A stretch of DNA of 64,000 nucleotides from Candidatus Bathyarchaeota archaeon (GTDB taxonomy: Archaea; Thermoproteota; Bathyarchaeia; Bathyarchaeales; DTEX01). The DNA is taken from NCBI GenBank assembly GCA_018397065.1, contig JAGTRI010000004.1, forward strand, positions 8,595 through 72,594, read 5' to 3'. Shown one piece after another: positions 1 through 64,000 of this stretch. A program made the position numbers and the translations under genes. The notes under the pieces are model-generated. The model did no database searches. It was not told where the DNA came from and saw nothing but the letters and a program-made list of their open reading frames with translations. Each line of letters opens with the position of its first letter. The stretch's first letter is position 1.

Positions 1-146
1 CGTAAACTAAAATTCGGCAATGTGGAGTGTATCTTACATGAGAACTGACATTTCACAAACTCTAAATATGAATAGTAACCTAAATTGTTAACACATAATT
101 TTTTTGACACATGCTTACACGATTATGTAGATGAGTTGAAAGCCAA

Positions 147-1565
147 TTGCAAATCCGATTAAGGGTGGACTCATACGAGGCAGGCGTTGGAGCAGTAGGT
201 GGACTGTCAACTTTTCATAATAACTTGTATCCCAGACTTGTAAAAAGGGGTTTTGACATCAAAACCTTTTCTATGCGATTCAGCCCTGATCTTCCCACAA
301 GAGAAGAGTTTAAAGGAGTAATCATTAGGCGACCGTCAACCGATGTAGACTTGGATGTTGCCTATGCTTGGACCTACGATATTTTGCACCAGTACGGCAT
401 AAGAGTCGACTACTTGACGCCTTCGGAGATATATGTTGTCCCGAGATACTTTACTAACTTTGGCGCTGTTCCATCACCTTTCAGGATGGCAGAGGCAGAC
501 GTTTTCTCTCCACACGATTGGATGTCATATCTGAGAAGCGGATTGAACGCTTGGTTGCATCCAGACTTGGTTCAGGCAATTTTTATTCATTCAACTGAAC
601 CTGGCAGAATCGGCGGAATACAGCATTATAATCTAAATGGAACGTCCGACAAATTTGACTTGTCCGATTTTAGGTTGATGGCGAAGGAAGACTATGGCGC
701 CTCGTTCTACCAGGGGCTTCGGTTGATCCGTGACCTTGAATTCCCTTTGACTTTTAAAATCTTGCACAGGCTTTCCAACTCCGCTCTTTTTACTGTTAGC
801 CGAATCCATAGGAAAGAGTACCTTTTTGGGTTAAAAGCCCATGGAATGCGGTTTGGAGAGGTGGAGGACAGAGTTTTTGCTATTTACCATGGCGTTGACA
901 CCAGTGAGTATAGACCGTTGCCGAACATTGAGAAAAAAGGGTTCACCATAGGTTTCATTGGAAGATGCACACCTGTGAAGGGGATAGACGTTATACCTGA
1001 ACTTGCTGCGATTTTGGTTAAGAAGATTCCAGATGTGAAGTTTCATGTAGTAACTAAGACTGAACCGCAGAACTATTATTATAAGAATTTTGCAGAAAGA
1101 ATCCGAGATTTAGGTGTCAACAACACAGTAATTATTGACAACACATTCTATGTGGGCGAAGAAAAAATTAAGGTCATAAATTCATGGAACCTCACACTGG
1201 TACCCTCAAGATACGAACCTCAGGGGCAAGTGGACCTTGAATCCATGTCCTGTGGCGTTGTTCCAGCAGTAGGCATGGGCGGGCTTCGAGAAAAGGTTGT
1301 TGACGGATTCAATGGCATATGGATAAACCCTGATGATCTAAAAGAAACAGCGGAAAAAATATTTCAGTTTTATAAAGGAAATTACAATGGCAGAAGCCAA
1401 GATGAGATTGCTCGAAACTGCAGGGAATCCGCAGAAAAAATTTGGGACTGGGAGAAAAGAGCTGATGTGCATAAAGAAATTTACACCTATTTAACTGATG
1501 GCCGCGTCGATGAAATCTCCAAAGACTTGAATAGTCTTTTGTTACCTAAACCTTCAAAAATCTAG
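147..1565 (+). CDS. GT4 (GT-B fold) glycosyltransferase with an atypically long N-terminal domain
   Basis: Motifs HDW, HSTE, IYHGVD, FIGR...KG and PSRYEPQGQVDLESMSCG (E-X7-E). Confidence 0.85.
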   Translation: MQIRLRVDSYEAGVGAVGGLSTFHNNLYPRLVKRGFDIKTFSMRFSPDLPTREEFKGVIIRRPSTDVDLDVAYAWTYDILHQYGIRVDYLTPSEIYVVPRYFTNFGAVPSPFRMAEADVFSPHDWMSYLRSGLNAWLHPDLVQAIFIHSTEPGRIGGIQHYNLNGTSDKFDLSDFRLMAKEDYGASFYQGLRLIRDLEFPLTFKILHRLSNSALFTVSRIHRKEYLFGLKAHGMRFGEVEDRVFAIYHGVDTSEYRPLPNIEKKGFTIGFIGRCTPVKGIDVIPELAAILVKKIPDVKFHVVTKTEPQNYYYKNFAERIRDLGVNNTVIIDNTFYVGEEKIKVINSWNLTLVPSRYEPQGQVDLESMSCGVVPAVGMGGLREKVVDGFNGIWINPDDLKETAEKIFQFYKGNYNGRSQDEIARNCRESAEKIWDWEKRADVHKEIYTYLTDGRVDEISKDLNSLLLPKPSKI

Positions 1566-1625
1566 CATTTTTTAGGCATTTGACCGTAAAATGGCAATAA
1601 AGCTCTTAACACAAATCATCATAAT

Positions 1626-2813
1626 ATGAAGCGTGGCCACACAGAAATGAAAGTATGCATGTTAACCTGGGAGTTTCCTCCTAGAATCGTGGGAGGCATA
1701 GCTCGACACTGTTATGGCTTAACAAGGGCGCTGGTAAAACTAGGTCATGAAATACATGTTGTTACACTAGAGTTTCCCGGCGCTTCTGATTTTGAAGATG
1801 TGGAAGGCGTAAAGGTGCACCGCGTAAAGATTGAGCTTGGGCATCCTAACTTCATAACTTGGACCTTAATTTTTAATCATTTCATGGAAAAAAAGGCCGC
1901 TGCCTTAAGCTATCTCATTGACTTTGACATAATTCACGTGCACGATTGGTTAACAACTCCTTCGGGCATAACGTCAAAAAATTTTCTGAATAAGCCTATG
2001 GTTTGCACTGTTCACAGCACCGAAGTTGGTCGAGTACAACACCTAAGTAGCCCTGATTCCTACATGATTGACGGTTTAGAATGGTGGATGTTGTACGAGT
2101 CAAAGTCTGTGATAATATGCAGCAATTTCATGATGAAAGAAGTTGTCAGCCACTTTCACCTTCCGCCAGAAAAAGTAAGCATAATCCCCAACGCAATTGA
2201 CACTCATGAATATGCTTTTAATGTAGATAGGGAGGCTGTAAGAAAACGTTATGGAGTTATGCCTCACGAGAAGCTCGTTGTCTTCATTGGAAGATTGGTT
2301 CCTCAAAAAGGCGTGGAGTACCTAATCAATGCTGTACCGTTAATCGTAAGGAACCATGGGGGAACCAAGTTTCTCATAGCTGGAGACGGATGGTCCCGCA
2401 GTCATTTGGAAAGCATGGCAGCTGCAACTGGGTATGGAAACAAGATACGTTTCTTAGGCTTCATCTCAGATTCTGAACGCATAGAACTATTAAAGAGCGC
2501 TGATGTTTTAGTGATTCCCTCAATTTATGAACCATTCGGAATCGTCGCATTGGAGGGAATGGCAGCAGGCGTCCCAGTTGTCGCCTCAAATGTAGGAGGT
2601 CTCTCTGAAATCATTGAGCACGACCGAACTGGAATGCTTGCCTACTCGGAAAATTCCGAATCTATTGCTTGGTGTGTTAATAAGGTTTTATCTGACCAGG
2701 GATACGCTAATTGGATTATAGAAAACGCTAAAAAGAGGGTTAATGAAGTATATAGTTGGGAGTCTGTGGCTAGAAAGGTTTCAGAAGTATATGAAAAGAC
2801 GTGTGAGCGGTGA
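1626..2813 (+). CDS. GT4 glycosyltransferase (glycogen synthase-like)
   Basis: Motifs WEFPPRIVGGIARH, HVHDW, FIGRLVPQKG and PSIYEPFGIVALEGMAAG. Start may be the Met of MKVCML. Confidence 0.9.
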   Translation: MKRGHTEMKVCMLTWEFPPRIVGGIARHCYGLTRALVKLGHEIHVVTLEFPGASDFEDVEGVKVHRVKIELGHPNFITWTLIFNHFMEKKAAALSYLIDFDIIHVHDWLTTPSGITSKNFLNKPMVCTVHSTEVGRVQHLSSPDSYMIDGLEWWMLYESKSVIICSNFMMKEVVSHFHLPPEKVSIIPNAIDTHEYAFNVDREAVRKRYGVMPHEKLVVFIGRLVPQKGVEYLINAVPLIVRNHGGTKFLIAGDGWSRSHLESMAAATGYGNKIRFLGFISDSERIELLKSADVLVIPSIYEPFGIVALEGMAAGVPVVASNVGGLSEIIEHDRTGMLAYSENSESIAWCVNKVLSDQGYANWIIENAKKRVNEVYSWESVARKVSEVYEKTCER

Positions 2814-2819
2814 CGTGGA

Positions 2820-3077
2820 ATGGGTTTAAGGGGATACTCGATGCCTGACGAGATTTATTTTCTTTGCCTACTTCACAACATTGGCGCTATAAGCTCAGAG
2901 AAATCGTTATCTGTAGATGAAATTTCGCAGTGGACAGTTATGGATCCGCAGAAAGTAAAAGAAAATCTTGAAAAACTTATCAGCACACAGTATATACAAA
3001 AAACCTACAGAGATGGATCGGAAAGATATCATGTGACAATTAACGGAATTAGAAAAGTTCTAAGTATGTACAGCTAG
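2820..3077 (+). CDS. Small winged-helix protein
   Basis: 85 aa with a helix-turn-helix plus wing pattern ending RYHVTINGIRKV; co-oriented with the glycosyltransferases. Confidence 0.6.
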   Translation: MGLRGYSMPDEIYFLCLLHNIGAISSEKSLSVDEISQWTVMDPQKVKENLEKLISTQYIQKTYRDGSERYHVTINGIRKVLSMYS

Positions 3078-3165
3078 AACCTAAGCCCTAAACACAGAAC
3101 CAACCATTTTCCACATAACAGTAATAGGAACGTTCGCTTTATTACTGACCTCTCATAATATTATT

Positions 3166-3744
3166 TTGAAATTTATTACGCCACTTCAGGGGAAAAGCAT
3201 GGAAAAAATGTCTGAAACTAAAGCTGATATTCTCGAACTATTATGGGTAAATGATGCACCACTTAACTTTAAACAAATCACAGAAAAACTCGGTCTGAAA
3301 CCTCGCGCAGCAAACATGCATCTTTTAGGCTTGATGAAAGCCGGGTTCATCGCTAAAAACGCCAATAACGAATATACAATAACGCCTTCTGGTAGAGTAG
3401 CGCTTGGATTCCCATCAACCGACGAGAAACTTGCAAGAAAAATATTAAGCAAAACTGCGAAAGAAAAGGCTTTTTATTTTTACAAAGGAATTGGTCAACC
3501 TACAGACATCGAGGCTGACAGCCTAAATGATTTTTGTGAAAAACTTAGGACTTTGGACACAAAAATAATAGAGTTCCACACTGAAAGAGGAGATTTTGAA
3601 GCATGGGTCTCTTCTCTAGGAGACATTGAACTAGCCAAGCGGTTAAAGGTTATAAGAGGATCAAATTTGTCTGGCGAGTTACTTCGTAAAAAGACCTATG
3701 ACGCAGTGAAATCTAGATGCGATGAACTATCTAAAGCAAAATAG
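3166..3744 (+). CDS. Winged-helix regulator fused to a DUF5752-like domain
   Basis: N-terminal HTH (LNFKQITEKLGLKPRAANMHLLGLMKAGFI); C-terminal AFYFY...ADSLNDF...FHTERGDFEAWV...LGDIELA pattern. Confidence 0.7.
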   Translation: MKFITPLQGKSMEKMSETKADILELLWVNDAPLNFKQITEKLGLKPRAANMHLLGLMKAGFIAKNANNEYTITPSGRVALGFPSTDEKLARKILSKTAKEKAFYFYKGIGQPTDIEADSLNDFCEKLRTLDTKIIEFHTERGDFEAWVSSLGDIELAKRLKVIRGSNLSGELLRKKTYDAVKSRCDELSKAK

Positions 3745-3862
3745 GTTCCTTGCTCATCATTAAAGAAACACCCTTCATTACCCCTTATTATTTATATAAA
3801 AAGTCGAAGTAATCCTTTTTCAAAAAACTATTTACTCAATTTAATATTATGTGAGGATTTAG

Positions 3863-4900
3863 ATGATTGAAATTGATGGAAGCCAAAAAAGCGGCAGCGG
3901 AACAATACTTAGACTTTCCGTAGCTCTAGCTGCGATCACAAAAGAACCGCTGCATATTTTTAACATTCGCAAGAAAAGAAGAGATCCTGGACTTAGGCCT
4001 CAGCACCTAGAAGCTGTTCTGACAGCCACAAGGCTCTGTAATGCAACAATAAAAGGCGCCTCACTAGGTTCAGAAGAACTCTGGTTTGAACCTGATAAAA
4101 TTGTGGGTGGAAAAATAAAAGCTGAGATTGGAACTGCAGGAAGCATCCCAATGTTAATTTTAACAGTTTTACCTATGTGCATCTTTGCGCAGCAGCCCGT
4201 AAACCTTACGATTACAAAAGGAGGAACCGATGTCCTTCATTCTCCAACAATAAATTACATACGTTTCGTCTTACTTCCAACGTTGGAACAGATGGGCGTA
4301 AAATCAACACTTAAGGTCAACAAATATGGCTACTATCCAAAAGGCATGGGAGAAGTCACGTTAGAAGTTCAGCCTTGCACACAAATACTTCCATACAAGC
4401 GAACGGAATTTGGAAAAATCACAGAAGTAAAAGGCATCTCAGTCTGCACTTTCTTGGCTGACAGAAACGTGGCTGCGCGCCAAGCAAAAGAGGCGGAAAG
4501 ATTATTAGCACAACACGGTTATCACCCAAAAATTGAAGTAGTCAACGATTTTTCAAACCCGTTGCAGAAAGGAAGCTCTTTGGTCCTTTGGTCCTTAACG
4601 GACACTAACGTAATGTTAGGCGGCGATTCAATCGGCGAGATACAGAAACCAAGTGAAAAGGTCGCCTATGAAGCTGTAAAAAGCTTGCTGACTGAAATCC
4701 AAGCAAAAGCAACGGTTGATGTGCACTTAGCTGACATGCTTATACCATTCATAGCCTTAGCAGAGGGCGAATCAGAATATCTTACACGGATGCTAACTGA
4801 CCACATTGAATCAAACCTATGGCTCGCATCTACATTTCTCGGAGCCAAATTCAAAACCGAAAAACATAATGGATTATACAGAATAACAAAAACACAATAA
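3863..4900 (+). CDS. rtcA: RNA 3'-terminal phosphate cyclase
   Basis: MIEIDGS..SGSGTILR, PGLRPQHL, GTAGSI, GGTDV, GYYPKGMG and VDVHLADML (catalytic His). Confidence 0.95.
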   Translation: MIEIDGSQKSGSGTILRLSVALAAITKEPLHIFNIRKKRRDPGLRPQHLEAVLTATRLCNATIKGASLGSEELWFEPDKIVGGKIKAEIGTAGSIPMLILTVLPMCIFAQQPVNLTITKGGTDVLHSPTINYIRFVLLPTLEQMGVKSTLKVNKYGYYPKGMGEVTLEVQPCTQILPYKRTEFGKITEVKGISVCTFLADRNVAARQAKEAERLLAQHGYHPKIEVVNDFSNPLQKGSSLVLWSLTDTNVMLGGDSIGEIQKPSEKVAYEAVKSLLTEIQAKATVDVHLADMLIPFIALAEGESEYLTRMLTDHIESNLWLASTFLGAKFKTEKHNGLYRITKTQ

Positions 4901-4998
4901 AAAATACGCACCTCCAAAAAAGGCCTTCTCAACCAAAACGAAGCAAAATTGGATTAACCTGCACATAAACATTTTTAGCACCACCATTGAATCCATAG

Positions 4999-5140
4999 TT
5001 CCACAGTGTTTCTACAGAGCCTATATAAAGAAAAAATTCTGCGCATCCATGGAACAAACACAAAACAAGGCAAAAAAGATGACCGGACTATATATACTCT
5101 TCCCCCTAAACAACAAGCACATACAAAACAAGAAAAACAT
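4999..5140 (+). repeat. Dispersed non-coding repeat, copy A (inverted partner at ~37155-37299)
   Basis: TTCCACAGTGTTTCTACAGAGCCTATATAAAGAAAAAATTC...GACCGGACTATATATACTCTTCCCCCTAAACAACA aligns by eye to the reverse complement of 37155-37299. Confidence 0.85.
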
Positions 5141-5294
5141 GTCAATAGGCCAGAAAAAACTGCACACACTAGTTTACACGGACTGGAAAAGCATAAACAG
5201 CCCAAATGAAGCAAACAATATTACTCAAACTATAACCTTAGGGTAGCACGAAAGACAGAGTTTATAAAAAAATAAAGCCACACAAGATGAATAA

Positions 5295-5771
5295 TTGATA
5301 ATAATAGACAAGGTGATGAATATTACTAAAAGCCATCCTTACATAAAGTATCCTGGAAATGTCCATTTCGAATGTAGCCTATGCGCCTTATGTTGCGGAG
5401 ACACTGAAACCAACGTTCGAAAAATTCTTTTACTTAAAAAAGAAGCTGAAGAAATTTCTAAAAAGACCCAGAGAGACATTGAAAGTTTCGCTGAAAAAAC
5501 TGATGATAAAGCGCCATATGTCTACGTGATGAAAAAAACTAAGAATAGTAAATGCGTGTTTTTAAAAGAAAAATTATGCACTATTTATGACATAAGACCT
5601 TTGATTTGCAAGTTTTACCCATTCAAGATCGACAACCTTGGAAATCAACATTATAGGTTTTCTTACACAAAAGAATGCCCAGGCATGGGAAAAGGTTCTC
5701 AACTTAAGAAAACATTTTTTAAAATCCTATTCTCCGAATTTATCACTTCAATGAAAAAGAACAATTCATAG
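5295..5771 (+). CDS. YkgJ-family cysteine-cluster (Fe-S/Zn) protein
   Basis: FECSLCALCC, CVFL...CTIYDIRPLICKFYPF and CPGMG. Confidence 0.85.
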   Translation: MIIIDKVMNITKSHPYIKYPGNVHFECSLCALCCGDTETNVRKILLLKKEAEEISKKTQRDIESFAEKTDDKAPYVYVMKKTKNSKCVFLKEKLCTIYDIRPLICKFYPFKIDNLGNQHYRFSYTKECPGMGKGSQLKKTFFKILFSEFITSMKKNNS

Positions 5772-5841
5772 AAAAAAATAATTAACTTTTTTAAGGGGCG
5801 CCTATGTCCCGCTTTATTTTTTTAAAAGAAGAATAAAACAC

Positions 5842-6789
5842 TTACAAATCCATGACAAAGAGGAGGCAGTCCACTAGCTCCTTGTATCTGTTTCTGATAG
5901 TTACCTCAGTTACCTTCGCAATTTCAGCTATCTCCCGTTGAGTTCTTCGTTCTCCAACTAAAACCGAAGCAATGTAACTTGCCGCCGCTGCAATACCCGT
6001 GGGTCCCCTGCCAGATGTTAGCTTAAGGTTACCAGCGGTCATAAGAATCTTGTTAGCAATCTCCTCAACCTTGCCCTGCATTGTCAACTGATTTGAAAAC
6101 TTCGACACATACTGGTTTGCCCTAACTGGAGGAATAAGATAATCAAGTTCCTTAACCAAAAAGCGATAGCTCCTGCCAACCTCTCTTTTACTGACATTGG
6201 AAGCCTTAGAAATTTCCTCAAGAGTTCTCGCAAGCCCGCATTGTCTGCATGCAATGTATACAGAAGCTGCGCTAATTCCCTGAATTGACCGTCCGCGAAT
6301 AAGCCTTTCCTTTACAGCCTTCCTATATATGACTGAAGCTGTCTCAAAAATGCTTTTAGGCAACGAAAGATTGTTCGCTATCTTCGTGATCTCAGAAAGA
6401 GCAAACGCAAGATTCCGCTCCATAGCATCGGAAACCCTGATCCTCCTCTGCCACTTCCTTAGCCGGTAAATTTGAGCCTTCTGACCTGCAGAAAACTTTT
6501 TTCCGTAAATATCCCGGTCGTGCCAGTCAATCATCGTAGAAAGTCCCTTATCATGAATCGTAAAAGTTACTGGAGCGCCAGTTCGAGCTCTTTTTTCTCT
6601 TTGCTCAGTGTCAAAAGCCCGCCATTCAGGCCCTTGATCCGTCAATTTCATGTCAAGGACGAATCCACAGTCCATGCACACAACTTCTGCAGACTCATAA
6701 TCTCTCATAAGCCTAGTTCCGCCGCATTCAGTGCATCGCTGAATGTCTCTAAGACCAGGTGAAACAGATGCTTTTTTATTTTCACTCAT
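5842..6789 (-). CDS. tfb: Transcription initiation factor IIB
   Basis: Zn ribbon CTECG...CMDCG, GPEWRAF, two cyclin repeats, [23 protein letters not shown]. Confidence 0.98.
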
Positions 6790-7043
6790 CTTTTTCCACT
6801 CCTTTTTTTCTGTTTTGAAAGAGGCATAAAGTAAAGAAAACTTCCCACAATACTTTGATGGTCACCCGTTTTAACATCAACTAAGACATAAGGCGATACA
6901 GTTGGTCCAATAACGTCAAATATTTTCCCCACTTGCCTATTTTTTTTGTCCATCACTGTTACGCCGATTCTAGGAGTTTTTTCAGCTTTTATTACCGCTT
7001 TACCACTCGGACTGATATGAACGACTCGTCCGATTCTTTTCAA
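6786..7043 (-). CDS. gar1: H/ACA RNP protein Gar1
   Basis: [16 protein letters not shown] motif; conserved gar1-tfb adjacency. Confidence 0.9.
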
Positions 7044-7113
7044 ACCTTCAACTCCTCAAAAGACGTGAACGAAAAAACCCATATTTGTTATATAAACATT
7101 TCTCATTTCGAAT

Positions 7114-7398
7114 TCAGACCATAAGTCTCGAAATTTCATGAGCTACTTCAATGATAATCCTGTTCTTAGCCTTCGTTTTCTTTACAAGAACTAAACCGCT
7201 CTTTTTCCATGAAAAACGAGGATACGCTGCGTCCATTACTACTTTATATGAAAATCCAAGATTTGCAACTGCTTTTTCAAGCACACCCAAGTTTGGGGAT
7301 GGCTTTGAGAGCTTTTTAGGCACCTTCCTTCCCTTAGACCTTGTTTTTGTAGAATCAAAATAGACAGGCCATAAAACAACCTCATCTCGTCTCCGCAT
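7114..7398 (-). CDS. srp19: Signal recognition particle protein SRP19
   Basis: VLWPVYFDSTKTRSKGRKVPK...YPR motif. Confidence 0.95.
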   Translation of the reverse strand: MRRRDEVVLWPVYFDSTKTRSKGRKVPKKLSKPSPNLGVLEKAVANLGFSYKVVMDAAYPRFSWKKSGLVLVKKTKAKNRIIIEVAHEISRLMV

Positions 7399-7458
7399 AT
7401 TCCAGATTCACCATCATTAATATTCAAAAGACAACTCAAAAGGTGCGAAAAACTAACT

Positions 7459-7845
7459 CTATTGCGAGACTAGAATTCCGTTAAGAACCCCTGATTGCCC
7501 AGGTCTGGACGTTACCCGAACAGTTCCCATAGAAGTTTCAAGAAGCGTTCCTTTTGTGATAACACCCCTTCTGTCATAATCCACGTTAGATGGATTCTTA
7601 AGAACCCTTAATATTTCAACCCTCTTGGTTTCTCCTGTTGAAGAATCAGAGACATTCACATATTTTGTACTCACGAGACGAACTTTTAAGGTTCCTCCTC
7701 TTCCTCTTTCTTTCTTTGTCTCGTGTTCATTAATAGTAGTCATAATGGGAAAGTTTCCTTTCTCAAACCTTCGTTTACCTCTGTATGCTTTCTTTTTACC
7801 GCCTGAACGTTTCCTTTTATGTAGATTGCCATGCCAAGATGACAT
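7459..7845 (-). CDS. rps8e: 30S ribosomal protein S8e
   Basis: RKRSGG, RGRGG, RRGVITKGT and VTSRPGQSGVLNG. Confidence 0.97.
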   Translation of the reverse strand: MSSWHGNLHKRKRSGGKKKAYRGKRRFEKGNFPIMTTINEHETKKERGRGGTLKVRLVSTKYVNVSDSSTGETKRVEILRVLKNPSNVDYDRRGVITKGTLLETSMGTVRVTSRPGQSGVLNGILVSQ

Positions 7846-7913
7846 TCTTAATTCTCCTTAATAAAAAGGAAGGAACGCTCAGACTAATATAAATTTAGCG
7901 GATACAAAATGTC

Positions 7914-8522
7914 TTAACTCTCGTTAAAATTGTATTCTTCATCAGAACTAAGAGGCTTTTTCATCAATTCATTAAAGGTTCTTTTGAGTTGGCGTTTCAT
8001 TATCTTGATGTCACGGCTTAAACCAAAATAATCCGAAAAAAACTCCGTTACACGAAGAATCTTATTCCTACCATCACTTTTACGTTCAATAAGCCCCATT
8101 TCAACCAGCTGCCTAATGTGACCATAGGCGTGGGCTCCTCGAGCATCAATAACCTGCTTTTGAATTATAGGCTGCCTATAGGCAATGTACGCAAGAGTCC
8201 TAAGCGGACCATCAGACAACAAAGGCCTTACCGCAAGTTTCCTTACTTTAGCTGAAAACTCAGTTTTTAATTGAAGAACGAACCGTTCATCTTCAAGTTC
8301 TAACACCTCAAGCGGAGTTTCTAATTGCCTATATTTTTCTATTAAAGCTCTAGCTAGCTGTTGAACGCGTTTCTTCGACCGGCTTCCAACAATATACCCT
8401 AACGTTTTTGTGTCAAGGGGACGACCAGCTACATAAAGAGCAGCTTCAATTAATGCCAAATCTTTTTTGAACTTTTCCTCTTGATCTTGAGCAGTTACTT
8501 CTTCAGTTTTATTCGACATCAT
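7914..8522 (-). CDS. scpB: SMC-Scp complex subunit ScpB
   Basis: IEAALYVAGRPL, LRTLAYIAYRQPI, TEFFSDYFGL; in operon with smc. Confidence 0.93.
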   Translation of the reverse strand: MMSNKTEEVTAQDQEEKFKKDLALIEAALYVAGRPLDTKTLGYIVGSRSKKRVQQLARALIEKYRQLETPLEVLELEDERFVLQLKTEFSAKVRKLAVRPLLSDGPLRTLAYIAYRQPIIQKQVIDARGAHAYGHIRQLVEMGLIERKSDGRNKILRVTEFFSDYFGLSRDIKIMKRQLKRTFNELMKKPLSSDEEYNFNES

Positions 8523-9193
8523 TGAGCCCCATTAATTGTTACAAAGACCTCGTCAGAATTTTCCTCCTGCCATAGGGTTACCCTATTTTTTTGAGCCAAA
8601 AAAAGCAAAACTATAAAACTTCGAATTTGCTCAAGTTTTCTTAAGCCATGTACAAGGTTCGAGAAAGTAACGAGTTTTCCCTCATCTGCAAGCGTAATTA
8701 TTTTTTTCATCAGCCTTTCCATCTGCTCTTCCATCTCTATTAGATAAGCACTGATAGTAGGAATTACACCAGCTGGAGGAATGATATCAGTACTTGTAGA
8801 TGCCTTTAAGGCAAAGAGCTTCTCAGTTTTCAGAGCGTTATCTAATGCCTCAAGCAAGTTTTGAATTGTTGTTGTCGTTAACTCGTATCGTAAAGGAAGA
8901 ACTAGTGGTGGAGGAATAAAATCAGACTGTAGCTTTGGAGCCAAAGGAGCCTTCTCAAGTTCAAGAAGCATCTCAGACTTCATAAGGTACACTGTGGAAG
9001 ACGAACCAAGCGCCATTCCTGAAGCTCTGAAATCAATCTCGTTTCTTTTTTCCATCTCATCAAGAAACGACAAAAGAAGAAAAGACAAATTAATGTCCCA
9101 TGGATTCAACTTTTCCAACAATTGCAAGTCAAAAAGAATGTTCCATGGTGGACGAAAATAAAATGGCTTGTTAACATTTATCTCTGTCATCAT
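8519..9193 (-). CDS. scpA: Kleisin ScpA
   Basis: LNPWDINL N-terminus and FIVLLFLAQ...LWQEE C-terminal winged helix; lies between smc and scpB. Confidence 0.9.
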   Translation of the reverse strand: MMTEINVNKPFYFRPPWNILFDLQLLEKLNPWDINLSFLLLSFLDEMEKRNEIDFRASGMALGSSSTVYLMKSEMLLELEKAPLAPKLQSDFIPPPLVLPLRYELTTTTIQNLLEALDNALKTEKLFALKASTSTDIIPPAGVIPTISAYLIEMEEQMERLMKKIITLADEGKLVTFSNLVHGLRKLEQIRSFIVLLFLAQKNRVTLWQEENSDEVFVTINGAQ

Positions 9194-12100
9194 GTAGCCC
9201 CCTTAAATGTAGTTGTTACAACGTGCGATACCCCCTCAAGGCCATAGACTCCGTATATTCTGTCGGCTTTACTGACCATTTCAGGTTTTAACGTTATGAC
9301 GACAAACTGCGATTTTTTGGCTTCTTCCGAAAGCAACTCACCTAGTCTCTCTACATTAGAAGCATCTAAGTGAGCGTCAATTTCATCAAACAAATAAAAT
9401 GAGGCTGGAGTAAACTCCTGCAAAGCAAACAAGAAGGCAACAGCAGAGACTGACCGTTCTCCGCTGCTAGCACCACTTACAAGGATAGGAGGCTTTCCCA
9501 CAAATTGAACTATCATATCTACACCTCCCGCAAATGGGTCCTCAGGATTCTCAAGTTTCAATGCAGCACTTCCTCCATCAGTGAGCTTTGAAAAGTATCT
9601 GTCAATTCTCTCGTTAATTTTGTTGAAAGCCTCCATGAAAGCATTGTATTTCTTTCTCTCAATCTCCTCAATAAATTCAACAATCGCCATTCTTTCTTTT
9701 TCCAACTCATTCATCCGGATTGAAAGTTCCTTGTACTTTGTGATCTGATCCTCATACTGCGCCTGTGCAAGTTGATTAACAGCGCCTATACGTTCCAACT
9801 CGAGCTTCATAATTTTTAACGAAGTCTCAATATCTTGAATGCCTCTTGAAGGAACAACAAAAGGTTCTTCGTATCCTAAATTCCTAAGTTGATCAAGTTG
9901 TCTTTCAACTAGAAGGTTTAAAGTTTGATTGTTCAGCCTTAATTCGTCAAGTAACTTGTCAGACTGTTCGTATTCGGCTTCAAGAACCCTTAGTTTATTA
10001 TCTATCTCATCAATCTGCATTGTGTACCTCTGCGATTCACTTTTAATAGTTAATAACGATTTGGAAAGATTGTCTTTAACAACCTCAAGTTCTCTAATTT
10101 TATTCTGAATTGTCTCCTTTTCAATGTTAAGCTTGTCAACTTCTTGCTCCAAAATTGTTATTTGACTCGACGCCTTATCCCTTTGAATATAGGCATTCTT
10201 TAATTCAACCTTTAATGTAGATTCTAATCTTAAGTGGAGAGAAGAAAATTGATTTTCCACTTGACTTAGTCTTTGTCTAAGCGTAATAAGTTCAGTTCCC
10301 AATTCCTCACGTTTTTGTTCTCTTTCTTGAGCCGTTGAAAAGTCAACATTTTGCTTGAGACGTTCAAGTTCATCTTTTAGTTTATTCTCTTCCAAAGAAT
10401 ATCTTTTGATTGCGTCGTCAAAACACCCTATTTGCGCTTTCTCCTCTTCAAGACTGCTCTGTAAGGATGCTATATTTTCTTCTATACGCATAATGTTTCT
10501 TTCCGTTTCATGAATGCTTTTTCGTGTTCCCTCAATTTCAGAACCAAGTTTTCCCAAGGTTTCAGCTGAAGTAGATATTTCGTTCTGTATGTTCACGATT
10601 TCTTTTTCCAACTCAGTAATATCGAGTTCTCTTTTATTCAAATTCGCCTTCAACATGGTTACAGCCTTATCAAGATCTTTTAAGGCTGACTCACTAGGCA
10701 CGAAAGATGAAAAATCAATAGGCGCCCGATAAAATCCACTTTCAACACCACCTCCTGCTTCATAAAGATCGCCTGCCTTTGTAACAGAGCGGTATCCAGC
10801 TTGGGAGATCGTTAGCGCTGTTTTCTCGTCATCTGCTAAAAAAGTATCTCCTAAAACAAATAAAACAGCAGCCTCATGCATTTGATCATACTTTACGAAA
10901 GACGTAACCTTATCTTTTTTTCCTTCAATCTTCGGAAAATCATTCATTTTTATGCCTGATAATCCTTTAAGCGGAATAATCTTTATTCTTCCAAGCTTAA
11001 GTCGACGCAGAGTTTCGACACATATAAAGGCAGTCTCTAAGCTATCAACCACGAGCGCATTAAGCCATCCAGCAGCTGCAGCTTCAACAGCACGTTCATA
11101 ACCCTTTTCGATGTTTATCAGATTTTTTAAACGACCTATAACACCTTTGATAATGCCTTCGTCAGACGATTTCTCTATATACTTTAGGGCGTTCTCTTCT
11201 GTCGTGAACTTGTTAACTAGCTCCTTACGGGTCTCAAATTCAACAAGAGCTTCCCTGGCAACATCAGCAATTTTCTCTGCCTCTTTAATTTCTAACTCTA
11301 AAACCTCTTTTTTCTCTATTTTTTTCTTAAGCGTTTTCCGTAAGATAGTTAATTGTTCTGTTCGTTCTTTGCGTATGTTTTCTAAATCCCGCAAAGACTT
11401 TTCAAGCCTATTTAATGCATTGGCATAATCGACTTTTCTCTCCTGAAGGTTTCCAAGTCTTTCTGAATAAATGTTAACTTTAGATTCGGATTCTGCTCGT
11501 TGGCTGCGAAGCATTATTACTTCTCTGTGTATATGTTCAATTTGGTTTTCAATTTCACGTAACTTTTTTGTAATCTCACTTATTCCTGCTCTGACTTTCA
11601 ATGTTTCCTCATTTAGTACTTCAAAAGCTGACTGCTTCTCAGTCATTTCCTTTTTTAACGAATCCCTAATTGGAGCAAGTTCACCAATTTTATTTTTAAC
11701 ACTTTCAATTTCCTTAGTTAGAGATTCGATCTGTTGTACAGCATTTTGTTTTGTTCTTGCAAGGTTGTCTAAACTGGCTTTATTAGACGTAATTTTTGTT
11801 GAAAGTTCAACCAGCTTTGATCTTAAGTCTCCTATTTCCATTTGGATCTGGAAAAGCTTCGTTTGGTTAGCCTCAGCCTCTTCAAAGCCAAGTTTTCTCC
11901 ACTCTACCTCAATTTCATGACGTTTTGACTGTAAAGTTTCTCTCTGAGTTCGTATTGATTGTACCTTTTTTTCTAAAACACTAATATGCGCATTCAGTTC
12001 GCTAATCTTTTTTTGGTTAGTTGTTATCTCATAAGATAACTTAGCTGCTTCAAAACGCCTAATTTCACTTTGAATAAAATTGTGACGTAAAAGATCATTT

Positions 12101-12735
12101 CTTTCTCTCTCTAGAGCCTCGATTCTGTTCTGGACTTCGCTTACTTGCCCCATCGCTGTTTTGATTGAAATATCTGCTGCTTTTAGTTTTTCATCTGCTT
12201 CAGCCTTTTCTGCATCATATGTAGCGATACCAATCATATCCTCAATAATTTTTCTACGCTCAACAGGCGAAATCTCAGCTAACCTCGTAAGCGTACCCTG
12301 AAGAACAACATTATGTCCATATGGACTAATGCCTGCCATTGCAAGAATCTCCATAGCATAGGCTCTAGAGACCCTTCGACCGTTAATTCTGAAAATACTT
12401 TGTCCTTCCTGATCGATTTCTCTTGAGAGAGTAACCGTTGCAGTATCCGTTGGCAAACGGTTATCCGAATTATCAAACTGAATAACGACTTTGGCGCTAT
12501 TTTTCTTCCTTGAATCTGAGTTAGGGCTACCGCTGAAAATAAGTTTTGAAAAGTTTTCTGCCCTAAGTCTTCTTGAACTAAGTTCACCTAAACAAAAAAG
12601 AACAGCATCAATTATGTTGGTTTTTCCACTCCCGTTTGGTCCGGTTATTGCCGTAAATCCCTTATCAAATACCAATGTCGTTTTTTTACCAAACGTTTTA
12701 AAACCGTTGACCTCAATTTTCTTTATAAAAGGCAT
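9190..12735 (-). CDS. smc: Chromosome segregation protein SMC
   Basis: Walker A GPNGSGKTN, long coiled coils, hinge (GVIGRL...GRIKIIPL), Walker B FYLFDEIDAHLD. Confidence 0.97.
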   Translation of the reverse strand: MPFIKKIEVNGFKTFGKKTTLVFDKGFTAITGPNGSGKTNIIDAVLFCLGELSSRRLRAENFSKLIFSGSPNSDSRKKNSAKVVIQFDNSDNRLPTDTATVTLSREIDQEGQSIFRINGRRVSRAYAMEILAMAGISPYGHNVVLQGTLTRLAEISPVERRKIIEDMIGIATYDAEKAEADEKLKAADISIKTAMGQVSEVQNRIEALERERNDLLRHNFIQSEIRRFEAAKLSYEITTNQKKISELNAHISVLEKKVQSIRTQRETLQSKRHEIEVEWRKLGFEEAEANQTKLFQIQMEIGDLRSKLVELSTKITSNKASLDNLARTKQNAVQQIESLTKEIESVKNKIGELAPIRDSLKKEMTEKQSAFEVLNEETLKVRAGISEITKKLREIENQIEHIHREVIMLRSQRAESESKVNIYSERLGNLQERKVDYANALNRLEKSLRDLENIRKERTEQLTILRKTLKKKIEKKEVLELEIKEAEKIADVAREALVEFETRKELVNKFTTEENALKYIEKSSDEGIIKGVIGRLKNLINIEKGYERAVEAAAAGWLNALVVDSLETAFICVETLRRLKLGRIKIIPLKGLSGIKMNDFPKIEGKKDKVTSFVKYDQMHEAAVLFVLGDTFLADDEKTALTISQAGYRSVTKAGDLYEAGGGVESGFYRAPIDFSSFVPSESALKDLDKAVTMLKANLNKRELDITELEKEIVNIQNEISTSAETLGKLGSEIEGTRKSIHETERNIMRIEENIASLQSSLEEEKAQIGCFDDAIKRYSLEENKLKDELERLKQNVDFSTAQEREQKREELGTELITLRQRLSQVENQFSSLHLRLESTLKVELKNAYIQRDKASSQITILEQEVDKLNIEKETIQNKIRELEVVKDNLSKSLLTIKSESQRYTMQIDEIDNKLRVLEAEYEQSDKLLDELRLNNQTLNLLVERQLDQLRNLGYEEPFVVPSRGIQDIETSLKIMKLELERIGAVNQLAQAQYEDQITKYKELSIRMNELEKERMAIVEFIEEIERKKYNAFMEAFNKINERIDRYFSKLTDGGSAALKLENPEDPFAGGVDMIVQFVGKPPILVSGASSGERSVSAVAFLFALQEFTPASFYLFDEIDAHLDASNVERLGELLSEEAKKSQFVVITLKPEMVSKADRIYGVYGLEGVSHVVTTTFKGAT

Positions 12736-12781
12736 TTTTATTCCTCAACAAATCAACTTTTGAGATTTTTCATCCTTTTTC

Positions 12782-13306
12782 TTATGAAATACTTCTTTTC
12801 ATTTGTAATACCTTAGTCACTTTTTTAACAAAATGTTTAAGCTTTTGCTCCTCTCCAAGTACGAGGACAGTTCCATCGGCTTGAATAATAACTTTTAGCC
12901 CATTTTGCTCAGCAAGATGTTTTATCTCTTTACTTGTGATCGTTTCTAAATGTTCAATCCTTATCCATTTGTCTTCACGGGAAACTCCAACAGGAATACC
13001 ACTAGAAGATTTGGGTTTCCATAATGTTTTACGTCTTTGTAATTCTGCAAGATTTTTTAACCATTTTTCCATTTCTGTTACACCAAGCCTTTTTTCTGCA
13101 AGAGGAAATAAAGTAGATTCAAGATTGGCGAGGTATTCTTCAGTCTTTTGGAGTATTTCAGAATGAGAAGGGTCAACCTTATAAATTTCCATTATAGTTT
13201 TTGCAGCTCGAAGGTCGCTCATAACGTTAACTGGAATTTCTTCACCTTTATTTCGTAGCTCTATAATCAAGTTAGATAGAAGCTCCCACACGGCTTCATA
13301 GTCCAT
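12782..13306 (-). CDS. DUF2096-like conserved archaeal protein
   Basis: WELLSNLIIELRNKGEEIP...DLRAAKT pattern. Start moved to ATG 13306, which follows AGAGGTGA. Confidence 0.65.
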   Translation of the reverse strand: MDYEAVWELLSNLIIELRNKGEEIPVNVMSDLRAAKTIMEIYKVDPSHSEILQKTEEYLANLESTLFPLAEKRLGVTEMEKWLKNLAELQRRKTLWKPKSSSGIPVGVSREDKWIRIEHLETITSKEIKHLAEQNGLKVIIQADGTVLVLGEEQKLKHFVKKVTKVLQMKRSIS

Positions 13307-13560
13307 AATTTCACCTCTCTTGCACCCGAATACAAAAATAATGTTGGAATTGTGCTCATCGCGTATTCTAGCTAAGTCCACCTCCAAGTTCTCAGAATCT
13401 TTTATTTCTTACCCTATCTAAGCGTTTGCCTTGAAGAAACAAAAAGTTGAAAATCCAAATATTTGTTTCTAATACGCATGTATATATGCAATTATGAAAT
13501 TGTAAAAATGTAAATACCCTAAATTTAATCATGTAACAATGAATATGAGGTAAAAGATGT

Positions 13561-13959
13561 ATGAATAAAGAAAAAGGAAGAGACCAAAAGAACGCCCTCC
13601 AACCAGTAGGGTATAAACAAGCAATAGTACTAAGGTCAGATTTAAACATGAGTTGCGGGAAAGCAGCAGCTCAAGCCTGCCACGGCGCTGTTTCTGCATC
13701 AGAAGAAACAAAAAAGAAACATCCACAATGGTTTCGAAATTGGATGCAAGAAGGGCAACGTAAGGTAGTTCTAAAGGCCAGCTCAAAAGAAGAACTGCAC
13801 GAATTAGAAGAAAAGGCTAAGAAACTTGGTATACAAACATTCCTTGTCTCTGATATGGGATTAACTGAGCTTCCGCCCGGGACAATAACTGCGCTTGGAA
13901 TTGGACCTGCTCCGACAAGCCTTATTGATAGGGTCACTGGAAGCCTTCCACTTTATTAA
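13561..13959 (+). CDS. pth2: Peptidyl-tRNA hydrolase Pth2
   Basis: YKQAIVLRSDLNMSCGKAAAQACHG, GQRKVVLK, DMGLTELPPGTITALGIGP. Confidence 0.96.
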   Translation: MNKEKGRDQKNALQPVGYKQAIVLRSDLNMSCGKAAAQACHGAVSASEETKKKHPQWFRNWMQEGQRKVVLKASSKEELHELEEKAKKLGIQTFLVSDMGLTELPPGTITALGIGPAPTSLIDRVTGSLPLY

Positions 13960-13978
13960 CGGTGCCTAGAGGATACAT

Positions 13979-15352
13979 ATGACATCTGGAGTGCCTTCTC
14001 TTGATGTTGACTTCGGAATTGCAGTTTATGCTTCGCAAACCCATGGAATTGGTGGAAGGATTCGGGTCGTTCCAGAAGACTTTATCGTTGAAGAAGTGTT
14101 GATTGACGGCTCCAAAGCTTCAGTTAATATCACTGATATAAGCAGGTTAAGTTCAAATTTTGGACGTTATATTATATGTGTTCTAATAAAGAAAGGCTGG
14201 GATACCTTTGCAGCATTAAGAGCAATAACTCGACAATTAGATATTGACGAAGGAAGAATTAGCATTGCTGGAATAAAAGACGCAAGGGCTTTGACTGCAC
14301 AGCACATAAGCATTGGCGGTATCTCTCCTGAAAAAGTGAACGAAATTCATCTAGAAAATGCAGTTGTCGTTCCAATACGGTTTTCACATGAAAAAATCTC
14401 TTCCAAAGTTCTTTTTGGCAACCAGTTTGACATAAAAGTAAGGGCAATCGAATGTTCTAAAGAGGAAGCAAAACAAAGAATAGACGAAACAAAAAATGAA
14501 ATTGATGCTTTTGGCGGAATTCCTAATTTTTTTGGGCACCAAAGATTTGGGACTATCAGACCTTTTACTCATAAAGTTGGACACTACATCGTTAAAGGCC
14601 AGTATGAAAAGGCAGCCACAATTTTTCTTTCAGAACCTAGCATATACGAACATCGCCGTGCATCCAGAGCTCGAGAAAGGTTAAGGGAAACTGGAGATTA
14701 TAAGAATTGTCTACGATTTTTTCCACGAAGGCTTGTCTACGAAAGGCGGATGCTGCTTCATCTTTCGAGATACCCGAACGACTTCATAGGAGCCTTCCGT
14801 AGAATTCCTCGTACTCTTCGGGTGCTTTTTGTGCAAGCATATCAGTCCTATCTATTTAATAAGTTCCTCAGTGAGCGAATAAAACGTGGCTTATCTCTTA
14901 CTGAAGCTCATCCTGGTGACTTTGTGATCAATTTAGACAAGAATGAATTACCTACAAACAATTTCAAAAATGTAGAGCCAGATGAAATTTCTGAAATTAA
15001 TGAGGCAATAAAAAGGAAAAATCTTGCTATTGCTCTGCCATTAATAGGATATAATCAAGGTGTTTCTAACGGAGCACAAGGACAAATTGAAAGAAAAATT
15101 CTGGAAGAAGAAAATATTCTTCCCGAGAATTTTTACCTAAAGGACATGCCTGAAGCAAGCGTGGCTGGTGGCATAAGAAAAGCCACAGTTCCCGTCATGA
15201 ATTTTAATGTTACCTTTGAAGAGGACACACATAATATAAGCCGAGGTAATTTTGCAGTAAGATTAAGGTTTACGCTTCATAAAGGCTCTTATGCCACAGT
15301 TGTTCTAAGAGAGTTTATGAAGCCAATTGACCTTATAGATGCAGGATTTTAA
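13979..15352 (+). CDS. truD: tRNA pseudouridine(13) synthase TruD
   Basis: PEDFIVEE, AGIKDARALTAQ, GNQF, PNFFGHQRFG, GSYATVVLRE. Confidence 0.96.
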   Translation: MTSGVPSLDVDFGIAVYASQTHGIGGRIRVVPEDFIVEEVLIDGSKASVNITDISRLSSNFGRYIICVLIKKGWDTFAALRAITRQLDIDEGRISIAGIKDARALTAQHISIGGISPEKVNEIHLENAVVVPIRFSHEKISSKVLFGNQFDIKVRAIECSKEEAKQRIDETKNEIDAFGGIPNFFGHQRFGTIRPFTHKVGHYIVKGQYEKAATIFLSEPSIYEHRRASRARERLRETGDYKNCLRFFPRRLVYERRMLLHLSRYPNDFIGAFRRIPRTLRVLFVQAYQSYLFNKFLSERIKRGLSLTEAHPGDFVINLDKNELPTNNFKNVEPDEISEINEAIKRKNLAIALPLIGYNQGVSNGAQGQIERKILEEENILPENFYLKDMPEASVAGGIRKATVPVMNFNVTFEEDTHNISRGNFAVRLRFTLHKGSYATVVLREFMKPIDLIDAGF

Positions 15353-15499
15353 GGTATTAAAATGCTTCGACGCATATATTGACTATTTTTGGTCATTGAT
15401 ATTATTTTTTTATAATTTTTGACCGAAAAATATATATTCAAAATGAAAATTTTAATGAAGATAATTAAACTAAAAATGCAAATTAGGAAACCTGAAAAC

Positions 15500-16417
15500 A
15501 TGAATAAGCAAGATTTTCTTACACTGCAAGAATTCTCTGATAAGGAAATATGGGATATTCTTAAAACCGCAAAAAAAATTAAACTGAAAAAAGGTGACTA
15601 TAATATTCTTAAAGGAAAATCGTTTGCTCTTCTTTTCCAGAAACCTTCGACTCGTACAAGGGTCTCTTTTGATGTGGCTATAAACCAATTAGGTGGGCAT
15701 TCTATTTATCTTGGATGGGCAGAATCACAATTGGGAAGAGGTGAGACCTTAGCTGATACTGCTCGTGTCCTCAGCCGATACTTGGATTGCATTATTGCTA
15801 GAGTAAATAATCATTCAGACCTTGAAGAAATAGCAAACTATGCGGAAATTCCAGTGATAAACGCTCTTTCAAATTTATACCATCCATGCCAAACGATCGC
15901 TGATCTTTATACAATCTGGGAAAAGTTTGAAACTCTAGATAATTTGAAAGTTGCTTACGTTGGTGACGGAAACAACGTTTGTAACTCCTTGCTTATCGGA
16001 TGTTCAAAACTTGGCATCAACATTTCAGTGGCATGCCCTATTGGATATGAACCGCACAGCACAGCACAAGAAAAGGCTAAGATGAACGCCAAAAAAAGCG
16101 GCTCAAAAATTGAAGTATTACGAGAACCAATTGACGCTGTTAGAAACGCCGATGTGGTTTATACAGACACATTTGTCTCGATGGGAGACGAACCTGAAAA
16201 AGAAAAGCGGCTCAAAACTTTCCTACCAAAATACCAAGTTACATCAGAGCTTTTCAAATATGCCTCAGAAAACGCTTTGTTCATGCATTGTCTACCCGCA
16301 CATCGCGGAGAAGAGGTTACAGATGAAGTTATGGATGGTCCACTTTCAATAATTTGGGACCAGGCTGAAAACCGCTTGCATACAGCAAAAGCAATACTTA
16401 CAAAAATTGTTGCTTAG
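15500..16417 (+). CDS. argF: Ornithine carbamoyltransferase
   Basis: STRTRVSF, HPCQ, SMG, HCLP and QAENR. Likely start is ATG 15500; the upstream extension in the ORF track is AT-rich promoter sequence. Confidence 0.95.
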   Translation: MNKQDFLTLQEFSDKEIWDILKTAKKIKLKKGDYNILKGKSFALLFQKPSTRTRVSFDVAINQLGGHSIYLGWAESQLGRGETLADTARVLSRYLDCIIARVNNHSDLEEIANYAEIPVINALSNLYHPCQTIADLYTIWEKFETLDNLKVAYVGDGNNVCNSLLIGCSKLGINISVACPIGYEPHSTAQEKAKMNAKKSGSKIEVLREPIDAVRNADVVYTDTFVSMGDEPEKEKRLKTFLPKYQVTSELFKYASENALFMHCLPAHRGEEVTDEVMDGPLSIIWDQAENRLHTAKAILTKIVA

Positions 16418-16486
16418 GCATTCCACATATGTTTTCATAATACTTATATAATTCAGCAAGGTTCAAACTTAAAGGATTCCATTAAG

Positions 16487-17068
16487 GTGAAAGAAGTGAG
16501 TAAGCAAGAGGCACCTCAACTCTTTGGCAAATGGAGCTTCAATGTTGAGGTTAAAGACCTAGGGCTTCAAAGATACATTTCAGTTGAACCAGTCAGCGTA
16601 CCCCATTCAATGGGAAGACACGAACACCGGAGATTCCACAAGTCTAAAGTGAATATCGTTGAAAGGCTAATAAACAATCTGATGCGACCAGGTCAAAACG
16701 CTGGGAAAAAAATTAGGGCAATAAACTACGTCAGGAACGCTTTTGAAATCATTTATTTGCGAACAGGGCAAAATCCTATTCAAGTTCTTGTTCAAGCAGT
16801 TGAAAACTCTGCACCTTGCGAAGATATAACGAGAATCAGTTACGGTGGAGTTGCATATCAACAAGCGGTGGACATTTCGCCTCAAAGAAGAGTCGACTTA
16901 GCCTTACGTTTCATCGCGGAGGGTGTGAGAAAAGCAGCTTTTGGCAACCCAAAACCCTTAGAAGAATGTTTAGCTGACGAGATAATCGCAGCTGCTAACA
17001 GAGATTCTTCGAGTTATGCCGTGCAGAAACGAAACGAGATGGAAAGAATAGCCTTTCATGCAAGATAA
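16487..17068 (+). CDS. rps7: 30S ribosomal protein S7 (uS7)
   Basis: [50 protein letters not shown]. Confidence 0.97.
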
Positions 17069-17249
17069 AAAAATACATTCTGCAATTTCATTTTATCTGT
17101 TTTGTCTTTCTTATGGTTATCAGCTATAGGTTATTGATAAACAATAAGATAAACCATCCTAATTCTTTAAAAATAACTTAGTAATATTGTTTTAGACTAG
17201 GCTCTTAAGAAAGAAAAAATAACTCCGAGTTACTTGGTGAAACTTTAAC

Positions 17250-18959
17250 ATGGCATTGCTGGTAAAAAACGGGTACGTTTACGATCCTCTAAACGACGTA
17301 AAAGGCGAAATAATGGACATTTGCGTTGAAAATGGCAAAATTGTAGAAAAAATAAATGAAAAAAAAGCTCAAATCATAGACGCATCAAACATGGTCGTGA
17401 TGCCAGGCGGCATAGACATACATACACACATCGCAGGCTCAGAAGTGAACGCTGGAAGGCTTTTGCGTCCCGAAGATCACTACAATGATGTGGAAACTAG
17501 AACGGCTATAACTAGGTCAGGAGTAGGGCATTCTGTTCCATCCACTTTTACAACAGGCTACAGATATTCACGCATGGGATATACAACCATTTGCAATCCT
17601 TCTATGCCTCCTCTTGAAGCTCGGCATACCCATGAGGAGCTTGATGACACTCCAATGGTTGACAAGGCAACCTTCCCGTTGCTTGGGGATTGGTGGTTTG
17701 TCCTCGAACTTCTCCAAAAAAACCTCCTCAGAGAGTGCGCTGCTCACGTTGCTTGGCTGATATCGGCTACAAAGGGTTATGCGATAAAGATCGTTAATCC
17801 AGGTGGCGTCGAGTCATGGGGGTTTGGGAGGAATGTTAAAGATCTCGACGACCCTGTTCCAAATTTTGGAATAACGCCAAGAGAGATTATCCGTGGGCTT
17901 TGCAAAGTCAATCATATACTAAATCTTCCCCACACAATACACGTTCATACTAATCAGCTTGGCAAACCTGGAAATTATCTAATTACACTTGAAACTATGA
18001 GATGCGTAGAGGATCTTACTTTTGAAAAAAGGCCTTCAATTCATATCACGCACTGTCAGTTTAGCTCATTTAAGGGAGATAATTGGGGAAGCATCAAGTC
18101 TGGAGCTGAAGAGATTGCAAAATACGTTAATGGACACAGCCATGTTACGATAGATATGGGTCAGGTTGTCTTTACAGAGACAACAACAATGACGGCTGAC
18201 GGTCCTTGGCAGTATACTCTATATGAGCTAAGCGGAAACAAGTGGGTTAACCATGATGTCGAAACTGAAACGGCTGCCGGCATAGTTCCCTTTACTTACA
18301 AACGAAAAAGCCTTGTACATGCAACAATGTGGTCAATAGGCCTTGAACTTGCATTGCTTATAAAAGACCCATGGAAGGTCTATCTTACAACTGACCATCC
18401 AAACGCGGCTCCTTTTACAACTTACCCGAAGATAATATCTTGGCTTATGAGCAGAAAAGCAAGAAATGTCATGTTAAATAAGATTAACAAAAAAGCAAAG
18501 AAACGTTCTCTTCTTCCAAGCATAGACAGAGAATATGACCTTTTTGAAATCGCCATAATTACACGCGCAGGTCAAGCAAAAGCCCTAGGGATGAAAAACA
18601 AGGGGCACCTGGGGCCTAATGCTGACGCTGACATTGCGATTTACGATCTTAATCCAAAAAATGCAGACTTTCCAAAGAATTACCGAAGAGTTCGCCGTGC
18701 TTTTGAGAATTCTGTTTTCACAATAAAGGGCGGAGAAATTGTGTCAAAAAACGGAGCTATAGTGAAACCAGTCGTAGGAAGAACAATGTGGACAGATATT
18801 GAAGCCACCTCATTTACAATGGCAAATTCATACTCTGAGACTTTGAAAGACTTAAAGAAACGGTTCCGAGAATATTGGACAATAGAGTTGGATAACTATT
18901 TTGTTACAGAAAAATTCCTAAAATCTTCGGAGCCTATACCAATTAAACCAGAGGTGTGA
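17250..18959 (+). CDS. fwdA: Formylmethanofuran dehydrogenase subunit A
   Basis: GGIDIHTHIAG, RPEDH, KIVNPGG, HITHCQF, TTMTADGP, TTDHPN. Confidence 0.96.
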   Translation: MALLVKNGYVYDPLNDVKGEIMDICVENGKIVEKINEKKAQIIDASNMVVMPGGIDIHTHIAGSEVNAGRLLRPEDHYNDVETRTAITRSGVGHSVPSTFTTGYRYSRMGYTTICNPSMPPLEARHTHEELDDTPMVDKATFPLLGDWWFVLELLQKNLLRECAAHVAWLISATKGYAIKIVNPGGVESWGFGRNVKDLDDPVPNFGITPREIIRGLCKVNHILNLPHTIHVHTNQLGKPGNYLITLETMRCVEDLTFEKRPSIHITHCQFSSFKGDNWGSIKSGAEEIAKYVNGHSHVTIDMGQVVFTETTTMTADGPWQYTLYELSGNKWVNHDVETETAAGIVPFTYKRKSLVHATMWSIGLELALLIKDPWKVYLTTDHPNAAPFTTYPKIISWLMSRKARNVMLNKINKKAKKRSLLPSIDREYDLFEIAIITRAGQAKALGMKNKGHLGPNADADIAIYDLNPKNADFPKNYRRVRRAFENSVFTIKGGEIVSKNGAIVKPVVGRTMWTDIEATSFTMANSYSETLKDLKKRFREYWTIELDNYFVTEKFLKSSEPIPIKPEV

Positions 18960-18962
18960 AAA

Positions 18963-19784
18963 ATAACGATCACGCTACAACCAAAATATTCCTTAAAGGT
19001 ACCAGTCTACGCAGAATGTATTACGCCAGATATTTTCCTGGAGAAATCCATCAAAGAAATTTCAGAATTAAGAGTTTGGGAAGGAAATAGACAGAAGAGC
19101 CTTGGAGATGTATTTGACATTATTGAGAAGACTGGGGACACTGATGAAAACAACGTTATTCTTCTAAGCGGAGATTTTCATAAGGTGCGAATGATAGGGC
19201 ACAAAATGACCCAAGGCACCATTATTATCGATGGTAACGCTGGCATGCGCTTAGGTGAAGGCATGAAAGGGGGAAAAATCCAAGTAAACGGCAACGTCGA
19301 TTCCTGGGTTGGTTGCATGATGAAAGGTGGAAAAATTGAGGTTACTGGGTCAGCTGGAAGCTATGTTGGCTCATCATATCGCGGATCCACAGAAGGCATG
19401 AAGGGTGGAGAAATTCTTATACATGGGAATGCTGGAAACGAGATCGGCTGTCACATGAAAGATGGCCTAATCAAGGTTGAATGTTGCGCAGGATTTTTTC
19501 CAGGAATCCACATGAGAAATGGAACAATCATTATTTTAGGTGACTGTTTAGGGCGGGCTGGTGCAGAAATGGCTGATGGAAAAATAATTGTCTGTGGATA
19601 TTTGCCTTCTATTCTTCCCACTTTTACGATAGACAGCATTAGACCTGATGTTAAAGTCAATGGAGAAAGGATAGCAGGTCCATTTTATCGTTTCACAGGT
19701 GACATCATTGAGGAAGGCAAAGGAAAGCTCTTCGTAGCGAAGAACCAAAACCCACATCTTGCATCCTACGAGAAATACCTATAA
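18963..19784 (+). CDS. fwdC: Formylmethanofuran dehydrogenase subunit C (true N-terminus ~74 codons upstream of the ORF-track start)
   Basis: GXGXXG beta-helix repeats and YRGSTEGMKGG. The in-frame upstream segment ITITLQPK...ECITPD...WEGNRQ..LGDVF matches the FwdC N-terminus. No canonical start codon. Confidence 0.9.
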   Translation: MTITLQPKYSLKVPVYAECITPDIFLEKSIKEISELRVWEGNRQKSLGDVFDIIEKTGDTDENNVILLSGDFHKVRMIGHKMTQGTIIIDGNAGMRLGEGMKGGKIQVNGNVDSWVGCMMKGGKIEVTGSAGSYVGSSYRGSTEGMKGGEILIHGNAGNEIGCHMKDGLIKVECCAGFFPGIHMRNGTIIILGDCLGRAGAEMADGKIIVCGYLPSILPTFTIDSIRPDVKVNGERIAGPFYRFTGDIIEEGKGKLFVAKNQNPHLASYEKYL

Positions 19785-19809
19785 CCTAAGTACAACTGGA
19801 GAAGACAAG

Positions 19810-20769
19810 TTGTGGCAAGTAAGTGTTAATCAAAGAGCGATGAAACTTGTAAGAAAGTTTTGTGCCAAAGCTGAGACGTACAGAGTAAAGGTAAAGAAGA
19901 GTAAGAAAGGCGCATCGATAATAGACGCTGGATTAGAAGCAAAAGGAAGTATTGAAGCAGGTAGGGTCATAACAGAAATTTGCCTTGGAGGGCTTGGTCA
20001 GGCAAACATTTCTACTACTCAGATTGGTTCAAAAAGTCTTCCTTTAATCTCGGTTTCCACTGACTTTCCAGCAATCTCAACTCTAGGATCTCAAATGGCT
20101 GGGTGGCAAATAAAGTCTAAGGGTTTTCAAGCATTAGGATCTGGTCCCGCTCGTGCTTTGGCTTTAAAACCCAAATCGATTTTTGAACAAATTGATTACA
20201 AGGACGCTTATGACGAGACTGTGATTGTTCTTGAAACTAGCAAAGAACCACCTGAAGATGTCATAGCGAACATTGCTGAATCGTGTCATGTAAATGTAAA
20301 TAAACTCTTTCTTGTTGTTGTTCCAATAACATCTATTTCAGGAATCACTCAAGTTTCAGGAAGAGTGGTTGAGACAGGAATTCATAAACTTGTAAACATC
20401 GGCGTAGATCCAAAATGTATCTTACATGCGAAGGGCTCTGCGCCTATTCTGCCTGTTCATCATGATCCTGTTGAGGCCATGGGAAGATCGAACGATGCAA
20501 TACTTTATGGAGGAGAAACATATATAGTCCTAAATTACGACGACGAGGCAAAACTTAGACAACTAACTGAGAAATCAGTTTCCTCAGCATCAAAGCAATA
20601 TGGACAATCGTTTGCAGAGATTCTTAAGAAAGCAGATTTTGACTTCTATAAAATTGATCCGCAACTTTTTGCCCCTGCTGTGATGACAGTAGAAAACAAA
20701 AGGACGGGCAGAACGTTTTCTGCTGGAAAAATCAATTCAGATGTATTATTGAAAACAATAAGTCTTTAG
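19810..20769 (+). CDS. mch: Methenyltetrahydromethanopterin cyclohydrolase
   Basis: SVNQRA, EICLGGLG, GSQMAGW, GSGPARAL, MGRSNDAILYGG, DFYKIDPQLFAPA. Likely TTG start at 19810. Confidence 0.96.
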   Translation: MWQVSVNQRAMKLVRKFCAKAETYRVKVKKSKKGASIIDAGLEAKGSIEAGRVITEICLGGLGQANISTTQIGSKSLPLISVSTDFPAISTLGSQMAGWQIKSKGFQALGSGPARALALKPKSIFEQIDYKDAYDETVIVLETSKEPPEDVIANIAESCHVNVNKLFLVVVPITSISGITQVSGRVVETGIHKLVNIGVDPKCILHAKGSAPILPVHHDPVEAMGRSNDAILYGGETYIVLNYDDEAKLRQLTEKSVSSASKQYGQSFAEILKKADFDFYKIDPQLFAPAVMTVENKRTGRTFSAGKINSDVLLKTISL

Positions 20770-20816
20770 TGCAGTTAACAGAGATTCTCAGATAAGTCAA
20801 GTTCGCATTTTCATCT

Positions 20817-21425
20817 TCATGATTTGATGAAAAAGCTTTTCATCATCATTGTAAAGCCTTGATTGTTAGCTAGCGTAAGGAGAAGAACGCCTTCTATAAT
20901 CATTTCAACAAACGCCTTTATAAGAATTCCAATAACTATTGGATACAACACGAAGACCGGTGTACCAAAAATCGTTGGGAAAACTGCTAAGAAAATGAAG
21001 ACCGTATAAACCGCCTCTGGAATATAAGAAATTAGAGTCGACGATATGAAATGAAGTTGGTGACGTTTCTTATCTTTAAGTCCCATGGCGGCTATCACAA
21101 TACCTGCAACTATTCCCGTTAACGCTTTACCTAGAGGCAGTGAAAATCCCGTAATTAAGTTTCCCTTTGAAAATCCAAACTCATTTGCAGCAACCAAACC
21201 TCCTATGATCCCTGTTAAGCCGCCGATTGCTGGCCCTCCATAAAGCGCACTGACGAAGGTTGTTATGTGGGAAAGATCTAAAGCTATTGAGACGCTGTAT
21301 GGTCCAAAAGAGACAGTAGGCAAAAATGGTGCGGCTATAATTGAGAGCCATGATATAACATTCCCCAATGTCCCCATAATGCATATAAAGATCCAATCTT
21401 TAGGTGAAATCATTCTAAAACGCAT
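20817..21425 (-). CDS. ECF-type transporter S component (substrate unknown)
   Basis: About 5-6 hydrophobic helices; LDLSHI...ALYGGPAIGGLTGIIGG pattern. Confidence 0.7.
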   Translation of the reverse strand: MRFRMISPKDWIFICIMGTLGNVISWLSIIAAPFLPTVSFGPYSVSIALDLSHITTFVSALYGGPAIGGLTGIIGGLVAANEFGFSKGNLITGFSLPLGKALTGIVAGIVIAAMGLKDKKRHQLHFISSTLISYIPEAVYTVFIFLAVFPTIFGTPVFVLYPIVIGILIKAFVEMIIEGVLLLTLANNQGFTMMMKSFFIKS

Positions 21426-21565
21426 TTAACACACCTTCTATAATGGGTTTCATGAACCAGCTGTTTGATCTGACGGAACTTATGACCACTTATTTAAAGG
21501 TTGCTACTTAAAATTGAGTGACCTTTTTTGTAAAAAGAAAAGTGACCGTTGTTTAGAGGAATAGT

Positions 21566-22606
21566 TTAGCAAATAGCTCTAACTCGTTTTCTTCTTGAGA
21601 GTTTAACTAGCAAATCAAGAGCCTTTTCGTCTTCAATTGGCCTTGTTCGGATAACTTTATTAGAGTTCGCTTTCCAAAATAGTTCCTCAGCTTTTTCTGT
21701 TCGAAGAACAGTTAAAGTCCAACTTTCCAAACCTAGCCCACCTACAGACATGTCAGCTAGCTCAGAAGAGAAGTCTGAACACAGCGCAATGCAGTTTCTG
21801 ACATGTTTCTTCGCCTCTTTTAACTGGATTTCTTTCACATCGCCTGATTTTGTTGTAACGAGAAGTTTTCCCTTTATGTTTATTTTTGCCACGTCCGCTG
21901 CGTTAATCCCAAGTTCACTGTGCAGTAATTGTCTTATCAATCCTTCATAGGTAAAGCATTCGCTGCAGAAAACACCAATTGTTAAGGCAACAGCTTCGGA
22001 GAATTTTTTTAAAGGTAAGGCTTGGATTTTTCTAATTGCTTGTATTTGATCAGGGGTGCCAACGAATGCAAGTTTTTTCTTTTTTTGAATTATACCTTCT
22101 TTTAATGCAATCATGTTTGGTGAATAAGTGTACCTTGTTCCAGCGCAATCCAGTATCTCCTTCGCCGTCGTAGCTAGCTTTGGAACTGCTTTCAATGGTT
22201 CAGTTTCGTTTACACCCGAGAGGACTGCGCCATCAATGTACCCTTCATTTAAAGCATAGATCAATAGTGCAGTAACAACTCCGCCATCTTGACAAACGTT
22301 TCTGATTTTTTGGTCTGTTGTTTGGGCTAAAACTATTTTACGGTAGATACCAAAGTCCTCGTTGCCCATTCTTTCTCTGTTATAAACATTTTTTTCCAGC
22401 TCTGGGATGAACAAATCATATCGCGGGCATACTTGAGCACAGATGCCGCAAGACTTGCATTCTCTTGCTAGAAACGGTTTCTCATCAATATATTCAAGAC
22501 AGTTAAATGGGCATACAACAACGCAAGAAGCACAACCAATACATGATGAAGGTAAAACATGTTTTCCAAGAGTTTCTTCAAAGCTTACTTTTGGAATTTG
22601 AACCAT
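21566..22606 (-). CDS. FrhB/FdhB-family F420-binding subunit with an N-terminal 2[4Fe-4S] ferredoxin domain
   Basis: Two CxxCxxCxxxCP motifs, QDGGVVTALL, AGTRY, IGVFCSE, DFSSELADMSVG. Confidence 0.9.
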   Translation of the reverse strand: MVQIPKVSFEETLGKHVLPSSCIGCASCVVVCPFNCLEYIDEKPFLARECKSCGICAQVCPRYDLFIPELEKNVYNRERMGNEDFGIYRKIVLAQTTDQKIRNVCQDGGVVTALLIYALNEGYIDGAVLSGVNETEPLKAVPKLATTAKEILDCAGTRYTYSPNMIALKEGIIQKKKKLAFVGTPDQIQAIRKIQALPLKKFSEAVALTIGVFCSECFTYEGLIRQLLHSELGINAADVAKINIKGKLLVTTKSGDVKEIQLKEAKKHVRNCIALCSDFSSELADMSVGGLGLESWTLTVLRTEKAEELFWKANSNKVIRTRPIEDEKALDLLVKLSRRKRVRAIC

Positions 22607-22688
22607 TTTTTCACCGTTCTTTGTGGTCTGAAATTATTTTGTTATATGTTAAACTTATATGCCTCTCGACTCTTTAACATAGAATCGG

Positions 22689-23600
22689 ATGAGAAATTTA
22701 TCAAGTTTGTTAAGAGAAGCACATGATGTTGACCATAAAGCCTTTCTAAGGCTAATTTACCAAGTTGACCAGATACTTTCTTCAGAAAAACAGAAAATAC
22801 AGATTGTTGGAAGGCTTGTTTATTTATCTCCAAAAGGAAAGACGATAGTAATTGGCGACATTCATGGCGATCTTGGCAGTCTCGAACAAATACTGAACGA
22901 GATAAGAATATGCGAAGTCCCATTTGGAACAGATGCTTACCTTGTTTTTCTTGGAGACTACGGTGACCGAGGACCTTTTTCTCCTGAGGTTTATTATGTC
23001 ATTTTAAGTTTAAAAAAGATGTTTCCAAAAAACGTAGTTTTACTTCAAGGAAACCACGAAGGTCCACAGGACCTTTTAGCTTCTCCACATGACTTGCCTC
23101 ATCACCTATTTAGGAAATTTGGCACAGAATGGCAAACGATTTACTCGAATCTTAGCTCGCTTTTTAGAAAGTTCTATACAGCTGTACTCGTGAAAGGCAA
23201 GTTCATAATGTTGCATGGCGGAGTTCCAAGCAAGGCGAAAACTCCTGATGACGTTGCATTTGCGTATAAAAAACACCCAGCTGAGACCCATCTCGAAGAA
23301 ATATTATGGAGCGACCCAGCAGAAGACATTAAAGGCACTTGTTTTTCACCTCGGGGCGCAGGGTACCTATTTGGTGAAGATATAACAGACATGTTTCTTA
23401 GAATTGTGGATGCTAAATGTGTGATCAGAGGCCATGAACCAGCAGATGAAGGATATAAGGTCAACCATATGGGAAAGGTGACAACAATTTTTTCAAGAAA
23501 AGGTCCACCATATTATAATAATAAGGCAGCCTACGCTGTTGTTGACAGAAGCAAGGTAGATTCGGCATCTTATATTTCATCATGTATTGAGCAATTCTAA
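22689..23600 (+). CDS. PPP-family Ser/Thr protein phosphatase
   Basis: GDIHG, GDYGDRG, GNHE, HGG, LWSDP, SPRGAG and IRGHE. Confidence 0.9.
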   Translation: MRNLSSLLREAHDVDHKAFLRLIYQVDQILSSEKQKIQIVGRLVYLSPKGKTIVIGDIHGDLGSLEQILNEIRICEVPFGTDAYLVFLGDYGDRGPFSPEVYYVILSLKKMFPKNVVLLQGNHEGPQDLLASPHDLPHHLFRKFGTEWQTIYSNLSSLFRKFYTAVLVKGKFIMLHGGVPSKAKTPDDVAFAYKKHPAETHLEEILWSDPAEDIKGTCFSPRGAGYLFGEDITDMFLRIVDAKCVIRGHEPADEGYKVNHMGKVTTIFSRKGPPYYNNKAAYAVVDRSKVDSASYISSCIEQF

Positions 23601-23757
23601 GAAGTTTATTTTAAAAGGCATTGAGAAAATAGGTAATAAAGATTCTAGAATCCATAAACTGTCTTGATCTTCTATCTTTCTGGAATGTTTCAAAAATATG
23701 GACACAGGATTCATATTCTTTAAAAAGTAATATTAATCACCTCAATTAACAAAGAAC

Positions 23758-24009
23758 TTGATGGTTGGAACATCGTTGGGACAGATGATGGCTTTGAAAG
23801 TTGATCTGAAATCCATAGAAGGCGAAGGTGATTTTCCATGTCCGTCATGTGGAACTATTATCTCTCCTGACGATGAATCGGAAAAAACCTACAAAATAAT
23901 GGATATAGAAACGTTTGATGATGGCTCCCTCAAGACTTTAACAATAATCTGTAAGAAATGCCGTAAAACCATAATTTTAGAAGGTTTTGAACTGCTAAAA
24001 AATGAGTGA
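23758..24009 (+). CDS. Small Zn-ribbon protein
   Basis: CPSCG and CKKC motifs; GEGDFPCP pattern. Confidence 0.7.
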   Translation: MMVGTSLGQMMALKVDLKSIEGEGDFPCPSCGTIISPDDESEKTYKIMDIETFDDGSLKTLTIICKKCRKTIILEGFELLKNE

Positions 24010-24066
24010 GCCTGGTTATCCGCAAAAGTTTGTAGTCAACTTTGAGAGAAAGATTTTTCTTTTGAT

Positions 24067-25068
24067 TTGCCATCCTATGTTGCGGTGGCCAAGCTGCAAT
24101 TATATGGAATTTTCTCATCCGTAATAGGCAGTTTCCCCTTGGATGACTCTGAATCGAACAGAGAAAAGTGCATAGAAGATCAGTTAAAATTAGGGTTGGA
24201 TTTCCCATCTTATCCTCAATTGACTGAGATGGGTCCACAGTTTTTAGGTGAAATCGTGAAATATGGTAGCGGAATTCAGTTAGAAAAAACTCGGTACAAA
24301 ATGAGCAGTAAAAAAATTGAGTATGAAGGTCCTCCTATAGGCTTAGAACCCTTTTTTTGGACAAAAAAATATCTTCAAAACAAGGGTTTGGCAGAGACGG
24401 TTCATTTAAAAGTTCCTATTACAGGGCCTTTTACCCTTGCCTCTTATATTGAAATTAAAACAGGAGTTTTCCCTTTTAACTCTGCAGCTGCCGATTTGGA
24501 TATTGTAAGGCAGGTTGCTGATATATTGGCAAAAAGCTGTGAAGAAGCTTCAAAGAATGCCAACATGATTTCAATCGATGAACCCATCTTAAGTGTGCTG
24601 GTAGGAACAAGAACTACCTTTGGTTACAAAGAAGAAGACATAATAAATGTACTTAATGCTTTTAAAGAGTCCTGTAAAGGCAGAATTGTGGGAACACACA
24701 TTTGTGGCAGAATTTCTCCTAAACTGGTAGACATTCTTCTTGATACTGAATTTGATTATCTTAGTCACGAATTTTGCGATATACCTCAGAATATGAAAGT
24801 GTATTCTCCAGAAAAAGTGAAGAAAAAAGAAAAAACACTATCCGTTGGCTGCGTGTCAACTAAAAATCCAAGAATCGAAAGCGTAGATGAAATTTTGGGA
24901 GTAATGAAACAGTTCAGAGAATATAGTGATTCGGTGATTTTCACTCCGGACTGTGGTTTTCGTAAGCTCTTAGTAGGTAACTTAACTAAAGATGAAGCTT
25001 ATGAGATTTCTTTACGTAAAATCAGAAACATGGTTGAGGCTTTAGGGAAATTTAGGGCATCTTTCTGA
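24067..25068 (+). CDS. Cobalamin-independent methionine synthase catalytic-domain (MetE-C/URO-D superfamily) protein
   Basis: IGSFP, ITGPFTLA, IDEP, and Zn ligands HICG, HE and TPDCGF. Confidence 0.8.
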   Translation: MPSYVAVAKLQLYGIFSSVIGSFPLDDSESNREKCIEDQLKLGLDFPSYPQLTEMGPQFLGEIVKYGSGIQLEKTRYKMSSKKIEYEGPPIGLEPFFWTKKYLQNKGLAETVHLKVPITGPFTLASYIEIKTGVFPFNSAAADLDIVRQVADILAKSCEEASKNANMISIDEPILSVLVGTRTTFGYKEEDIINVLNAFKESCKGRIVGTHICGRISPKLVDILLDTEFDYLSHEFCDIPQNMKVYSPEKVKKKEKTLSVGCVSTKNPRIESVDEILGVMKQFREYSDSVIFTPDCGFRKLLVGNLTKDEAYEISLRKIRNMVEALGKFRASF

Positions 25069-26296
25069 CAGAGTTATTAGTTGTCTTCTCCAACAGACCA
25101 GATTCCCTAAGGATTCGGCGGAATTCCTCATCTCTTAGAGAGGCTTTTCTTCCACCAGAGTAGATTGCTTTAATCTTTTGTAAAACGTCAAGAACTGCTT
25201 CGTTACTAGGCGTTTTTCCAGTTATTTCTTCAATCATATACTTGACTATGGCTTTACCAGACTGTTTGCCGATAGTCAAGCGCCGTTTGTTTCCAACAAG
25301 CTCCGGAGGATACGGCTCATACGTTAAGGCGTTACTGAGAACCCCATGGGTGTGAATGCCAGATTCATGAGCAAAAGCGTAATCTCCGACAATAGCTTTG
25401 TTTGGAGGGACAACATAACCAGTGGCTTTCCCGATGAGATCAGCAGTTTCCTTAAGTTTACTAATTTTATATCCAAACTTTTTTATGCCATGATGCATCA
25501 GAAGGTTCATTATGACTTTTTCAGTTTCTGCGTTTCCAGCTCTTTCGCCGATGCCTAGAAAAGTGGTGCTGGCATAGATTTTTGGCCAGACTCCAGACGC
25601 TGCTCTGATAGCGGCTAGTGTGTTTTCAACAGCGTTACCGAAATCGTCGTGAGCATGAATCTCGACGTTTTCTATCTTGGTTTCAGCTTTTATGGCTTTT
25701 ATCTTCGCTGGAATTCCGATTGGTAGAGGAGCGTCTAAGGAGGATAGTCCAATGCCTACTGTATCACATATTCTATAGCATTTCGCTCCTGCATCTGCCA
25801 CCGCGTTGATAAACCTTTTTTCGAAGTTCCAGTCTGCTCTTGTGCTATCCTCACCATGGACGAAAACCCTCAGTCCGTGATCTTTCGCTGCGTACTCGAC
25901 GACTTCAACAACTCGATCGATGAGTTCTTCAGGTGTCTTTTCCGGCCATTTAGCCTTAAAGTGTATAAAAGAGACAGGATGTGAAATTCCTATGTCATCG
26001 AATCCGCAGTCAAGAGCGTTATCTACGTCTTCCTTTACTGCCCTGCACCACCCGGCTATACTGGCTTTTAGACCCATTTTATGTATGAGTTTCGCTGCTT
26101 GTTTGTCGGGTTTTTGGAAATGGTGCAATTCGATTCTTTCAACTCCAATTTCGTCTAATAGCTTCGCAATTTTGGCAGCGTCAGTTGGAGTAACTGCTAA
26201 GCCTGGCATTTGAACTCCGTCTCTTAATGTTGTGTCATCAATTATTGGATCCGTGTGTAACGGTAAAAAGCTGAATCCAAACTTTTCAAAGTTCAC
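25052..26296 (-). CDS. DRE-TIM acetyl-CoA condensing enzyme (IPMS/homocitrate synthase family; Re-citrate synthase-like)
   Basis: DDTTLRDGVQ, HAHDD, GIGERAGNA, AFAHESGIH; no C-terminal IPMS regulatory domain. Confidence 0.85.
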   Translation of the reverse strand: MNFEKFGFSFLPLHTDPIIDDTTLRDGVQMPGLAVTPTDAAKIAKLLDEIGVERIELHHFQKPDKQAAKLIHKMGLKASIAGWCRAVKEDVDNALDCGFDDIGISHPVSFIHFKAKWPEKTPEELIDRVVEVVEYAAKDHGLRVFVHGEDSTRADWNFEKRFINAVADAGAKCYRICDTVGIGLSSLDAPLPIGIPAKIKAIKAETKIENVEIHAHDDFGNAVENTLAAIRAASGVWPKIYASTTFLGIGERAGNAETEKVIMNLLMHHGIKKFGYKISKLKETADLIGKATGYVVPPNKAIVGDYAFAHESGIHTHGVLSNALTYEPYPPELVGNKRRLTIGKQSGKAIVKYMIEEITGKTPSNEAVLDVLQKIKAIYSGGRKASLRDEEFRRILRESGLLEKTTNNSVRKMP

Positions 26297-26345
26297 GCTG
26301 TAAACACCGGCCGTTTCTGTAAAACTTTTTTTTAAAAAAATGGGA

Positions 26346-26624
26346 TCACTGTGAGTTTAGAGATGCTGGATGAAAGATTGAAATTAAAGTTTCAGTGTGT
26401 ACGACGTTTGGATGTTGCTCCACCATTTCGTAGATTATCTTGCCAAGCTCCTCTAAACTTTCTGCTTCAACCACCACGACTGCATCGAACCTGCCTAGGA
26501 CAGAATTAGCCATTTTTACACCTTTAATCCTTCTTGATTTCACGATTTCTTCTGAAGTCCCAGGCTTTACCGTAACCATTACGAACGCTCTTAAGGCTTT
26601 GCTGCGCAAATCTTTGGAAGGCAT
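26346..26624 (-). CDS. Stand-alone Lrp/AsnC ligand-binding (RAM) domain protein
   Basis: RAFVMVTVKPG...VLGRFDAVVVVEA...VVHTETLI; no HTH. ATG 26624 follows AGGTGA. Confidence 0.85.
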   Translation of the reverse strand: MPSKDLRSKALRAFVMVTVKPGTSEEIVKSRRIKGVKMANSVLGRFDAVVVVEAESLEELGKIIYEMVEQHPNVVHTETLISIFHPASLNSQ

Positions 26625-26677
26625 TTTTTTCACCTAATCTTTGTTGTTTGTTTATTAACAGTTTTTCATAATGGATT

Positions 26678-26905
26678 CTACAGTACCAAAGAGGTTTCGG
26701 TGTGTACAATGTTAGGGTCTTTTTCGATCACTTTGTAGAGGATTTCGTTTACGCTTTCAAGGTTTGGCGCCTCAATGATTACTACTGCATCGTATCTTCC
26801 ATATATCGCGTCTGCTTGAACAACCTCTTTCACTTTGCTTTTTATTCTCTTAACAACCTCCAAGGATGTTGCAGGTTTCGTTTCAATAAACACATATGCT
26901 CTCAT
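26678..26905 (-). CDS. Stand-alone Lrp/AsnC ligand-binding (RAM) domain protein
   Basis: RAYVFIETKP...IYGRYDAVVIIEA...IVHTETSLV. ATG 26905 follows GGTGGTGA. Confidence 0.85.
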   Translation of the reverse strand: MRAYVFIETKPATSLEVVKRIKSKVKEVVQADAIYGRYDAVVIIEAPNLESVNEILYKVIEKDPNIVHTETSLVL

Positions 26906-26924
26906 TTTTTCACCACCTTCATTT

Positions 26925-28409
26925 TTAATAATCAATATATTTCATTATTTCCCAGGGCGTTACATAGAGACAGTATTGGTTCCAATCGTTTGTCTTATAT
27001 TCTATGAAAGCATCAAAGATATGACTTCCAAGTGTTTGATGGATCACTTCATCACTTTTCATCTCATCCAAAGCGTCTTTCAACGTTGTTGGTAGTTCTT
27101 TTATCCCAAGTGCTTTTCGTCTTTCAGGAGATAGCTTATAGACATCCTCGTCAACAGGATCTCCAGGATCAATTTTTTTCTTAATGCCATCAAGCCCAGC
27201 TTTTAGAAGACAAGAGAAAGCCAGATATGGGTTACACGATGGATCTACACCTCGATATTCAACTCTTTTCTGAGAGGCATGTTCTGTTCCCTTGTAATAG
27301 AGAGGTATACGTGCCAGTGCGGATCTATTGCGCCGAGACCACATGATGTATATTGGAGCTTCAAACCCCGGAACAAGCCGTTTATAAGAGCTTATCGTTG
27401 GACAACACACTGCAGTTAAAGCCTTAGCGTGCTCTAATAAGCCGCCTACAAAATATCTTCCTGTTTGGCTGAGCTCTGCATATTCATCGTTCTCGTCGTA
27501 CATCACATTCGTTTTGCCCTTCCATATAGAGGCGTGAACATGCATTCCACTGGCGTTATCTAGATAAACTGGTTTAGGCATAAATGTCGCTATTAACCCA
27601 TATTTTTTGGCTACATTCTTGGCTACAAACTTGTAATATAGAGCTTTATCCGCTGTGTCGAGTAGTGGTCCAAAACGAAAATCAATCTCAATCTGACCGG
27701 CTGTAGCTACCTCGTGATGATGTTTTTCAATCTTAAAGCCAAAGTAATCCTCAAGTATTGATGAAACTTCATTGCGGTACTCAATAGTTGTGTCCTCTGG
27801 AGGAGGTCTATAATATGCTTCTTTTGGTCTAAGAGTATAGCTTCCAGCAGAGATTTCGGGTGACTGTGGAACAACCCTTGGGGCTCCCCAAGAGTCGCCT
27901 TCTCCTCCTTTAGGGCTGACCCATAGATCCCAAACCAATTTAGTTGGGTCAATTGAAGAAAAAATGAAATATTCTAGCTCAGGAGCGAAATAACCTTTGT
28001 ATCCCATTTCTTCTGCGGATTTTATGGCTCTTTTTGCAACATAGCCCCTTGGGTCTACTTCAGATGGTTCGTTTCCTCCATAAGCTTCGTAAACATCACC
28101 TAGAACAATAGCACTTTTCTGATTTTTTTCTTGGGTCCATGGTATTATAGCGAGTGTTCCTGGATCTGGCATGAAGATCATATCTGATTCTTCGATAGAT
28201 TTGAAGCCTCTGATTGAAGAGCCATCGAAGCCTATTCCTGAGATGAAGGCTGATCCTTCAATATAATCTCTTGCTGGTATAATCATGTCTTGCATTAGTC
28301 CACGAATGTCTATGAAGGTTGAATGAACCCATCTCACTTCATTTGTTCTTAAGGTTTCAATAGCTTTCTTTGTTTTTTCACCACTTTCCATACCGTTCAC
28401 CAATTTCAT
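26925..28409 (-). CDS. glnA: Glutamine synthetase type I
   Basis: FDGSSIRGF, ESDM, PELEYF, HHEVATAGQ, FMPKP, NASGMHVH, KRLVPGFEAP, RNRSA, NPYLAF. Confidence 0.97.
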   Translation of the reverse strand: MKLVNGMESGEKTKKAIETLRTNEVRWVHSTFIDIRGLMQDMIIPARDYIEGSAFISGIGFDGSSIRGFKSIEESDMIFMPDPGTLAIIPWTQEKNQKSAIVLGDVYEAYGGNEPSEVDPRGYVAKRAIKSAEEMGYKGYFAPELEYFIFSSIDPTKLVWDLWVSPKGGEGDSWGAPRVVPQSPEISAGSYTLRPKEAYYRPPPEDTTIEYRNEVSSILEDYFGFKIEKHHHEVATAGQIEIDFRFGPLLDTADKALYYKFVAKNVAKKYGLIATFMPKPVYLDNASGMHVHASIWKGKTNVMYDENDEYAELSQTGRYFVGGLLEHAKALTAVCCPTISSYKRLVPGFEAPIYIMWSRRNRSALARIPLYYKGTEHASQKRVEYRGVDPSCNPYLAFSCLLKAGLDGIKKKIDPGDPVDEDVYKLSPERRKALGIKELPTTLKDALDEMKSDEVIHQTLGSHIFDAFIEYKTNDWNQYCLYVTPWEIMKYIDY

Positions 28410-28541
28410 TTAACAGGATTGATTTTCATTACATATTTATATATAAGTATTTCGTTTTATTCTAGAAAAAGTTTAAATAATTGCTTCAATATTGAACAAA
28501 TATTCAGCAGTCAATTAACATTCAATTTGGGGAAGAAAGTT
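28410..28541. promoter_or_regulatory. Divergent promoter region glnA / lrp with candidate operators
   Basis: TATA-like TTTATATATAA and TTTAAATA; perfect palindrome TTCAATATTGAA (28485-28496); TGAA-N6-TTCA (28493-28506); ATTGATTTTCAT (28418-28429). Confidence 0.55.
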
Positions 28542-29009
28542 ATGGAACAGAAATCGTTGGGGAAGTTAGATCGTATAGATCTTCAAATCCTTACATTACT
28601 TCAAGAGGATTCAAGATTAAGTTTTGGCAAAATAGCAAGTATACTTGGGGTTTCTGCTGGAACAGCTTATAACCGTATCAAAAATCTTGAAGACAAAGGA
28701 ATACTGAGAGGTTATACTGTATTAGTTGATCCTTCTATGCTTGGGTATGCAACAATCGCCCTTATATTGGTCCAAGCTGAAGGAACACACATTTTAGATG
28801 TAGAGAACGAGATTGCAAAAATCGATAATGTTGTTTCTGTATACGATATTACTGGGGATTTCGATATTGCTGTGATTGCCCGTTTCAAATATAGAGAAGA
28901 TTTAAACACCTTTGTGAAGAAACTGTTAACTTCGCCTTATGTAAAGAGAACCGTCACAAACATTGTTTTGAACGTCATTAAGGAAGACTTTAGACTAAAG
29001 ATCTCTTAA
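28542..29009 (+). CDS. Lrp/AsnC family transcriptional regulator
   Basis: LDRIDLQILTLLQEDSRLSFGKIASILGVS HTH and VYDITGDFD ligand domain. Likely start is ATG 28542. Confidence 0.95.
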   Translation: MEQKSLGKLDRIDLQILTLLQEDSRLSFGKIASILGVSAGTAYNRIKNLEDKGILRGYTVLVDPSMLGYATIALILVQAEGTHILDVENEIAKIDNVVSVYDITGDFDIAVIARFKYREDLNTFVKKLLTSPYVKRTVTNIVLNVIKEDFRLKIS

Positions 29010-29046
29010 CTAAGGCTGTCACGGGTCTCAAAATAGAGGTTCGACT

Positions 29047-29586
29047 ATGAAAAATCCGGTAAGGATAACAATAGCACTTGACAGCGAAACATATGAATTA
29101 CTCCAGAAGATGAAAAAAGAGATGAGGGTCTCTAAAAGCGAATTGATGAGAAATGCTTTACGGTTTTACTGCGAAAACAAGGATATGATAGACGCTTATA
29201 TGAAAAGTAAAGTAGAGTTTTACATTGATATGCTTTGCTCTGGAGAACACATGATCTTAGATGTCGATCATTGGCTTCTTTTCCTTAATTTATTAGAATC
29301 TCCATCTGAAAAGAATACTTTTTGGGATAAACATAGAGAAATAGCAAGAGCCCATGCAGATCAGCTGAAAGGCAAAGTTCGTTCAATTGAAGATCTTTTA
29401 GAAAGACTTGAGGCTTGTAACTTCTTCAGGAAAATCAAGAACTCGGAAAATGAATTCACTTTGGTTTTAGGATCGGAGACAGCAAAGGAATTTGTCAAGA
29501 TATTTCTTGAAGAATTCCTCGCATCTGCTGGTTTAAATGCGAGCATTAAAGAAAATTTGGCTAAACTTAGAGTTACATTCAATTGA
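29047..29586 (+). CDS. Ribbon-helix-helix (CopG-like) regulator with a C-terminal putative sensor domain
   Basis: RITIALDSETYELL...SKSELMRNALR RHH pattern followed by an ~125-aa domain. Confidence 0.75.
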   Translation: MKNPVRITIALDSETYELLQKMKKEMRVSKSELMRNALRFYCENKDMIDAYMKSKVEFYIDMLCSGEHMILDVDHWLLFLNLLESPSEKNTFWDKHREIARAHADQLKGKVRSIEDLLERLEACNFFRKIKNSENEFTLVLGSETAKEFVKIFLEEFLASAGLNASIKENLAKLRVTFN

Positions 29587-29713
29587 GTTCCTTCAAAAAT
29601 CATTCATTCTATTGTTATATTTTATATTTATTCATTCATATTTTTTCACAAAAAATATGAAAAAATCTCAAAAATGTTTATATTATTGAATTTTCATACA
29701 CCTGCCAAAAAAG

Positions 29714-30484
29714 GTGATAATAACGGAGCAAATAAATGTTGCAATCAAATCGCAAAGCAAAAAAGTCGAGTGGATTGACATTGGTGTCGAAGGTCTCTTA
29801 GACTTTATTCCAGGTCTACCTAAAGGTGATGCTATCCTTGTAAGGGGGGAACCTGGTACCGGAAAAACAATTCTATGTCTTCAATTCTTACACAAAGGAG
29901 CTGAAAATGGTGAGAAGTGTATATACATAACTACTGAGGAAACTCCTGAAACTCTTATGAGAACAGGTACTGAACTTTGGATTGATTTTCCAGATTTGGT
30001 TCAGAAAAAACAGGTGGTTATAGTGGATCTTTCTATAGCAGCAACTTACGATAGTGAGTTTTCAGTTATCAGCAAAGAAGAAGCAGTAGATATATTCATG
30101 AAAGGCTTAGCTGCGCAACCCGAAGCAACTAGAATAGTCGTAGATTCTCTTTCATCGCTAGAGCGAAGACTCGCAGATCCGGCGGACTTTAGAGAAGTCT
30201 TCATGAGACTCCTGCTGGAAGTAAAAAAGAGAAAGGCAACAACAATATTCTCGGCAGAAGGTATTCCTGTGAATCCAGACATCACAGAATACCTTGTCGA
30301 TCACTTGATATACCTAGACTATCACAAACACGACGTCATCTGGACGAGAGTCTTCATACTTAGAAAATCTAGAAGTGTGCCATTAAAACCGCAGATACTC
30401 AAATTAAACATTGAAAAAGAAGGGTTATCAGTAGAGGAAATACCCATCTCACTAAAGCCAGTATGGTTTGCAAGCAAACTCTAG
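29714..30484 (+). CDS. Single-domain KaiC-like (RecA superfamily) ATPase
   Basis: Walker A GEPGTGKT, TTEET, Walker B RIVVDSLS, LVDHLIYL and ILRKSR. Confidence 0.9.
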   Translation: MIITEQINVAIKSQSKKVEWIDIGVEGLLDFIPGLPKGDAILVRGEPGTGKTILCLQFLHKGAENGEKCIYITTEETPETLMRTGTELWIDFPDLVQKKQVVIVDLSIAATYDSEFSVISKEEAVDIFMKGLAAQPEATRIVVDSLSSLERRLADPADFREVFMRLLLEVKKRKATTIFSAEGIPVNPDITEYLVDHLIYLDYHKHDVIWTRVFILRKSRSVPLKPQILKLNIEKEGLSVEEIPISLKPVWFASKL

Positions 30485-30489
30485 GGTGA

Positions 30490-31818
30490 TTGAGAATGTC
30501 AACTTCACAAGATGAGACTTTTGCAGCAATACAGCAAGTTTTTGTAGTCGGATGGGCGCCGGTAGCAATATTAATAATGGCAACAGCAGGTTTTGCTCTT
30601 CTCTACGCCGGACTTGTACGAAAAAAGAATGTTGCTCACACCATAATCATGCTTAACATCGGCTGGACAATGGCTTTCCTACTATACTACCTGATAGGTT
30701 TTCCAATTGCATACTACACTAAAGAGCCAGTATTTGGTTTGCCTCAATTTATACCGACTATAGCCAATCCGTTGCCTGCAGCTCTATCCAGCACTGGAGC
30801 ATATGGTATTAGTGCGAGCCCTTCTGGATATGGAGATTTAGGATTATGGTTCAAAATGGCGATGTTTGCAATTACCACTATCGCTATAGTGCCTGGTGCA
30901 ACGGCTGAACGGGATAAACTTTGGGGATGGGTAATAGCTGCCGGAGCCATAGTGGCATTCCTATATCCAGTTGTTGAACATTGGGTATGGGGCGGAGGTT
31001 GGTTGGCACAGATAGGTTTCATTGACTATGCAGGATCTTCAGTCGTACACCTAGTTGGGGGCATGTTTGCGTTGATGGCTGCAATTGTAATTGGTCCAAG
31101 AACAGGTAAATTTGTCGGGAAGAGGAAAGAAGCCAGAGCCTTCTTTGGTCACAGCCTACCATTGTCAGTTATTGGCGCTTGGCTACTAGTATTCGGTTGG
31201 TTCGGCTTCAATGTAGGCTCGAGCATAGCTAACAGGGCTCAAACAATCAATGTTGAATTAGCATGGGTCGGTGTTACCACAGCAATGGCAATGGCAGGAG
31301 GACTATTTGGAGCAGCCGTAACCTCAAGAGGACATGCTTTAACATCAACAGCAGGCTTGCTTGCAGGTGCAGTTTCTATTTGCGCTGGAGCAGCAATCAT
31401 GAATCCTATATTCGCATTCATAACAGGCTTAATTGGTGGCATCATTACAACATTTGTTCAAGGTCTTATGGAGCTGAAATTTCACATTGACGATGCTTGC
31501 GTTTGTGTTCCAGTACATGCAGCATGTGGTCTATGGGGCACGGTCGCTGCCGGACTATTTGGTGTTAATATATTTGGCGCTCATCCAATATATGGAGTTT
31601 CCACAGTCGAGGCTTGGCTTCGCATGATAGGAATACAGATCGTAGGCGCATTAGCAATAATTGCATGGACTGGATTGACGGGCTTCATACTTTTCAAGAT
31701 GATAAACAAAATGGGATTACTACGTGCACAAAAAGACGCAGAACTGTTTGGCTTAGATATAGCGGATCACAAAACCTACGCTTATCCTGAAGATGAATTA
31801 GATAAAGAATTTCCATAG
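30490..31818 (+). CDS. amt: Ammonium transporter
   Basis: AGLVRKKN, GATAER, HWVWGGGWL, DYAGSSVVH, WFGFN, DDA...VH (twin His) and GLD C-terminal motif. Confidence 0.97.
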   Translation: MRMSTSQDETFAAIQQVFVVGWAPVAILIMATAGFALLYAGLVRKKNVAHTIIMLNIGWTMAFLLYYLIGFPIAYYTKEPVFGLPQFIPTIANPLPAALSSTGAYGISASPSGYGDLGLWFKMAMFAITTIAIVPGATAERDKLWGWVIAAGAIVAFLYPVVEHWVWGGGWLAQIGFIDYAGSSVVHLVGGMFALMAAIVIGPRTGKFVGKRKEARAFFGHSLPLSVIGAWLLVFGWFGFNVGSSIANRAQTINVELAWVGVTTAMAMAGGLFGAAVTSRGHALTSTAGLLAGAVSICAGAAIMNPIFAFITGLIGGIITTFVQGLMELKFHIDDACVCVPVHAACGLWGTVAAGLFGVNIFGAHPIYGVSTVEAWLRMIGIQIVGALAIIAWTGLTGFILFKMINKMGLLRAQKDAELFGLDIADHKTYAYPEDELDKEFP

Positions 31819-31827
31819 GTGAAAAAA

Positions 31828-31971
31828 ATGACTCAAACAATAGGAAGAGTATTAGAAGAAAAAAATATGGTTGAGCTATTTGCGGAAATAGAGGATTTGA
31901 AAAACCGAGTAAAACATCTTGAAGCCGCTGTGAACTCACTCAAACTGAAAATGGGTAGAAAATGGGTATAG
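31828..31971 (+). CDS. Unannotated 47-aa coiled-coil protein downstream of amt
   Basis: AGGTGA RBS overlapping the amt stop, then ATG. Translation MTQTIGRVLEEKNMVELFAEIEDLKNRVKHLEAAVNSLKLKMGRKWV shows a heptad pattern. Confidence 0.65.
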   Translation: MTQTIGRVLEEKNMVELFAEIEDLKNRVKHLEAAVNSLKLKMGRKWV

Positions 31972-32437
31972 TCGCAGCAACAGTGATGAAGTTCAATTTC
32001 AAGAAGAACGGCGATGTGATTGGATCTAAAAACTCGGCTATGTCAAAGCCTATGAAGAAGATGGTACGCCAGCTTGAGACTACACGAAGTTAAGCAAGAG
32101 ATAATCAAAGCGGACGGTTGGAGCTGTAAATGAAAAGGCAATCAGGGGTCTCTTACCAAAGACTACCATATTGGTCACGGATGAAAGAAATCGGGAAAAC
32201 CATTAAAGGTCCTTGCGACAACTGAGGAATGGGTGTGTTTGGCGATGGAAAATCTTTGTGCTATATATTCATTAGATAGCATATTAACACAGGACAGAGG
32301 AACGGTGGATAGACACTACACAACCTTCTTTTTCTACTTTACTTGATGTTTTGAAAAAAATATAAAAGGCTCAAGCAAGTGATTGACAAAATAATAAGTA
32401 TCAGAAGCTTTTTCGTAGAAATATCGAGGAGAAAAAA

Positions 32438-34105
32438 TTGAGAATCGCAATGGCTCAAATAAATCCAACTGTCGGAGATCTTGATGGAAACGCTGAGAAA
32501 ATTTCTGATTACATAAAAGAAGCTGAAAGACATAAAGCTGAGTTGGTGGTTTTTCCCGAATTAGCTGTCACTGGCTATCCTCCTCTGGATCTGTTGCGTG
32601 AAAAATCGTTTGTCAAAGACAATATTAAGGTTGTAAAAAATATAGTTAAGATGAATAAGAGCATAATCGGCGTAGTTGGTTTTGTCGATCATAGGAAAGA
32701 CAAACTATTTAATGCTGCAGCTGTTTTTGAGGGAAACAGAATTGTTGGTATAGCGCACAAAGCTCTCCTGCCTACATACGATGTTTTTGACGAGGATAGA
32801 TATTTTGTTCCAGCGAAAGAGGATGAAATTCAACCTTTAAGTGTGAATATAGGTGGAAGGCAAGTTAAATTAGGTGTCGAAATTTGTGAAGATTTGTGGG
32901 ACAAGAAATACGAGGTTAAGGTTACTGATATCCTTGTGAAACGTGGAGCACAAGTTATAATTAATATTTCGGCTTCACCGTTTTATGCTGGGAAAAGGTT
33001 TGAACGCGAGAGACTGCTTAGGGAAAAAGCCCAAAAGCTGCATGTTCCAATTTTTTACGTCAATCTTGTTGGTGGCCAAGACGAGCTTGTTTTCGACGGC
33101 CAAAGCATGGGTGTTGACGCTGAGGGGAACTTCATCGCGTTTGGCAAACAGTTTCAGGAAGACTTTATAGTGGTTGATATTGACAGCACAACTTGGACTG
33201 CGCCCAAGGTCACTGTTCCAACGTATTGCGAAGAGGAAGAAAAATTTAATGCGTTGGTTTTAGGTATTCGAGATTACTACAGGAAAACAGGCTTCGAAAA
33301 AGCTGTTGTCGGAATGAGTGGCGGAATTGACTCTTCATTAACTACATGCATCGCTGTTGAAGCCTTAGGAAAAGAAAACGTCATCGGCGTTTCCATGCCG
33401 TCAAAATATTCAAGCGAGCACAGCAAGACCGATGCAGAGAAATTGGCGAATAACTTAGGGATATGTTTTGTAAAATTTTCGATTAATGAGATCATTGAAA
33501 GCTACAAAAGAACACTTGATGAACCTCTTAAGATGATTAGAAAACATTTTGGCGTTCACGAGTCAGAGGATGACCCGATTGCTGACGAAAATATTCAGCC
33601 TAGAACTAGAGGAAATTGTCTTATGGATATTTCTAATCGATTGAAGGCATTGAAAATTTTGGTTTTAAATACGGGGAATAAGACTGAGCTTGCGTTGGGA
33701 TACTGCACTTTGTATGGGGATATGGCTGGGGGAATAGGAGCTTTGGGCGACGTTAGCAAGCTTGACGTGTACAAGCTAGCTAGGTATGTTAACACTAAAG
33801 CTGGGAGGGAAATCATTCCAGAGAATGTTTTTAGGAAGAAGCCGTCGCCTGAGTTGAAGGAAGGTCAGTTTGATCCGTTTGACTTTGATATTGTTAGTCC
33901 TTTAGTTGACGAAATAATTGAGCGCCACAGAAGTCGAAAAGAATTAGTTAGGATGGGATATCCCAAGGCTGTTGTGGACGATGTTTATAATCGAATAAGG
34001 AGGTCTGAATACAAGAGATGGCAGGCGGTTCCTTGTATAAAGATTACTAAGCAGGCTTTTGGAATCGGTTGGAGGATGCCTATAGTCAATAAATACAAAG
34101 GCTAG
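32438..34105 (+). CDS. nadE: Glutamine-dependent NAD+ synthetase
   Basis: Nitrilase triad (FPEL, K in HKALLP, ICEDLW) plus synthetase motifs SGGIDS, ENIQPR, TGNKTE, GYCTLYGD and PSPEL. Confidence 0.95.
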   Translation: MRIAMAQINPTVGDLDGNAEKISDYIKEAERHKAELVVFPELAVTGYPPLDLLREKSFVKDNIKVVKNIVKMNKSIIGVVGFVDHRKDKLFNAAAVFEGNRIVGIAHKALLPTYDVFDEDRYFVPAKEDEIQPLSVNIGGRQVKLGVEICEDLWDKKYEVKVTDILVKRGAQVIINISASPFYAGKRFERERLLREKAQKLHVPIFYVNLVGGQDELVFDGQSMGVDAEGNFIAFGKQFQEDFIVVDIDSTTWTAPKVTVPTYCEEEEKFNALVLGIRDYYRKTGFEKAVVGMSGGIDSSLTTCIAVEALGKENVIGVSMPSKYSSEHSKTDAEKLANNLGICFVKFSINEIIESYKRTLDEPLKMIRKHFGVHESEDDPIADENIQPRTRGNCLMDISNRLKALKILVLNTGNKTELALGYCTLYGDMAGGIGALGDVSKLDVYKLARYVNTKAGREIIPENVFRKKPSPELKEGQFDPFDFDIVSPLVDEIIERHRSRKELVRMGYPKAVVDDVYNRIRRSEYKRWQAVPCIKITKQAFGIGWRMPIVNKYKG

Positions 34106-34181
34106 AATCGCAGAGATACGGGATGACATTTTGATAATAATCCGTTGTGCGATAAGTTTCTGAAAAACTGCGTTTTTTGAG

Positions 34182-34739
34182 CTATGACATAGTGTCAAAG
34201 GCAATATTTGAGACAACCTTTAGAAGATCTGAACGGGTGATAATGCCAACCAGTTTCCCTTTCTTTGTCACCAAAACGCCCGAGTTCTTTTCCAAGAGAG
34301 GCCTAATTACGGCAATGTCCGTGTCTTCTGGGACGCTTGGGAAGGGCGGCTTCATTATTTTTTCCAATGTCTCCTCTGCAATGTTGGGGTTTAGGTTTCT
34401 GATGATTGATTCTTCAGTAATCATTCCTACGACTTTTCCGTCGTCAATTATGGGCAGTTGCGAGATTGCATGTCTTACCATGATTTCGCTTGCCTCCCTA
34501 ATCTTATCTTTGGGGGTTGCGGTGATCACGTTGCGGGTCATGATTTCTGCGCATTTTCTTCCTTTTCCTCCTTCGAGTATCTCTAGAATCTTGTTTACTG
34601 TTGAAAGTCTTGGATCCACTTTTTCACTTTCTATTTTCGCGATGTGAGCTTGTGACACTCCAACCATCTTTGCAAGCTGGCTTTGTGTTAGACCTGCCTC
34701 AAGTCTTTTTTTCTTTAGGATGGATCCTGTTAATGGCAA
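34182..34739 (-). CDS. XRE-type HTH plus CBS-pair regulator
   Basis: LTQSQLAKMVGVSQAHIAKIE...DPRLST followed by two CBS domains. Confidence 0.93.
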   Translation of the reverse strand: MPLTGSILKKKRLEAGLTQSQLAKMVGVSQAHIAKIESEKVDPRLSTVNKILEILEGGKGRKCAEIMTRNVITATPKDKIREASEIMVRHAISQLPIIDDGKVVGMITEESIIRNLNPNIAEETLEKIMKPPFPSVPEDTDIAVIRPLLEKNSGVLVTKKGKLVGIITRSDLLKVVSNIAFDTMS

Positions 34740-34927
34740 AGAATAACCACCAGTTATTTTTTATGTATTATATTGTTGACTGATTCTTATGTGTTTTTCT
34801 TTCAAGTTATTGACGGTCTATGACCCGTTGAATATATAATAATGCATGTTTTGTGTAAAGATTATTCCGTAAAGTATATATTCAATTAAGGCGTTAGCAC
34901 AGAACAAGATGGAACGGTGTAATTTCC

Positions 34928-36136
34928 ATGAGAAACATTGTTGTCACAGATTTAAGGCAGATTCCTTTGGAAAACCAAAGAATTGAAGTAATTGAGAGAA
35001 AGGGGCTTGGGCATCCAGATACTATTTGCGATAGTATAATGAACGATATCTCAATTAATCTTAGCAAGGAGTACTTGAAGAGGACTGGAAGCATTTTGCA
35101 TCACAATATTGATAAGGCTCTTTTGGCTGCTGGGCATGTAGAAACTCGGTTTAAGGGTGGCATAGTAAAAAAGCCGATGAAGCTAATTTTTGGCGATAGG
35201 GCAACATACGAGATTGACGGAGACGAAGTTCCCGTTGAGGAGATTGCGGTTCAAACAGCGAAACAGTGGTTCAAAAAGAACATGCGATTTGTAAATCCTG
35301 ATGAGCATGTTGTGTATCAGGTAGAGATTCAGCCAGGTTCATCAGCTTTGACGGATATTTTTAGAAGAGGCGGTAGAGTTCTTGAGGCAAATGACACTTC
35401 CGCAGCTGTTGGTTGGGCGCCTCTTACGAAGACGGAGATTGCTGTCTTAAAGACGGAGAATTACTTGAATTCAAAGGAGTTTAAAAAGAGTTTTCCAGAG
35501 TCCGGTGAAGACATTAAGGTTATGGGTTTGAGAAAAGATGATAATTTAGAATTGATTATTTCAATGGCCTTTGTTGACCGTTTCATTGAAAGTGAAAAAC
35601 ACTATTTTAAATTGAAAGAAGAGATTCTTGAAAACGCTAAGCAGCATGTTGAGAAGAATAACAGCTTCTCTAAGACGCAGGTGCAGCTGAACACTTTGGA
35701 CACTCCTGGAAGAGGGATAGATGGAATTTACCTAACTGTTTTAGGTACAAGCGCAGATGGGGCTGATTCAGGTCAAGTAGGTAGAGGAAACAGGGCTAAT
35801 GGGCTTATTTCGCTTAATCGACCTCAGTGTTCGGAGGCTGCGGCTGGCAAGAACCCGGTTAGTCACGTTGGTAAAATCTATAATTTATTGACTTTTCAGA
35901 TTGCAAACAAGATTCATCAGCAGGTTCAGGATGTTAAAGAGGTGTATGTTTGGCTGTTGAGTAAAATTGGGCAACCTATTGATCAACCAACAGTAGCAGC
36001 AGTTCAGATTATCCCGGATGGGCATGTTTCTTTTGATAAGGTTAAGAAGGAAGCAGCTGAAGTTGTTGATTCTGAGCTTGAAAACATTGAAAAATTCTGT
36101 ATGGAGTTAGCTATAGGCAAGATTCCTGTGTGTTAG
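34928..36136 (+). CDS. mat: Archaeal S-adenosylmethionine synthetase
   Basis: ERKGLGHPDTICD, HHNIDK, ANDTS, GEDIKVM, DSGQVGRGNR, AGKNPVSHVGKIYN. Confidence 0.96.
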   Translation: MRNIVVTDLRQIPLENQRIEVIERKGLGHPDTICDSIMNDISINLSKEYLKRTGSILHHNIDKALLAAGHVETRFKGGIVKKPMKLIFGDRATYEIDGDEVPVEEIAVQTAKQWFKKNMRFVNPDEHVVYQVEIQPGSSALTDIFRRGGRVLEANDTSAAVGWAPLTKTEIAVLKTENYLNSKEFKKSFPESGEDIKVMGLRKDDNLELIISMAFVDRFIESEKHYFKLKEEILENAKQHVEKNNSFSKTQVQLNTLDTPGRGIDGIYLTVLGTSADGADSGQVGRGNRANGLISLNRPQCSEAAAGKNPVSHVGKIYNLLTFQIANKIHQQVQDVKEVYVWLLSKIGQPIDQPTVAAVQIIPDGHVSFDKVKKEAAEVVDSELENIEKFCMELAIGKIPVC

Positions 36137-36154
36137 CGTGCCGTTTTTTGTTTT

Positions 36155-37048
36155 TTACTTTAGGATTATGATTGAGCCGTATCCTACGATTAGGTCTTTT
36201 CCTCCGCCGGTGTCGTGGCTTGTCGCATATTTTAGGAGTTTAGCTTCTTTTGCGCCTAGTTCTTTAGCTCCAACTATCATCGTGGCGACTGGAAGGGAAC
36301 CGCACATTGTGTAGCCTTTTTCTTGAACTGTGTTAACCAGTTTTTCCGCGTCTAATTTTAGGATGATGTCTATGATGGATTTGTCTGCGTCGTTCATCCA
36401 CTTTAAAGCTTTTTCGAATGGTCTCATTCCGACAGGCGCATACCCGTAGTTTGGACCATAATGAATGAAGTCTGTGCTTCCTAGAATGACTGTGTCTTTT
36501 TGTCGGTCTTTTACTGCTTTTGCAATTGCTTTGCCAACGTTTTCGCACATTACGTAGTCGCTGTAGCCTACAGTTATGGGTACGATTTTGAAGTTTCCGT
36601 TGTAGATGTATTGGAGAAATGGAAGTTGGATCTCGATTGAGTGCTCTTGGTCGTGTGCCTCCGGGTTTATGTCTATGTACTCAGAATTTTTTGCAATGGC
36701 TTTTGCAAGTTCTGAGTCCACTTCCACGTCTCCTAGTGGCATCTTCCAGACTCCTTCAAGCATCGTGTTGAAGCCTGGGTAGCCCCTGTGATTTACTCCT
36801 ATGATTACGAAGGTTTCTGGCGTTCCATCTTTTGCTATGCTGTGGTAGGCGTGTCCGGCGATAGGTCCTGAGTAGATGAGTCCAGCGTGGGGAACTACTG
36901 CTCCAACTATGCGTCTTTCTCCGTGCTCTTGGATTTTAGGGAGTTCTCCGACTCCGTGTTTTGAGGTGAAACACCATTCTATTTCTTCTTGTTCTTCTTT
37001 GCTGTTGAAGGGGTGAAACCCCCAAGCTGAAGGTCTTCTAACCCTCAT
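36155..37048 (-). CDS. MEMO1-family protein (AmmeMemoRadiSam system protein B)
   Basis: PHAGLIYSG, GVNH, EHSIEIQLPFLQ, STDFIHYG, TMCG and VGYGS. Confidence 0.92.
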   Translation of the reverse strand: MRVRRPSAWGFHPFNSKEEQEEIEWCFTSKHGVGELPKIQEHGERRIVGAVVPHAGLIYSGPIAGHAYHSIAKDGTPETFVIIGVNHRGYPGFNTMLEGVWKMPLGDVEVDSELAKAIAKNSEYIDINPEAHDQEHSIEIQLPFLQYIYNGNFKIVPITVGYSDYVMCENVGKAIAKAVKDRQKDTVILGSTDFIHYGPNYGYAPVGMRPFEKALKWMNDADKSIIDIILKLDAEKLVNTVQEKGYTMCGSLPVATMIVGAKELGAKEAKLLKYATSHDTGGGKDLIVGYGSIIILK

Positions 37049-37154
37049 TCTTAATCCCTAAGAATACATATGTTGAGGAAATATAAAAACGACGAAAAGT
37101 TGAGCTGTTTTCTGACGTTTCAAGCATGTCGAATCTGTTTTGCACACTGGTTTT

Positions 37155-37299
37155 TTGTTTCTTTCTTTTTTGTGTGTTGTTGAGGGAGGAGGGGTTATAT
37201 ATAGTCTGGTTAGCTTTCTTGTCCATTTTTTCACGTTCGTGCTTATTCCGTGCACTTTGAATTTTTTTCTTTATATAGGCTTTATGGAAACATGTGGAA
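37155..37299 (-). repeat. Dispersed non-coding repeat, copy B (inverted relative to 4999-5140)
   Basis: Minus strand reads TTCCACATGTTTCCATAAAGCCTATATAAAGAAAAAAATTC...AACCAGACTATATATAACCCCTCCTCCCTCAACAACA. Confidence 0.85.
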
Positions 37300-37405
37300 G
37301 ACTTTGTTTTGTAGATGGCTTTTTATGTGATTGGTTTTTGTATGTTATATACTATGGTTTATTGTATTTCAGCGGTTGGTAGGGTTTTGATTTGGAGGCA
37401 GAAGT

Positions 37406-38071
37406 TTGATCAAGTTTGTTATAGGTGAGGACATAAAGGCTGCGTTTCCTGATTTGATAATTTTGGTTGCACAAATCAGCGATGTTAATGTCCGATCATC
37501 TGATTTGGAGCTTGAGGAGTTCAAGAAGCTCGTAATTGGAGAAACGCAACGGTTTTATGATGCTGAAACGCTTAAGGATAGGCCTGTGCTAAGGGCTTAC
37601 CGTGACTTCTTTTGGAGAATCAAGGTTGACCCTACAAAGGTTCGTCCTGCAGCTGAGGCTCTGATTCGAAGAATTGTTGTTGGGAACCCGTTGCCTCGTA
37701 TAAACACGTTTGTTGACGCCTACAATCTTGCTTCAGTTAAGACGGAGGTCGCCGTTGCCGCGTTCGATGCTGACAGGCTGCGTGGAGATTTAAGGCTGCG
37801 ATTCTCAGAAAAGGGTGAAAAGTTCCTCGGAATTGGAATGAGTAAGCCCTTGCAGCTTCAAGACGGCGAAATCGTGGTTCAGGACGACGAGAAACTTGTC
37901 GCCGTTTACCCTTACCGGGACGCTGAAGACTCGAAGGTCACGGAAGCCACCAAAAATGTCGTGTTGCTGTTTTGCGGTGTTCCAGGTATAAGTGAAGAAA
38001 AACTGTTGGAAGCAAAGAATGTTACAGTTGATTACGTGACAAAGTTTTGTGGTGGAACCGTAAAAGTTTAG
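37406..38071 (+). CDS. Stand-alone B3/B4 domain protein (tRNA-editing-like)
   Basis: AYRDFFWRIKVDPTKVRPAAEALIRR, INTFVDAYNLAS, AFDAD, YPYRD. Confidence 0.88.
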   Translation: MIKFVIGEDIKAAFPDLIILVAQISDVNVRSSDLELEEFKKLVIGETQRFYDAETLKDRPVLRAYRDFFWRIKVDPTKVRPAAEALIRRIVVGNPLPRINTFVDAYNLASVKTEVAVAAFDADRLRGDLRLRFSEKGEKFLGIGMSKPLQLQDGEIVVQDDEKLVAVYPYRDAEDSKVTEATKNVVLLFCGVPGISEEKLLEAKNVTVDYVTKFCGGTVKV

Positions 38072-38101
38072 AACGTAGAAGAACACGTGAAAAGGGGAAA
38101 A

Positions 38102-38863
38102 ATGGTGTTGTCGTTCAAGCAGAGAATGGCGGAGTTAGCAGAAAAGAAGGATTCCAACATTGTGTTGGCGCTGGACCAGCTTCCGGAGGACGCGAGATCT
38201 CTTGTAGAAATAGGCATAAAAATTCTTGAGAAGACGCATCCCTACATCTGCGCAGTTAAGCTGAACCATCATCTTGTTCTGCCACTGGGGTTGTTTGATG
38301 GAACAAAGAAAATCGTGGACAAAGCACACAACCTCAATTTGCCTGTGATAATGGACTGCAAAATAAACGACATCGGATACACGAACCGCGTCATATCTGA
38401 AAACTATTTTAACGCAGGTTTTGACGCCGTAATTGCGAACCCGTTCGTCGGGTGGGACGACGGGCTTCAACCAGTCTTCGAGGTTGCTGAAAAAATGAGC
38501 CGAGGCGTAATCTTGCTAGTTTACATGAGCCACAAGGCCGCGTGGGAAGGCTACGGACAAATAGTTCATGACCCAAATGCTGATGAGCTAAAAGCACAAT
38601 ACCTAGTTTTTGCTCAGAAAGCATTGGCGTGGAACGCAGACGGCGCAATTGTAGGTGCAACATATCCAGAAAAAATCCGAGAAATCCGTACGATCCTTAA
38701 AGAAAAAGTGCCTATTTACTCGCCTGGCGTAGGCGTACAGGGCGGAGAAGTCAAAGCAGCTGTTGAGGCGGGTTCAAAATACTTGATAATTGGAAGGTCA
38801 ATAACGCTAGCGGATAATCCTAGGCAAGCTGCGAAATCATTTAGAGACGCTGCAAAGGACTAA
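38102..38863 (+). CDS. pyrF: Orotidine 5'-phosphate decarboxylase
   Basis: LALD, AVK, DCKINDIGYT, VGAT, PGVGVQGG and IIGRSI. Confidence 0.95.
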   Translation: MVLSFKQRMAELAEKKDSNIVLALDQLPEDARSLVEIGIKILEKTHPYICAVKLNHHLVLPLGLFDGTKKIVDKAHNLNLPVIMDCKINDIGYTNRVISENYFNAGFDAVIANPFVGWDDGLQPVFEVAEKMSRGVILLVYMSHKAAWEGYGQIVHDPNADELKAQYLVFAQKALAWNADGAIVGATYPEKIREIRTILKEKVPIYSPGVGVQGGEVKAAVEAGSKYLIIGRSITLADNPRQAAKSFRDAAKD

Positions 38864-38951
38864 TTTTTGTGCTATTCTGAAAAGAAAGTTTATCTTGCCT
38901 CTAAACGAAAGCAGCTGGTTTAATTATTTGCTGAAGCAAAAAGTTCTAAGC

Positions 38952-39095
38952 CTATTTGTTCCAAAGTTCTCTTCTTAGGAGGTCGCGTACTGCGGCTCTT
39001 ATAGCTGCGCTTCGACTTGGATACATGTTTTGTCGAACAAGTTCGTCGAGTCCTTCAAGATATGCTTCGGGAAGCAGAACGGTTACAAGCTTCAT
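38952..39095 (-). CDS. Unannotated 47-aa ribbon-helix-helix protein (CdrS/CopG-like)
   Basis: Translation MKLVTVLLPEAYLEGLDELVRQNMYPSRSAAIRAAVRDLLRRELWNK; GAGG upstream; shorter than the ORF-track cut-off. Confidence 0.85.
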   Translation of the reverse strand: MKLVTVLLPEAYLEGLDELVRQNMYPSRSAAIRAAVRDLLRRELWNK

Positions 39096-39238
39096 ACGAC
39101 TTGCGCCTCAACATAACATACTAACATATGGTTTTATTACTATGTACAACATTTAAGTTTAAAAGAATTTGGTATAAGATGAATGAGGCACAATTCAAAC
39201 ATTCATCGATAATTGCAACGGAAAGAGGAGAAAAAAGC

Positions 39239-40441
39239 ATGAAAGAATTCAACGCGAAAAAATTTGTTAAAGAACAGATAAACGAAATAAAACAGGTCAT
39301 AGGCAACGAAAAAGCCGTAATTGCAGTTTCAGGCGGTGTTGATAGCTCAACATGCGCTGTTCTTGTCCACCAAGCAATTGGAGACAACCTTATCTGCGTC
39401 ATACTGGATGACGCTTTTATGCGAGAGGGAGAACCTGAAAAGGTCGCAGAACTACTTTCGCAGCCCCCGCTGAATCTTCCGATGAGGATTGAACGTGTTC
39501 AAGAACGTTTCTTAACTGCACTTCGCGGACTTAGAGACGCGGAAGAGAAGCGTAAAGCCTTTAGGAAGACTTTTTACGAGACTCTTAGCGACATCGCGAA
39601 AAAGGAAGGAAGCATGTTTCTCGTTCAAGGTACGATACTTGCAGATATCATTGAAACAAAAGGCGGAATAAAGACGCAGCATAATGTCCTCGAACAAATA
39701 GGCATCAGCACAAGGGAACTCTACGGGTTCAAGGTTGTTGAACCTTTGGTGACGTTACTTAAGCACCAAGTAAGACAGGTCGCCAGATACCTCAAGATTC
39801 CGCCAGAAATTTCCGAGAGGCAACCGTTTCCTGGCCCTGGGCTTTCAGTTAGAGTTGTTGGAGAGATTACGCTTGACAAGTTGGCTGCGCTGAAAAAGGC
39901 GACGTCAGCTGTAGAAAATAACTTGTCTAAACATGATCCAAGCCAATATTTCGCTGCAATCATTAACAACGAGGAAATTTATCCACGCCCAAACCTTAGA
40001 GGGCTTGTGGACTTAACAGCAAGATACCTTGAACTTAGCCAGATGAACGTTTGGATTAAAGTTCTCGCAGACAAGGCCACAGGTATGAAACAAAAAGCTC
40101 GGCGATACGGCGAAATTGCGGCTGTCACGTGCAGAAAAGACAGCGGCGAGCTCTATCAGCCCGACTACAAGGACTTAAACGGTCTTCAAAAAAGGATATT
40201 GTCAAAGATGAGGTCTGCCACAAGAGTCTTGTACGAGATAGGCGAAGGAGATAAAAAACAGCCTTATGTCGTCGTTGTTAGAGCTGTTAAGACAGAAGAT
40301 TTCCTTAAAGCCCAAGTAGCTGAAATCCCGTGGCCTACTCTTCAAGAAACAGCGTCTCAGATTCTCAAGGAGTGCCCAAATGTTTCGTCGGTTTACTACG
40401 ACATTACACCCAAGCCTCCAGCGACAATAGAGATGGAGTAA
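39239..40441 (+). CDS. guaA: GMP synthase ATP-pyrophosphatase subunit with an expanded C-terminal region
   Basis: AVSGGVDSS, AEEKRK, LVQGTILADIIE, IKTQHNV, RQPFPGPGL, YDITPKPPATIEME. ATG 39239 follows GAGGAG. Confidence 0.92.
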   Translation: MKEFNAKKFVKEQINEIKQVIGNEKAVIAVSGGVDSSTCAVLVHQAIGDNLICVILDDAFMREGEPEKVAELLSQPPLNLPMRIERVQERFLTALRGLRDAEEKRKAFRKTFYETLSDIAKKEGSMFLVQGTILADIIETKGGIKTQHNVLEQIGISTRELYGFKVVEPLVTLLKHQVRQVARYLKIPPEISERQPFPGPGLSVRVVGEITLDKLAALKKATSAVENNLSKHDPSQYFAAIINNEEIYPRPNLRGLVDLTARYLELSQMNVWIKVLADKATGMKQKARRYGEIAAVTCRKDSGELYQPDYKDLNGLQKRILSKMRSATRVLYEIGEGDKKQPYVVVVRAVKTEDFLKAQVAEIPWPTLQETASQILKECPNVSSVYYDITPKPPATIEME

Positions 40442-40491
40442 CAGTCTCCTTTTAAGCAACGTTTCCTAACATGTAGAAAGGTGACAGTGCG

Positions 40492-40815
40492 ATGAGAGTT
40501 CTGGTTCAACGAATTGAATCCATAAAAGACCCATCTGGCAACCTTGGCAAACGGGTGGAACTCGTTGAGGAGGAAATTATGCCGAGCTACGCGATTAGAC
40601 CCCCAACTGAAGAGGCTCGAATAATCCAAGACGTCTTTAAGGCTTTACAACAACAAATGCCTATACTTGGAGCGCAAGCAAGGTTCAGCTCACCAAAAAT
40701 TATACTATTTTTAACAGAGCAAGAATATGAAGCACTAGGTGTAAGGTTCGACGTAAACCAGGTTTATGATGTGGATCTGGCGGAAGGGACAATAAAATTC
40801 CGAAAAGTCTCTTAG
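40492..40815 (+). CDS. Arcadin-1-like protein
   Basis: DPSGNLGKRVELVEE and PKIILFLTEQEYEALG resemble recalled Pyrobaculum arcadin-1 segments. Confidence 0.7.
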   Translation: MRVLVQRIESIKDPSGNLGKRVELVEEEIMPSYAIRPPTEEARIIQDVFKALQQQMPILGAQARFSSPKIILFLTEQEYEALGVRFDVNQVYDVDLAEGTIKFRKVS

Positions 40816-40901
40816 GCCTTGACTCAATCCAAACGATTACCGCCAAATAGAAATCAACAACAAACAGTTAACCACGTCAAATTTCGTATAGGCTGACAAA
40901 T

Positions 40902-41177
40902 ATGAAAGTTAGAGCACACGTGTTTGTTAGAGGACACGTTCAAGGCGTATTCTTTAGGTTCGAAACCCGCGCAAAAGCTATGCAACATAAAGTAACTGGA
41001 TGGGTAAAAAATTTACGTGACGGAAGAGTGGAAGCAGTCTTCGAGGGAGAAAAAGAAGCGGTTGAAGCCATGATAGATTTCTGCCGCCGTGGACCTTCTG
41101 GAGCTACAGTTACAGGCGTTGACGTGCTTTGGGAAGAACCCAAAGGAGAATTTGACAGATTCAGCGTATTGTACTAA
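40902..41177 (+). CDS. acyP: Acylphosphatase
   Basis: GHVQGVFFR, GWVKNLRDGRVEA and GPSGA. Confidence 0.96.
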   Translation: MKVRAHVFVRGHVQGVFFRFETRAKAMQHKVTGWVKNLRDGRVEAVFEGEKEAVEAMIDFCRRGPSGATVTGVDVLWEEPKGEFDRFSVLY

Positions 41178-41289
41178 TGATGAACCTTTTCGATGTTGCG
41201 ATAAAAACCAAAAGAAATATTAGTCATTGTACAGTTGTTACTTGTTGCAGCCAACAATTTTTAGAATAATAAAGGAAAAAGGTGATTTA

Positions 41290-41649
41290 ATGAGCGAAGG
41301 ATGGATTGAAACTTGCGCCAGAATTCTTGAACAAATCGAGAAAATGGCTGAAAAACCAGACAAAGACAGACTGGACATAATTCAGTCAATGCGGTTCTCT
41401 CTCTATGCCCTTCATCGAAGTATACTAGGCTGGCTTAACTGGGTGAATAACCCAGACATTATGGTGTCTTTTACAAAGGAGGAACTCGAGGCGATGAACA
41501 AAAAAATTACGAGTTTTATACAGGACTTCATAAAATATGACATGGAAGTAACTGAAAAAGGCGCAAGCAAAAACGTTGTTGCCCAAAAAGCTAGAAGAGA
41601 AGCCGAAGAAAGAGCCAGAAGAAGCCCAGAAGACATATTCTATATTTAA
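41290..41649 (+). CDS. DUF2153-like conserved archaeal protein
   Basis: DRLDIIQSMRFSL...RSILGWLNWVNNP pattern. ATG 41290 follows AGGTGA. Confidence 0.7.
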   Translation: MSEGWIETCARILEQIEKMAEKPDKDRLDIIQSMRFSLYALHRSILGWLNWVNNPDIMVSFTKEELEAMNKKITSFIQDFIKYDMEVTEKGASKNVVAQKARREAEERARRSPEDIFYI

Positions 41650-41660
41650 CCAGAATCTGG

Positions 41661-42152
41661 CTATGCCCTCTTCATAATTCTAAAGTGGCTGTCCTTCCCA
41701 GCGCTTACGTACTCTCCATTCATCTGGTCGCGGACAATATTTGCTATTCGCCTAAAGTTATCCGCGCCGAGGAAGGCTCGGGGTTTAATGATTACTTGGT
41801 CGTCCTTCTCCTCAAAATACAACATGCTTAACAAATCCTGAGGAAAAACCTTCTGCACGTCTTCAGCTGACTGAATACTGCTTGGAGGAGAAGGAGCAGC
41901 TAAAGGTTCACTAGTCATGATAGTTTGCTGAGAAGTCTTCGGTTGAGGAAGAATCCTAGAAGGCTCGGATACCAATGGCTGCGGAACAGCGCCTAGACCA
42001 GCTTTGAGGCTTTGCGAAATCTCAGAAAGGTCTTCTGACAGAAATTTCAGAATCCTCGTTAATTCGTCGATGCGCCTAATTAGGTCTTCAATCCTTGTTT
42101 TCTCTTCGCCCATAGACATGAACCATCCAAACGAAACTTTAAACTCTCTCAA
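41661..42152 (-). CDS. Hypothetical protein (coiled coil, Pro-rich linker, small C-terminal domain)
   Basis: Open ORF ending IIKPRAFLGADNF...GEYVSAGKDSHFRI; start uncertain. Confidence 0.7.
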   Translation of the reverse strand: MREFKVSFGWFMSMGEEKTRIEDLIRRIDELTRILKFLSEDLSEISQSLKAGLGAVPQPLVSEPSRILPQPKTSQQTIMTSEPLAAPSPPSSIQSAEDVQKVFPQDLLSMLYFEEKDDQVIIKPRAFLGADNFRRIANIVRDQMNGEYVSAGKDSHFRIMKRA

Positions 42153-42535
42153 TCAATTATTTAGACGCCTTTTCTTTTAAAAGTAGCTATGCCCAGTTTT
42201 TGATGGCCTTTCAGCATTAACCAATTGTCAAGTCTGCTTCTAAACCGATGAAATAATTTAAAAATTATTATACTGAATAGAAAATGTAGATTCACTGGAT
42301 TCCATATTTCTCTTCAAGTTTCTGAAGCCTTGTCACTATCCAATTATCTTTCCTGTCAAATCAAGTAGAAACACATAGTCATTTATATTTTCAAAAATGT
42401 TGCTAGTCTTCTCAAAATACAGTTTTAATTTTGGCCAGAGAGTTTTCCATTAGATGTCTTAAAAAATGAAAGTGCCCCAATATTTGCTTGAACATTTTTC
42501 ATTTTTTTACGGCCTCCTATCTTGGCATCCTACTG

Positions 42536-42955
42536 TTAAAATGTTTTTTCAGGATTGTTATGTGTAAGTCTAAATTCAGAAATTAAGATTGGAAAATTAA
42601 CTGGCCCTTTTTCCTTGAATTCCAATCCTAATTTTTGGCAAAAGATTCTTGCGATTGTTCTTTCAATAATTGTAGACTTCCCTAGAGGGGTTACTTCGAC
42701 AGAAAACCTAGTTGGTGTGGTGTCATCCAATAGGATAGCTCTTAGATCTGTAGAGAAAACTGTAAGGTTATATGGAATTTCGTGTATTGAACACGATTTT
42801 TTCTTATGATATTCATAAATCAGTTGGGTGCTTTTATCTCCTAAGGCTGACTTCAGCACTTCATCAATAGTTTAGACTAACAATTCGTCAAATCTATTAT
42901 AACCATGCTTCGAGACTTGTACATAGGTTTTTACTAATTCCGATTTCGTTGCCAA
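42536..42955 (-). pseudogene. DUF3227-like helical protein gene interrupted by an in-frame TAA
   Basis: From TTG 42955 the frame reads ...FDELLV*TIDEVLKSALG... with TAA at 42872-42874. Confidence 0.6.
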
Positions 42956-43105
42956 ACCTTAACCCTGATGGTTTCATATTCTATAGCCTATGAGACAGTT
43001 TACACCATTGAAAACTACTTAACTTCTACGAATCATCTGTATGTTAAAAAAATATAGAGCAAGAATTGGAGCTGGTGAGACTAAAGAAACAATCCTTTTA
43101 AGAAA

Positions 43106-43777
43106 TTAGAGAATCAATGTTCTTTCAAAATCCCTTTGAGTTGTTTCACCGCAATAAGGACAAAACGTATATTGCGTGGGAATTTTTCTGCCACAATTTT
43201 TGCAGTTGACCTTCTGAATTGGTTTTCCACAAAAAGGGCAGAAATCGAACTCAACCGAAACTTCTTTCCCGCATTCTCCGCAAAAAAAACTTAATCTTTT
43301 GGATTGCTCCCTTGAAATGTAACGCCCTGTTTCTTGTGAACTCATAAGAATCATAAGCCAAAAGGCGACTGGTATAAACATGCCAAGAGGTAGGCTTTGA
43401 TATGTCTGGTATAGCATATACGGAATGTAAACTTCTTCATATCCGGAGCCGGCGAAGAGTACCATTCCAATTAGGCTGAAGATGCCTCCCCACTCTACAA
43501 AGTAGTCTCGTTTCCGTTTGAACGTTCCCCATAGACATAAGATTACTCCTAATAGAACAAACATTGTTCCCAAGTACTTCGGAACAGAGTTATAGGCTTC
43601 CCAGCTCGTGTAAATCCCTAATGAGCCAAAATCGGTTACATATTCAACCATAAAGGGAAACTCAAAAATATAGAACCACGAAGTCGACGTTCCAGTTATA
43701 TTTGTGCCCCAAATAATTTTCCAAGGAAAAAACAACGACATAAAAAGCGTAAGACAAGCCGCCGTTCGAAGATTCAT
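43106..43777 (-). CDS. Membrane protein with C-terminal double zinc ribbon
   Basis: About 4 TM segments, then CGECG...CPFCG...CKNCG...CPYCG. Confidence 0.8.
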   Translation of the reverse strand: MNLRTAACLTLFMSLFFPWKIIWGTNITGTSTSWFYIFEFPFMVEYVTDFGSLGIYTSWEAYNSVPKYLGTMFVLLGVILCLWGTFKRKRDYFVEWGGIFSLIGMVLFAGSGYEEVYIPYMLYQTYQSLPLGMFIPVAFWLMILMSSQETGRYISREQSKRLSFFCGECGKEVSVEFDFCPFCGKPIQKVNCKNCGRKIPTQYTFCPYCGETTQRDFERTLIL

Positions 43778-43788
43778 TTTTCTCCGCC

Positions 43789-45093
43789 TTACTGCATAAT
43801 TCTCTCAAACAAGTGCTCAATCGGAACAATCTCTTGTGTTCTTTCTCTCATAGACCGCAAGACAACCATGTTCTGTTTGATTTCTTTTGATCCCACTATA
43901 ACGGCGTGCGTTATTCCACGTCGATCTGCATCCGAAAGTGCCTTAGAAACCGAGCGTCTCATAACTTCAAGCTCAACTATGAAGCCTTTTTCTCTTAGCA
44001 TATTAGAAATCTTGAACGCTTGCCCAAAAAGAGAACTTTCAACCGCAACTACCAGGATACGTCTTTCTTCGGACCTTTGAGATATCTGTCTCTGTTTCTG
44101 TAGCGCAAGTGAAAGACGGTCTACACCTAAAGCGGCGCCTACTGCAGGCACCTGCCCACCGCCAAACAGTTCAATCAGCCTATCGTAACGCCCTCCTCCC
44201 CCAACAGCAATGTCCATATCTACAACAAAAACTTCAAAAACCAAGCCAGTATAATATTCCAAGCCTCGGGCGAAACCAGCTTCAACTAATAAATCAGCAT
44301 CTACGCAGCCTGCTTTCAACATAGTAATAATTTCACTTAAGTTTCCAGCGGCTTCAAGAGCTTCAGAATAACTCTTTACAGCTTCATAGATTTCAGAAAT
44401 AACAACGTCAGATTGTCTTCCCTTGATGTTTAGAAGAGTCTCCAGTGTGTCCAAGCTACTTTTTGAACTACCAGCATTCTTCGCTGTTTCGAGAGCTATG
44501 TCAACTTGTTTTTTATCCAAAAGCTGCATGATGCTGTTTTGTTGTTCTTCAGCAATTCCATCGTGACTCAGTATACTTCGCAAGATCCCTACGTGGCCAA
44601 CTTTGAAAAAATAGCTCTTTAAGCCAATCTCTTTTAGCAAGCTGTTGGTTAAGGCCAGAATCTCAACATCAGCTTCAGATTTATTTGAGCCAAAAAGCTC
44701 GTAGTTTGCCTGCCAAAATTCACGGTACCTTCCAAACTGGGGCTCATCGTAACGGTATAAGCTGCCGATAGAAAATAGCCTTAATGGTCGAGGAGCACTC
44801 TGCATTTTTGTAGCCACAAGCCTAGCGACAGAAGCTGTGAATTCAGGTCTAAGCGCAACCTTTCTTCCACCAAGGTCTTCGAAGACAAACATCCGTCTTC
44901 TGTTTTCCTCACCCAGTTTCGCAGCCAGAAGCTCATAGTGTTCAACGAGGGGCGTAACAACCTCCTTGTACCCGTAAAGCCTCGAAACCTTTCTTGCCTT
45001 TTGTTCAATGAACCTTAGATTTTCTGCTTCTTCGTTTATGAGATCCCTCATCCCTCGAACTGTTCGGCGAAATTCAGAAGCCAACCACAACAC
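43789..45093 (-). CDS. hisS: Histidine--tRNA ligase
   Basis: RGMRD, LRPEFTASVAR, YRYDEPQFGRYREFWQ, RGLEYYTG, GGGRYD. Confidence 0.97.
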   Translation of the reverse strand: MLWLASEFRRTVRGMRDLINEEAENLRFIEQKARKVSRLYGYKEVVTPLVEHYELLAAKLGEENRRRMFVFEDLGGRKVALRPEFTASVARLVATKMQSAPRPLRLFSIGSLYRYDEPQFGRYREFWQANYELFGSNKSEADVEILALTNSLLKEIGLKSYFFKVGHVGILRSILSHDGIAEEQQNSIMQLLDKKQVDIALETAKNAGSSKSSLDTLETLLNIKGRQSDVVISEIYEAVKSYSEALEAAGNLSEIITMLKAGCVDADLLVEAGFARGLEYYTGLVFEVFVVDMDIAVGGGGRYDRLIELFGGGQVPAVGAALGVDRLSLALQKQRQISQRSEERRILVVAVESSLFGQAFKISNMLREKGFIVELEVMRRSVSKALSDADRRGITHAVIVGSKEIKQNMVVLRSMRERTQEIVPIEHLFERIMQ

Positions 45094-45213
45094 CTGTTCC
45101 TAGGAAAATATGTCATTTACCCTCTTATTTTGTAACAATATTTTAAAAGTTCTTTCATTAAATAAACTAAGATGTTTTGAACCGTTTAAAATGTTTTTAT
45201 GAAAAACTTCATT

Positions 45214-45810
45214 TTAGACATCTTTTTTAAATGACAATCGTGAAAGCGAATAATAGACAATTTCGCCTCTTCTGTTAAGAACTGAAAGAATAAGTGTTTT
45301 TTTCAAACTCTGTGCACGCGACAATACCCCAGCAAGGTCATTAATAGCAATAGGTTGTCCCTCTTTAATTCCAAGCACAAGGTAATCAGATGTGGACTTG
45401 TTGTATTCTCCTTTTTTGTAAACTCTGAAATCGATTCCTAAGCTAAACCCTTCTCTAACAACGTAGCCTCTGCTTCTGAGGTCACGGTAAATAAGGTAAC
45501 GAACCCAAGCATCTTTGTCAATAATTCTTGCCTTCGTTAACAATTGCTGAAAACTAATAGACGTATTTGTTTCTTCGTCTATAACCTCAATTATTCCCTT
45601 GTCCAATAAGTACAACGCTTCATAATAACTTAAGATGAGATCGCTGTTTTCAGGTGTTCCGTATCCGCGTGACGAAAGACCTTCAATGTCTTCAGATGAA
45701 GGAATAAGGACTCCCTTATCCTTAAGTATCCCCTTAAGAACAACCAGTTTTTCCTCTTTTTCTTTACGCTTTTTACTATTTCCGCTTTCAACAGTCATAT
45801 GCGTTTCCAA
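45214..45810 (-). CDS. endA: tRNA-splicing endonuclease subunit, probably the structural (non-catalytic) type
   Basis: LSYYEALYL and YRDLRSRGYVVREG..GIDFRVY; the catalytic His expected after Y..G appears absent. Confidence 0.85.
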   Translation of the reverse strand: METHMTVESGNSKKRKEKEEKLVVLKGILKDKGVLIPSSEDIEGLSSRGYGTPENSDLILSYYEALYLLDKGIIEVIDEETNTSISFQQLLTKARIIDKDAWVRYLIYRDLRSRGYVVREGFSLGIDFRVYKKGEYNKSTSDYLVLGIKEGQPIAINDLAGVLSRAQSLKKTLILSVLNRRGEIVYYSLSRLSFKKDV

Positions 45811-45837
45811 CCAATAATATCATTTGGTCTATAGCCA

Positions 45838-46857
45838 TCAGCCTTTTAGCCTTTCCTTCAATTCTTTGCTAGTTATGATTCCATCTTCGCGTATCACAGC
45901 TGTCACGTACCGCATTGGCGTAATATCAAACGCTGGATTCATCACTTGTACACCTTCAGGAGCAATGGTTTCGGTTCCAATCCGTGTCACTTCTTCAGGG
46001 TTTCGCTCTTCGATTACCACATCTTTAGCTGACTTAGAAAAATCAAACGTTGAAGATGGAGCAGCAACATAAAACGGAATGTTATTTTCATGTGCCAGAA
46101 CAGCCACTGCGTAGGTGCCAATCTTATTTATCACTGCATCACGTACAATCCTGTCTGCTCCAACAATTACTTTATTAATCAATCCCTTTGACATGACGTA
46201 TCCAGCCATGTTGTCAGTAATTAAGGTCACAGGAATATTGTCTCGCATAAGCTCAAAAACTGTGAGCCTTGCACCTTGAAGAAGCGGCCTCGTCTCATCT
46301 GCAAAAACTTTAATGCGTTTTCCTTCCTCCCAGGCGGCTCTAACAACTGCCAAGGCCGTTCCATATTCAACTGTGGCTAGGCTGCCAGCATTGCAGTGAG
46401 TTAAAATAACATCGCCATCATTAATTAGCGTTGCGCCATGTTTTCCGATTCTGCGGTTCACCTCTACGTCTTCATCAGCCATCCTAAGAGCCTCCGTAAT
46501 AATGGCTTTTTTAAGATTATCAATTCCCCCTCTAGTTTCTCTAGCTTTCTTCAAAATTCTGTCAACAGCCCAAAACAAGTTAACCGCAGTAGGACGAGTG
46601 TTTCTGATCGTTTCCGCTGCAAATTCCAGTTCACACATGAAATCCTTTCTGTTTAGAGCTTTAGAGTGGTACGCAGTGAGAGCCAAGCCATACGCTGTAG
46701 CTACGCCAATTAGAGGTGCACCCCTTATCTTCATTTCTTTGAGAGCTTGAGCAACTTGTTCACACGTTTTAAGCTCAATCCAAACTTCTTTTTTCGGTAG
46801 AACTGTCTGGTCAATCGTGTAGACAACGCCATCTCTCCATTCAATCGTCCTCACCAT
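45838..46857 (-). CDS. mtnA: Methylthioribose-1-phosphate isomerase (eIF2B-like family)
   Basis: IDQTVLP, IRGAPLIG, TRPTAVNL, LTHCNAGSLAT, ETRPLLQGARLT, NKIGTY, NPAFDITP. Confidence 0.93.
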   Translation of the reverse strand: MVRTIEWRDGVVYTIDQTVLPKKEVWIELKTCEQVAQALKEMKIRGAPLIGVATAYGLALTAYHSKALNRKDFMCELEFAAETIRNTRPTAVNLFWAVDRILKKARETRGGIDNLKKAIITEALRMADEDVEVNRRIGKHGATLINDGDVILTHCNAGSLATVEYGTALAVVRAAWEEGKRIKVFADETRPLLQGARLTVFELMRDNIPVTLITDNMAGYVMSKGLINKVIVGADRIVRDAVINKIGTYAVAVLAHENNIPFYVAAPSSTFDFSKSAKDVVIEERNPEEVTRIGTETIAPEGVQVMNPAFDITPMRYVTAVIREDGIITSKELKERLKG

Positions 46858-46973
46858 TGCACGCTCCTAAACATTGTTCGATGATTATTTCAAAAGATAC
46901 TGAAGAGTCGATTAATATAGGTTTTAACCAAGAAATAGTCTTTGTCAGCTTTTTGGTAATCAACTCTTTTGAA

Positions 46974-47405
46974 CTATGAAGTGTAATGCAGAATCCAGTA
47001 CAGCTCAATCTCTATTGCTATGTACGCTATAAGTACAAGAGCAACGCCGATTCCTATGAAAAACGAAACTTGACGAGGGTTATGAACGCGCCTGGTGCCT
47101 CGGTAAATAAGCAGAAACCCAGTTGCACCTAAAGCATACAGAATCATTATCGCTATGCTGCCTATCAGCAGCTGGTCGTGAATTTGGTAAGGAATAAAAG
47201 CTAGAAATCTTCCTGAGCCTAAGGGAATCGCAGCCACCGGGTTCATTAGAACGTCATATACGCCGCCTCCTAACAGGAAAATTGCTGCTGCCATAGCTAG
47301 TATGGCGATAAATATTGGAGATGGGCGATAGGTTGCCAGCTTTGTTATTGTTTTTTGAAGGAAATAGTTCCAAGACGAGAATTTACGATTCGAGTTCTTC
47401 GACAT
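46974..47405 (-). CDS. OST3/OST6 (OSTC/DC2-like) oligosaccharyltransferase accessory subunit homologue
   Basis: 3 TM segments; GGVYDVLMNP and AFIPYQIHDQ...LYALGATGF resemble recalled OSTC motifs. Confidence 0.65.
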   Translation of the reverse strand: MSKNSNRKFSSWNYFLQKTITKLATYRPSPIFIAILAMAAAIFLLGGGVYDVLMNPVAAIPLGSGRFLAFIPYQIHDQLLIGSIAIMILYALGATGFLLIYRGTRRVHNPRQVSFFIGIGVALVLIAYIAIEIELYWILHYTS

Positions 47406-47470
47406 GGCTGCTTTCCACTCTTTAAACAAAATCCATTATTTTGATGCGATATATAAAATGTGGAAACAAT

Positions 47471-47722
47471 TTAAACCTTGTGCACTTCCGTCTCTTGGTC
47501 TAAAATTTTATTTTCGAAGCCTGAAGCTAGAAGATGCTGAGCGACCTCTTTAACCCAGATGCCGCTGAACTCGTTATTTTTTATTTGCGTCAGGTATTCT
47601 GTCCAAGTGATGTTCATGGATTTCTTCCAAGCTTCGAAATTTTTGACTAGGTTTTTGTACGCAGACTCATGAAACTCACAGAACCTGCTTTCAGACTTCC
47701 TATTACAAATTTCGCAGCGCAC
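47471..47722 (-). CDS. Small Zn-finger protein downstream of topA
   Basis: CEIC...FCEFH motif; abuts the topA stop codon. Confidence 0.65.
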   Translation of the reverse strand: MRCEICNRKSESRFCEFHESAYKNLVKNFEAWKKSMNITWTEYLTQIKNNEFSGIWVKEVAQHLLASGFENKILDQETEVHKV

Positions 47723-49801
47723 CTACTTTCTTGCCTCCCTTGAAGGGCATTCAGGTCGAACACAGAAAACCAAAGGTCGTTTGCCCTTTGCTCGAAACTG
47801 AACCATGGGCCATCCACAGAAATCGCAATTTTTTCCAGCCGACTTAATAGTGCCAGTCTGAGGAAGAGGGAATGAAGTCTTGCATTTTCCAATAAAGAAA
47901 TTTGAGCAGCCCAAAAAGCGTTTACCTGTTTTTTTAGAGTAAAGAACAATGAGCTTCCCAGTTCCGCACTGCAAGCAACCGCCTATAACCCTTCGCTGCA
48001 TTTGGGCGTTTTTGGCAGCCTCTGAAAGCTCTTGACCTAATATTTCTTGCTCTTTCTTCATCTCGGTTAAAACTGGTTCTAACCTTGACTTGGCCTTTTC
48101 AAGGATCTCTTCAGTGGTTCTTATGCCCTTCTGGATTTCCTCCATGTTGTCTTCAAGTTCTTTCGTAAAGCTAATTGAGATTACTTCTGGGCAGTGTCTT
48201 TCCAGAATATCGATTACGTCAAGCCCTAGTTCTGAAACAGTTGCTCTTTCACCGGTTACGTATCCTCGGCTGTAAAGAGTGTCAATTATGCCTGCTCTTG
48301 TTGCCTTTGTTCCGATTCCCTCGTCTTCCATCTTCTTAAGTAGACTGCTTGGGTTGTATCTAGGCGGAGGCTTAGTAAACCTGTCTTCAACAGAAATCTC
48401 TCTAAACGTGATTTCCTGCCCTTTCTCCAAATGTGGAAGCAAAACCTCCTCTAACTGAATGAAGGGCCTGTAGAAAACCATCCATCCTTCCTCCAAGACT
48501 TGCTTGCCATACAAAAAGAACTTGTGACCGTCAATCGATATTGTTGCCTTTGCGCTTTGCTTCAAAGCAGGCTTGCCAAACACAGCCATGAACCTTCTCA
48601 CAATCAAGTCCCAAAGTTTCCTTTCAGGTTCACCAAGCGCTTTGCCTGGTAGGTTGCCTGTTGGATATATCGAAGGGTGCGCTGGATCGTCCTTTTTTCC
48701 TTCATTTGGAACAAGTTTTTGTTCGCCTAAGAGCTGTTCGGCTAAGCCTTTGTATTTCAAGTCTTGGCTAAGCGATTCGAGGATTGCTCGGCTGTTAATT
48801 GAAGGCGGAATTTTTTGGCTAGAAGTCCGTGGATAAGATATCAAGGCTTCGAGGTACAACCTTTCAGCGATGTCAGAGGTTCGTTTAGGCGTGTATTTAA
48901 AAAAGCTGTAAGCTTCAGCTTGTAAGGCGCCAAGGTCGAAGGGCACTGGAGGATTCTGACGGAACTTCTTGACCTCCACATCTGTAATTGTTCCCTTTTT
49001 TCCCTTACAGGCGTTTAAGACGGCTTCAGCCTCGTTTCGGCTTTCTATTTTGTCTTTCTCGTACTCCACGTCGAATGTTTGCCCGTTAATCTCAACTGTG
49101 GCTTTTATTGCCCAAAAAGGAATAGGGACAAAGGTGTTAATCGTTTTCTCTCTATCCACAAGGAACTTCAGCGTTGGACCTTGCACTCTGCCTGTGCTTA
49201 AAGTAAGGTATTTGCCGCTCCACTTTTTTGCAGCGACCGTCATAGCTCTGGAAAGGTTGATGCCGTACATGGCATCAAGGAAGTGGCGGCACACCCCAGC
49301 TTCAACAATTGGGAACTCGATGTGTTCAATGATCTCAGCATACGATTTTTTCAGTTCATCTGTCGTAAGCGTTGAGAACTTCATTCTTTTTGCTTCTTTG
49401 TCCTTTTCTCCACAAGCATATTTGAGGATGGTGTAGCCTAACGTTGCTCCTTCAATGTCGTAATCAGTTGCGAGAATGAACTCGTCAGCGTCTTTAGATA
49501 GAGTTGAAATAACCTCAATCCACGTTCTTGTGTCTTTAGCGTCTCTTTCAGCTACGTATCTTGGAACCCATTCAAACTCGAAAACTGGATAAACATTGCG
49601 GTCAGTCACCTTCGGAGCAACTGTGTAGAGATGCCCCAACGCTGCTACAACAGTTAACCTTTTACCCGCACGGTAAGCCTCGTAATGTGGAACCCCGTTT
49701 GTTTCGTTTTTTCTAGGCTTCCCATTTTCATCTAGAGCCTTCGCAACTCGCTCAGCGGTGCTAGGCTTCTCGCACAATATTAAGACGTTCTCTTCAGCCA
49801 A
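47723..49801 (-). CDS. topA: DNA topoisomerase type IA
   Basis: CEKP, GHL, ATDYDIEG, STGRVQGP, ISYPRT (catalytic Tyr), GIGTKATR, C-terminal Zn ribbons. Confidence 0.96.
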   Translation of the reverse strand: MAEENVLILCEKPSTAERVAKALDENGKPRKNETNGVPHYEAYRAGKRLTVVAALGHLYTVAPKVTDRNVYPVFEFEWVPRYVAERDAKDTRTWIEVISTLSKDADEFILATDYDIEGATLGYTILKYACGEKDKEAKRMKFSTLTTDELKKSYAEIIEHIEFPIVEAGVCRHFLDAMYGINLSRAMTVAAKKWSGKYLTLSTGRVQGPTLKFLVDREKTINTFVPIPFWAIKATVEINGQTFDVEYEKDKIESRNEAEAVLNACKGKKGTITDVEVKKFRQNPPVPFDLGALQAEAYSFFKYTPKRTSDIAERLYLEALISYPRTSSQKIPPSINSRAILESLSQDLKYKGLAEQLLGEQKLVPNEGKKDDPAHPSIYPTGNLPGKALGEPERKLWDLIVRRFMAVFGKPALKQSAKATISIDGHKFFLYGKQVLEEGWMVFYRPFIQLEEVLLPHLEKGQEITFREISVEDRFTKPPPRYNPSSLLKKMEDEGIGTKATRAGIIDTLYSRGYVTGERATVSELGLDVIDILERHCPEVISISFTKELEDNMEEIQKGIRTTEEILEKAKSRLEPVLTEMKKEQEILGQELSEAAKNAQMQRRVIGGCLQCGTGKLIVLYSKKTGKRFLGCSNFFIGKCKTSFPLPQTGTIKSAGKNCDFCGWPMVQFRAKGKRPLVFCVRPECPSREARK

Positions 49802-49975
49802 TTAGGGTTCCTCTTAGAGTGTCTTTCTTTTAGTCCTTTTTACAGGTTTAGAGTATTGTGCACTATTTTTGAATATCGCCACCTAAGTAACGGCTGATAA
49901 GAATCTGTCGGCGTGGTCCTTATTAGGCAGAACTATATAATTTCTCCCTAATCTACCTTGAAAGAGGTTAGAGAA

Positions 49976-50185
49976 GTGCCTCAGAAGGTTAATTGTCACG
50001 AATGTGGATACGTCCTTTATCAGGGACAAGAGCTAAAATCTCCTGAGGACATCCTGCAGGCTTATGAGGGAAAATGTCCAAAATGTGGCGCCAAGCTGTC
50101 TATGGAGCCTTTGAACATAGAAATTGAAGCTGCATCAAACAAGCCTTCCTCAAAAATATTAGGGTTCACAGCAAAATCCACGTAA
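49976..50185 (+). CDS. Small Zn-ribbon protein
   Basis: CHECG...CPKCG; probable GTG start at 49976. Confidence 0.75.
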   Translation: MPQKVNCHECGYVLYQGQELKSPEDILQAYEGKCPKCGAKLSMEPLNIEIEAASNKPSSKILGFTAKST

Positions 50186-50287
50186 AATCTTTTCCCAGCT
50201 CCACTTCTTTTTTGATGGCAACTAAGGTTTATTAGGGCTTCAAGAAAACCTATTGTTTAGCAAAAAGACTCCAGAGCAGAGTGGAAA

Positions 50288-50794
50288 ATGTCAGAGTCAG
50301 TTACGATTTCAGTAAAGATACCGAAGGAGGTTTATGACGAGCTAGTCTTGCGTTGGCCAGAGGGAGAAAGAAGCAACCTAATCCGCGAAGCCATAATCGA
50401 GAAACTACAGAAAACTCCACGCCCAGACAAAATTCTCGAGTTGGAAACCAAGATACAAAAAATTGAAAACGACATCGCAATAATAAAGAAGAGTCTCGCA
50501 GACCTCGAAGTTCTCACCTACGAAAGGGGAAAAGTAAACCCTCACGTTTTCTGCGTTGACAAAATCGACCACTCAATCGTGGACCATCTAATCCATTACA
50601 ACGGGGCTACAACACCAGAACTCGCCGAAGCCTTGAAACTCAACAGGTGGTTGATCCTCAACAGACTGAAACGAATAATGGGCCGATCAAAGAAAGAACT
50701 TGGAAAACCAATAATCGAATACTTCGGCGGAGAAAAAGCAGGCAAAAGAAAAGCATGGTGGCTCAACGAAGAACTAACAGAAACAACACCATAA
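50288..50794 (+). CDS. RHH plus coiled-coil plus HTH DNA-binding protein
   Basis: VTISVKIPKEVYDEL...RSNLIREAI RHH; GATTPELAEALKLNRWLILNRL HTH. Confidence 0.75.
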   Translation: MSESVTISVKIPKEVYDELVLRWPEGERSNLIREAIIEKLQKTPRPDKILELETKIQKIENDIAIIKKSLADLEVLTYERGKVNPHVFCVDKIDHSIVDHLIHYNGATTPELAEALKLNRWLILNRLKRIMGRSKKELGKPIIEYFGGEKAGKRKAWWLNEELTETTP

Positions 50795-50822
50795 CCTCCG
50801 AAAAAGCACAAACATCAAAAAA

Positions 50823-50920
50823 GGGCCCGTGGCCCAGCCAGGATAAAGGCGCCGAGCCAAAAAAGCACGCAAGCCTCCGGAGCCGGAGATCCCTGGGTTC
50901 AAATCCCAGCGGGCCCGCCA
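50823..50920 (+). tRNA. tRNA-Arg(CCG) with an 18-nt intron (50855-50872) at position 29/30; CCA encoded
   Basis: Acceptor stem GGGCCCG/CGGGCCC; T-arm CTGGG-TTCAAAT-CCCAG. Removing AGCCAAAAAAGCACGCAA restores the CCGGC/GCCGG stem around the loop CTCCGGA. Confidence 0.92.
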
Positions 50921-50943
50921 TTTTTTTCGGTTACAATTTTTTT
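50921..50943 (+). terminator. Oligo-T terminator after tRNA-Arg
   Basis: T7 run directly after CCA and a second T7 run downstream. Confidence 0.55.
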
Positions 50944-50991
50944 GTGACTTGAAAAGTTTCAATTTGTGAATTATGAAGGTTCATCTGTATT

Positions 50992-51570
50992 TTATGGCGA
51001 AGCTAGTTTTTTTAGGTCTTCAACTCCTTCCGCGTAGCCGGAGGCAATCAAGATGTCTCCTTGTTCTATTATAGTGTCAGGTTTTGGCCTAATGCACTTT
51101 TCTCCTCTGCGGATAGCTAGGACCCACATGCCTGTTTCTTCTGGAATTTGGGCTTCTCTGAGGGTCTTGTTTGCGAGTTTGGATTTCTTTGTAACGCGTA
51201 CTTGTGTAATTGTTTCGTCCGCTTCTTTAATTATAAGTTTTAGAACTGGATGCGGTTCGAGTCCTCTTAGTATGACTTCAGATATTTGTGCAGCGGAGTC
51301 CGCGATTTTTTCAGCTGCAACTCCCAGTCTAATTAGGCCTAATAAGCCTTTTGCCTCCTCGTTTGTAAATTTGCTTGTTAAAACGCGCAGTTCGAAGTCT
51401 GTATGCAGCCTGTCAACGTACTCTTCCAGCCTCTGAACCTCTTCAGCTAGCTCCGTACTGTTCAATAGAATTGACGAGTAAGCCAAGTCCATCATTAATT
51501 CCGAAGTGTTTTTAAGTTCAGCTAATTGTTCAACGATTTTTTTGAATTCCTCTGGATATTGTTGAGGCAC
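50992..51570 (-). CDS. PhoU-like plus TrkA-C (RCK_C) domain protein
   Basis: LKNTSELMMDLAYS...AEKIADSA, then TGMWVLAIRRG...GDILIASG. Confidence 0.88.
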   Translation of the reverse strand: MPQQYPEEFKKIVEQLAELKNTSELMMDLAYSSILLNSTELAEEVQRLEEYVDRLHTDFELRVLTSKFTNEEAKGLLGLIRLGVAAEKIADSAAQISEVILRGLEPHPVLKLIIKEADETITQVRVTKKSKLANKTLREAQIPEETGMWVLAIRRGEKCIRPKPDTIIEQGDILIASGYAEGVEDLKKLASP

Positions 51571-51571
51571 T

Positions 51572-52198
51572 TTACTTCACCCCACCATTTTGGCCTTTCT
51601 CTGTGATCTCTTTAAACCGTTTTGTGCCCAGGGACGATCCCCTGACTATGAGTATGTCGTTTTCTTTGATAACTTCATAATCTTCTGGATTGATTATCCA
51701 GTCTTTGTTTCTTCCAATAGCGAGGATGTCGACACCCATCTTCGCTGCTAGATCCAGCTCACGAATCCTTTTTCCAATAATCAATGAATCTTTTGTCACT
51801 TTAGCCCGTATCAATCGTTCTTCAACATTTTCGAAAATTTCGGTCACTATCGGATGCACGCCAATGTTTTGTACAACTATTGCTGCAATGTCTGCTGCTG
51901 CATCAGAAATCTTGTCCGCAGCTGACCCGATTCTTGATACTGCTAGTAAATCTTCAGCATCATCTGGGTTTCTGGCTGCGACCATGATGTGTATTTCAAG
52001 GAGCAGCGCTAAACGGTCAATTCTTTTTTCAAGTTCAATTACGTCTTCAGCGAGTTCTTTGTCGTTGAATAATGCGGCGGAATATGCCAGGTCAATCATT
52101 AACTCAGAAAGATTCTTCATTTCTAAAACTATTTCCCTAATGGATACTGGTTGGTATTCTATTTTTTCCAGATTATGCATATCCGGCTTGTGCTCCAT
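51572..52198 (-). CDS. PhoU-like plus TrkA-C (RCK_C) domain protein (paralogue)
   Basis: MKNLSELMIDLAYSA...DKISDAAADIA, then MGVDILAIGR. Confidence 0.88.
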   Translation of the reverse strand: MEHKPDMHNLEKIEYQPVSIREIVLEMKNLSELMIDLAYSAALFNDKELAEDVIELEKRIDRLALLLEIHIMVAARNPDDAEDLLAVSRIGSAADKISDAAADIAAIVVQNIGVHPIVTEIFENVEERLIRAKVTKDSLIIGKRIRELDLAAKMGVDILAIGRNKDWIINPEDYEVIKENDILIVRGSSLGTKRFKEITEKGQNGGVK

Positions 52199-52240
52199 TT
52201 ATCATAATTATCCATGTTATATTTTAATTAAGCTATCATT

Positions 52241-53446
52241 TCATCCTGCTAATAATAGTACGATGAAAAGTGCAACTGAAGTGATTGTGTCTGCAAGAGA
52301 ACTTTCAATTGGAACCACGAAATTGTCGGGATCTAAGCCCCTTTTGTAAGTTATAACTGATATCGTTAAGGAGACGATAGATATCGCAATGACGGCTATA
52401 ATATTTGAGGCTAACAATATGTACGAAAAACGTAAAAACATGTCTAAAGTTAACATATTATTTATGATAAGCGAAAGAGCGGAAAAAAACATGAACATAA
52501 TAGCTGAGGATATCCATGCTCCAAGTATCTGCGGCGCATGATGTTTCATAAATTTAAAGGATGACCCAATAAGACCTAAGGCAATTTTTGTTGTTGCTGT
52601 GGAGCCAATGACTGAGCCAACATCTCCTATTGTGTCAATCAGAGCGGGATAGACTGTATAGATTTCTTTGCGTCCTTCAACGATCTCGTTTATTCTGTTT
52701 AAAATTGTACCAGTAATGTTAACAATGAAAGCCACAAGAAAAATGGTGAGAAGAGACTCCTTTATGGTTTTACTAAATTCTCTATCATGTACATTTCGAG
52801 CCAAAATCCATAACACCAAAATGATTTGGAAAATCCCAATAGCAAGCACAACTTCCTTTCCAGTTTGATCATATAGAAAAAAGAGGTTAAGAACTAAGAC
52901 ATAGCATGTTGTTATTCCTAAATCTGCTACTGTTGACATTATTGGGTAAACCAGAATGTCAGGGTCTAAACCTTTCTTGAAGGTGACAAATGCCACAATT
53001 GTAGAAACAAGTGTAAATGCCAACCCCATACTCATAGTTGCCAAAACAACAGTAACAATATCATAAAAATCTGAAAAATTAATTCCCCAAAATTGGTTAC
53101 CGAAGATGATGGAAACCATGCTTATTGTCAAGCTTGTTATAAGAGTCAACGCAATTATAGCTTGATATAGTTTATAGAAGCTTTTAGTGTTTCCAAATAA
53201 TTTGGGATAAATGGTGCCAATATGCAGTGCTGTGCTTAATCGCCCGCTTAGAAGACCCCCTATCATACCTTTTGCGCTTAGGACAGCTGGATAAATGGCA
53301 ATTATCCACGGAGAAAACTGCATAATGCTGAGTTGAGAAGCAACTATGGCGCCGGCAAAAATCCCACCGACATCAAAAAAGTAGGCGAATAAGGATTCCC
53401 TCAAAGTTTTAGTAAATGATTTAAATTGGTCATTAACTGGCGCCAA
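52241..53446 (-). CDS. MgtE/SLC41-type divalent cation transporter (duplicated membrane domain)
   Basis: Two GLDPD motifs (GLDPDILVYPIMSTVAD and GLDPDNFVVPIESSLAD), RLSTALHIG; AGGAGG RBS. Confidence 0.9.
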   Translation of the reverse strand: MAPVNDQFKSFTKTLRESLFAYFFDVGGIFAGAIVASQLSIMQFSPWIIAIYPAVLSAKGMIGGLLSGRLSTALHIGTIYPKLFGNTKSFYKLYQAIIALTLITSLTISMVSIIFGNQFWGINFSDFYDIVTVVLATMSMGLAFTLVSTIVAFVTFKKGLDPDILVYPIMSTVADLGITTCYVLVLNLFFLYDQTGKEVVLAIGIFQIILVLWILARNVHDREFSKTIKESLLTIFLVAFIVNITGTILNRINEIVEGRKEIYTVYPALIDTIGDVGSVIGSTATTKIALGLIGSSFKFMKHHAPQILGAWISSAIMFMFFSALSLIINNMLTLDMFLRFSYILLASNIIAVIAISIVSLTISVITYKRGLDPDNFVVPIESSLADTITSVALFIVLLLAG

Positions 53447-54143
53447 CGGAAAAGCCTCCTAACGGGGTAATCTTAAGAATCTCAATGATGAAAAATTAAA
53501 GGTGCATGTGGAATGTTGAGATTCAAGAATAAATAAACAAGAATAAACATTGAAGCATTGTTTAGTTTTAGATCTTCGGGTTGGATCTTGGCAAAAATAC
53601 GGATACATATTTTTCATAAGTTTCATTTCCATCATCTTTACAGTCCAACCCATCACGTGACATTCTGAACCTCTCAAATTAAAGCGCCGTTTAAGCACAC
53701 TACTTATTTCGCTTCAAATTTGTTTTAAACCTTAAGAAAATGTTAAGACTTCACTTAAAAGAGTTTCCAAAAACGAAATTACACACAGACAATGATATAT
53801 CCGTGTTATCCAAAAATTTTATACATAATTGAATTAGCTGAAACTTAAAATAATCTTTAATCATTTTAACAAATATCCTGTCTATTTTTCTTTTAGGTTG
53901 ATTTCAAAACCAGAAAGCATTATCGTCAAGAGCGTCCGTAAAAAATTGGCTGTACCTGGTTTGCGCTAGATGTTTAAGCCTTTGCAACGTTGTTACGTGT
54001 AAATTTCTTTTCCTGTTGTTTTGTAAAAAAGAGAATTTAACATATATTACTCTTTTAATAAAAAAATTGGAATAATGGATAAGACTCAGAAGCAACTATA
54101 GCTTTTTCTCAATCATATTCTAAAGGATTGTTGAATTTCTGAA

Positions 54144-54479
54144 TTATCTTCGTGTATTTTGCATTGGAAATCTTTTCATTATCTCTCTTAGCCTTCGTTT
54201 TGTCTCTGCTTGCATACTACTTTGAATAGGTTTTGTCGTCATTAAAGATTTGATGCTGTTCTTGGATGCACTATCTCTGTTAGAAGTGGGTTGTGATATA
54301 TCTGTAATTTTCTCGTGCATTTTCTGTAATTGAGCCCGCCTAAGTTGCGCGTTTTCCATCAGAAGAGATGTTTTTCTTTTCGGTTCTTGTACAAAATTCT
54401 GTACGTTTGTTAAGGCTGTTTTCGCACGTTTTATGTTTCTTAAGGCTTCTTTTATATCGTTTTTCTTGTAACTCAACAT
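54144..54479 (-). CDS. Hypothetical basic helical protein
   Basis: ATG preceded by GGGTGA RBS; co-oriented 40 bp downstream of the repeat protein. Confidence 0.6.
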   Translation of the reverse strand: MLSYKKNDIKEALRNIKRAKTALTNVQNFVQEPKRKTSLLMENAQLRRAQLQKMHEKITDISQPTSNRDSASKNSIKSLMTTKPIQSSMQAETKRRLREIMKRFPMQNTRR

Positions 54480-54519
54480 TTTTCACCCTTTGCATACTTA
54501 TTTTCTTAACTTTTCCTAA

Positions 54520-56526
54520 TCACTGTTCCATGCCTTTCAGTTCTTGTGCAGAAATCGTAGTGGTTTGTCCCTCAGGCGACTTTAAAGTAAGTGATCCGTC
54601 AGGGTTCATTGTGGCACTGCTACCGTTTGGATAATTAACCGTCGTAGTACCGTCAGGATTAGCGACACCTGAATAACCCTCAGGCGTACTAAAAGAGCCT
54701 GAACCGTCAGGATTTGCATTAATCTTTGTTCCATCCTGATCAGTATAGTCTATGGAACCATCCTGCTTTATGACGGCTGAATTCCCCTCCTTGTCTTTTA
54801 CGGTTATGTCTCCGCTGGAACTGACATCAACTGTCCGTCCGTCATTCAGCTCAAAATGGCCTTCCGTTATATTGCCTTTGCTGTCGGCGCTAATTTTTGA
54901 GCCGTCCGCGGTTTGTACAGACATTGATCCGTCATTATGTATGGTAACTGTCCCTTCATTTGGTTTAGTAGCCATACGTGTTCCATCTGGCAAAAAAGTG
55001 CATTGAGTGCCGTCTTTATCTGTTATTGATCCAGAAATGTTGCCCTTCTTGTCCACAGTCATTGATCCTCCATATGTTGATGTCACTGTCCAAGTTCCAT
55101 CCGGATTCTTAGTTGCAGTCACACCTTCCATATCTCCTCCGAAGGTTTTACTAACTGTTTCACCGTCAGGAGTAAATGTTTCCGATGATCCATCAGGATT
55201 TGAAATCGTGATTTTGCCGTCTGGGTGAGTGGTAAGACTTCTTCCATCTGGAGCCTTTATTACGCTGGTGCCGTCTGGATATGATGTTTCAACTTTCCCA
55301 TCAGGTGTATTTGTAACAACTGTTCCATCGGGATAAGTTGTCTCTAAGGTTCCATCCGGAGTATAAACCTTCTCTGTTCCATCAGGGTAAGATGTGTAGG
55401 TTGATCCGTCAGGACTCTCTGCATAGATTGTGCCATCCGTATATTTGGTCCCTACTGTGCCATCTGGTAAATTTTTAGTAATTGTGCCGTCTGAATTATA
55501 TTGGAATGTTGTTCCAGGAGGATCATTTGGGTCAGTTGAAGGTACAGGCCCTTCATAGACTGGAGGCACTTCGTAAACTGGTGCCTCTTCAGGAACCTCT
55601 GTAACCTCTTCTGGAAATTCGTCCACGATTTCTCCCGCGCCAATGCCACTTACTATGCCTGAAAATCCATTTGCAAATGAATGGTGAAGTTCTTCAAAAT
55701 CTTGACTAATGTCAATCAGCATTCTTACTGTTGGCAGATTGATGTAAATTGACATTAACCCTTCTAGTAATTGTGTTCCTGCTGCCACAGGAAAAATCAA
55801 GGCAAGAGTAAACTTTCCATAGGACGGTGTAGCAGGTGTGCCCTTACTCAATCGATTGTGCAAAAGGTTATGCAGTATAACCAAGACTACGCCAATCCAA
55901 GCTAAATAGAATCCGACTTGAAAGAAGGGCATGTAGAAAAGCAGGTTTGCATTTCCGGTTGAGATCAAGTAACTTATTGTTGGAGACAATGTAAAAAGCA
56001 ACAGTCCAGCAACAGAAATGAGCGCATACTTCATCTTCTGCATTCTAAGGCTGCCCACAAACATGAGGATTATACTGACTAAAACAATCAGCGGGGCGCC
56101 TGGATAGTAGTCAGGCATTCCCCAGTATTTTCCAGAAGTAGCCATCAAATTCTGAGGTTTTAAGACTACTATGCTAAAATATTTCGGCAATGTGTCCGGA
56201 TACTCGCCCGTGGAAAGGGTGAGTCCATTACCAAAAGGTAGAAGAAGCCCAAGTATTAGGAGTGTCCTACCAACTATTGGAAGCAGAAAAGCAACAAGAG
56301 ACTGCCAAGGTTGAACTGGAATCTTCAAGCGGCCAAAAACCTTCAAAACCAGCATGCCCGCGGCCATAGCAACGACGACGCCAACTGCGCCGTCAACGAG
56401 AAAGCCTACCAGAAAACCAACAATCACTGCAACCACAGTCGGAATTCTGTTATGAAACTTTGAAGAAGACGCAGTTCCTCTAGAAAATCTTTCTTTGATA
56501 TCAGAACCAAAATTTGTTTTTTGCAT
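54520..56526 (-). CDS. Multi-pass membrane protein with an acidic/Pro linker and a long PDG beta-hairpin repeat tail
   Basis: N-terminal hydrophobic helices, EFPEEVTEVPEEAP linker, then about 330 aa of ~9-residue xPDGTxxTx repeats. Confidence 0.85.
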   Translation of the reverse strand: MQKTNFGSDIKERFSRGTASSSKFHNRIPTVVAVIVGFLVGFLVDGAVGVVVAMAAGMLVLKVFGRLKIPVQPWQSLVAFLLPIVGRTLLILGLLLPFGNGLTLSTGEYPDTLPKYFSIVVLKPQNLMATSGKYWGMPDYYPGAPLIVLVSIILMFVGSLRMQKMKYALISVAGLLLFTLSPTISYLISTGNANLLFYMPFFQVGFYLAWIGVVLVILHNLLHNRLSKGTPATPSYGKFTLALIFPVAAGTQLLEGLMSIYINLPTVRMLIDISQDFEELHHSFANGFSGIVSGIGAGEIVDEFPEEVTEVPEEAPVYEVPPVYEGPVPSTDPNDPPGTTFQYNSDGTITKNLPDGTVGTKYTDGTIYAESPDGSTYTSYPDGTEKVYTPDGTLETTYPDGTVVTNTPDGKVETSYPDGTSVIKAPDGRSLTTHPDGKITISNPDGSSETFTPDGETVSKTFGGDMEGVTATKNPDGTWTVTSTYGGSMTVDKKGNISGSITDKDGTQCTFLPDGTRMATKPNEGTVTIHNDGSMSVQTADGSKISADSKGNITEGHFELNDGRTVDVSSSGDITVKDKEGNSAVIKQDGSIDYTDQDGTKINANPDGSGSFSTPEGYSGVANPDGTTTVNYPNGSSATMNPDGSLTLKSPEGQTTTISAQELKGMEQ

Positions 56527-56915
56527 AATATAACATTGGGTAAATAATATTTATAGCTTATTGACCAGATATTTTATAAATTCATGCGGTATCGACCAAC
56601 ATTTTCCTTGACATCCTGATTTTTGTCTAACAATTGATACTAGCGAGATGTTTCTTTGAGATGAGAGAAAATCAAAATTTTGAACACACTGAAAAACCAT
56701 TATGAATAGCGCTATCTAAGGTTAGCTTGAAGAAAAGTTGAAGCTGCCGCACGATTTTTATGAAACGACTAAATTATGTCGATGGTGCTTATTGTTAAAA
56801 ATTTTGTTTACATTTCCAGAAAGTTTTTAAATATCTCTTGTTTAGCATTAACGATAAATATCTTAGTTGTTGTCAATACAAAAACATATTTGTTGGCTGC
56901 GGAAGGTGTAAAGCA

Positions 56916-57506
56916 ACGTTTAACATAGTTACCTTAACAGATTCAGTTCGGATACCTCCAGACAAATTTGGAGGGCCATTAGAAAACGTAGCGAAAGAAC
57001 AGCTTAAAATCAAGTATGAAGGAATCATAGACGAAGAACTGGGCTATGTAATTGCTGTGACCAGCATTGAAGTGTCCCCGATTGGAAAAATAATCCCAGG
57101 CGACGGAGCCACGTATCACAAGGTGACTTTTTCGCTTCTAACGTTCTATCCGAAGATACAAGAGATTGTAGAAGGAGAAGTAGTTGAAGTCGCGGATTTC
57201 GGCGCATTTGTTAGGGTTGGACCTGTAGATGCATTGATACATGTTTCGCAGATAATGGACGACTTTATTTCTTACGATGACAGACAGGGAGTCCTCATGG
57301 GTAAGGAGACAAAACGGAAAATTTCGGTTGGAGACTTTGTACGTGTACGCACAACTGCTGTTTCCTTAGGACATGGAGGCAGCTTCGGTAAAATTGGTGT
57401 AACTGCTAGACAACCGTTCTTAGGAAAACTTGAATGGATCGAAGAAGATATAAAAGCAACGAACCCCGCAGTGGGACAAAAAACCGAATCAAAAGATAAA
57501 ACCTAA
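56916..57506 (+). CDS. rpoE1: DNA-directed RNA polymerase subunit E' (Rpo7); probable ACG start
   Basis: DSVRIPP, GKIIPGDGATY, S1 domain FGAFVRVGPVDALIHVSQI, TARQPFLGKLEWI. Recognisable similarity begins at ACG 56916. Confidence 0.95.
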   Translation, partial: TFNIVTLTDSVRIPPDKFGGPLENVAKEQLKIKYEGIIDEELGYVIAVTSIEVSPIGKIIPGDGATYHKVTFSLLTFYPKIQEIVEGEVVEVADFGAFVRVGPVDALIHVSQIMDDFISYDDRQGVLMGKETKRKISVGDFVRVRTTAVSLGHGGSFGKIGVTARQPFLGKLEWIEEDIKATNPAVGQKTESKDKT

Positions 57507-57520
57507 TTGGGGCAACATGT

Positions 57521-57706
57521 ATGGTTGATAGAGCTTGTAGAAACTGCCACCAGATTTCCGATAGTAACGTGTGCCCTGAATGTAAGTCTATGGATTTAAG
57601 TGATGATTTTAGCGGCATCGTCGTCATTGTAGATCCAGAACACTCTACGATTGCAAAAATAATGGGTATCAAAAAGAAAGGACGGTATGCGGTTCGAATA
57701 AGGTGA
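57521..57706 (+). CDS. spt4: Transcription elongation factor Spt4 (RpoE'')
   Basis: RACRNCH...CPEC...SDDFSG...DPEHS.IAK...GRYA. Confidence 0.95.
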   Translation: MVDRACRNCHQISDSNVCPECKSMDLSDDFSGIVVIVDPEHSTIAKIMGIKKKGRYAVRIR

Positions 57707-58227
57707 TACACATCCGCTTTCTAACTCCAGATCTTCGCGAAGAACTGAAGACTCCATTGGGTTTGTTGGTTCAAGGTTCCTATAAACAGACTATGATAAG
57801 ATTGAAAGAAATAATAGCTAAGGATAGGCCAAAGAAAATCGTATCCGTAGGCGACAAGGTCACCGAAAACATAATTAAAAGCGGAATACCTCTAAACGTG
57901 GCAATAATAGATAATAAGGTCATGCGAAAACCTGTTAAGCCGCTAGATTTAAAGGCTGATCGATCTTTTAATGTCAGGAATCCAGCTGGATCCTTAAACG
58001 AAGAGGCCTTTCAAGTTATATCTGAGGCTGTCATTTTTGATGGTTTAACTTCGATTAGAGTTGATGGTGAAGAAGACCTATTGACACTTGCAGCTATCAT
58101 TGCAGCACCATTCAATTCAATTGTGGTTTATGGTCAGCCAAAAAAGGGAATAGTTATTGTTTCTGTCACCGAGGATGTTAAGAAAAAAATTAATGGCATC
58201 ATCGAACGTATGGAAAAACAGAATTAG
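57703..58227 (+). CDS. DUF359 family GTP-dependent dephospho-CoA kinase
   Basis: LREELKTPLG, VGDKVT, NPAG, VDGEEDLL, YGQP; conserved position in the rpoE operon. Confidence 0.92.
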   Translation: MIHIRFLTPDLREELKTPLGLLVQGSYKQTMIRLKEIIAKDRPKKIVSVGDKVTENIIKSGIPLNVAIIDNKVMRKPVKPLDLKADRSFNVRNPAGSLNEEAFQVISEAVIFDGLTSIRVDGEEDLLTLAAIIAAPFNSIVVYGQPKKGIVIVSVTEDVKKKINGIIERMEKQN

Positions 58228-58270
58228 AAAAGCTAAAGTATATGAGCTAAAATTTTGAAGATACCTTAGG

Positions 58271-58576
58271 GTGAAAGCAGTGAAGATAGAAATAGTCGAA
58301 AAGAAACGGAACGAGCTTCTTAAAAGAGACGAAGTAGAGTTCCATGTTGACCACGAAAAAAGTGGAACCCCAAAACGCTTGGAAGTAAAGCAAAAACTTG
58401 CTTCCGTCCTTGGTGTTGATGAAACAAGAGTTTTTATTAAAAAACTAGTTACAAAAACGGGAAGCATGACATCCATAGGTCAAGCCAACGTCTATGATTC
58501 TGCTGACCAAGCAAAGCTCATTGAACAGAAACACATAATACTTAGGAATTCTCCAAAAAATGAAAAGAAGGAGTAA
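58271..58576 (+). CDS. rps24e: 30S ribosomal protein S24e
   Basis: NELLKRDEV, GTPKRLEVK, ANVYDS; operon context. Confidence 0.93.
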   Translation: MKAVKIEIVEKKRNELLKRDEVEFHVDHEKSGTPKRLEVKQKLASVLGVDETRVFIKKLVTKTGSMTSIGQANVYDSADQAKLIEQKHIILRNSPKNEKKE

Positions 58577-58582
58577 AACAGT

Positions 58583-58786
58583 ATGTCAGAAAAACCTGCA
58601 CAAAAAAAGAAAGAGAGTAAATCCGTGTCAAGCTATTATAAAATTGAAAAGAACGGAATAGTGAGAACGCGGCCAATCTGTGATCGGTGTGGCCCAGGGT
58701 ATTTTATGGCTGACCATGGCAACAGATATTCATGCGGACACTGTGGCTTTACAAGGTATAAAACTGAAGATACCCAAACAAAATAA
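58583..58786 (+). CDS. rps27ae: 30S ribosomal protein S27ae
   Basis: CDRCGPGYFMADH.NRYSCGHCGFT. Confidence 0.96.
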   Translation: MSEKPAQKKKESKSVSSYYKIEKNGIVRTRPICDRCGPGYFMADHGNRYSCGHCGFTRYKTEDTQTK

Positions 58787-58804
58787 CGGTGCGGTTTTTT
58801 AATT

Positions 58805-59062
58805 TCAGCTTTGATCTTTTGGTTTAGTTTCTTCTTTTCGGAAAGCGACATAAAATTGTAGGATTGAGACTGCGAGTAAGAGTAGTGACAATACGATTAT
58901 GATGTTTCGGACCTCTGAATACTGTGTTAGGCCTTCGAACATGGGTAGAAACATTGTCCAAGCGTAAACCACAAGAAGAAGTGAACATACGGCTGCTATT
59001 AAGTTAAAAAAGTTTATCTTAATTTTTATCATTCCGACCTTTCCTGGCCTTATAAGGACCAA
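58805..59062 (-). CDS. Small two-TM membrane protein
   Basis: Two hydrophobic stretches; start uncertain. Confidence 0.55.
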   Translation of the reverse strand: MVLIRPGKVGMIKIKINFFNLIAAVCSLLLVVYAWTMFLPMFEGLTQYSEVRNIIIVLSLLLLAVSILQFYVAFRKEETKPKDQS

Positions 59063-59158
59063 TAATCGTTATGGTAGGTGCTGTCTTATTAAAGATTCTT
59101 TAAGATCGCCCTAATCTTAACTCATAAAGTTTATGATTGTGGCGGTAGATATGCTTGG

Positions 59159-59665
59159 TTGGTGGAAGAAATGAAAATTGGCCTCGTCTCTGATACGCAT
59201 GATCGGTTGCCTTTCATAGATAGAGCGGTTAGGAAACTAAATGATGAAGGGGTGGATTTAGTTCTTCACGCTGGAGATTACAGCGCACCATTTGCTGCTT
59301 TAAGGTTCAGTTCCCTAAAGTCTCAAATGATCGGCGTTTTCGGAAATAATGATGCTGAAAAAGAACTTTTACAAAAAAATTTTGAGAAAATCGGTAAAAA
59401 CGTCCGTGGAAAATTTGCAGAGGTTAAAGTTGAAAACCTGAAAATTGCGTTGCTTCATGGCGAAGAAATCGACTTACTTGAATCCATCATTAACACATCA
59501 GCCTTTGACATCGTTGTTCATGGGCACACACATCAAGCTTCAATTCACAAACAAAACGGAACCTTAATAGTTAATCCAGGCGAAGCTTGCGGTTACCTCA
59601 CTGAAAACGCAACTATTGGAATACTGTACACTGACACCATGAAGGTAGAATTGGTTACAATATAA
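59159..59665 (+). CDS. YfcE/MJ0936-family metallophosphoesterase
   Basis: SDTHD, HAGD, GNND, HG, GHTH and NPGE. Confidence 0.93.
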   Translation: MVEEMKIGLVSDTHDRLPFIDRAVRKLNDEGVDLVLHAGDYSAPFAALRFSSLKSQMIGVFGNNDAEKELLQKNFEKIGKNVRGKFAEVKVENLKIALLHGEEIDLLESIINTSAFDIVVHGHTHQASIHKQNGTLIVNPGEACGYLTENATIGILYTDTMKVELVTI

Positions 59666-59719
59666 TCCCATTGTGGCAGTAGTTTCCAAAAAATAATCTG
59701 ATAAACGGGTAAGCTTTAA

Positions 59720-60502
59720 ATGACGAGTAATAATGACACCTTTTCTGTTATGTCAAAGACGCTATCTAAATTAGGACGAAAAATTCTAAGTTTGGCCTTA
59801 ATTTTCAACTCTTTGTTAAGCCTAACTTTTGTCATCAGCAATCTTGCTTCATCATACCCAGTTACAGCTGGAGAAAAACAGTATTGGTCATACTTAATTG
59901 GCAATTCTGTTTTTCTGTTCGTGTTCATAACATCCATTCTGAACATTCTTACAGCAAAGCTTCTTGGTAAAGTTGAATTAGGGAGAATTTGGTTCCACCA
60001 TTACGTTTATGGATTCCTTGCAAGCTCGGTTTCTTTTACTCTAATGGCTATCTTTGCTCCAACATACATCCTAGTTTTTCTTATACCTTCTCTTGGTTTT
60101 CAAGCGGCTGGTCTGCAAATGTTTCTGATTTATTCTGGCTTGTTTTTTGTTTATGGCGGTCTAACTCTTGTAATAGACGACGTTCGCGATGTCTCAGTAA
60201 GACTGGGTAGGGTGCTTGACAAACTCAAGATTCAAGCATACAAATCCAGCAGGGCTCTTCAAAAAATACATTTAATTAGTAGTCTAGCAACAGTCTGCAT
60301 ATCATTGTCTCTCTATACTTCGCTTATGGAAAAAATAATGCAAAGCGAGCTGTGGACCGTACAAAATGTTATTATATCTTTTTTTGCAACAAGCCTATTA
60401 ATCACGGCTTTATGGGGATTAAGAGCTATTAAAGCTAAATATTGGTTCACAAAATTATATCAGGATCTCGCCCGAATAGAACCAATGTTGCGGAATACAT
60501 AA
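59720..60502 (+). CDS. Hypothetical multi-pass membrane protein
   Basis: About 6 hydrophobic segments; FHHYVYG and LVIDD motifs. Confidence 0.7.
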   Translation: MTSNNDTFSVMSKTLSKLGRKILSLALIFNSLLSLTFVISNLASSYPVTAGEKQYWSYLIGNSVFLFVFITSILNILTAKLLGKVELGRIWFHHYVYGFLASSVSFTLMAIFAPTYILVFLIPSLGFQAAGLQMFLIYSGLFFVYGGLTLVIDDVRDVSVRLGRVLDKLKIQAYKSSRALQKIHLISSLATVCISLSLYTSLMEKIMQSELWTVQNVIISFFATSLLITALWGLRAIKAKYWFTKLYQDLARIEPMLRNT

Positions 60503-60512
60503 AATTTTGTAA

Positions 60513-61184
60513 CTAATACAGTTGAGCTCTTTTTATTTCATTTGCAGCCTTGTGAGCTTCGCGAATAGGCTCCGGAATTCTATGACCAGCAAGGCAATGT
60601 TTCACTATTTTTATTGCTGTCTCCAATGATATTTTATGTCCAATGCTAATAAAAATGGGCTTTACACTTGGTTTCGTGTATAAAGCTGCGCCAATTGTTT
60701 CGTCACCATGGACTATGGGGTTCCAGTCTTCTACCTTGGTTTCTCTAATTTCGCCGCATAAAAGATTTTTAGCGACACCTATTGTAGCTGCATCAAGAAC
60801 AAGGCCCAAGTGACTGGCAAGTCCAAGCCCTCTTGGATGAGCTATCCCGTGGCCATCAACAAGATAAACGTCTGGTTTTACCGAAAGCAAATGTACAGCT
60901 GAAACAACAGGCGAAACTTCTCTGAATGATAGAAAAGTTGGAATATAGGGTGTTTCTATTGGTTGGCAAGAAGTTTTTACTTCTATAACTTTCAGTGTTT
61001 CATAATCTAGGATTGCTGCAGAGCCAATTGCAAGTTTATCAATGTAAGCAGCATCTATGCCACCAACAAGCCTTATTTGCCTTGGCAGCAGGTCTTCGCA
61101 TATAACCTTCTTTGAAAGAGACTTCTGAAGATTTTTTGCCTCTTCGATAGTTAACCCAAAAGGGAAAGTCAATCTTGTTGGCAC
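60513..61184 (-). CDS. nfi: Endonuclease V
   Basis: GIDAAY, PYIPTFLSFRE, VDGHGIAHPRGLGLASH, IGVAK, ISIGH, RIPEP. Confidence 0.96.
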   Translation of the reverse strand: MPTRLTFPFGLTIEEAKNLQKSLSKKVICEDLLPRQIRLVGGIDAAYIDKLAIGSAAILDYETLKVIEVKTSCQPIETPYIPTFLSFREVSPVVSAVHLLSVKPDVYLVDGHGIAHPRGLGLASHLGLVLDAATIGVAKNLLCGEIRETKVEDWNPIVHGDETIGAALYTKPSVKPIFISIGHKISLETAIKIVKHCLAGHRIPEPIREAHKAANEIKRAQLY

Positions 61185-61214
61185 CCCAAAACGTAACTTC
61201 TGATTGTCCTTATT

Positions 61215-62819
61215 TTAGTCCATTATCTCCGCTCTAACTCCAACAAAAACAGGGCCTGTTGTCTCAATTTTCTTTTTTTGGTTCATTATGTACCTTCTGG
61301 CTTTGTCGCTTACTTTCACGTTGATGTCGCTTGGCCGTTTAGCCATGCGCACCCACATATTGAAGCTTTTTTGACCTTTAGTAACAGCTTCCTCGATTTC
61401 TGATGCTGCTTTAGCTGCTATGCCATCGATGTATCTGATTCCGGTTGAAATGCCTTTTTCACGAGCAGTTTTTACTAATTCAATGTTGTACTTACCTTTC
61501 ATCGGTATTCCCAAAACATTGCCATCGTAGACAACAATCTGGTTTAAAGCAGCTGCACCTAGAAGCTTCGCATTTTCTTCGTTTTCATATAGGTAAACCT
61601 TTACATGTTTGTCAAAGATTTTTCCCTCATATACTAAGAACTCGCATGGGCTATGTGCCTCCGCATTGGCCAAGGCTACATTAAGCAAATTTTCGATTAT
61701 TTTTTTACCTTCCTCAGTTTTTGGTTTTGACTCGAGGCTGATTAGTTGCGCAATTTCTTGGTCTGACAGTCTAAGCTCAGCGAAAAATTGAGGGTAAACT
61801 AGTCTTCTAATGTCAGTCTCGTTATAGAGTAACATTGCTACTCTTTCAACCCCTATCCCAACATTCAAAACGGGGCAGTCAAGATCGTACTTGGCCAGTG
61901 CAATTGGACTGTAAATGCCGTAGTCTACCACCTCAATCCAGTTTTTTGAAGAAGGATTAAAGACAAATCCTTCGTATTCCATGCCTGGTGCATAGTACTT
62001 TGAGGTTACCTTTTTTTGGACAAACTTGAACTGATTGAAACCAAGAGGTTCTAGCAAGGATCTTGAAATTTCTTCGCCTTCACCCACGTCTATTGTTTCT
62101 TTCATAACCACGCAGCTGGCAGAGTGGTGAACACGAAGATGCGTTGGATCTTCTCTCTGTTCTCTTCGAAACCTGATATCAACCGAAAACAGCTTTAAAG
62201 GCAAATCAGATACTGGACGTAAGGCTTGAAGAGTCAAAAACCATGCTGTAGTAATGTGGGAACGAAGAGTAAGTTTAGAAGCCACAGGAAGCAAAGATGT
62301 AAACTCGGGAAAAACCTCAGAAATTACGCGCATTGCCAACGTGTCGGAAACACCAATCGAGTCCGCTATTTTTTCAACAAGGTCATCCGAATCAATCTTA
62401 CCTTTTTTATAATCCCGAAAAACCTTTTGTAGACTCAAAACTTTAGCTTCAGTAATCTCAACTCCCAGCTTTTTCATTTTTTCAATTTTGTCCCTACCTA
62501 AACCGATGTCTGGCCGCGGAAGAGTAGCAAGATAGTAACAGCGGTCAAGAATAATTGGAGCTTCTGGACCGTACTGCTTAAAGATTTCAGTCTCATCTAA
62601 AATTACGGGATTAAAGACCTCGTTGAATCCTAAATTTATAAATGCAGTTCTTAACTTTTGGATGAGGTCGTAAAGCGGGTGAGAGACACCTTTAGTCACA
62701 GTTGTTTCATTTTTACGTTCAATAGGTTTTGGAAACATGTTTGCGCTTTCGCGCCATACTTTTTCGAAGCCTTCTTTCTCAACTCTTTTTAAGATTTTTT
62801 TTGGATCAAGTAAGCCCAT
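61215..62819 (-). CDS. sepS: O-phosphoserine--tRNA(Cys) ligase
   Basis: QYGPEAPIILDRCYYLA.LPRPDIG, TLRSHITTAWF, FRREQREDPTHL, SKYY, YSPIALAKY, NVGIGVER. Confidence 0.95.
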   Translation of the reverse strand: MGLLDPKKILKRVEKEGFEKVWRESANMFPKPIERKNETTVTKGVSHPLYDLIQKLRTAFINLGFNEVFNPVILDETEIFKQYGPEAPIILDRCYYLATLPRPDIGLGRDKIEKMKKLGVEITEAKVLSLQKVFRDYKKGKIDSDDLVEKIADSIGVSDTLAMRVISEVFPEFTSLLPVASKLTLRSHITTAWFLTLQALRPVSDLPLKLFSVDIRFRREQREDPTHLRVHHSASCVVMKETIDVGEGEEISRSLLEPLGFNQFKFVQKKVTSKYYAPGMEYEGFVFNPSSKNWIEVVDYGIYSPIALAKYDLDCPVLNVGIGVERVAMLLYNETDIRRLVYPQFFAELRLSDQEIAQLISLESKPKTEEGKKIIENLLNVALANAEAHSPCEFLVYEGKIFDKHVKVYLYENEENAKLLGAAALNQIVVYDGNVLGIPMKGKYNIELVKTAREKGISTGIRYIDGIAAKAASEIEEAVTKGQKSFNMWVRMAKRPSDINVKVSDKARRYIMNQKKKIETTGPVFVGVRAEIMD

Positions 62820-63465
62820 TTTCTCGCTTCGCCTCTAGTTTTCTTCTTAGGTCTTTTATTGAATTTTCAAGCTGATTTCTTCTGACTTCGATTGTAACGT
62901 CTCCTCTGGTAGCTTCGAGTACATGTCTGGCGACATCGCATTTTCTTCGAAGCTCATGAACCAAAATGTTGGCTTCATCAAGGTTCAATAGTTCCGCATA
63001 TATTGTTTCCATCAGTTCAAGGTTTTTTACAGCTTTCTTTATCCTATTTTGTCTAAGATAATCCAATGTTTGACGCCTAAGTTCGCCAATCACGTCTGCG
63101 AGTCCAAGAACATAAGGCGCAATTGGAACATTGATTTCATCATAGCTAACAAACCGCCCTTCCTTAATGAGACTGAAAAATATTTGAGCCTCGGCATATT
63201 CTTCAAAGGCTGAATCAACAGACCCCATATACGCAAGACCGGAAAAATTGGCAGTCATATTGTGAAGATTATTAAGAATCTCCTTCGCCTCTGCAAGTTT
63301 AGCCTCGGCTTCTTCAAATTCTTCTTTATGCATGTGAAAAATCGCCGTTTTTGATAGACGGGTACATTTACGCATAGCTGTCTGAACCTCTTGGCGGACA
63401 GCATCCTTCTTGGCAAGTTCATCTTGAATCCGACTTAATATTTCGTTTAACGACATTTGCCCCAC
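62806..63465 (-). CDS. Translin/TRAX (archaeal C3PO-like) protein
   Basis: EEYAEA, YVLGLADVIGELRR and LRRKCD motifs. Confidence 0.88.
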   Translation of the reverse strand: MGQMSLNEILSRIQDELAKKDAVRQEVQTAMRKCTRLSKTAIFHMHKEEFEEAEAKLAEAKEILNNLHNMTANFSGLAYMGSVDSAFEEYAEAQIFFSLIKEGRFVSYDEINVPIAPYVLGLADVIGELRRQTLDYLRQNRIKKAVKNLELMETIYAELLNLDEANILVHELRRKCDVARHVLEATRGDVTIEVRRNQLENSIKDLRRKLEAKRENGLT

Positions 63466-63601
63466 TTTCCAAATTGACTTATGAACTCATTTGATTGTGT
63501 TGACGTTCCTTATTGCTCTCAGCATTTATGTTAAGAGCTAAGGAGTCTTCAACAAATAGACACTTTATTTTGGCATTTATCCTTTTAGTTTAGACGGCAT
63601 C

Positions 63602-64000
63602 TCAGATTTTTCCAGTCCAACAGTAGAGGCAAAGGTCTTCTTCCTTTAAGCCCTTGTTGTTTGGGGCCTCTATCACTGCCTTAACAAGGTCTTCAACGGT
63701 TTGAAATTTTAATGATGTAAACCCGATTTTTTTCCTAATTTCTTCAACCATCATTTGGTACTCTTGGCTACTGGTATCCAAGTATTTTTGTATGTCTCCT
63801 TCAGTCTTGTTCATTGCGTTCCAAGTGGCAAGATCCTTAATTTTAGTTGACAAGTCGTAAATGCAGGGATACATCTGCGGTGGCGAAGCTATTCTGCCAT
63901 GAACTTCTTTTGGATTATAAGGCAAAATCTTCTCATTTAAAAGGTCTCTGAGTTGTGTACCTCTCCTGATTGAGTCATCAACTAAAACTATTCGTTTGCC
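63602..64000 (-). CDS. purF: Amidophosphoribosyltransferase, C-terminal part (truncated by the window edge)
   Basis: Frame open to the edge: GKRIVLVDDSIRRGTQ, RIASPP...PC and LCLYCWTG. Confidence 0.9.
   Translation of the reverse strand, partial: GKRIVLVDDSIRRGTQLRDLLNEKILPYNPKEVHGRIASPPQMYPCIYDLSTKIKDLATWNAMNKTEGDIQKYLDTSSQEYQMMVEEIRKKIGFTSLKFQTVEDLVKAVIEAPNNKGLKEEDLCLYCWTGKI

Follow-up and report, generated by a model that had tools for sequence, protein, structure and literature searches.

A shared element in two intergenic regions

Bathyarchaeia are abundant and uncultured archaea, and to our knowledge their promoters, regulators and genome dynamics have not been studied experimentally. 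In the window, by which we mean the whole 64-kb stretch of DNA that was analysed (64,000 nucleotides), two intergenic regions between unrelated genes had been predicted to share a set of ordered, non-coding blocks. The locus therefore raises the question of what this shared sequence is, how far it extends beyond the window, and what keeps it in place.

Pairwise alignment of the two sequences, hereafter copies A and B, confirmed that the blocks follow the same order in both, namely TTCCACAG.., CCTATATAAAGAAAAAA, CA.GGAA.AA.CAC, AAAG.T.ACC.GACTATATATA, a C-rich tract and AACAACA. Both stretches proved to be as first described, except that their limits had been drawn slightly too generously on the right. 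Copy A occupies positions 4990..5123 of the plus strand (nhmmer E=1e-26, profile positions 1-131; E=1.1e-26 with model R1). Copy B lies at 37170..37308 (approximate right and left family limits; nhmmer E=8e-27) on the minus strand, inverted relative to copy A as had been claimed, and has positional orthologues in the sister species G001 (L006) and G005 (L021).

Checks that included Pfam upheld the identities proposed for the flanking genes. Upstream of copy A lies an RNA 3'-terminal phosphate cyclase gene (rtcA, 3863..4900, plus strand; Pfam RTC, 4.7e-74), and downstream of it a CxxCxxCC (YkgJ-like) gene (5295..5771, plus strand; Pfam PF03692, 1e-10). Copy B is followed by a Memo-like gene (36155..37048, minus strand; Pfam Memo, 1.6e-69), while a B3/4-domain gene lies upstream of it in divergent orientation (37406..38071, plus strand; Pfam B3_4, 9.9e-30). 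Both genes downstream of a window copy possess a box of their own. The CxxCxxCC gene has a proximal A/T-rich box near 5262-5280, as read from a three-species leader alignment, and the Memo-like gene has a TATA box about 40 nt before its ATG that was read in all six genomes compared.

In DNA run X1, most bins have a depth of about 14.5, but the bin 4670-5336 reaches 43.5, and loose ends occur at 4990 and 5040. We attribute the raised depth and the loose ends at copy A to the other copies of the repeat.

The element belongs to a dispersed, lineage-specific family

A profile search built from both copies, which had been suggested as a check, was run against the genome that carries the window (G000, a hot-spring archaeon; 1,202,015 bases in 46 contigs, 72% complete). 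It retrieved 25 places at E <= 8.5e-4, 15 of them at E <= 1.9e-12, and more in relatives. Since a profile of only two copies was enough to retrieve these 25 places, the similarity of copies A and B is far above chance. Furthermore, model R1 found 27 matches in G000, 43 in G001 and 44 in G005, and the G000 copies are spread over at least 15 contigs. With 25-27 matches in its own genome and 43-44 in each of the two sister species, the genome-wide dispersed cis-element family put forward in the original prediction does exist.

Apart from metagenome contigs, the full element occurred in just three closely related species of the genus, and elsewhere in the taxonomic family we found weak half-element matches only. 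Blocks resembling the second half of the element are present in the more distant genomes G002, G003 and G013. A search of viral contigs gave zero matches, and at gathering score Rfam 15 had 0 matches in the 64-kb window. Findings that would have spoken against the prediction, namely two hits only, a lack of conservation in relatives or a match to an Rfam family, were thus not obtained. Among the titles listed by literature searches on dispersed archaeal TATA-box repeats, on intergenic repeats or MITEs of Bathyarchaeia and on archaeal promoter-bearing MITEs, none described the element. The family is a lineage-specific, dispersed, intergenic DNA element of about 130 bp that is limited to one subclade.

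The unit consists of two tandem modules

Alignment of 30 copies from three genomes (alignment A1) revealed that the unit is made of two tandem modules, M1 and M2, that point in the same direction. M1 comprises three TCCACAG-type direct repeats, a TATA box, a run of six or seven A and a CACGGAA box, in that order, and M2 comprises a block containing GCTGACC, a second TATA box, a C-rich tract and a CACAGAA box. Conservation in A1 is block-wise, with spacers rich in indels. Two near-invariant TATA blocks stand out, each followed at a promoter-like distance by the same CAC(G/A)GAA box. The M2 core is the most conserved block of the family, and M2 is more conserved than the spacer. The forward strand is composed of 40% A, 27% C, 15% G and 19% T. 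All 30 copies carry a run of at least five A at the first TATA box (TATA1), whereas a forward-strand run of at least five T occurs in one of the 30.

In copy A, the three direct repeats of M1, in columns conserved in the 30 copies, lie at 4991-4998, 4999-5006 and 5010-5017. They are followed by TATA box 1, CTATATAAAG, and an A6 run (5021..5036), which fall in near-invariant columns of A1 and read as oligo-T on the minus strand. The first CA(Y)GGAA box (5048..5055), 27 bp after the first T of TATA1, is the proposed initiator or start region 1. The M2 core spans 5076..5096 and consists of the AAAGATGACCGGAC block and TATA box 2, CTATATATA (TATA2, 5088-5096). The C-rich tract, AACAACA and a second CAC(A)-type box, GCACATA (5117-5123), then follow within 5097..5123, the proposed start region 2. 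All of these features are on the plus strand. The corresponding parts of copy B were read from its sequence on the minus strand: TATA1 at 37278-37269, GCACGGAA at 37253-37246 and TATA2 at 37204-37196. The two direct CTATATA cores reported for each copy are indeed there, with starts separated by 67 bp in copy A (5021 and 5088) and by 74 bp in copy B (37278 and 37204). On the other hand, A1 favors reading the TTCC...GGAA sequences, which had been taken for an inverted pair, as members of a direct CAC(A/G)G series that occurs three times upstream of TATA1, once downstream of TATA1 and once downstream of TATA2.

Spacing was parsed in 33 copies, out of 50 unique full copies. Measured from the first T of the TATA box, the CAC(G/A)GAA box begins after 23-27 bp in M1 (box found in 26 of the 33 parsed copies) and after 25-31 bp in M2 (27 of 33).

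The genome of the window also contains truncated copies with M1 only or M2 only, and M1-only copies persist in two or three species. The M1-only copy on contig C8 of this genome and the one beside rtcA in G001 each have a full-length counterpart in another genome. Both correspond to a deletion between the two CAC(G/A)GAA boxes that leaves the distance from TATA1 to its box intact. The other three M1-only copies of G000 end at an identical point of the profile. M1-only copies on the plus strand face M2-only copies on the minus strand on contigs C8 and C2, an arrangement that could reflect inversion or breakage between the modules. This explanation was rejected for C8: at this place G001 keeps a full element whereas G000 retains just M1, and in each of the three genomes the M2-only copy stands by itself.

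Copies lie between functionally unrelated genes in either orientation

All 25 copies in the genome of the window are intergenic, as judged from crude ORF calls. Their orientation relative to the flanking genes is random, and some lie between convergent gene ends. The downstream gene is co-oriented with the element for 13 of these 25 copies (after correction for rRNA) and for 12 of the 23 classifiable metagenome copies. For about half of the copies, what lies ahead is the 3' end of a convergent gene, a tRNA or the 23S rRNA. The flanking genes are housekeeping genes of unrelated function, and include those for CdvA, diphthamide synthase, NAD kinase, Memo, peptidases, a RadA-like protein, MtrH, ferredoxin, thioredoxin and HycI. 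Two M2-only copies both precede genes for GFO/IDH/MocA oxidoreductases.

We also considered whether the element might belong to a larger autonomous one, and rejected this because the genes beside truncated copies read as housekeeping from their translations (HdrB-like, radical-SAM, sulfatase, MFS transporter, PurA, GNAT and aldo-keto reductase). A small ORF starting at the ATGG of M2 was likewise discarded, as the ATG is absent from 7 of the 30 copies and the predicted product varies between 5 and 108 aa. The C-rich tract also has indels whose lengths are not divisible by three.

The element appears to be under selection and its copies exchange sequence

The original prediction held that the blocks are selected rather than the product of a recent duplication, and copy number, block-wise conservation and consensus identity all agree with it. 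Per-genome consensus sequences are 94%, 95% and 89% identical between species, compared with 72% identity at the four-fold degenerate sites of the flanking genes (1,931 sites). The element thus appears to be kept by selection, its consensus being conserved well above the neutral rate. The contrast of 86% versus 53% obtained for the block columns is partly circular because these columns are defined by their own conservation.

Individual copies behave differently from the consensus. None of the five pairs of positional orthologues are nearest relatives, and copies cluster by genome, with 7 label changes where shuffled labels gave 13.1 on average, and no value as low in 200 shuffles. Copies of the element exchange sequence among themselves.

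Gene order was compared around 18 elements of G001 and G005 for which both flanks could be mapped. Twelve of them join flanks from two different places in G000, and six are collinear. In the joined cases, the upstream flank comes from an element copy of G000 ten times and from an element-free place on contig C14 twice, and the downstream flank always comes from a different G000 copy. An automated junction count returned 9 broken and 3 collinear junctions with the element, versus 0 broken and 43 collinear junctions without it at the same loci. Elements coincide with synteny breakpoints, and crossovers between copies swap upstream and downstream flanks. The element places most gene-order changes between the three species at base-pair resolution.

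Relatives that lack the element (G002, G003 and G004) have another dispersed repeat, composed of paired palindromic 11-mers, which occupies the same slot in two of the three slots compared. The existence of this second family, distributed in complementary fashion over the same slots, suggests turnover of a cis-element and protein pair.

A candidate tandem promoter and recombination joint

Among the functions listed in the original prediction, tandem TBP sites fit the element best. By sequence spacing alone, the geometry of a core promoter fits twice per unit. We consider it quite possible, if somewhat short of probable, that the element is a cassette acting at the DNA level as a tandem core promoter with factor-binding sites, and that it also serves as the main recombination joint of the lineage. 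Each module would bind TBP/TFB, together with one or more further factors at the flanking repeats, and would start rightward transcription into whatever lies downstream. About half of the copies would yield a sense leader and the others a 3'-antisense or short orphan transcript, and the A-run may act as an oligo-T stop for leftward transcription. We infer protein binding, promoter activity and its direction, as well as terminator activity, from the sequence of the element.

Some observations weigh against such a cassette. TATA1 by itself would not assign a direction, as its reverse strand offers a box that is at least as good. In some copies, a T-run lies about 10-20 nt from the proposed second start, so that some products would be very short. 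Because only about half of the copies are co-oriented and the neighbours in the window have proximal A/T-rich boxes of their own, a promoter role for protein-coding genes is not general. A promoter model built from regions upstream of crude ORF calls was uninformative, showing no positional peak. Nine sequencing runs, one of them clearly RNA, were available as contigs; over positions 1-20000 of the window, the pieces listed for runs X1, X5, X7 and X9 include no RNA contig across the element, a result that speaks neither for nor against its transcription. The region downstream of the copy on contig C1 folds well and is conserved in 35 of 41 relatives. We rejected it as a structured non-coding RNA, as the opposite strand turned out to encode a tRNA(CAU) there, in a gene with two introns, and it is therefore of no use as evidence for an RNA gene driven by the element.

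A bolder extension, which we regard as speculative and rather unlikely, is that the copies are portable transcription-unit junctions. Each would combine a one-way oligo-T stop with a tandem promoter bound by a lineage-specific factor, and the host would keep them because recombination between copies could cut and rejoin gene blocks while sparing their expression signals. The repeat of G002-G004 would then belong to the same system, its binding protein having changed specificity. Such junctions would be an archaeal, promoter-based counterpart of integron or BIME-type recombination joints. If the copies are functional junctions and not passengers, compact archaeal genomes would have in them a new means of staying plastic while keeping expression intact. 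The family supplies about 110 aligned natural variants of the candidate tandem promoter and operator.

Alternative explanations

Selfish spread within one subclade of a non-autonomous mobile element of the MITE, Correia or BOX-like kind, with promoter-like boxes that are incidental or tolerated, is, in our view, an unlikely explanation. The element shares with MITEs a size of about 130 bp, a non-coding sequence, 25-44 copies per genome and an intergenic location. Its restriction to three close species and metagenome contigs, its random orientation relative to genes, even between convergent gene ends, and its truncated M1-only and M2-only forms would all be expected of a mobile repeat, and known bacterial repeats of similar size carry promoters (Correia; PMC10969869). 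Moreover, rtcA lies directly before a gene aligned to the M48 peptidase gene of G000 in G002, G003 and G004, with no element between them, and both flanks, separated in G000, carry the element there, indicating that these sites were gained. However, no terminal inverted repeats were found in the six copies examined, and no transposase or integrase was detected among 21 flanking proteins scanned against Pfam, in agreement with what had been noted for the window. An inverted-repeat scan of the six copies and their flanks paired only the two TATA boxes within the element; unrelated A/T-rich arms lay outside it in two copies, and two copies had none. Neither a target duplication nor a clean empty site could be defined: in the outgroup genomes G002, G003, G004 and G006, the flanks of five sites (copies A and B, and those on contigs C6, C43 and C13) are non-adjacent or only a single flank was found, and the rtcA-peptidase intergenic DNA of G002-G004 is too diverged to define the element borders. 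The housekeeping genes beside truncated copies and the lack of matches in viral contigs also argue against mobility, as does a consensus that is conserved above the neutral rate and decays block-wise instead of uniformly. A decayed MITE, one of the options raised originally, is for these reasons a poor fit. Rather unlikely too, in our estimation, is an architectural or boundary site that binds a protein without transcription of its own, whether a lineage-specific DNA-binding, chromatin, SMC or condensin-type factor or a decoy for TBP/TFB. Placement independent of orientation would suit such a site, as would short direct repeats and a partly palindromic block that are conserved as DNA with no RNA structure; the different paired-palindrome unit of sister genomes, found at the same place in two of three slots compared, looks like binding-site turnover. 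Against it, no candidate protein was identified, and a TATA box with a box at a fixed distance, present twice, is more specific to promoters.

The remaining readings fare worse. A small non-coding RNA gene, in which M1 would be the promoter of an unstructured RNA of about 100 nt containing M2, whose CCUCC-like tract could pair with purine-rich ribosome-binding sites, seems improbable to us. Its appeal is that the whole of M2 is downstream of the first proposed start, that conservation in M2 exceeds that in the spacer, and that the forward strand is generally free of T-runs. Yet RNAalifold on 30 copies returned 0 consensus pairs for either strand, and a possible GGTCA/TGACC hairpin has a left arm that varies without compensation, hence no covariation. 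The option of a structured small RNA gene is unsupported on this basis. In addition, the product would have no conserved end, M1-only copies have survived in two or three species despite losing all of the M2 product, M2 occurs without M1 both in M2-only copies and in the M2-like modules of outgroups, and no Rfam family matched: at E <= 1, the 19 loci with other copies gave only an LSU rRNA and one chance match. Considerably harder to defend is a regulon whose genes, lying downstream of the copies, would have the element as their common operator and promoter. Similar upstream sequence precedes 13 co-oriented genes, and the two oxidoreductase genes behind M2-only copies would agree with common control, but about half of the copies point at a convergent 3' end, a tRNA or the 23S rRNA, the flanking genes have unrelated functions, and flanks are freely exchanged between species. 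A replication origin or an Orc1/Cdc6-binding (ORB-like) element, also among the options raised at the outset, is extremely unlikely. The TTCC-containing repeats loosely recall ORB cores. A mini-ORB is described as 13 bp with an invariant TTCC and GAA in one 13-mer (PMC1904270), whereas the repeats of the element have TTCC with no GAA at that spacing, and its roughly 40 dispersed copies are unclustered over many contigs.

Comparison with known repeats and promoters

The tandem promoter and recombination cassette that we favor resembles several known systems in part. Correia elements of Neisseria are described as MITEs that have terminal inverted repeats and depend on mobilisation in trans (PMC10969869). 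They share with the present family a size of about 100-150 bp, many intergenic copies, two promoters and a protein-binding site (both only predicted here) and a link to rearrangement; an effect on neighbours according to orientation would be a further likeness. They differ from it in their terminal inverted repeats and transposase partner, neither of which was found here, and in having boxes of the sigma-70 type, those of the present element being of the archaeal TATA type. Putative mobile or reused promoters have been reported as highly similar promoter-like sequences before non-homologous genes, within and between related genomes (PMC3575422). Our element likewise places similar promoter-like sequence before non-homologous genes, but only about half of its copies are upstream of a co-oriented gene, and it is a fixed two-module cassette instead of a single promoter.

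BOX elements of pneumococcus are modular, dispersed, intergenic and palindromic, and fold as hairpins. REP/BIME sequences of enterobacteria are described as palindromic dispersed intergenic repeats (PMC2817692). Both resemble the present element in being modular with partial forms, and serve as protein-binding sites and recombination substrates. Unlike these palindromic repeats, which form RNA or DNA hairpins, the element has no consensus fold on either strand. Archaeal MITEs are listed for Sulfolobus, Halobacterium and Haloquadratum (PMC10969869). These are also small, non-coding, multicopy sequences in archaeal intergenic DNA, but they are defined by inverted termini and a parent IS, neither of which was found here in six copies and 21 flanking proteins, respectively.

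The archaeal core promoter is composed of a BRE, a TATA box and an initiator. The element resembles this arrangement in part, and does so twice, with an 8-bp TATA box and a conserved box about 25-30 bp downstream. It departs from it in that a BRE-like A-rich run is absent directly upstream of either TATA box, on either strand, whereas our reading of upstream regions found an AAAAAG-type, A-rich, BRE-like run before the box of most tRNA genes in the same genome. In our reading, the element shares its CTATATAT box with one tRNA-Asp gene of G000, where an A-rich block is located 9 nt upstream, as in M2 (AAGAAAG).

A dispersed intergenic family

The original prediction described a conserved non-coding element recurring in inverted orientation, and pairwise alignment bore this out. 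Copy A (4990..5123, +), between rtcA and a CxxCxxCC gene, and copy B (37170..37308, -), between B3/4-domain and Memo genes, carry an identical block order: TTCCACAG-type repeats, CCTATATAAAGAAAAAA, a CA.GGAA box, an AAAG.T.ACC.GAC block directly abutting CTATATATA, a C-rich tract and AACAACA. The spacers between the blocks differ by indels. A profile built from these two copies alone detected 25 places in their own genome (G000; 1.2 Mb, 46 contigs, 72% complete) at E <= 8.5e-4, and all 25 were kept at E < 1e-6 by the iterated profile. They comprise 17 full units, five copies with only the upstream module (M1) and three with only the downstream module (M2); two of the 25 lie inside the window.

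In the DNA metagenome run X1, contig depth was 43.5 over window positions 4670-5336 versus about 14.5 in most other bins, with loose ends at 4990 and 5040 whose consensus resembles other family copies. Hence, that metagenome contains the repeat in abundance.

Two modules in the same direction

Alignment of 30 full copies from three genomes revealed that each unit contains two modules pointing in the same direction and separated by a variable spacer. In M1, three TCCACAG-type direct repeats precede a TATA box (TATA1) that hardly varies and carries a run of six or seven A; a GCACGGAA box follows after about 12 variable bases. M2 contains ATGG.CA..AAAGCTGACC.GAC, then a second, invariant TATA box (TATA2) and a C-rich tract followed by CAACAACA and the GCACAGAA box. 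The CAC(G/A)GAA box lies 23-27 bp from the first T of the TATA box in M1 and 25-31 bp in M2; these distances come from a regular expression able to parse 33 of the 50 unique full copies, 26 of which yielded the M1 box and 27 the M2 box. TATA1 and TATA2 usually stand 69-79 bp from each other. The element's forward strand is A/C-rich, and runs of at least five T occur on it in 1 of the 30 aligned copies, versus 30 of 30 on the reverse strand.

The spacer after TATA1 falls into two subtypes, each present in more than one genome. The TGCGCATCCA.GGAAC subtype unites copy A, C12:62286, C11:21946 (both G000 contigs) and locus L061 of sister species G005 in a clade with 92% SH-aLRT support, while the TCAA..TGCACGGAA subtype is the commoner one and includes copy B.

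For two M1-only copies, other genomes offered a full-length counterpart for comparison. In both, a deletion between the two homologous CAC(G/A)GAA boxes joins TATA1, at its usual distance, to the DNA following M2; hence M1 and M2 are paralogous in their downstream part. The remaining three M1-only copies of G000 terminate at an identical profile position. An alternative origin, by inversion with breaks between the modules, was ruled out for contig C8 by the box-to-box deletion.

Distribution and gain of sites

Of 41 relatives' genomes searched by BLASTN, three contained the element, namely G000 and the sister species G001 and G005, all of one genus. A sequence-only covariance model gave 27, 43 and 44 matches in G000, G001 and G005, respectively, and elsewhere only weak M2-like matches (G002, 10; G003, 7; G004, 2; G009, 2; G013, 1; G041, 1), with no match in the other 38 of 47 family genomes. 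The M1 21-mer occurred among genome contigs in three Bathyarchaeia MAG records only (11 stretches), and the M2 19-mer in 33 metagenome stretches. Between G000, G001 and G005 the flanks share 83-88% identity; against the outgroup relatives G002-G004 and G006 the figure is 67-77%. Together, the presence pattern and flank identity indicate that the full M1+M2 unit marks one subclade. The M2 module is the older.

In G002-G004, rtcA is directly followed, with no element between, by a gene aligning with the M48 peptidase gene of G000. In G000, the rtcA and peptidase genes each border their own element; therefore, sites were gained in the subclade.

A second dispersed unit is carried by G002, G003 and G004, where its terminal motif had 32, 23 and 14 matches, respectively, versus none in G000 and G001. 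This intergenic unit of about 50 bp (seen at loci L022, L025, L090, L091, L093, L074 and L075) contains two copies of a palindromic 11-mer (TTG-N5-CAA type, the core varying between units) spaced by about 23 bp, and has a CAGACAGG-type end (CAAA(A/T)CAGA(C/T)AGG-type) after them; it often forms tandem arrays of 2-5. Its distribution is complementary to that of the M1+M2 family. Arrays fill M1+M2 slots upstream of the Memo gene (G002 and G003) and the riboflavin-kinase gene (G002-G004); a third slot compared, downstream of rtcA, has no second unit in the outgroups. Furthermore, in G002 and G003 the second unit directly precedes M2-like modules.

Selection, exchange and recombination joints

Four-fold degenerate sites of flanking genes were 72% identical (20 comparisons, 1,931 sites), and the per-genome consensus sequences of the element 94%, 95% and 89% identical. 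Across five pairs of positional orthologues, conserved columns were 86% identical (402/467) versus 53% (138/261) for the remaining columns, a partly circular comparison since columns were picked by conservation. A copy's closest relative is not its positional orthologue: copy B, for instance, ranks 28th of 29 for its G005 counterpart. On a tree of weak resolution, copies cluster by genome, needing 7 label changes where shuffled labels averaged 13.1 and none of 200 shuffles gave so low a count; element subtypes are also shared between genomes. These comparisons point to purifying selection on the blocks and sequence exchange among copies.

Mapping G001 and G005 element flanks onto G000 matched both flanks of 18 copies. 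Six were collinear with a G000 copy; in the other 12, the up-flank maps to one G000 place and the down-flank belongs to a different G000 copy. The up-flank came from another element copy in ten of these, and in two from contig C14, element-free in G000. In one such case, the up-flank of B runs into the DNA downstream of A; in another, the up-flank of A meets the DNA downstream of the C6 copy. Joins were always up-to-down. Counted automatically over these loci, junctions with an element were broken in 9 cases and collinear in 3, versus 0 broken and 43 collinear element-free junctions (Fisher p = 3e-8, an overstated value, as loci were chosen for containing elements and related genomes are not independent). 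In the two hybrid elements studied closely, one crossover lay near TATA1 and the other near TATA2. Since these are different conserved blocks, homologous exchange in the longest identical stretches fits better than one fixed site.

Upstream of the copy B orthologue, about 1 kb of G005 (L021:496-1500) has no match in G000; it lies between a stretch matching the C6-copy up-flank and the element, and may have been inserted or may be lacking from the incomplete G000 assembly.

Genomic context

All 25 copies in G000 are intergenic and flanked by unrelated housekeeping genes. The four neighbour arrangements are about equally frequent, and the next downstream gene is co-oriented for 13 of 25 copies (excluding one apparent gene inside the 23S rRNA gene, on the opposite strand) and for 12 of 23 classifiable copies on metagenome contigs. 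Furthermore, the CxxCxxCC and Memo genes each have their own proximal A/T-rich box, that of Memo being seen, on reading the upstream regions, in all six genomes compared, element-free ones included. Thus, the element is not a general promoter of adjacent protein-coding genes.

Between copy A and the CxxCxxCC gene, non-coding positions 5140-5290 contain short blocks kept in G000, G001 and G005, e.g. around CAGTTTACAC and TATAACCTTAGG, which may be leader or regulatory sequence; a related CTTAGGGAT stands just before the Memo start codon.

The C1 copy and its G001 and G005 counterparts point at the 3' end of a single-copy tRNA gene with anticodon CAU (L045:639-759, +; contig C1 about 96038-96158), matched in 35 of 41 relatives. 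It has two introns, of 18 nt in the anticodon loop and 30 nt in the T region. ARAGORN and a 31-kb Rfam search missed this tRNA, which came up, at 36.2 bits, only when 201 bases were searched alone. The copy at C3:41984-42115 (+) is aimed at the 3' end of 23S rRNA, about 100 nt away; this 3' part (L049:1015-1701, -; C3 42214-42900) reaches the limit of the sequence analysed, and the contig ends at 43055.

Candidate function and rival explanations

We hold the descriptive claims taken together (family, selection, exchange among copies, breakpoint association) with high confidence. Our best reading of the mechanism, which we put at somewhat below an even chance, is that the element works at the DNA level, as a cassette in which two core promoters stand in tandem, flanked by repeats that bind factors. 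The forward direction would be favoured by the same box at promoter distance after both TATA boxes, a forward strand free of T-runs in all but one aligned copy, deletion derivatives that keep the geometry, and one tRNA-Asp promoter of G000 that, as read, resembles M2. Against tandem promoters stand the absence of an adjacent A-rich BRE, a TATA1 that is also a good box on the reverse strand, and an orientation that is random relative to neighbouring genes. That orientation would suit a non-firing architectural site, which we consider unlikely; the repeated box spacing is more specific to promoters. Slightly less unlikely is a passenger mobile element: sites were gained in the subclade, but the element departs from the MITE definition in its termini, no terminal inverted repeats being present in the six copies scanned, which rules out a MITE by its ends, and it was not found in the viral contigs searched. 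A/T-rich inverted arms of 8-11 nt lie just outside the element at C43 (L014:1478-1485/1627-1634) and C23 (L011:1425-1435/1583-1593) and are absent from the other four copies tested; they are probably due to chance in A/T-rich DNA.

A small RNA gene would have to be unstructured, as RNAalifold found zero consensus pairs on either strand. Rfam gave no match at gathering score in the window, and none to the element at E <= 1 around 19 other copies; no tRNA adjoins most copies. We regard such a gene as improbable. A conserved micro-ORF was ruled out, ATG being absent from 7 of 30 copies and lengths ranging from 5 to 108 aa. The promoter of a regulon appears very improbable, the neighbours being unrelated housekeeping genes. 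An ORB is scarcely credible: PMC1904270 describes a 13-mer marked by TTCC and GAA, which is absent from the element.

Our literature search found no description of the M1+M2 element. Its closest analogues are bacterial: promoter-bearing Correia elements (PMC10969869), reused or 'mobile' promoters (PMC3575422) and modular BOX or BIME repeats. It resembles them in behaviour but uses archaeal TATA-type boxes.

Follow-up and report, generated by a model that had tools for sequence, protein, structure and literature searches.

The window analyzed here, a stretch of 64,000 nucleotides from a Candidatus Bathyarchaeota assembly, carries an ammonium transporter gene (amt) directly behind the gene of a small KaiC-like ATPase. 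According to the ORF table, the kaiC-like gene, lrp, the RHH gene, amt and a 47-codon ORF are all divergent from glnA. The features of the locus are as follows (with E-values of Pfam matches where given):

26925..28409, minus strand: glnA, glutamine synthetase type I (Gln-synt_C 2.7e-125, Gln-synt_N 3.3e-24); context, not core
28419..29009, plus strand: Lrp/AsnC-family regulator, wHTH and RAM ligand domain (AsnC_trans_reg 1.1e-14, HTH_24 6.6e-14); accessory
29047..29586, plus strand: RHH regulator, 179 aa (RHH_1 1.5e-10); accessory
29645..29684, plus strand: putative kaiC-amt promoter region (from sequence and an inverted repeat)
29714..30484, plus strand: single-domain KaiC-family (RecA-superfamily) ATPase, 256 aa (PF06745 8.7e-44); first part of the core
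30490..31818, plus strand: type-A Amt, ammonium transporter, 442 aa (PF00909 4.2e-91); second part of the core
31828..31971, plus strand: microprotein, predicted coiled-coil, 47 aa, C-terminal GRKWV (homologs after amt); accessory, one sub-clade
32438..34105, plus strand: glutamine-dependent NAD+ synthetase, NadE with CN-hydrolase domain (NAD_synthase 2.4e-65, CN_hydrolase 2.8e-31); downstream context

The gap between kaiC and amt is 5 bp (30485-30489) and that between amt and the microprotein gene 9 bp (31819-31827); gene order, both gaps and the divergence from glnA are as the original prediction had described them. The 442 aa of Amt are counted from a TTG start, with an ATG two codons further in (relatives have 437-442 aa), and the small ORF spans 31819-31971, its ATG at 31828 yielding 47 aa.

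The ATPase matches PF06745 with 150 bits (cut-off 26.6) over profile positions 2-228 of 231. Intact Walker A, EE and Walker B motifs had been predicted, and they are indeed present and invariant in 31 orthologs, i.e., GEPGTGKT (residues 45-52), E75-E76 and D144, which we take to be the KaiC catalytic motifs. The closest solved fold to the predicted model, which is confident in its core and has a pLDDT of ca. 42 in residues 203-256, is PH0186 (2zts; Foldseek E 2.9e-15, TM 0.61/0.71, 28% identity), KaiC CI domains are also among the top Foldseek matches, and the fold, as modelled, is that of a RecA-like KaiC domain. Conservation is among the highest in the C-terminal quarter of the protein, which includes a family-specific tail (consensus EEIPISLKPVWF). 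We rejected an identity with the circadian clock KaiC proper, as the ATPase has 256 aa and one domain vs two tandem KaiC domains (~500 aa), and NCBIfam circ_KaiC gives 58.5 bits vs a cut-off of 546. No NCBIfam model reaches its cut-off, and the ORFs scanned in 25052-34739 have no Pfam match to a KaiA or KaiB family at E < 0.01. The subfamily is sharply separated (members at least 63% identical, next homologs found at most 36% identical to the window's ATPase) and its public names are only generic. It shares the KaiC domain, Walker A, EE and Walker B with other archaeal single-domain KaiC-like ATPases (PH0186/PH0284, ArlH of the archaellum motor and GvpD), but stands apart as a subfamily in which a C-terminal tail of its own is conserved and Amt is the constant neighbour. 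Makarova et al. reportedly proposed in 2017 that KaiC-like ATPases are archaeal signal transduction hubs, and a passage of PMC5847659 cites Makarova et al. 2017 on this very point.

The transporter reaches 306.1 bits against PF00909 (cut-off 23.2) and 324.4 bits against NCBIfam TIGR00836 'amt', the latter under the cut-off of 343.3, and is therefore placed in a divergent clade of the Amt family, here called type A, i.e., the Amt clade linked to the kaiC-like gene. Within the class there is an identity gap, with type A at 67% or more and every other Amt at 38% or less. Seven canonical pore residues (F126, W167, D179, H187, F238, S244 and H343) align with F107, W148, D160, H168, F215, S219 and H318 of E. 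coli AmtB, in that order (phmmer alignment to 1xqe), and are invariant in the alignment of 31 orthologs; we presume the usual AmtB residue numbers and pore roles for them (Phe gate, Trp/Ser binding site, Asp and twin His). On its cytoplasmic side the clade is marked by a lengthened TM5-6 loop and, past the canonical C-terminal AY, by a conserved acidic extension. PF00909 is the sole domain match of the window's Amt; the 120 type-A Amts among the matches listed are 413-451 aa long, likewise with PF00909 only, and none of them is fused to the ATPase; longer proteins matching the ATPase at E <=1e-30 were not found either, which the search tool itself rates as weak evidence.

The kaiC-amt linkage noted in the original prediction recurs in relatives. 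Among 401 genomes sampled from the class, 19 carry a type-A Amt (>=67% identity) and the same 19 an ATPase ortholog (E <=1e-109), the two genes being adjacent on the same contig and strand in 19/19; the other 382 genomes have neither, and none of the 93 with only other Amt types has the ATPase ortholog. A second survey scanned all GTDB species starting from the ATPase (orthologs at >=61% identity) and recovered 44 loci, 39 of which carry a type-A Amt directly downstream at a gap of -17 to 156 bp, while in the remaining five the contig stops at kaiC or shortly past it, so that the pair is adjacent in 39/39 informative loci. Distant KaiC homologs (<=35% identity) have no Amt beside them (0/28 loci). 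The spacing from kaiC to amt is 5-17 bp in archaea. Genomes within a lineage are not independent, and the effective number of independent observations is thus ca. four clades. The kaiC-amt pair is a strictly conserved two-gene unit whose recurrence is far beyond chance.

Labels given by the MAG submitters place the pair in Bathyarchaeia, Asgard archaea and a subgroup of Anaerolineae, with 63-85% identity between carriers. Compared with the window's proteins, the Anaerolineae loci have ATPases of 73-80% and Amts of 67-71% identity (76% in the truncated L033) next to a glnA of only 38-41%, and the Asgard loci have ATPases of 74-76% and Amts of 65-66% next to a NadE of only 35-36%. With such high conservation across two domains beside poorly conserved neighbours, the pair clearly exemplifies a transporter transferred together with its partner. 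Pairwise identities of ATPase and Amt correlate with r = 0.90 (31 gene pairs), and the Amt tree has four groups, three of which are separated in the ATPase tree. The two quick trees disagree on deep branching: the ATPase tree joins Asgard to the window's clade (support 92), the Amt tree joins it to Anaerolineae (support 89).

Neighbours other than amt change from locus to locus. Across the 39 module loci we count amt in 39, glnA in 16, RHH in 10, NadE in 9, P-II in 9, the microprotein in 6 and Lrp in 3; glnA lies directly upstream of the pair in the Anaerolineae loci. A second Bathyarchaeia clade (12 aligned loci) has the ATPase in two copies together with amt, and by tblastn L056 alone among them has glnA and Lrp, while none has RHH, NadE or P-II. 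A nitrogen-assimilation setting is supported, with glnA, nadE and glnK as the usual neighbours.

No P-II gene had been seen in the window, and a search with PF00543 extended this to the whole assembly (G000, 71.55% complete, window included) with 0 matches, although it recovered P-II from 13 of 14 control genomes. Of the 19 carriers in the class sample, 15 likewise show no P-II, among them the closed genome G040 (L048, labelled Ca. Bathyarchaeum tardum), a single contig rated 97% complete with the module present. However, the notion that the ATPase stands instead of GlnK survives only in part, as P-II lies at most 300 bp downstream of the module's amt in 9/39 loci, and we consequently rejected the ATPase as a replacement of GlnK. 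More generally, only 24 of the 401 sampled genomes have a P-II match, Amt occurs in 112, and 96 of these 112 are without P-II; lack of P-II characterizes the class as a whole.

The Lrp and RHH regulators, predicted to precede kaiC-amt, do so in the window, but Lrp recurs in only 3/39 loci and RHH orthologs (41-67% identity) in only 10/39, with no regulator gene beside the pair in 29/39. These two genes are lineage-specific additions and not part of the core. The RHH regulator scores 41.1 bits against PF01402 (cut-off 20.5), its model has a pLDDT of 76, and residues 4-48 give VIA-align Z-scores of 6.6 to the PutA RHH (2rbf) and 6.2 to NikR (1q5v); its N-terminus has the RHH fold. The C-terminal domain (~130 aa) has no Pfam match and may have a V4R/H-NOX/Bet3-like ligand-binding fold: VIA-align gives Z 7.2 to the DmpR sensory domain 6iy8 (125 aligned), 6.7 to PoxR 5fru, 7.2 to H-NOX 4u99 and 6.9 to Bet3 2cfh (Z <8 is middling according to the tool), Foldseek TM is 0.33-0.40, and Atlas neighbours include HNOB/V4R clusters at TM 0.46-0.47.

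Homologs of the microprotein follow amt directly in six loci (L019, L020, L023, L024, L025 and L057), and the start methionine (ATG 31828) is invariant in 6/6 relatives. Comparison of the L019 and L057 genes gives pS 0.50 and pN 0.06, most other pairs being saturated at synonymous sites with pN 0.2-0.45, and judging from these substitutions the microprotein ORF is a genuine gene, maintained by purifying selection. Family members are 39-52 aa long (one 83 aa) and predicted to form a single coiled-coil helix, and a library of 1.84 billion proteins holds 8 small representatives with the terminal [GA][RK]KW[VL]. The kaiC-amt-sORF order that had been expected to be conserved thus holds strictly for kaiC-amt only: the microprotein is limited to one sub-clade (6/39 loci plus the window) and is not a core part. 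Similarly, the idea of a P-II-independent module with a microprotein is supported insofar as the module occurs in genomes in which no P-II was found, but in 4 loci the microprotein gene sits between amt and glnK. This position would make it comparable to sP36 of Methanosarcina mazei, a 61 aa protein that binds AmtB1 and GlnK1 (PMC10714827) and thus a small protein with a part in Amt/GlnK control, in archaea without GlnD. The present family is set apart by its length and predicted form (coiled-coil helix with C-terminal [GA][RK]KW[VL]).

Among the closest known arrangements is the amtB-glnK operon, in which GlnK, a P-II protein, blocks the exits of the Amt trimer on the cytoplasmic side. Here too an Amt gene is tightly linked to the gene of a small, presumably oligomeric, cytoplasmic nucleotide-binding protein in a nitrogen-assimilation setting, and 9/39 module loci have glnK right after amt as well. 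Unlike in amtB-glnK, the partner is a RecA-superfamily KaiC-like ATPase of ~250 aa with no P-II fold, encoded upstream of amt, with or without glnK; PF00543 adjacent to amt, the hallmark of canonical amt-glnK, is lacking in G000 (71.55% complete) and found in those 9/39 loci. The C-terminal region of plant Amts is controlled by phosphorylation (AMT1/CIPK23), and KaiC-family proteins have kinase-like autophosphorylation chemistry. Phosphorylation of the Amt C-terminal region is also reported for fungal Mep2/Npr1 (PMC4852598). By analogy, the control proposed here would also be P-II-independent and act at the cytoplasmic C-terminal region of Amt, but the enzyme families are unrelated.

Almost everything understood about how Amt channels are controlled concerns P-II (GlnK), and no KaiC-family ATPase is known to regulate a channel. 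The kaiC-amt adjacency, of which we found no description in the literature searched, suggests an undescribed partner controlling ammonium uptake, with or without P-II. Our confidence is evenly balanced that the ATPase is a dedicated nucleotide-dependent cytoplasmic regulator or partner of the type-A Amt clade; it may sense ATP/ADP and may bind Amt physically. Like other KaiC-family proteins it would form an oligomeric ring, which would bind to the Amt trimer at its cytoplasmic face or C-terminal region and open or close the channel by its nucleotide or phosphorylation state. Ammonium uptake would thereby be tied to energy status, reducing futile ammonium cycling in energy-poor anaerobes, and GlnK, where present, would act beside the ATPase. 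The window's sub-clade would add the coiled-coil peptide of 47 aa, perhaps as an sP36-like adaptor, and a second layer in the form of an RHH regulator with a ligand-sensing domain. Taken to its full extent, i.e., a ring docked on the trimer as a nucleotide-driven, energy-charge-sensing gate of a second regulator class with a fold unrelated to P-II, working without P-II (G040), spread as a cassette among Archaea and Bacteria and using the peptide as an adaptor between Amt, ATPase and GlnK where present, the proposal is tentative and somewhat doubtful. GlnK, the known gate, is encoded in 9/39 loci, so that a second gate is not obviously needed there, and strict kaiC-amt linkage would fit a signalling or assembly role as well.

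A signalling role would resemble that of the sensor Amts Ks-Amt5 (6eu6) and Sd-Amt1 (8qj3/8qpf) (PMC11152129, PMC5764959): type-A Amt would be mainly an ammonium receptor (transceptor) and the ATPase a separate transducer to the RHH-V4R-like/Lrp regulators or to glutamine synthetase. The likeness consists of an Amt coupled (here putatively) to a cytoplasmic signalling enzyme. The sensor Amts, however, carry their transducer, a histidine kinase or diguanylate cyclase, as a fused part, whereas here the ATPase is a separate gene and no fused transducer occurs in the type-A Amts listed. Top PDB sequence matches of the window's Amt are these very sensors (6eu6 at 7.3e-42, 8qj3/8qpf at ~1e-40), but the transporter Af-Amt1 2b2f follows at 6.4e-40 and the lead is marginal. 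The signalling-hub proposal and the RHH gene in 10/39 loci also speak for a sensor, against which stand the 29 loci with no regulator gene next to the pair. Ks-Amt5, according to PMC11152129, also has the conserved Amt motifs but fails to carry NH4+ all the way through; however, the receptor signature N1/N2 from the same source, QX6EX15NX2D[F/T]X54-60TX2[S/T], was found by regular-expression search in 0/31 type-A Amts, and we consider a sensor unlikely.

It is also conceivable, though quite unlikely, that the two genes are merely co-regulated, sharing an operon as both are needed under nitrogen limitation, while the ATPase acts on another nitrogen target (glutamine synthetase, or a regulator as GvpD does on GvpE). 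Proximity of glnA in 16/39 loci, the RHH regulator in the window's clade and a match of the ATPase to Pfam GvpD_P-loop (27.9 bits, cut-off 24) would agree with this, but amt is the sole invariant neighbour (39/39), the second Bathyarchaeia clade keeps ATPase and amt with glnA and Lrp in one locus only, and the 93 genomes with only other Amt types all lack the ATPase. RecA-superfamily rings often remodel proteins, and strict one-to-one linkage with joint transfer would suit an obligatory biogenesis partner, i.e., a factor that inserts type-A Amt, assembles its trimers, or removes and degrades it, rather than gating it. We regard such a factor as very improbable: other Amt clades do without one, the pair has no conserved protease, insertase or adaptor gene next to it, and we know of no KaiC-family member with a role of this type. 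That the adjacency arose by chance or hitch-hiking, without functional meaning, is hardly credible; all that favours it is that, in general, gene neighbours need not be linked in function, against adjacency in 19/19 and 39/39 cases with order and strand constant in four clades and two domains while the neighbours change.

With regulation of type-A Amt by the ATPase as our preferred reading, this strictly conserved protein is a concrete, testable candidate for the control of ammonium uptake in P-II-less archaea. It would also offer a defined membrane target for the archaeal KaiC-like ATPases, a large family of which most is uncharacterised. Among the carriers are anaerobes abundant in sediments and hot springs (Bathyarchaeia, Asgard archaea, Anaerolineae) as well as one cultivated enrichment, Ca. 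Bathyarchaeum tardum, whose description, in the parts of PMC10477458 covered, mentions 'amt' and never KaiC.

The putative promoter of the pair consists of a palindrome TTCAC-N7-ATGAA (29645-29661), followed by TCTCAA (29666-29671) and a TATA-like TTTATATT (29677-29684) ~30 bp ahead of the kaiC start. By eye, the same layout is seen upstream of kaiC in L019, L020 and L022, and its TCTCAA/TATA part in the Asgard loci.

Five genes lie in series on the plus strand and, together with the flanking glnA and NAD synthetase genes, make up a locus that spans 26.9-34.1 kb of the window:

26925-28409, minus strand, glnA, divergent from the plus-strand genes
28419-29009, plus strand, Lrp/AsnC regulator
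29047-29586, plus strand, RHH protein of 179 aa with an N-terminal ribbon-helix-helix domain
29645-29661, palindrome TTCAC-N7-ATGAA upstream of kaiC, then TCTCAA and a TATA-like box (29645-29684 overall)
29714-30484, plus strand, single-domain KaiC-family ATPase of 256 aa
30490-31818, plus strand, ammonium transporter (Amt)
31819-31971, plus strand, small ORF, 47 aa from the ATG at 31828
32438-34105, glutamine-dependent NAD synthetase (NadE), after the small ORF

The spacings reported earlier, i.e., 5 bp from kaiC to amt and 9 bp from amt to the small ORF, are correct, and the ATPase motifs are intact as had been said (Walker A GEPGTGKT, the Glu pair E75-E76 and Walker B D144). Public runs matching 29000-32100 of the window are DNA only and labelled hot springs metagenome, with no RNA run listed.

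The linkage of kaiC and amt is strictly conserved. Among 41 close genomes (the window's own assembly, G000, and 40 relatives), PF00909 was matched in six, by two kinds of Amt: a distinct clade paired with the KaiC-like ATPase, here called type A (439-442 aa, ~306-314 bits), in G000, G010, G013 and G040, and another kind of 409-436 aa and 411-447 bits. ATPase orthologs (E <=1e-110) occur only in the four genomes with type A, directly upstream of its gene. In 401 genomes sampled evenly from the class, the type-A Amt (>=67% identity, every other Amt being <=38%) and the ATPase ortholog (E <=1e-109) occur in the same 19 genomes, neither being found in the remaining 382, and in every carrier (19/19) the ATPase gene adjoins amt on its upstream side, in one contig and in the same orientation. 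A scan started from the ATPase, with one genome per GTDB species, gave 72 loci, i.e., 44 orthologs (>=61% identity) and 28 distant homologs (<=35%). The type-A Amt lies directly downstream of the ATPase in 39/44 ortholog loci (gap -17 to 156 bp), the others (L052, L053, L058, L060 and L061) being uninformative, with a contig edge at or <=371 bp after kaiC, and no Amt was found beside the distant KaiC homologs (0/28 loci). The kaiC-amt part of the kaiC-amt-sORF order proposed in the original prediction therefore held in all 19 carrier genomes and 39/39 informative loci, and the sORF part only in some loci of BathyI, the window's Bathyarchaeia clade. A metagenome scan from the Amt side, using generic Amt motifs, returned one type-A locus in 80 (L091), cut at the contig start, and so was uninformative. 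At L019 (6287-7604), L057 and L062, apparent frameshifts break amt and/or kaiC into at least two tblastn segments, the cause being either faulty assembly or gene decay.

By the submitters' labels, the 39 loci with the module (the kaiC-amt pair) belong to Bathyarchaeia/Thermoproteota, Asgard archaea (Promethearchaeota, Hermodarchaeota and Sigynarchaeum) and Anaerolineae/Chloroflexota. When 31 full-length pairs are compared with the window's proteins, the ATPases are 66-79% and the Amts 65-80% identical, and the lowest pairwise identity within either protein is 63-64%. Anaerolineae loci share 73-80% with the window in the ATPase, 67-71% in the Amt (76% in the truncated L033) and 38-41% in the adjacent glnA, and Asgard loci share 74-76%, 65-66% and, in NadE, 35-36%. 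Given that the pair is much better conserved than its neighbours, it either travels as a cassette or sits under exceptional constraint. In quick maximum-likelihood trees, one per protein, BathyI, BathyII (a second Bathyarchaeia clade), Asgard and Anaerolineae each form a single branch for the Amt (supports 100, 100, 99 and 85), and BathyII (100), Asgard (100) and Anaerolineae (86) do so for the ATPase, where BathyI is not resolved. The Asgard sister differs, being BathyI in the ATPase tree (92) and Anaerolineae in the Amt tree (89), and the deep branching order is thus unsettled. Pairwise identity in the ATPase tracks that in the Amt (r = 0.90), over pairs that are non-independent. Among 301 genomes from the class to which G414 (labelled Anaerolineae, holder of L021) belongs, a search for the type-A Amt was positive for G414 only, so the cassette is rare and patchy there. 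In L035, a 286-kb contig labelled Anaerolineae, the module is flanked by a CdaR/AdeR-like regulator, type I GlnA, an SDR oxidoreductase and a CDF transporter.

P-II (the GlnK family, PF00543), which the original prediction saw as replaced at this locus, has no match in the window's own assembly (1.2 Mb, 46 contigs, 71.55% complete); the same search detected it in 13/14 control genomes. It was matched in 2/41 close genomes (2/29 among the high-quality ones) and in 24/401 genomes of the class sample. Amt-like matches (E <=1e-30) are present in 112 of these 401, 16 with and 96 without P-II (from a reading of two tables), and therefore an Amt without GlnK is the rule across the class and no peculiarity of the window's locus. 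Four of the 19 carriers in the class sample have P-II (G142, G275, G395 and G103), each directly after the module's amt, and it was not found in the other 15, including G040, a single contig rated 97% complete; over all module loci, it lies <=300 bp downstream of amt in 9/39. GlnK is hence an optional third gene, and, given these carrier counts, the ATPase neither substitutes for GlnK nor needs it. The wording "instead of GlnK" has to be dropped; that the module can be independent of P-II remains a tenable idea. Nor was there a PF00543 match in G414 (4.7 Mb, completeness not reported), which carries the module. P-II adjoins a second, canonical amt in L030, and such canonical amt-glnK pairs lie at most a few kb from the module in L030 (7004-8532), L036 (8773-10397) and L038 (8040-9545), their Amts being 29-31% identical to the window's, so that both systems can coexist side by side. 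In another Bathyarchaeia genome, a 579-aa ORF (L171, 977-2716, minus strand, G124:C24) is an Amt-GlnK fusion, with a complete Amt and a C-terminal P-II (GlnK-like) domain joined by a linker of ~60 residues, and a 575-aa open frame in G316:C161 suggests a second one.

The ATPase is a RecA-like P-loop protein of the KaiC family. Judging by sequence, the Amt-linked ATPases form a separate subfamily, within which identity is >=63%; the nearest homologs found outside it share <=36% with the window's protein. None of the NCBIfam models reaches its cut-off on the latter, and at least 265 public clusters (E <=1e-40) carry generic names only ("KaiC/GvpD/RAD55 family RecA-like ATPase", "ATPase domain-containing protein", "hypothetical protein", "gas vesicle protein GvpD", "circadian clock protein KaiC"). 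Conservation peaks in the P-loop region and over the last quarter of the protein (a column mean of 0.84-0.95 for residues 193-256), which ends in a family-specific C-terminal tail (consensus EEIPISLKPVWF) that is missing from L004, a generic paralog of the same genome. In the monomer model, the core is confident and the C-terminal 54 residues (203-256) are poorly modelled. BathyII loci (L039-L051 and L056), a clade that includes Ca. Bathyarchaeum tardum, have two tandem ATPase paralogs upstream of amt (e.g., L048, 4617-5360 and 5989-6738), each 64-71% identical to the window's, which could form a hetero-oligomeric ring. In the enrichment of Ca. Bathyarchaeum tardum, the two kaiC-like genes and amt go together with an absence of P-II. 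No conserved ORF was found between the tandem genes, the spacers being mostly AT-rich and 434-798 bp long; the gap is ~37 bp in L039 and L050 and 1,281 bp in L042, where it holds an unrelated 248-aa ORF.

The window's Amt matches PF00909 strongly and scores 324.4 bits with the NCBIfam model "amt", just under the 343.3 cut-off. At least 150 Amt clusters are present in public records. Its pore set is complete relative to E. coli AmtB (1xqe), with F126, F238, W167, S244, D179, H187 and H343, and the Phe gate, Trp/Ser site, conserved Asp and twin His are invariant in 31 orthologs. Type A is set apart from other Bathyarchaeia Amts in four ways: its N-terminus carries a conserved extension, the loop after TM2 is longer, the cytoplasmic TM5-6 loop has ~4-6 additional residues, and a conserved acidic extension (PED/E-M-M-E-like) follows the canonical C-terminal AY. 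The public protein P0227 is the window's Amt (30490-31818) called from a later start as 413 aa; relatives (437-442 aa) favour a start near 30490-30496.

Based on the obligatory co-occurrence, fixed order and near-overlapping genes, the joint conservation and transfer, the intact catalytic and pore residues and the nitrogen-assimilation context, we infer that the type-A Amt clade has in the ATPase a cytoplasmic partner of its own. In the mechanism that seems likeliest, an ATPase ring would dock, depending on its nucleotide state, onto the Amt trimer from the cytoplasmic side, the six-fold ring matching the three-fold axis of the trimer. The channel would thereby be opened or closed and ammonium uptake linked to energy status; GlnK and the micro-peptide would each add an optional layer. 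The best solved-structure matches of the Amt, the sensor Amts Ks-Amt5 (6eu6) and Sd-Amt1 (8qj3/8qpf), would fit a sensor-transducer pair of Amt and ATPase, which we nevertheless regard as unlikely: their lead over the transporter Af-Amt1 is small (7e-42 vs 6e-40), and the N1/N2 receptor signature proposed for sensor Amts by Pflüger et al. (PMC11152129) occurs in 0/31 orthologs, so that type A as a sensor Amt was rejected.

It is rather doubtful that the ATPase targets GS or a regulator; tblastn with the window's proteins found glnA at 16/39 module loci, the RHH protein at 10/39, NadE at 9/39 and Lrp at 3/39. That it is an assembly factor for the Amt strikes us as quite improbable. Protein searches recovered no Amt-ATPase fusion (Rosetta-stone) forms. 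For the preferred reading, docking of the ATPase on the channel, it is known in principle that an Amt can have its own regulatory partner in the cytoplasm, and what would be new is the different fold of the presumed partner. Full-text literature searches found no description of a KaiC-like/Amt pair; one may be mentioned by Makarova et al. 2017, the main comparative study of KaiC-like ATPases in archaea, or in its supplement, and the part of the published description available for Ca. Bathyarchaeum tardum, a module carrier, mentions only "amt" (PMC10477458).

Homologs of the microprotein lie directly 3' of amt in L019, L020, L023, L024, L025 and L057, all BathyI (between amt and glnK in L020, L023, L024 and L025), and among the 39 loci the ORF is absent from BathyI loci L022 and L059 and from every other clade. 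In the six aligned microproteins the start Met is common to all, as are a heptad-like L/R/L/E pattern and a C-terminal GRKW[VL]. Codon comparison points to purifying selection, with pS 0.50 and pN 0.06 for L019 vs L057 and saturated synonymous sites (pS 0.6-0.9, pN 0.2-0.45) in most other pairs, the near-identical L023/L025 being uninformative. A profile search against 1.84 billion representative proteins gave 106 matches at E <=0.001; the eight small ones fetched (39-83 aa) all have a C-terminal [GA][RK]KW[VL], and the remainder, mostly long with several matched stretches, were taken for generic coiled coils. The apparent purifying selection, shared C-terminal motif and restricted spread thus argue that the small ORF is a real but narrow gene family. 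Its closest functional precedent would be the 61-aa sP36 of Methanosarcina mazei, which binds AmtB1 and GlnK1 and is required for their association after ammonium upshift (PMC10714827).

Pfam and structure comparison agree on the ribbon-helix-helix domain of the RHH protein, and its C-terminal ~130 residues are modelled as an α/β domain whose best non-designed matches, of middling score (Z 6.7-7.2), are the DmpR/PoxR phenol-sensing domains, H-NOX and Bet3; structure-atlas neighbours agree with these. With low to moderate confidence, we consider that it may be a ligand-sensing regulator of the locus. The palindrome upstream of kaiC is a candidate operator, judged by eye: the layout TTCA[TC]-N7-ATGAA, TCTCAA and TATA-like box recurs upstream of kaiC in L019, L020 and L022, and its TCTCAA/TATA part in Asgard loci L037, L038 and L054. 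Enrichment of the motif in the window was rejected, with one match of TTCAT-N5-9-ATGAA (20816) vs 1.15 expected, a pattern that misses the kaiC-upstream copy, spelled TTCAC.

Two small proteins, of 85 and 95 aa, each a stand-alone Lrp/AsnC ligand-binding (RAM) domain, are encoded directly downstream of glnA (26678-26935 and 26346-26633, both minus strand). The pair, which likewise follows glnA in L022 and L056, may be amino-acid-sensing partners of GS or the Lrp regulator. The minus strand just past the end of nadE (34182-34739) encodes a 185-aa regulator with an N-terminal HTH_3 and two CBS domains; adenosine nucleotides are often bound by CBS pairs.
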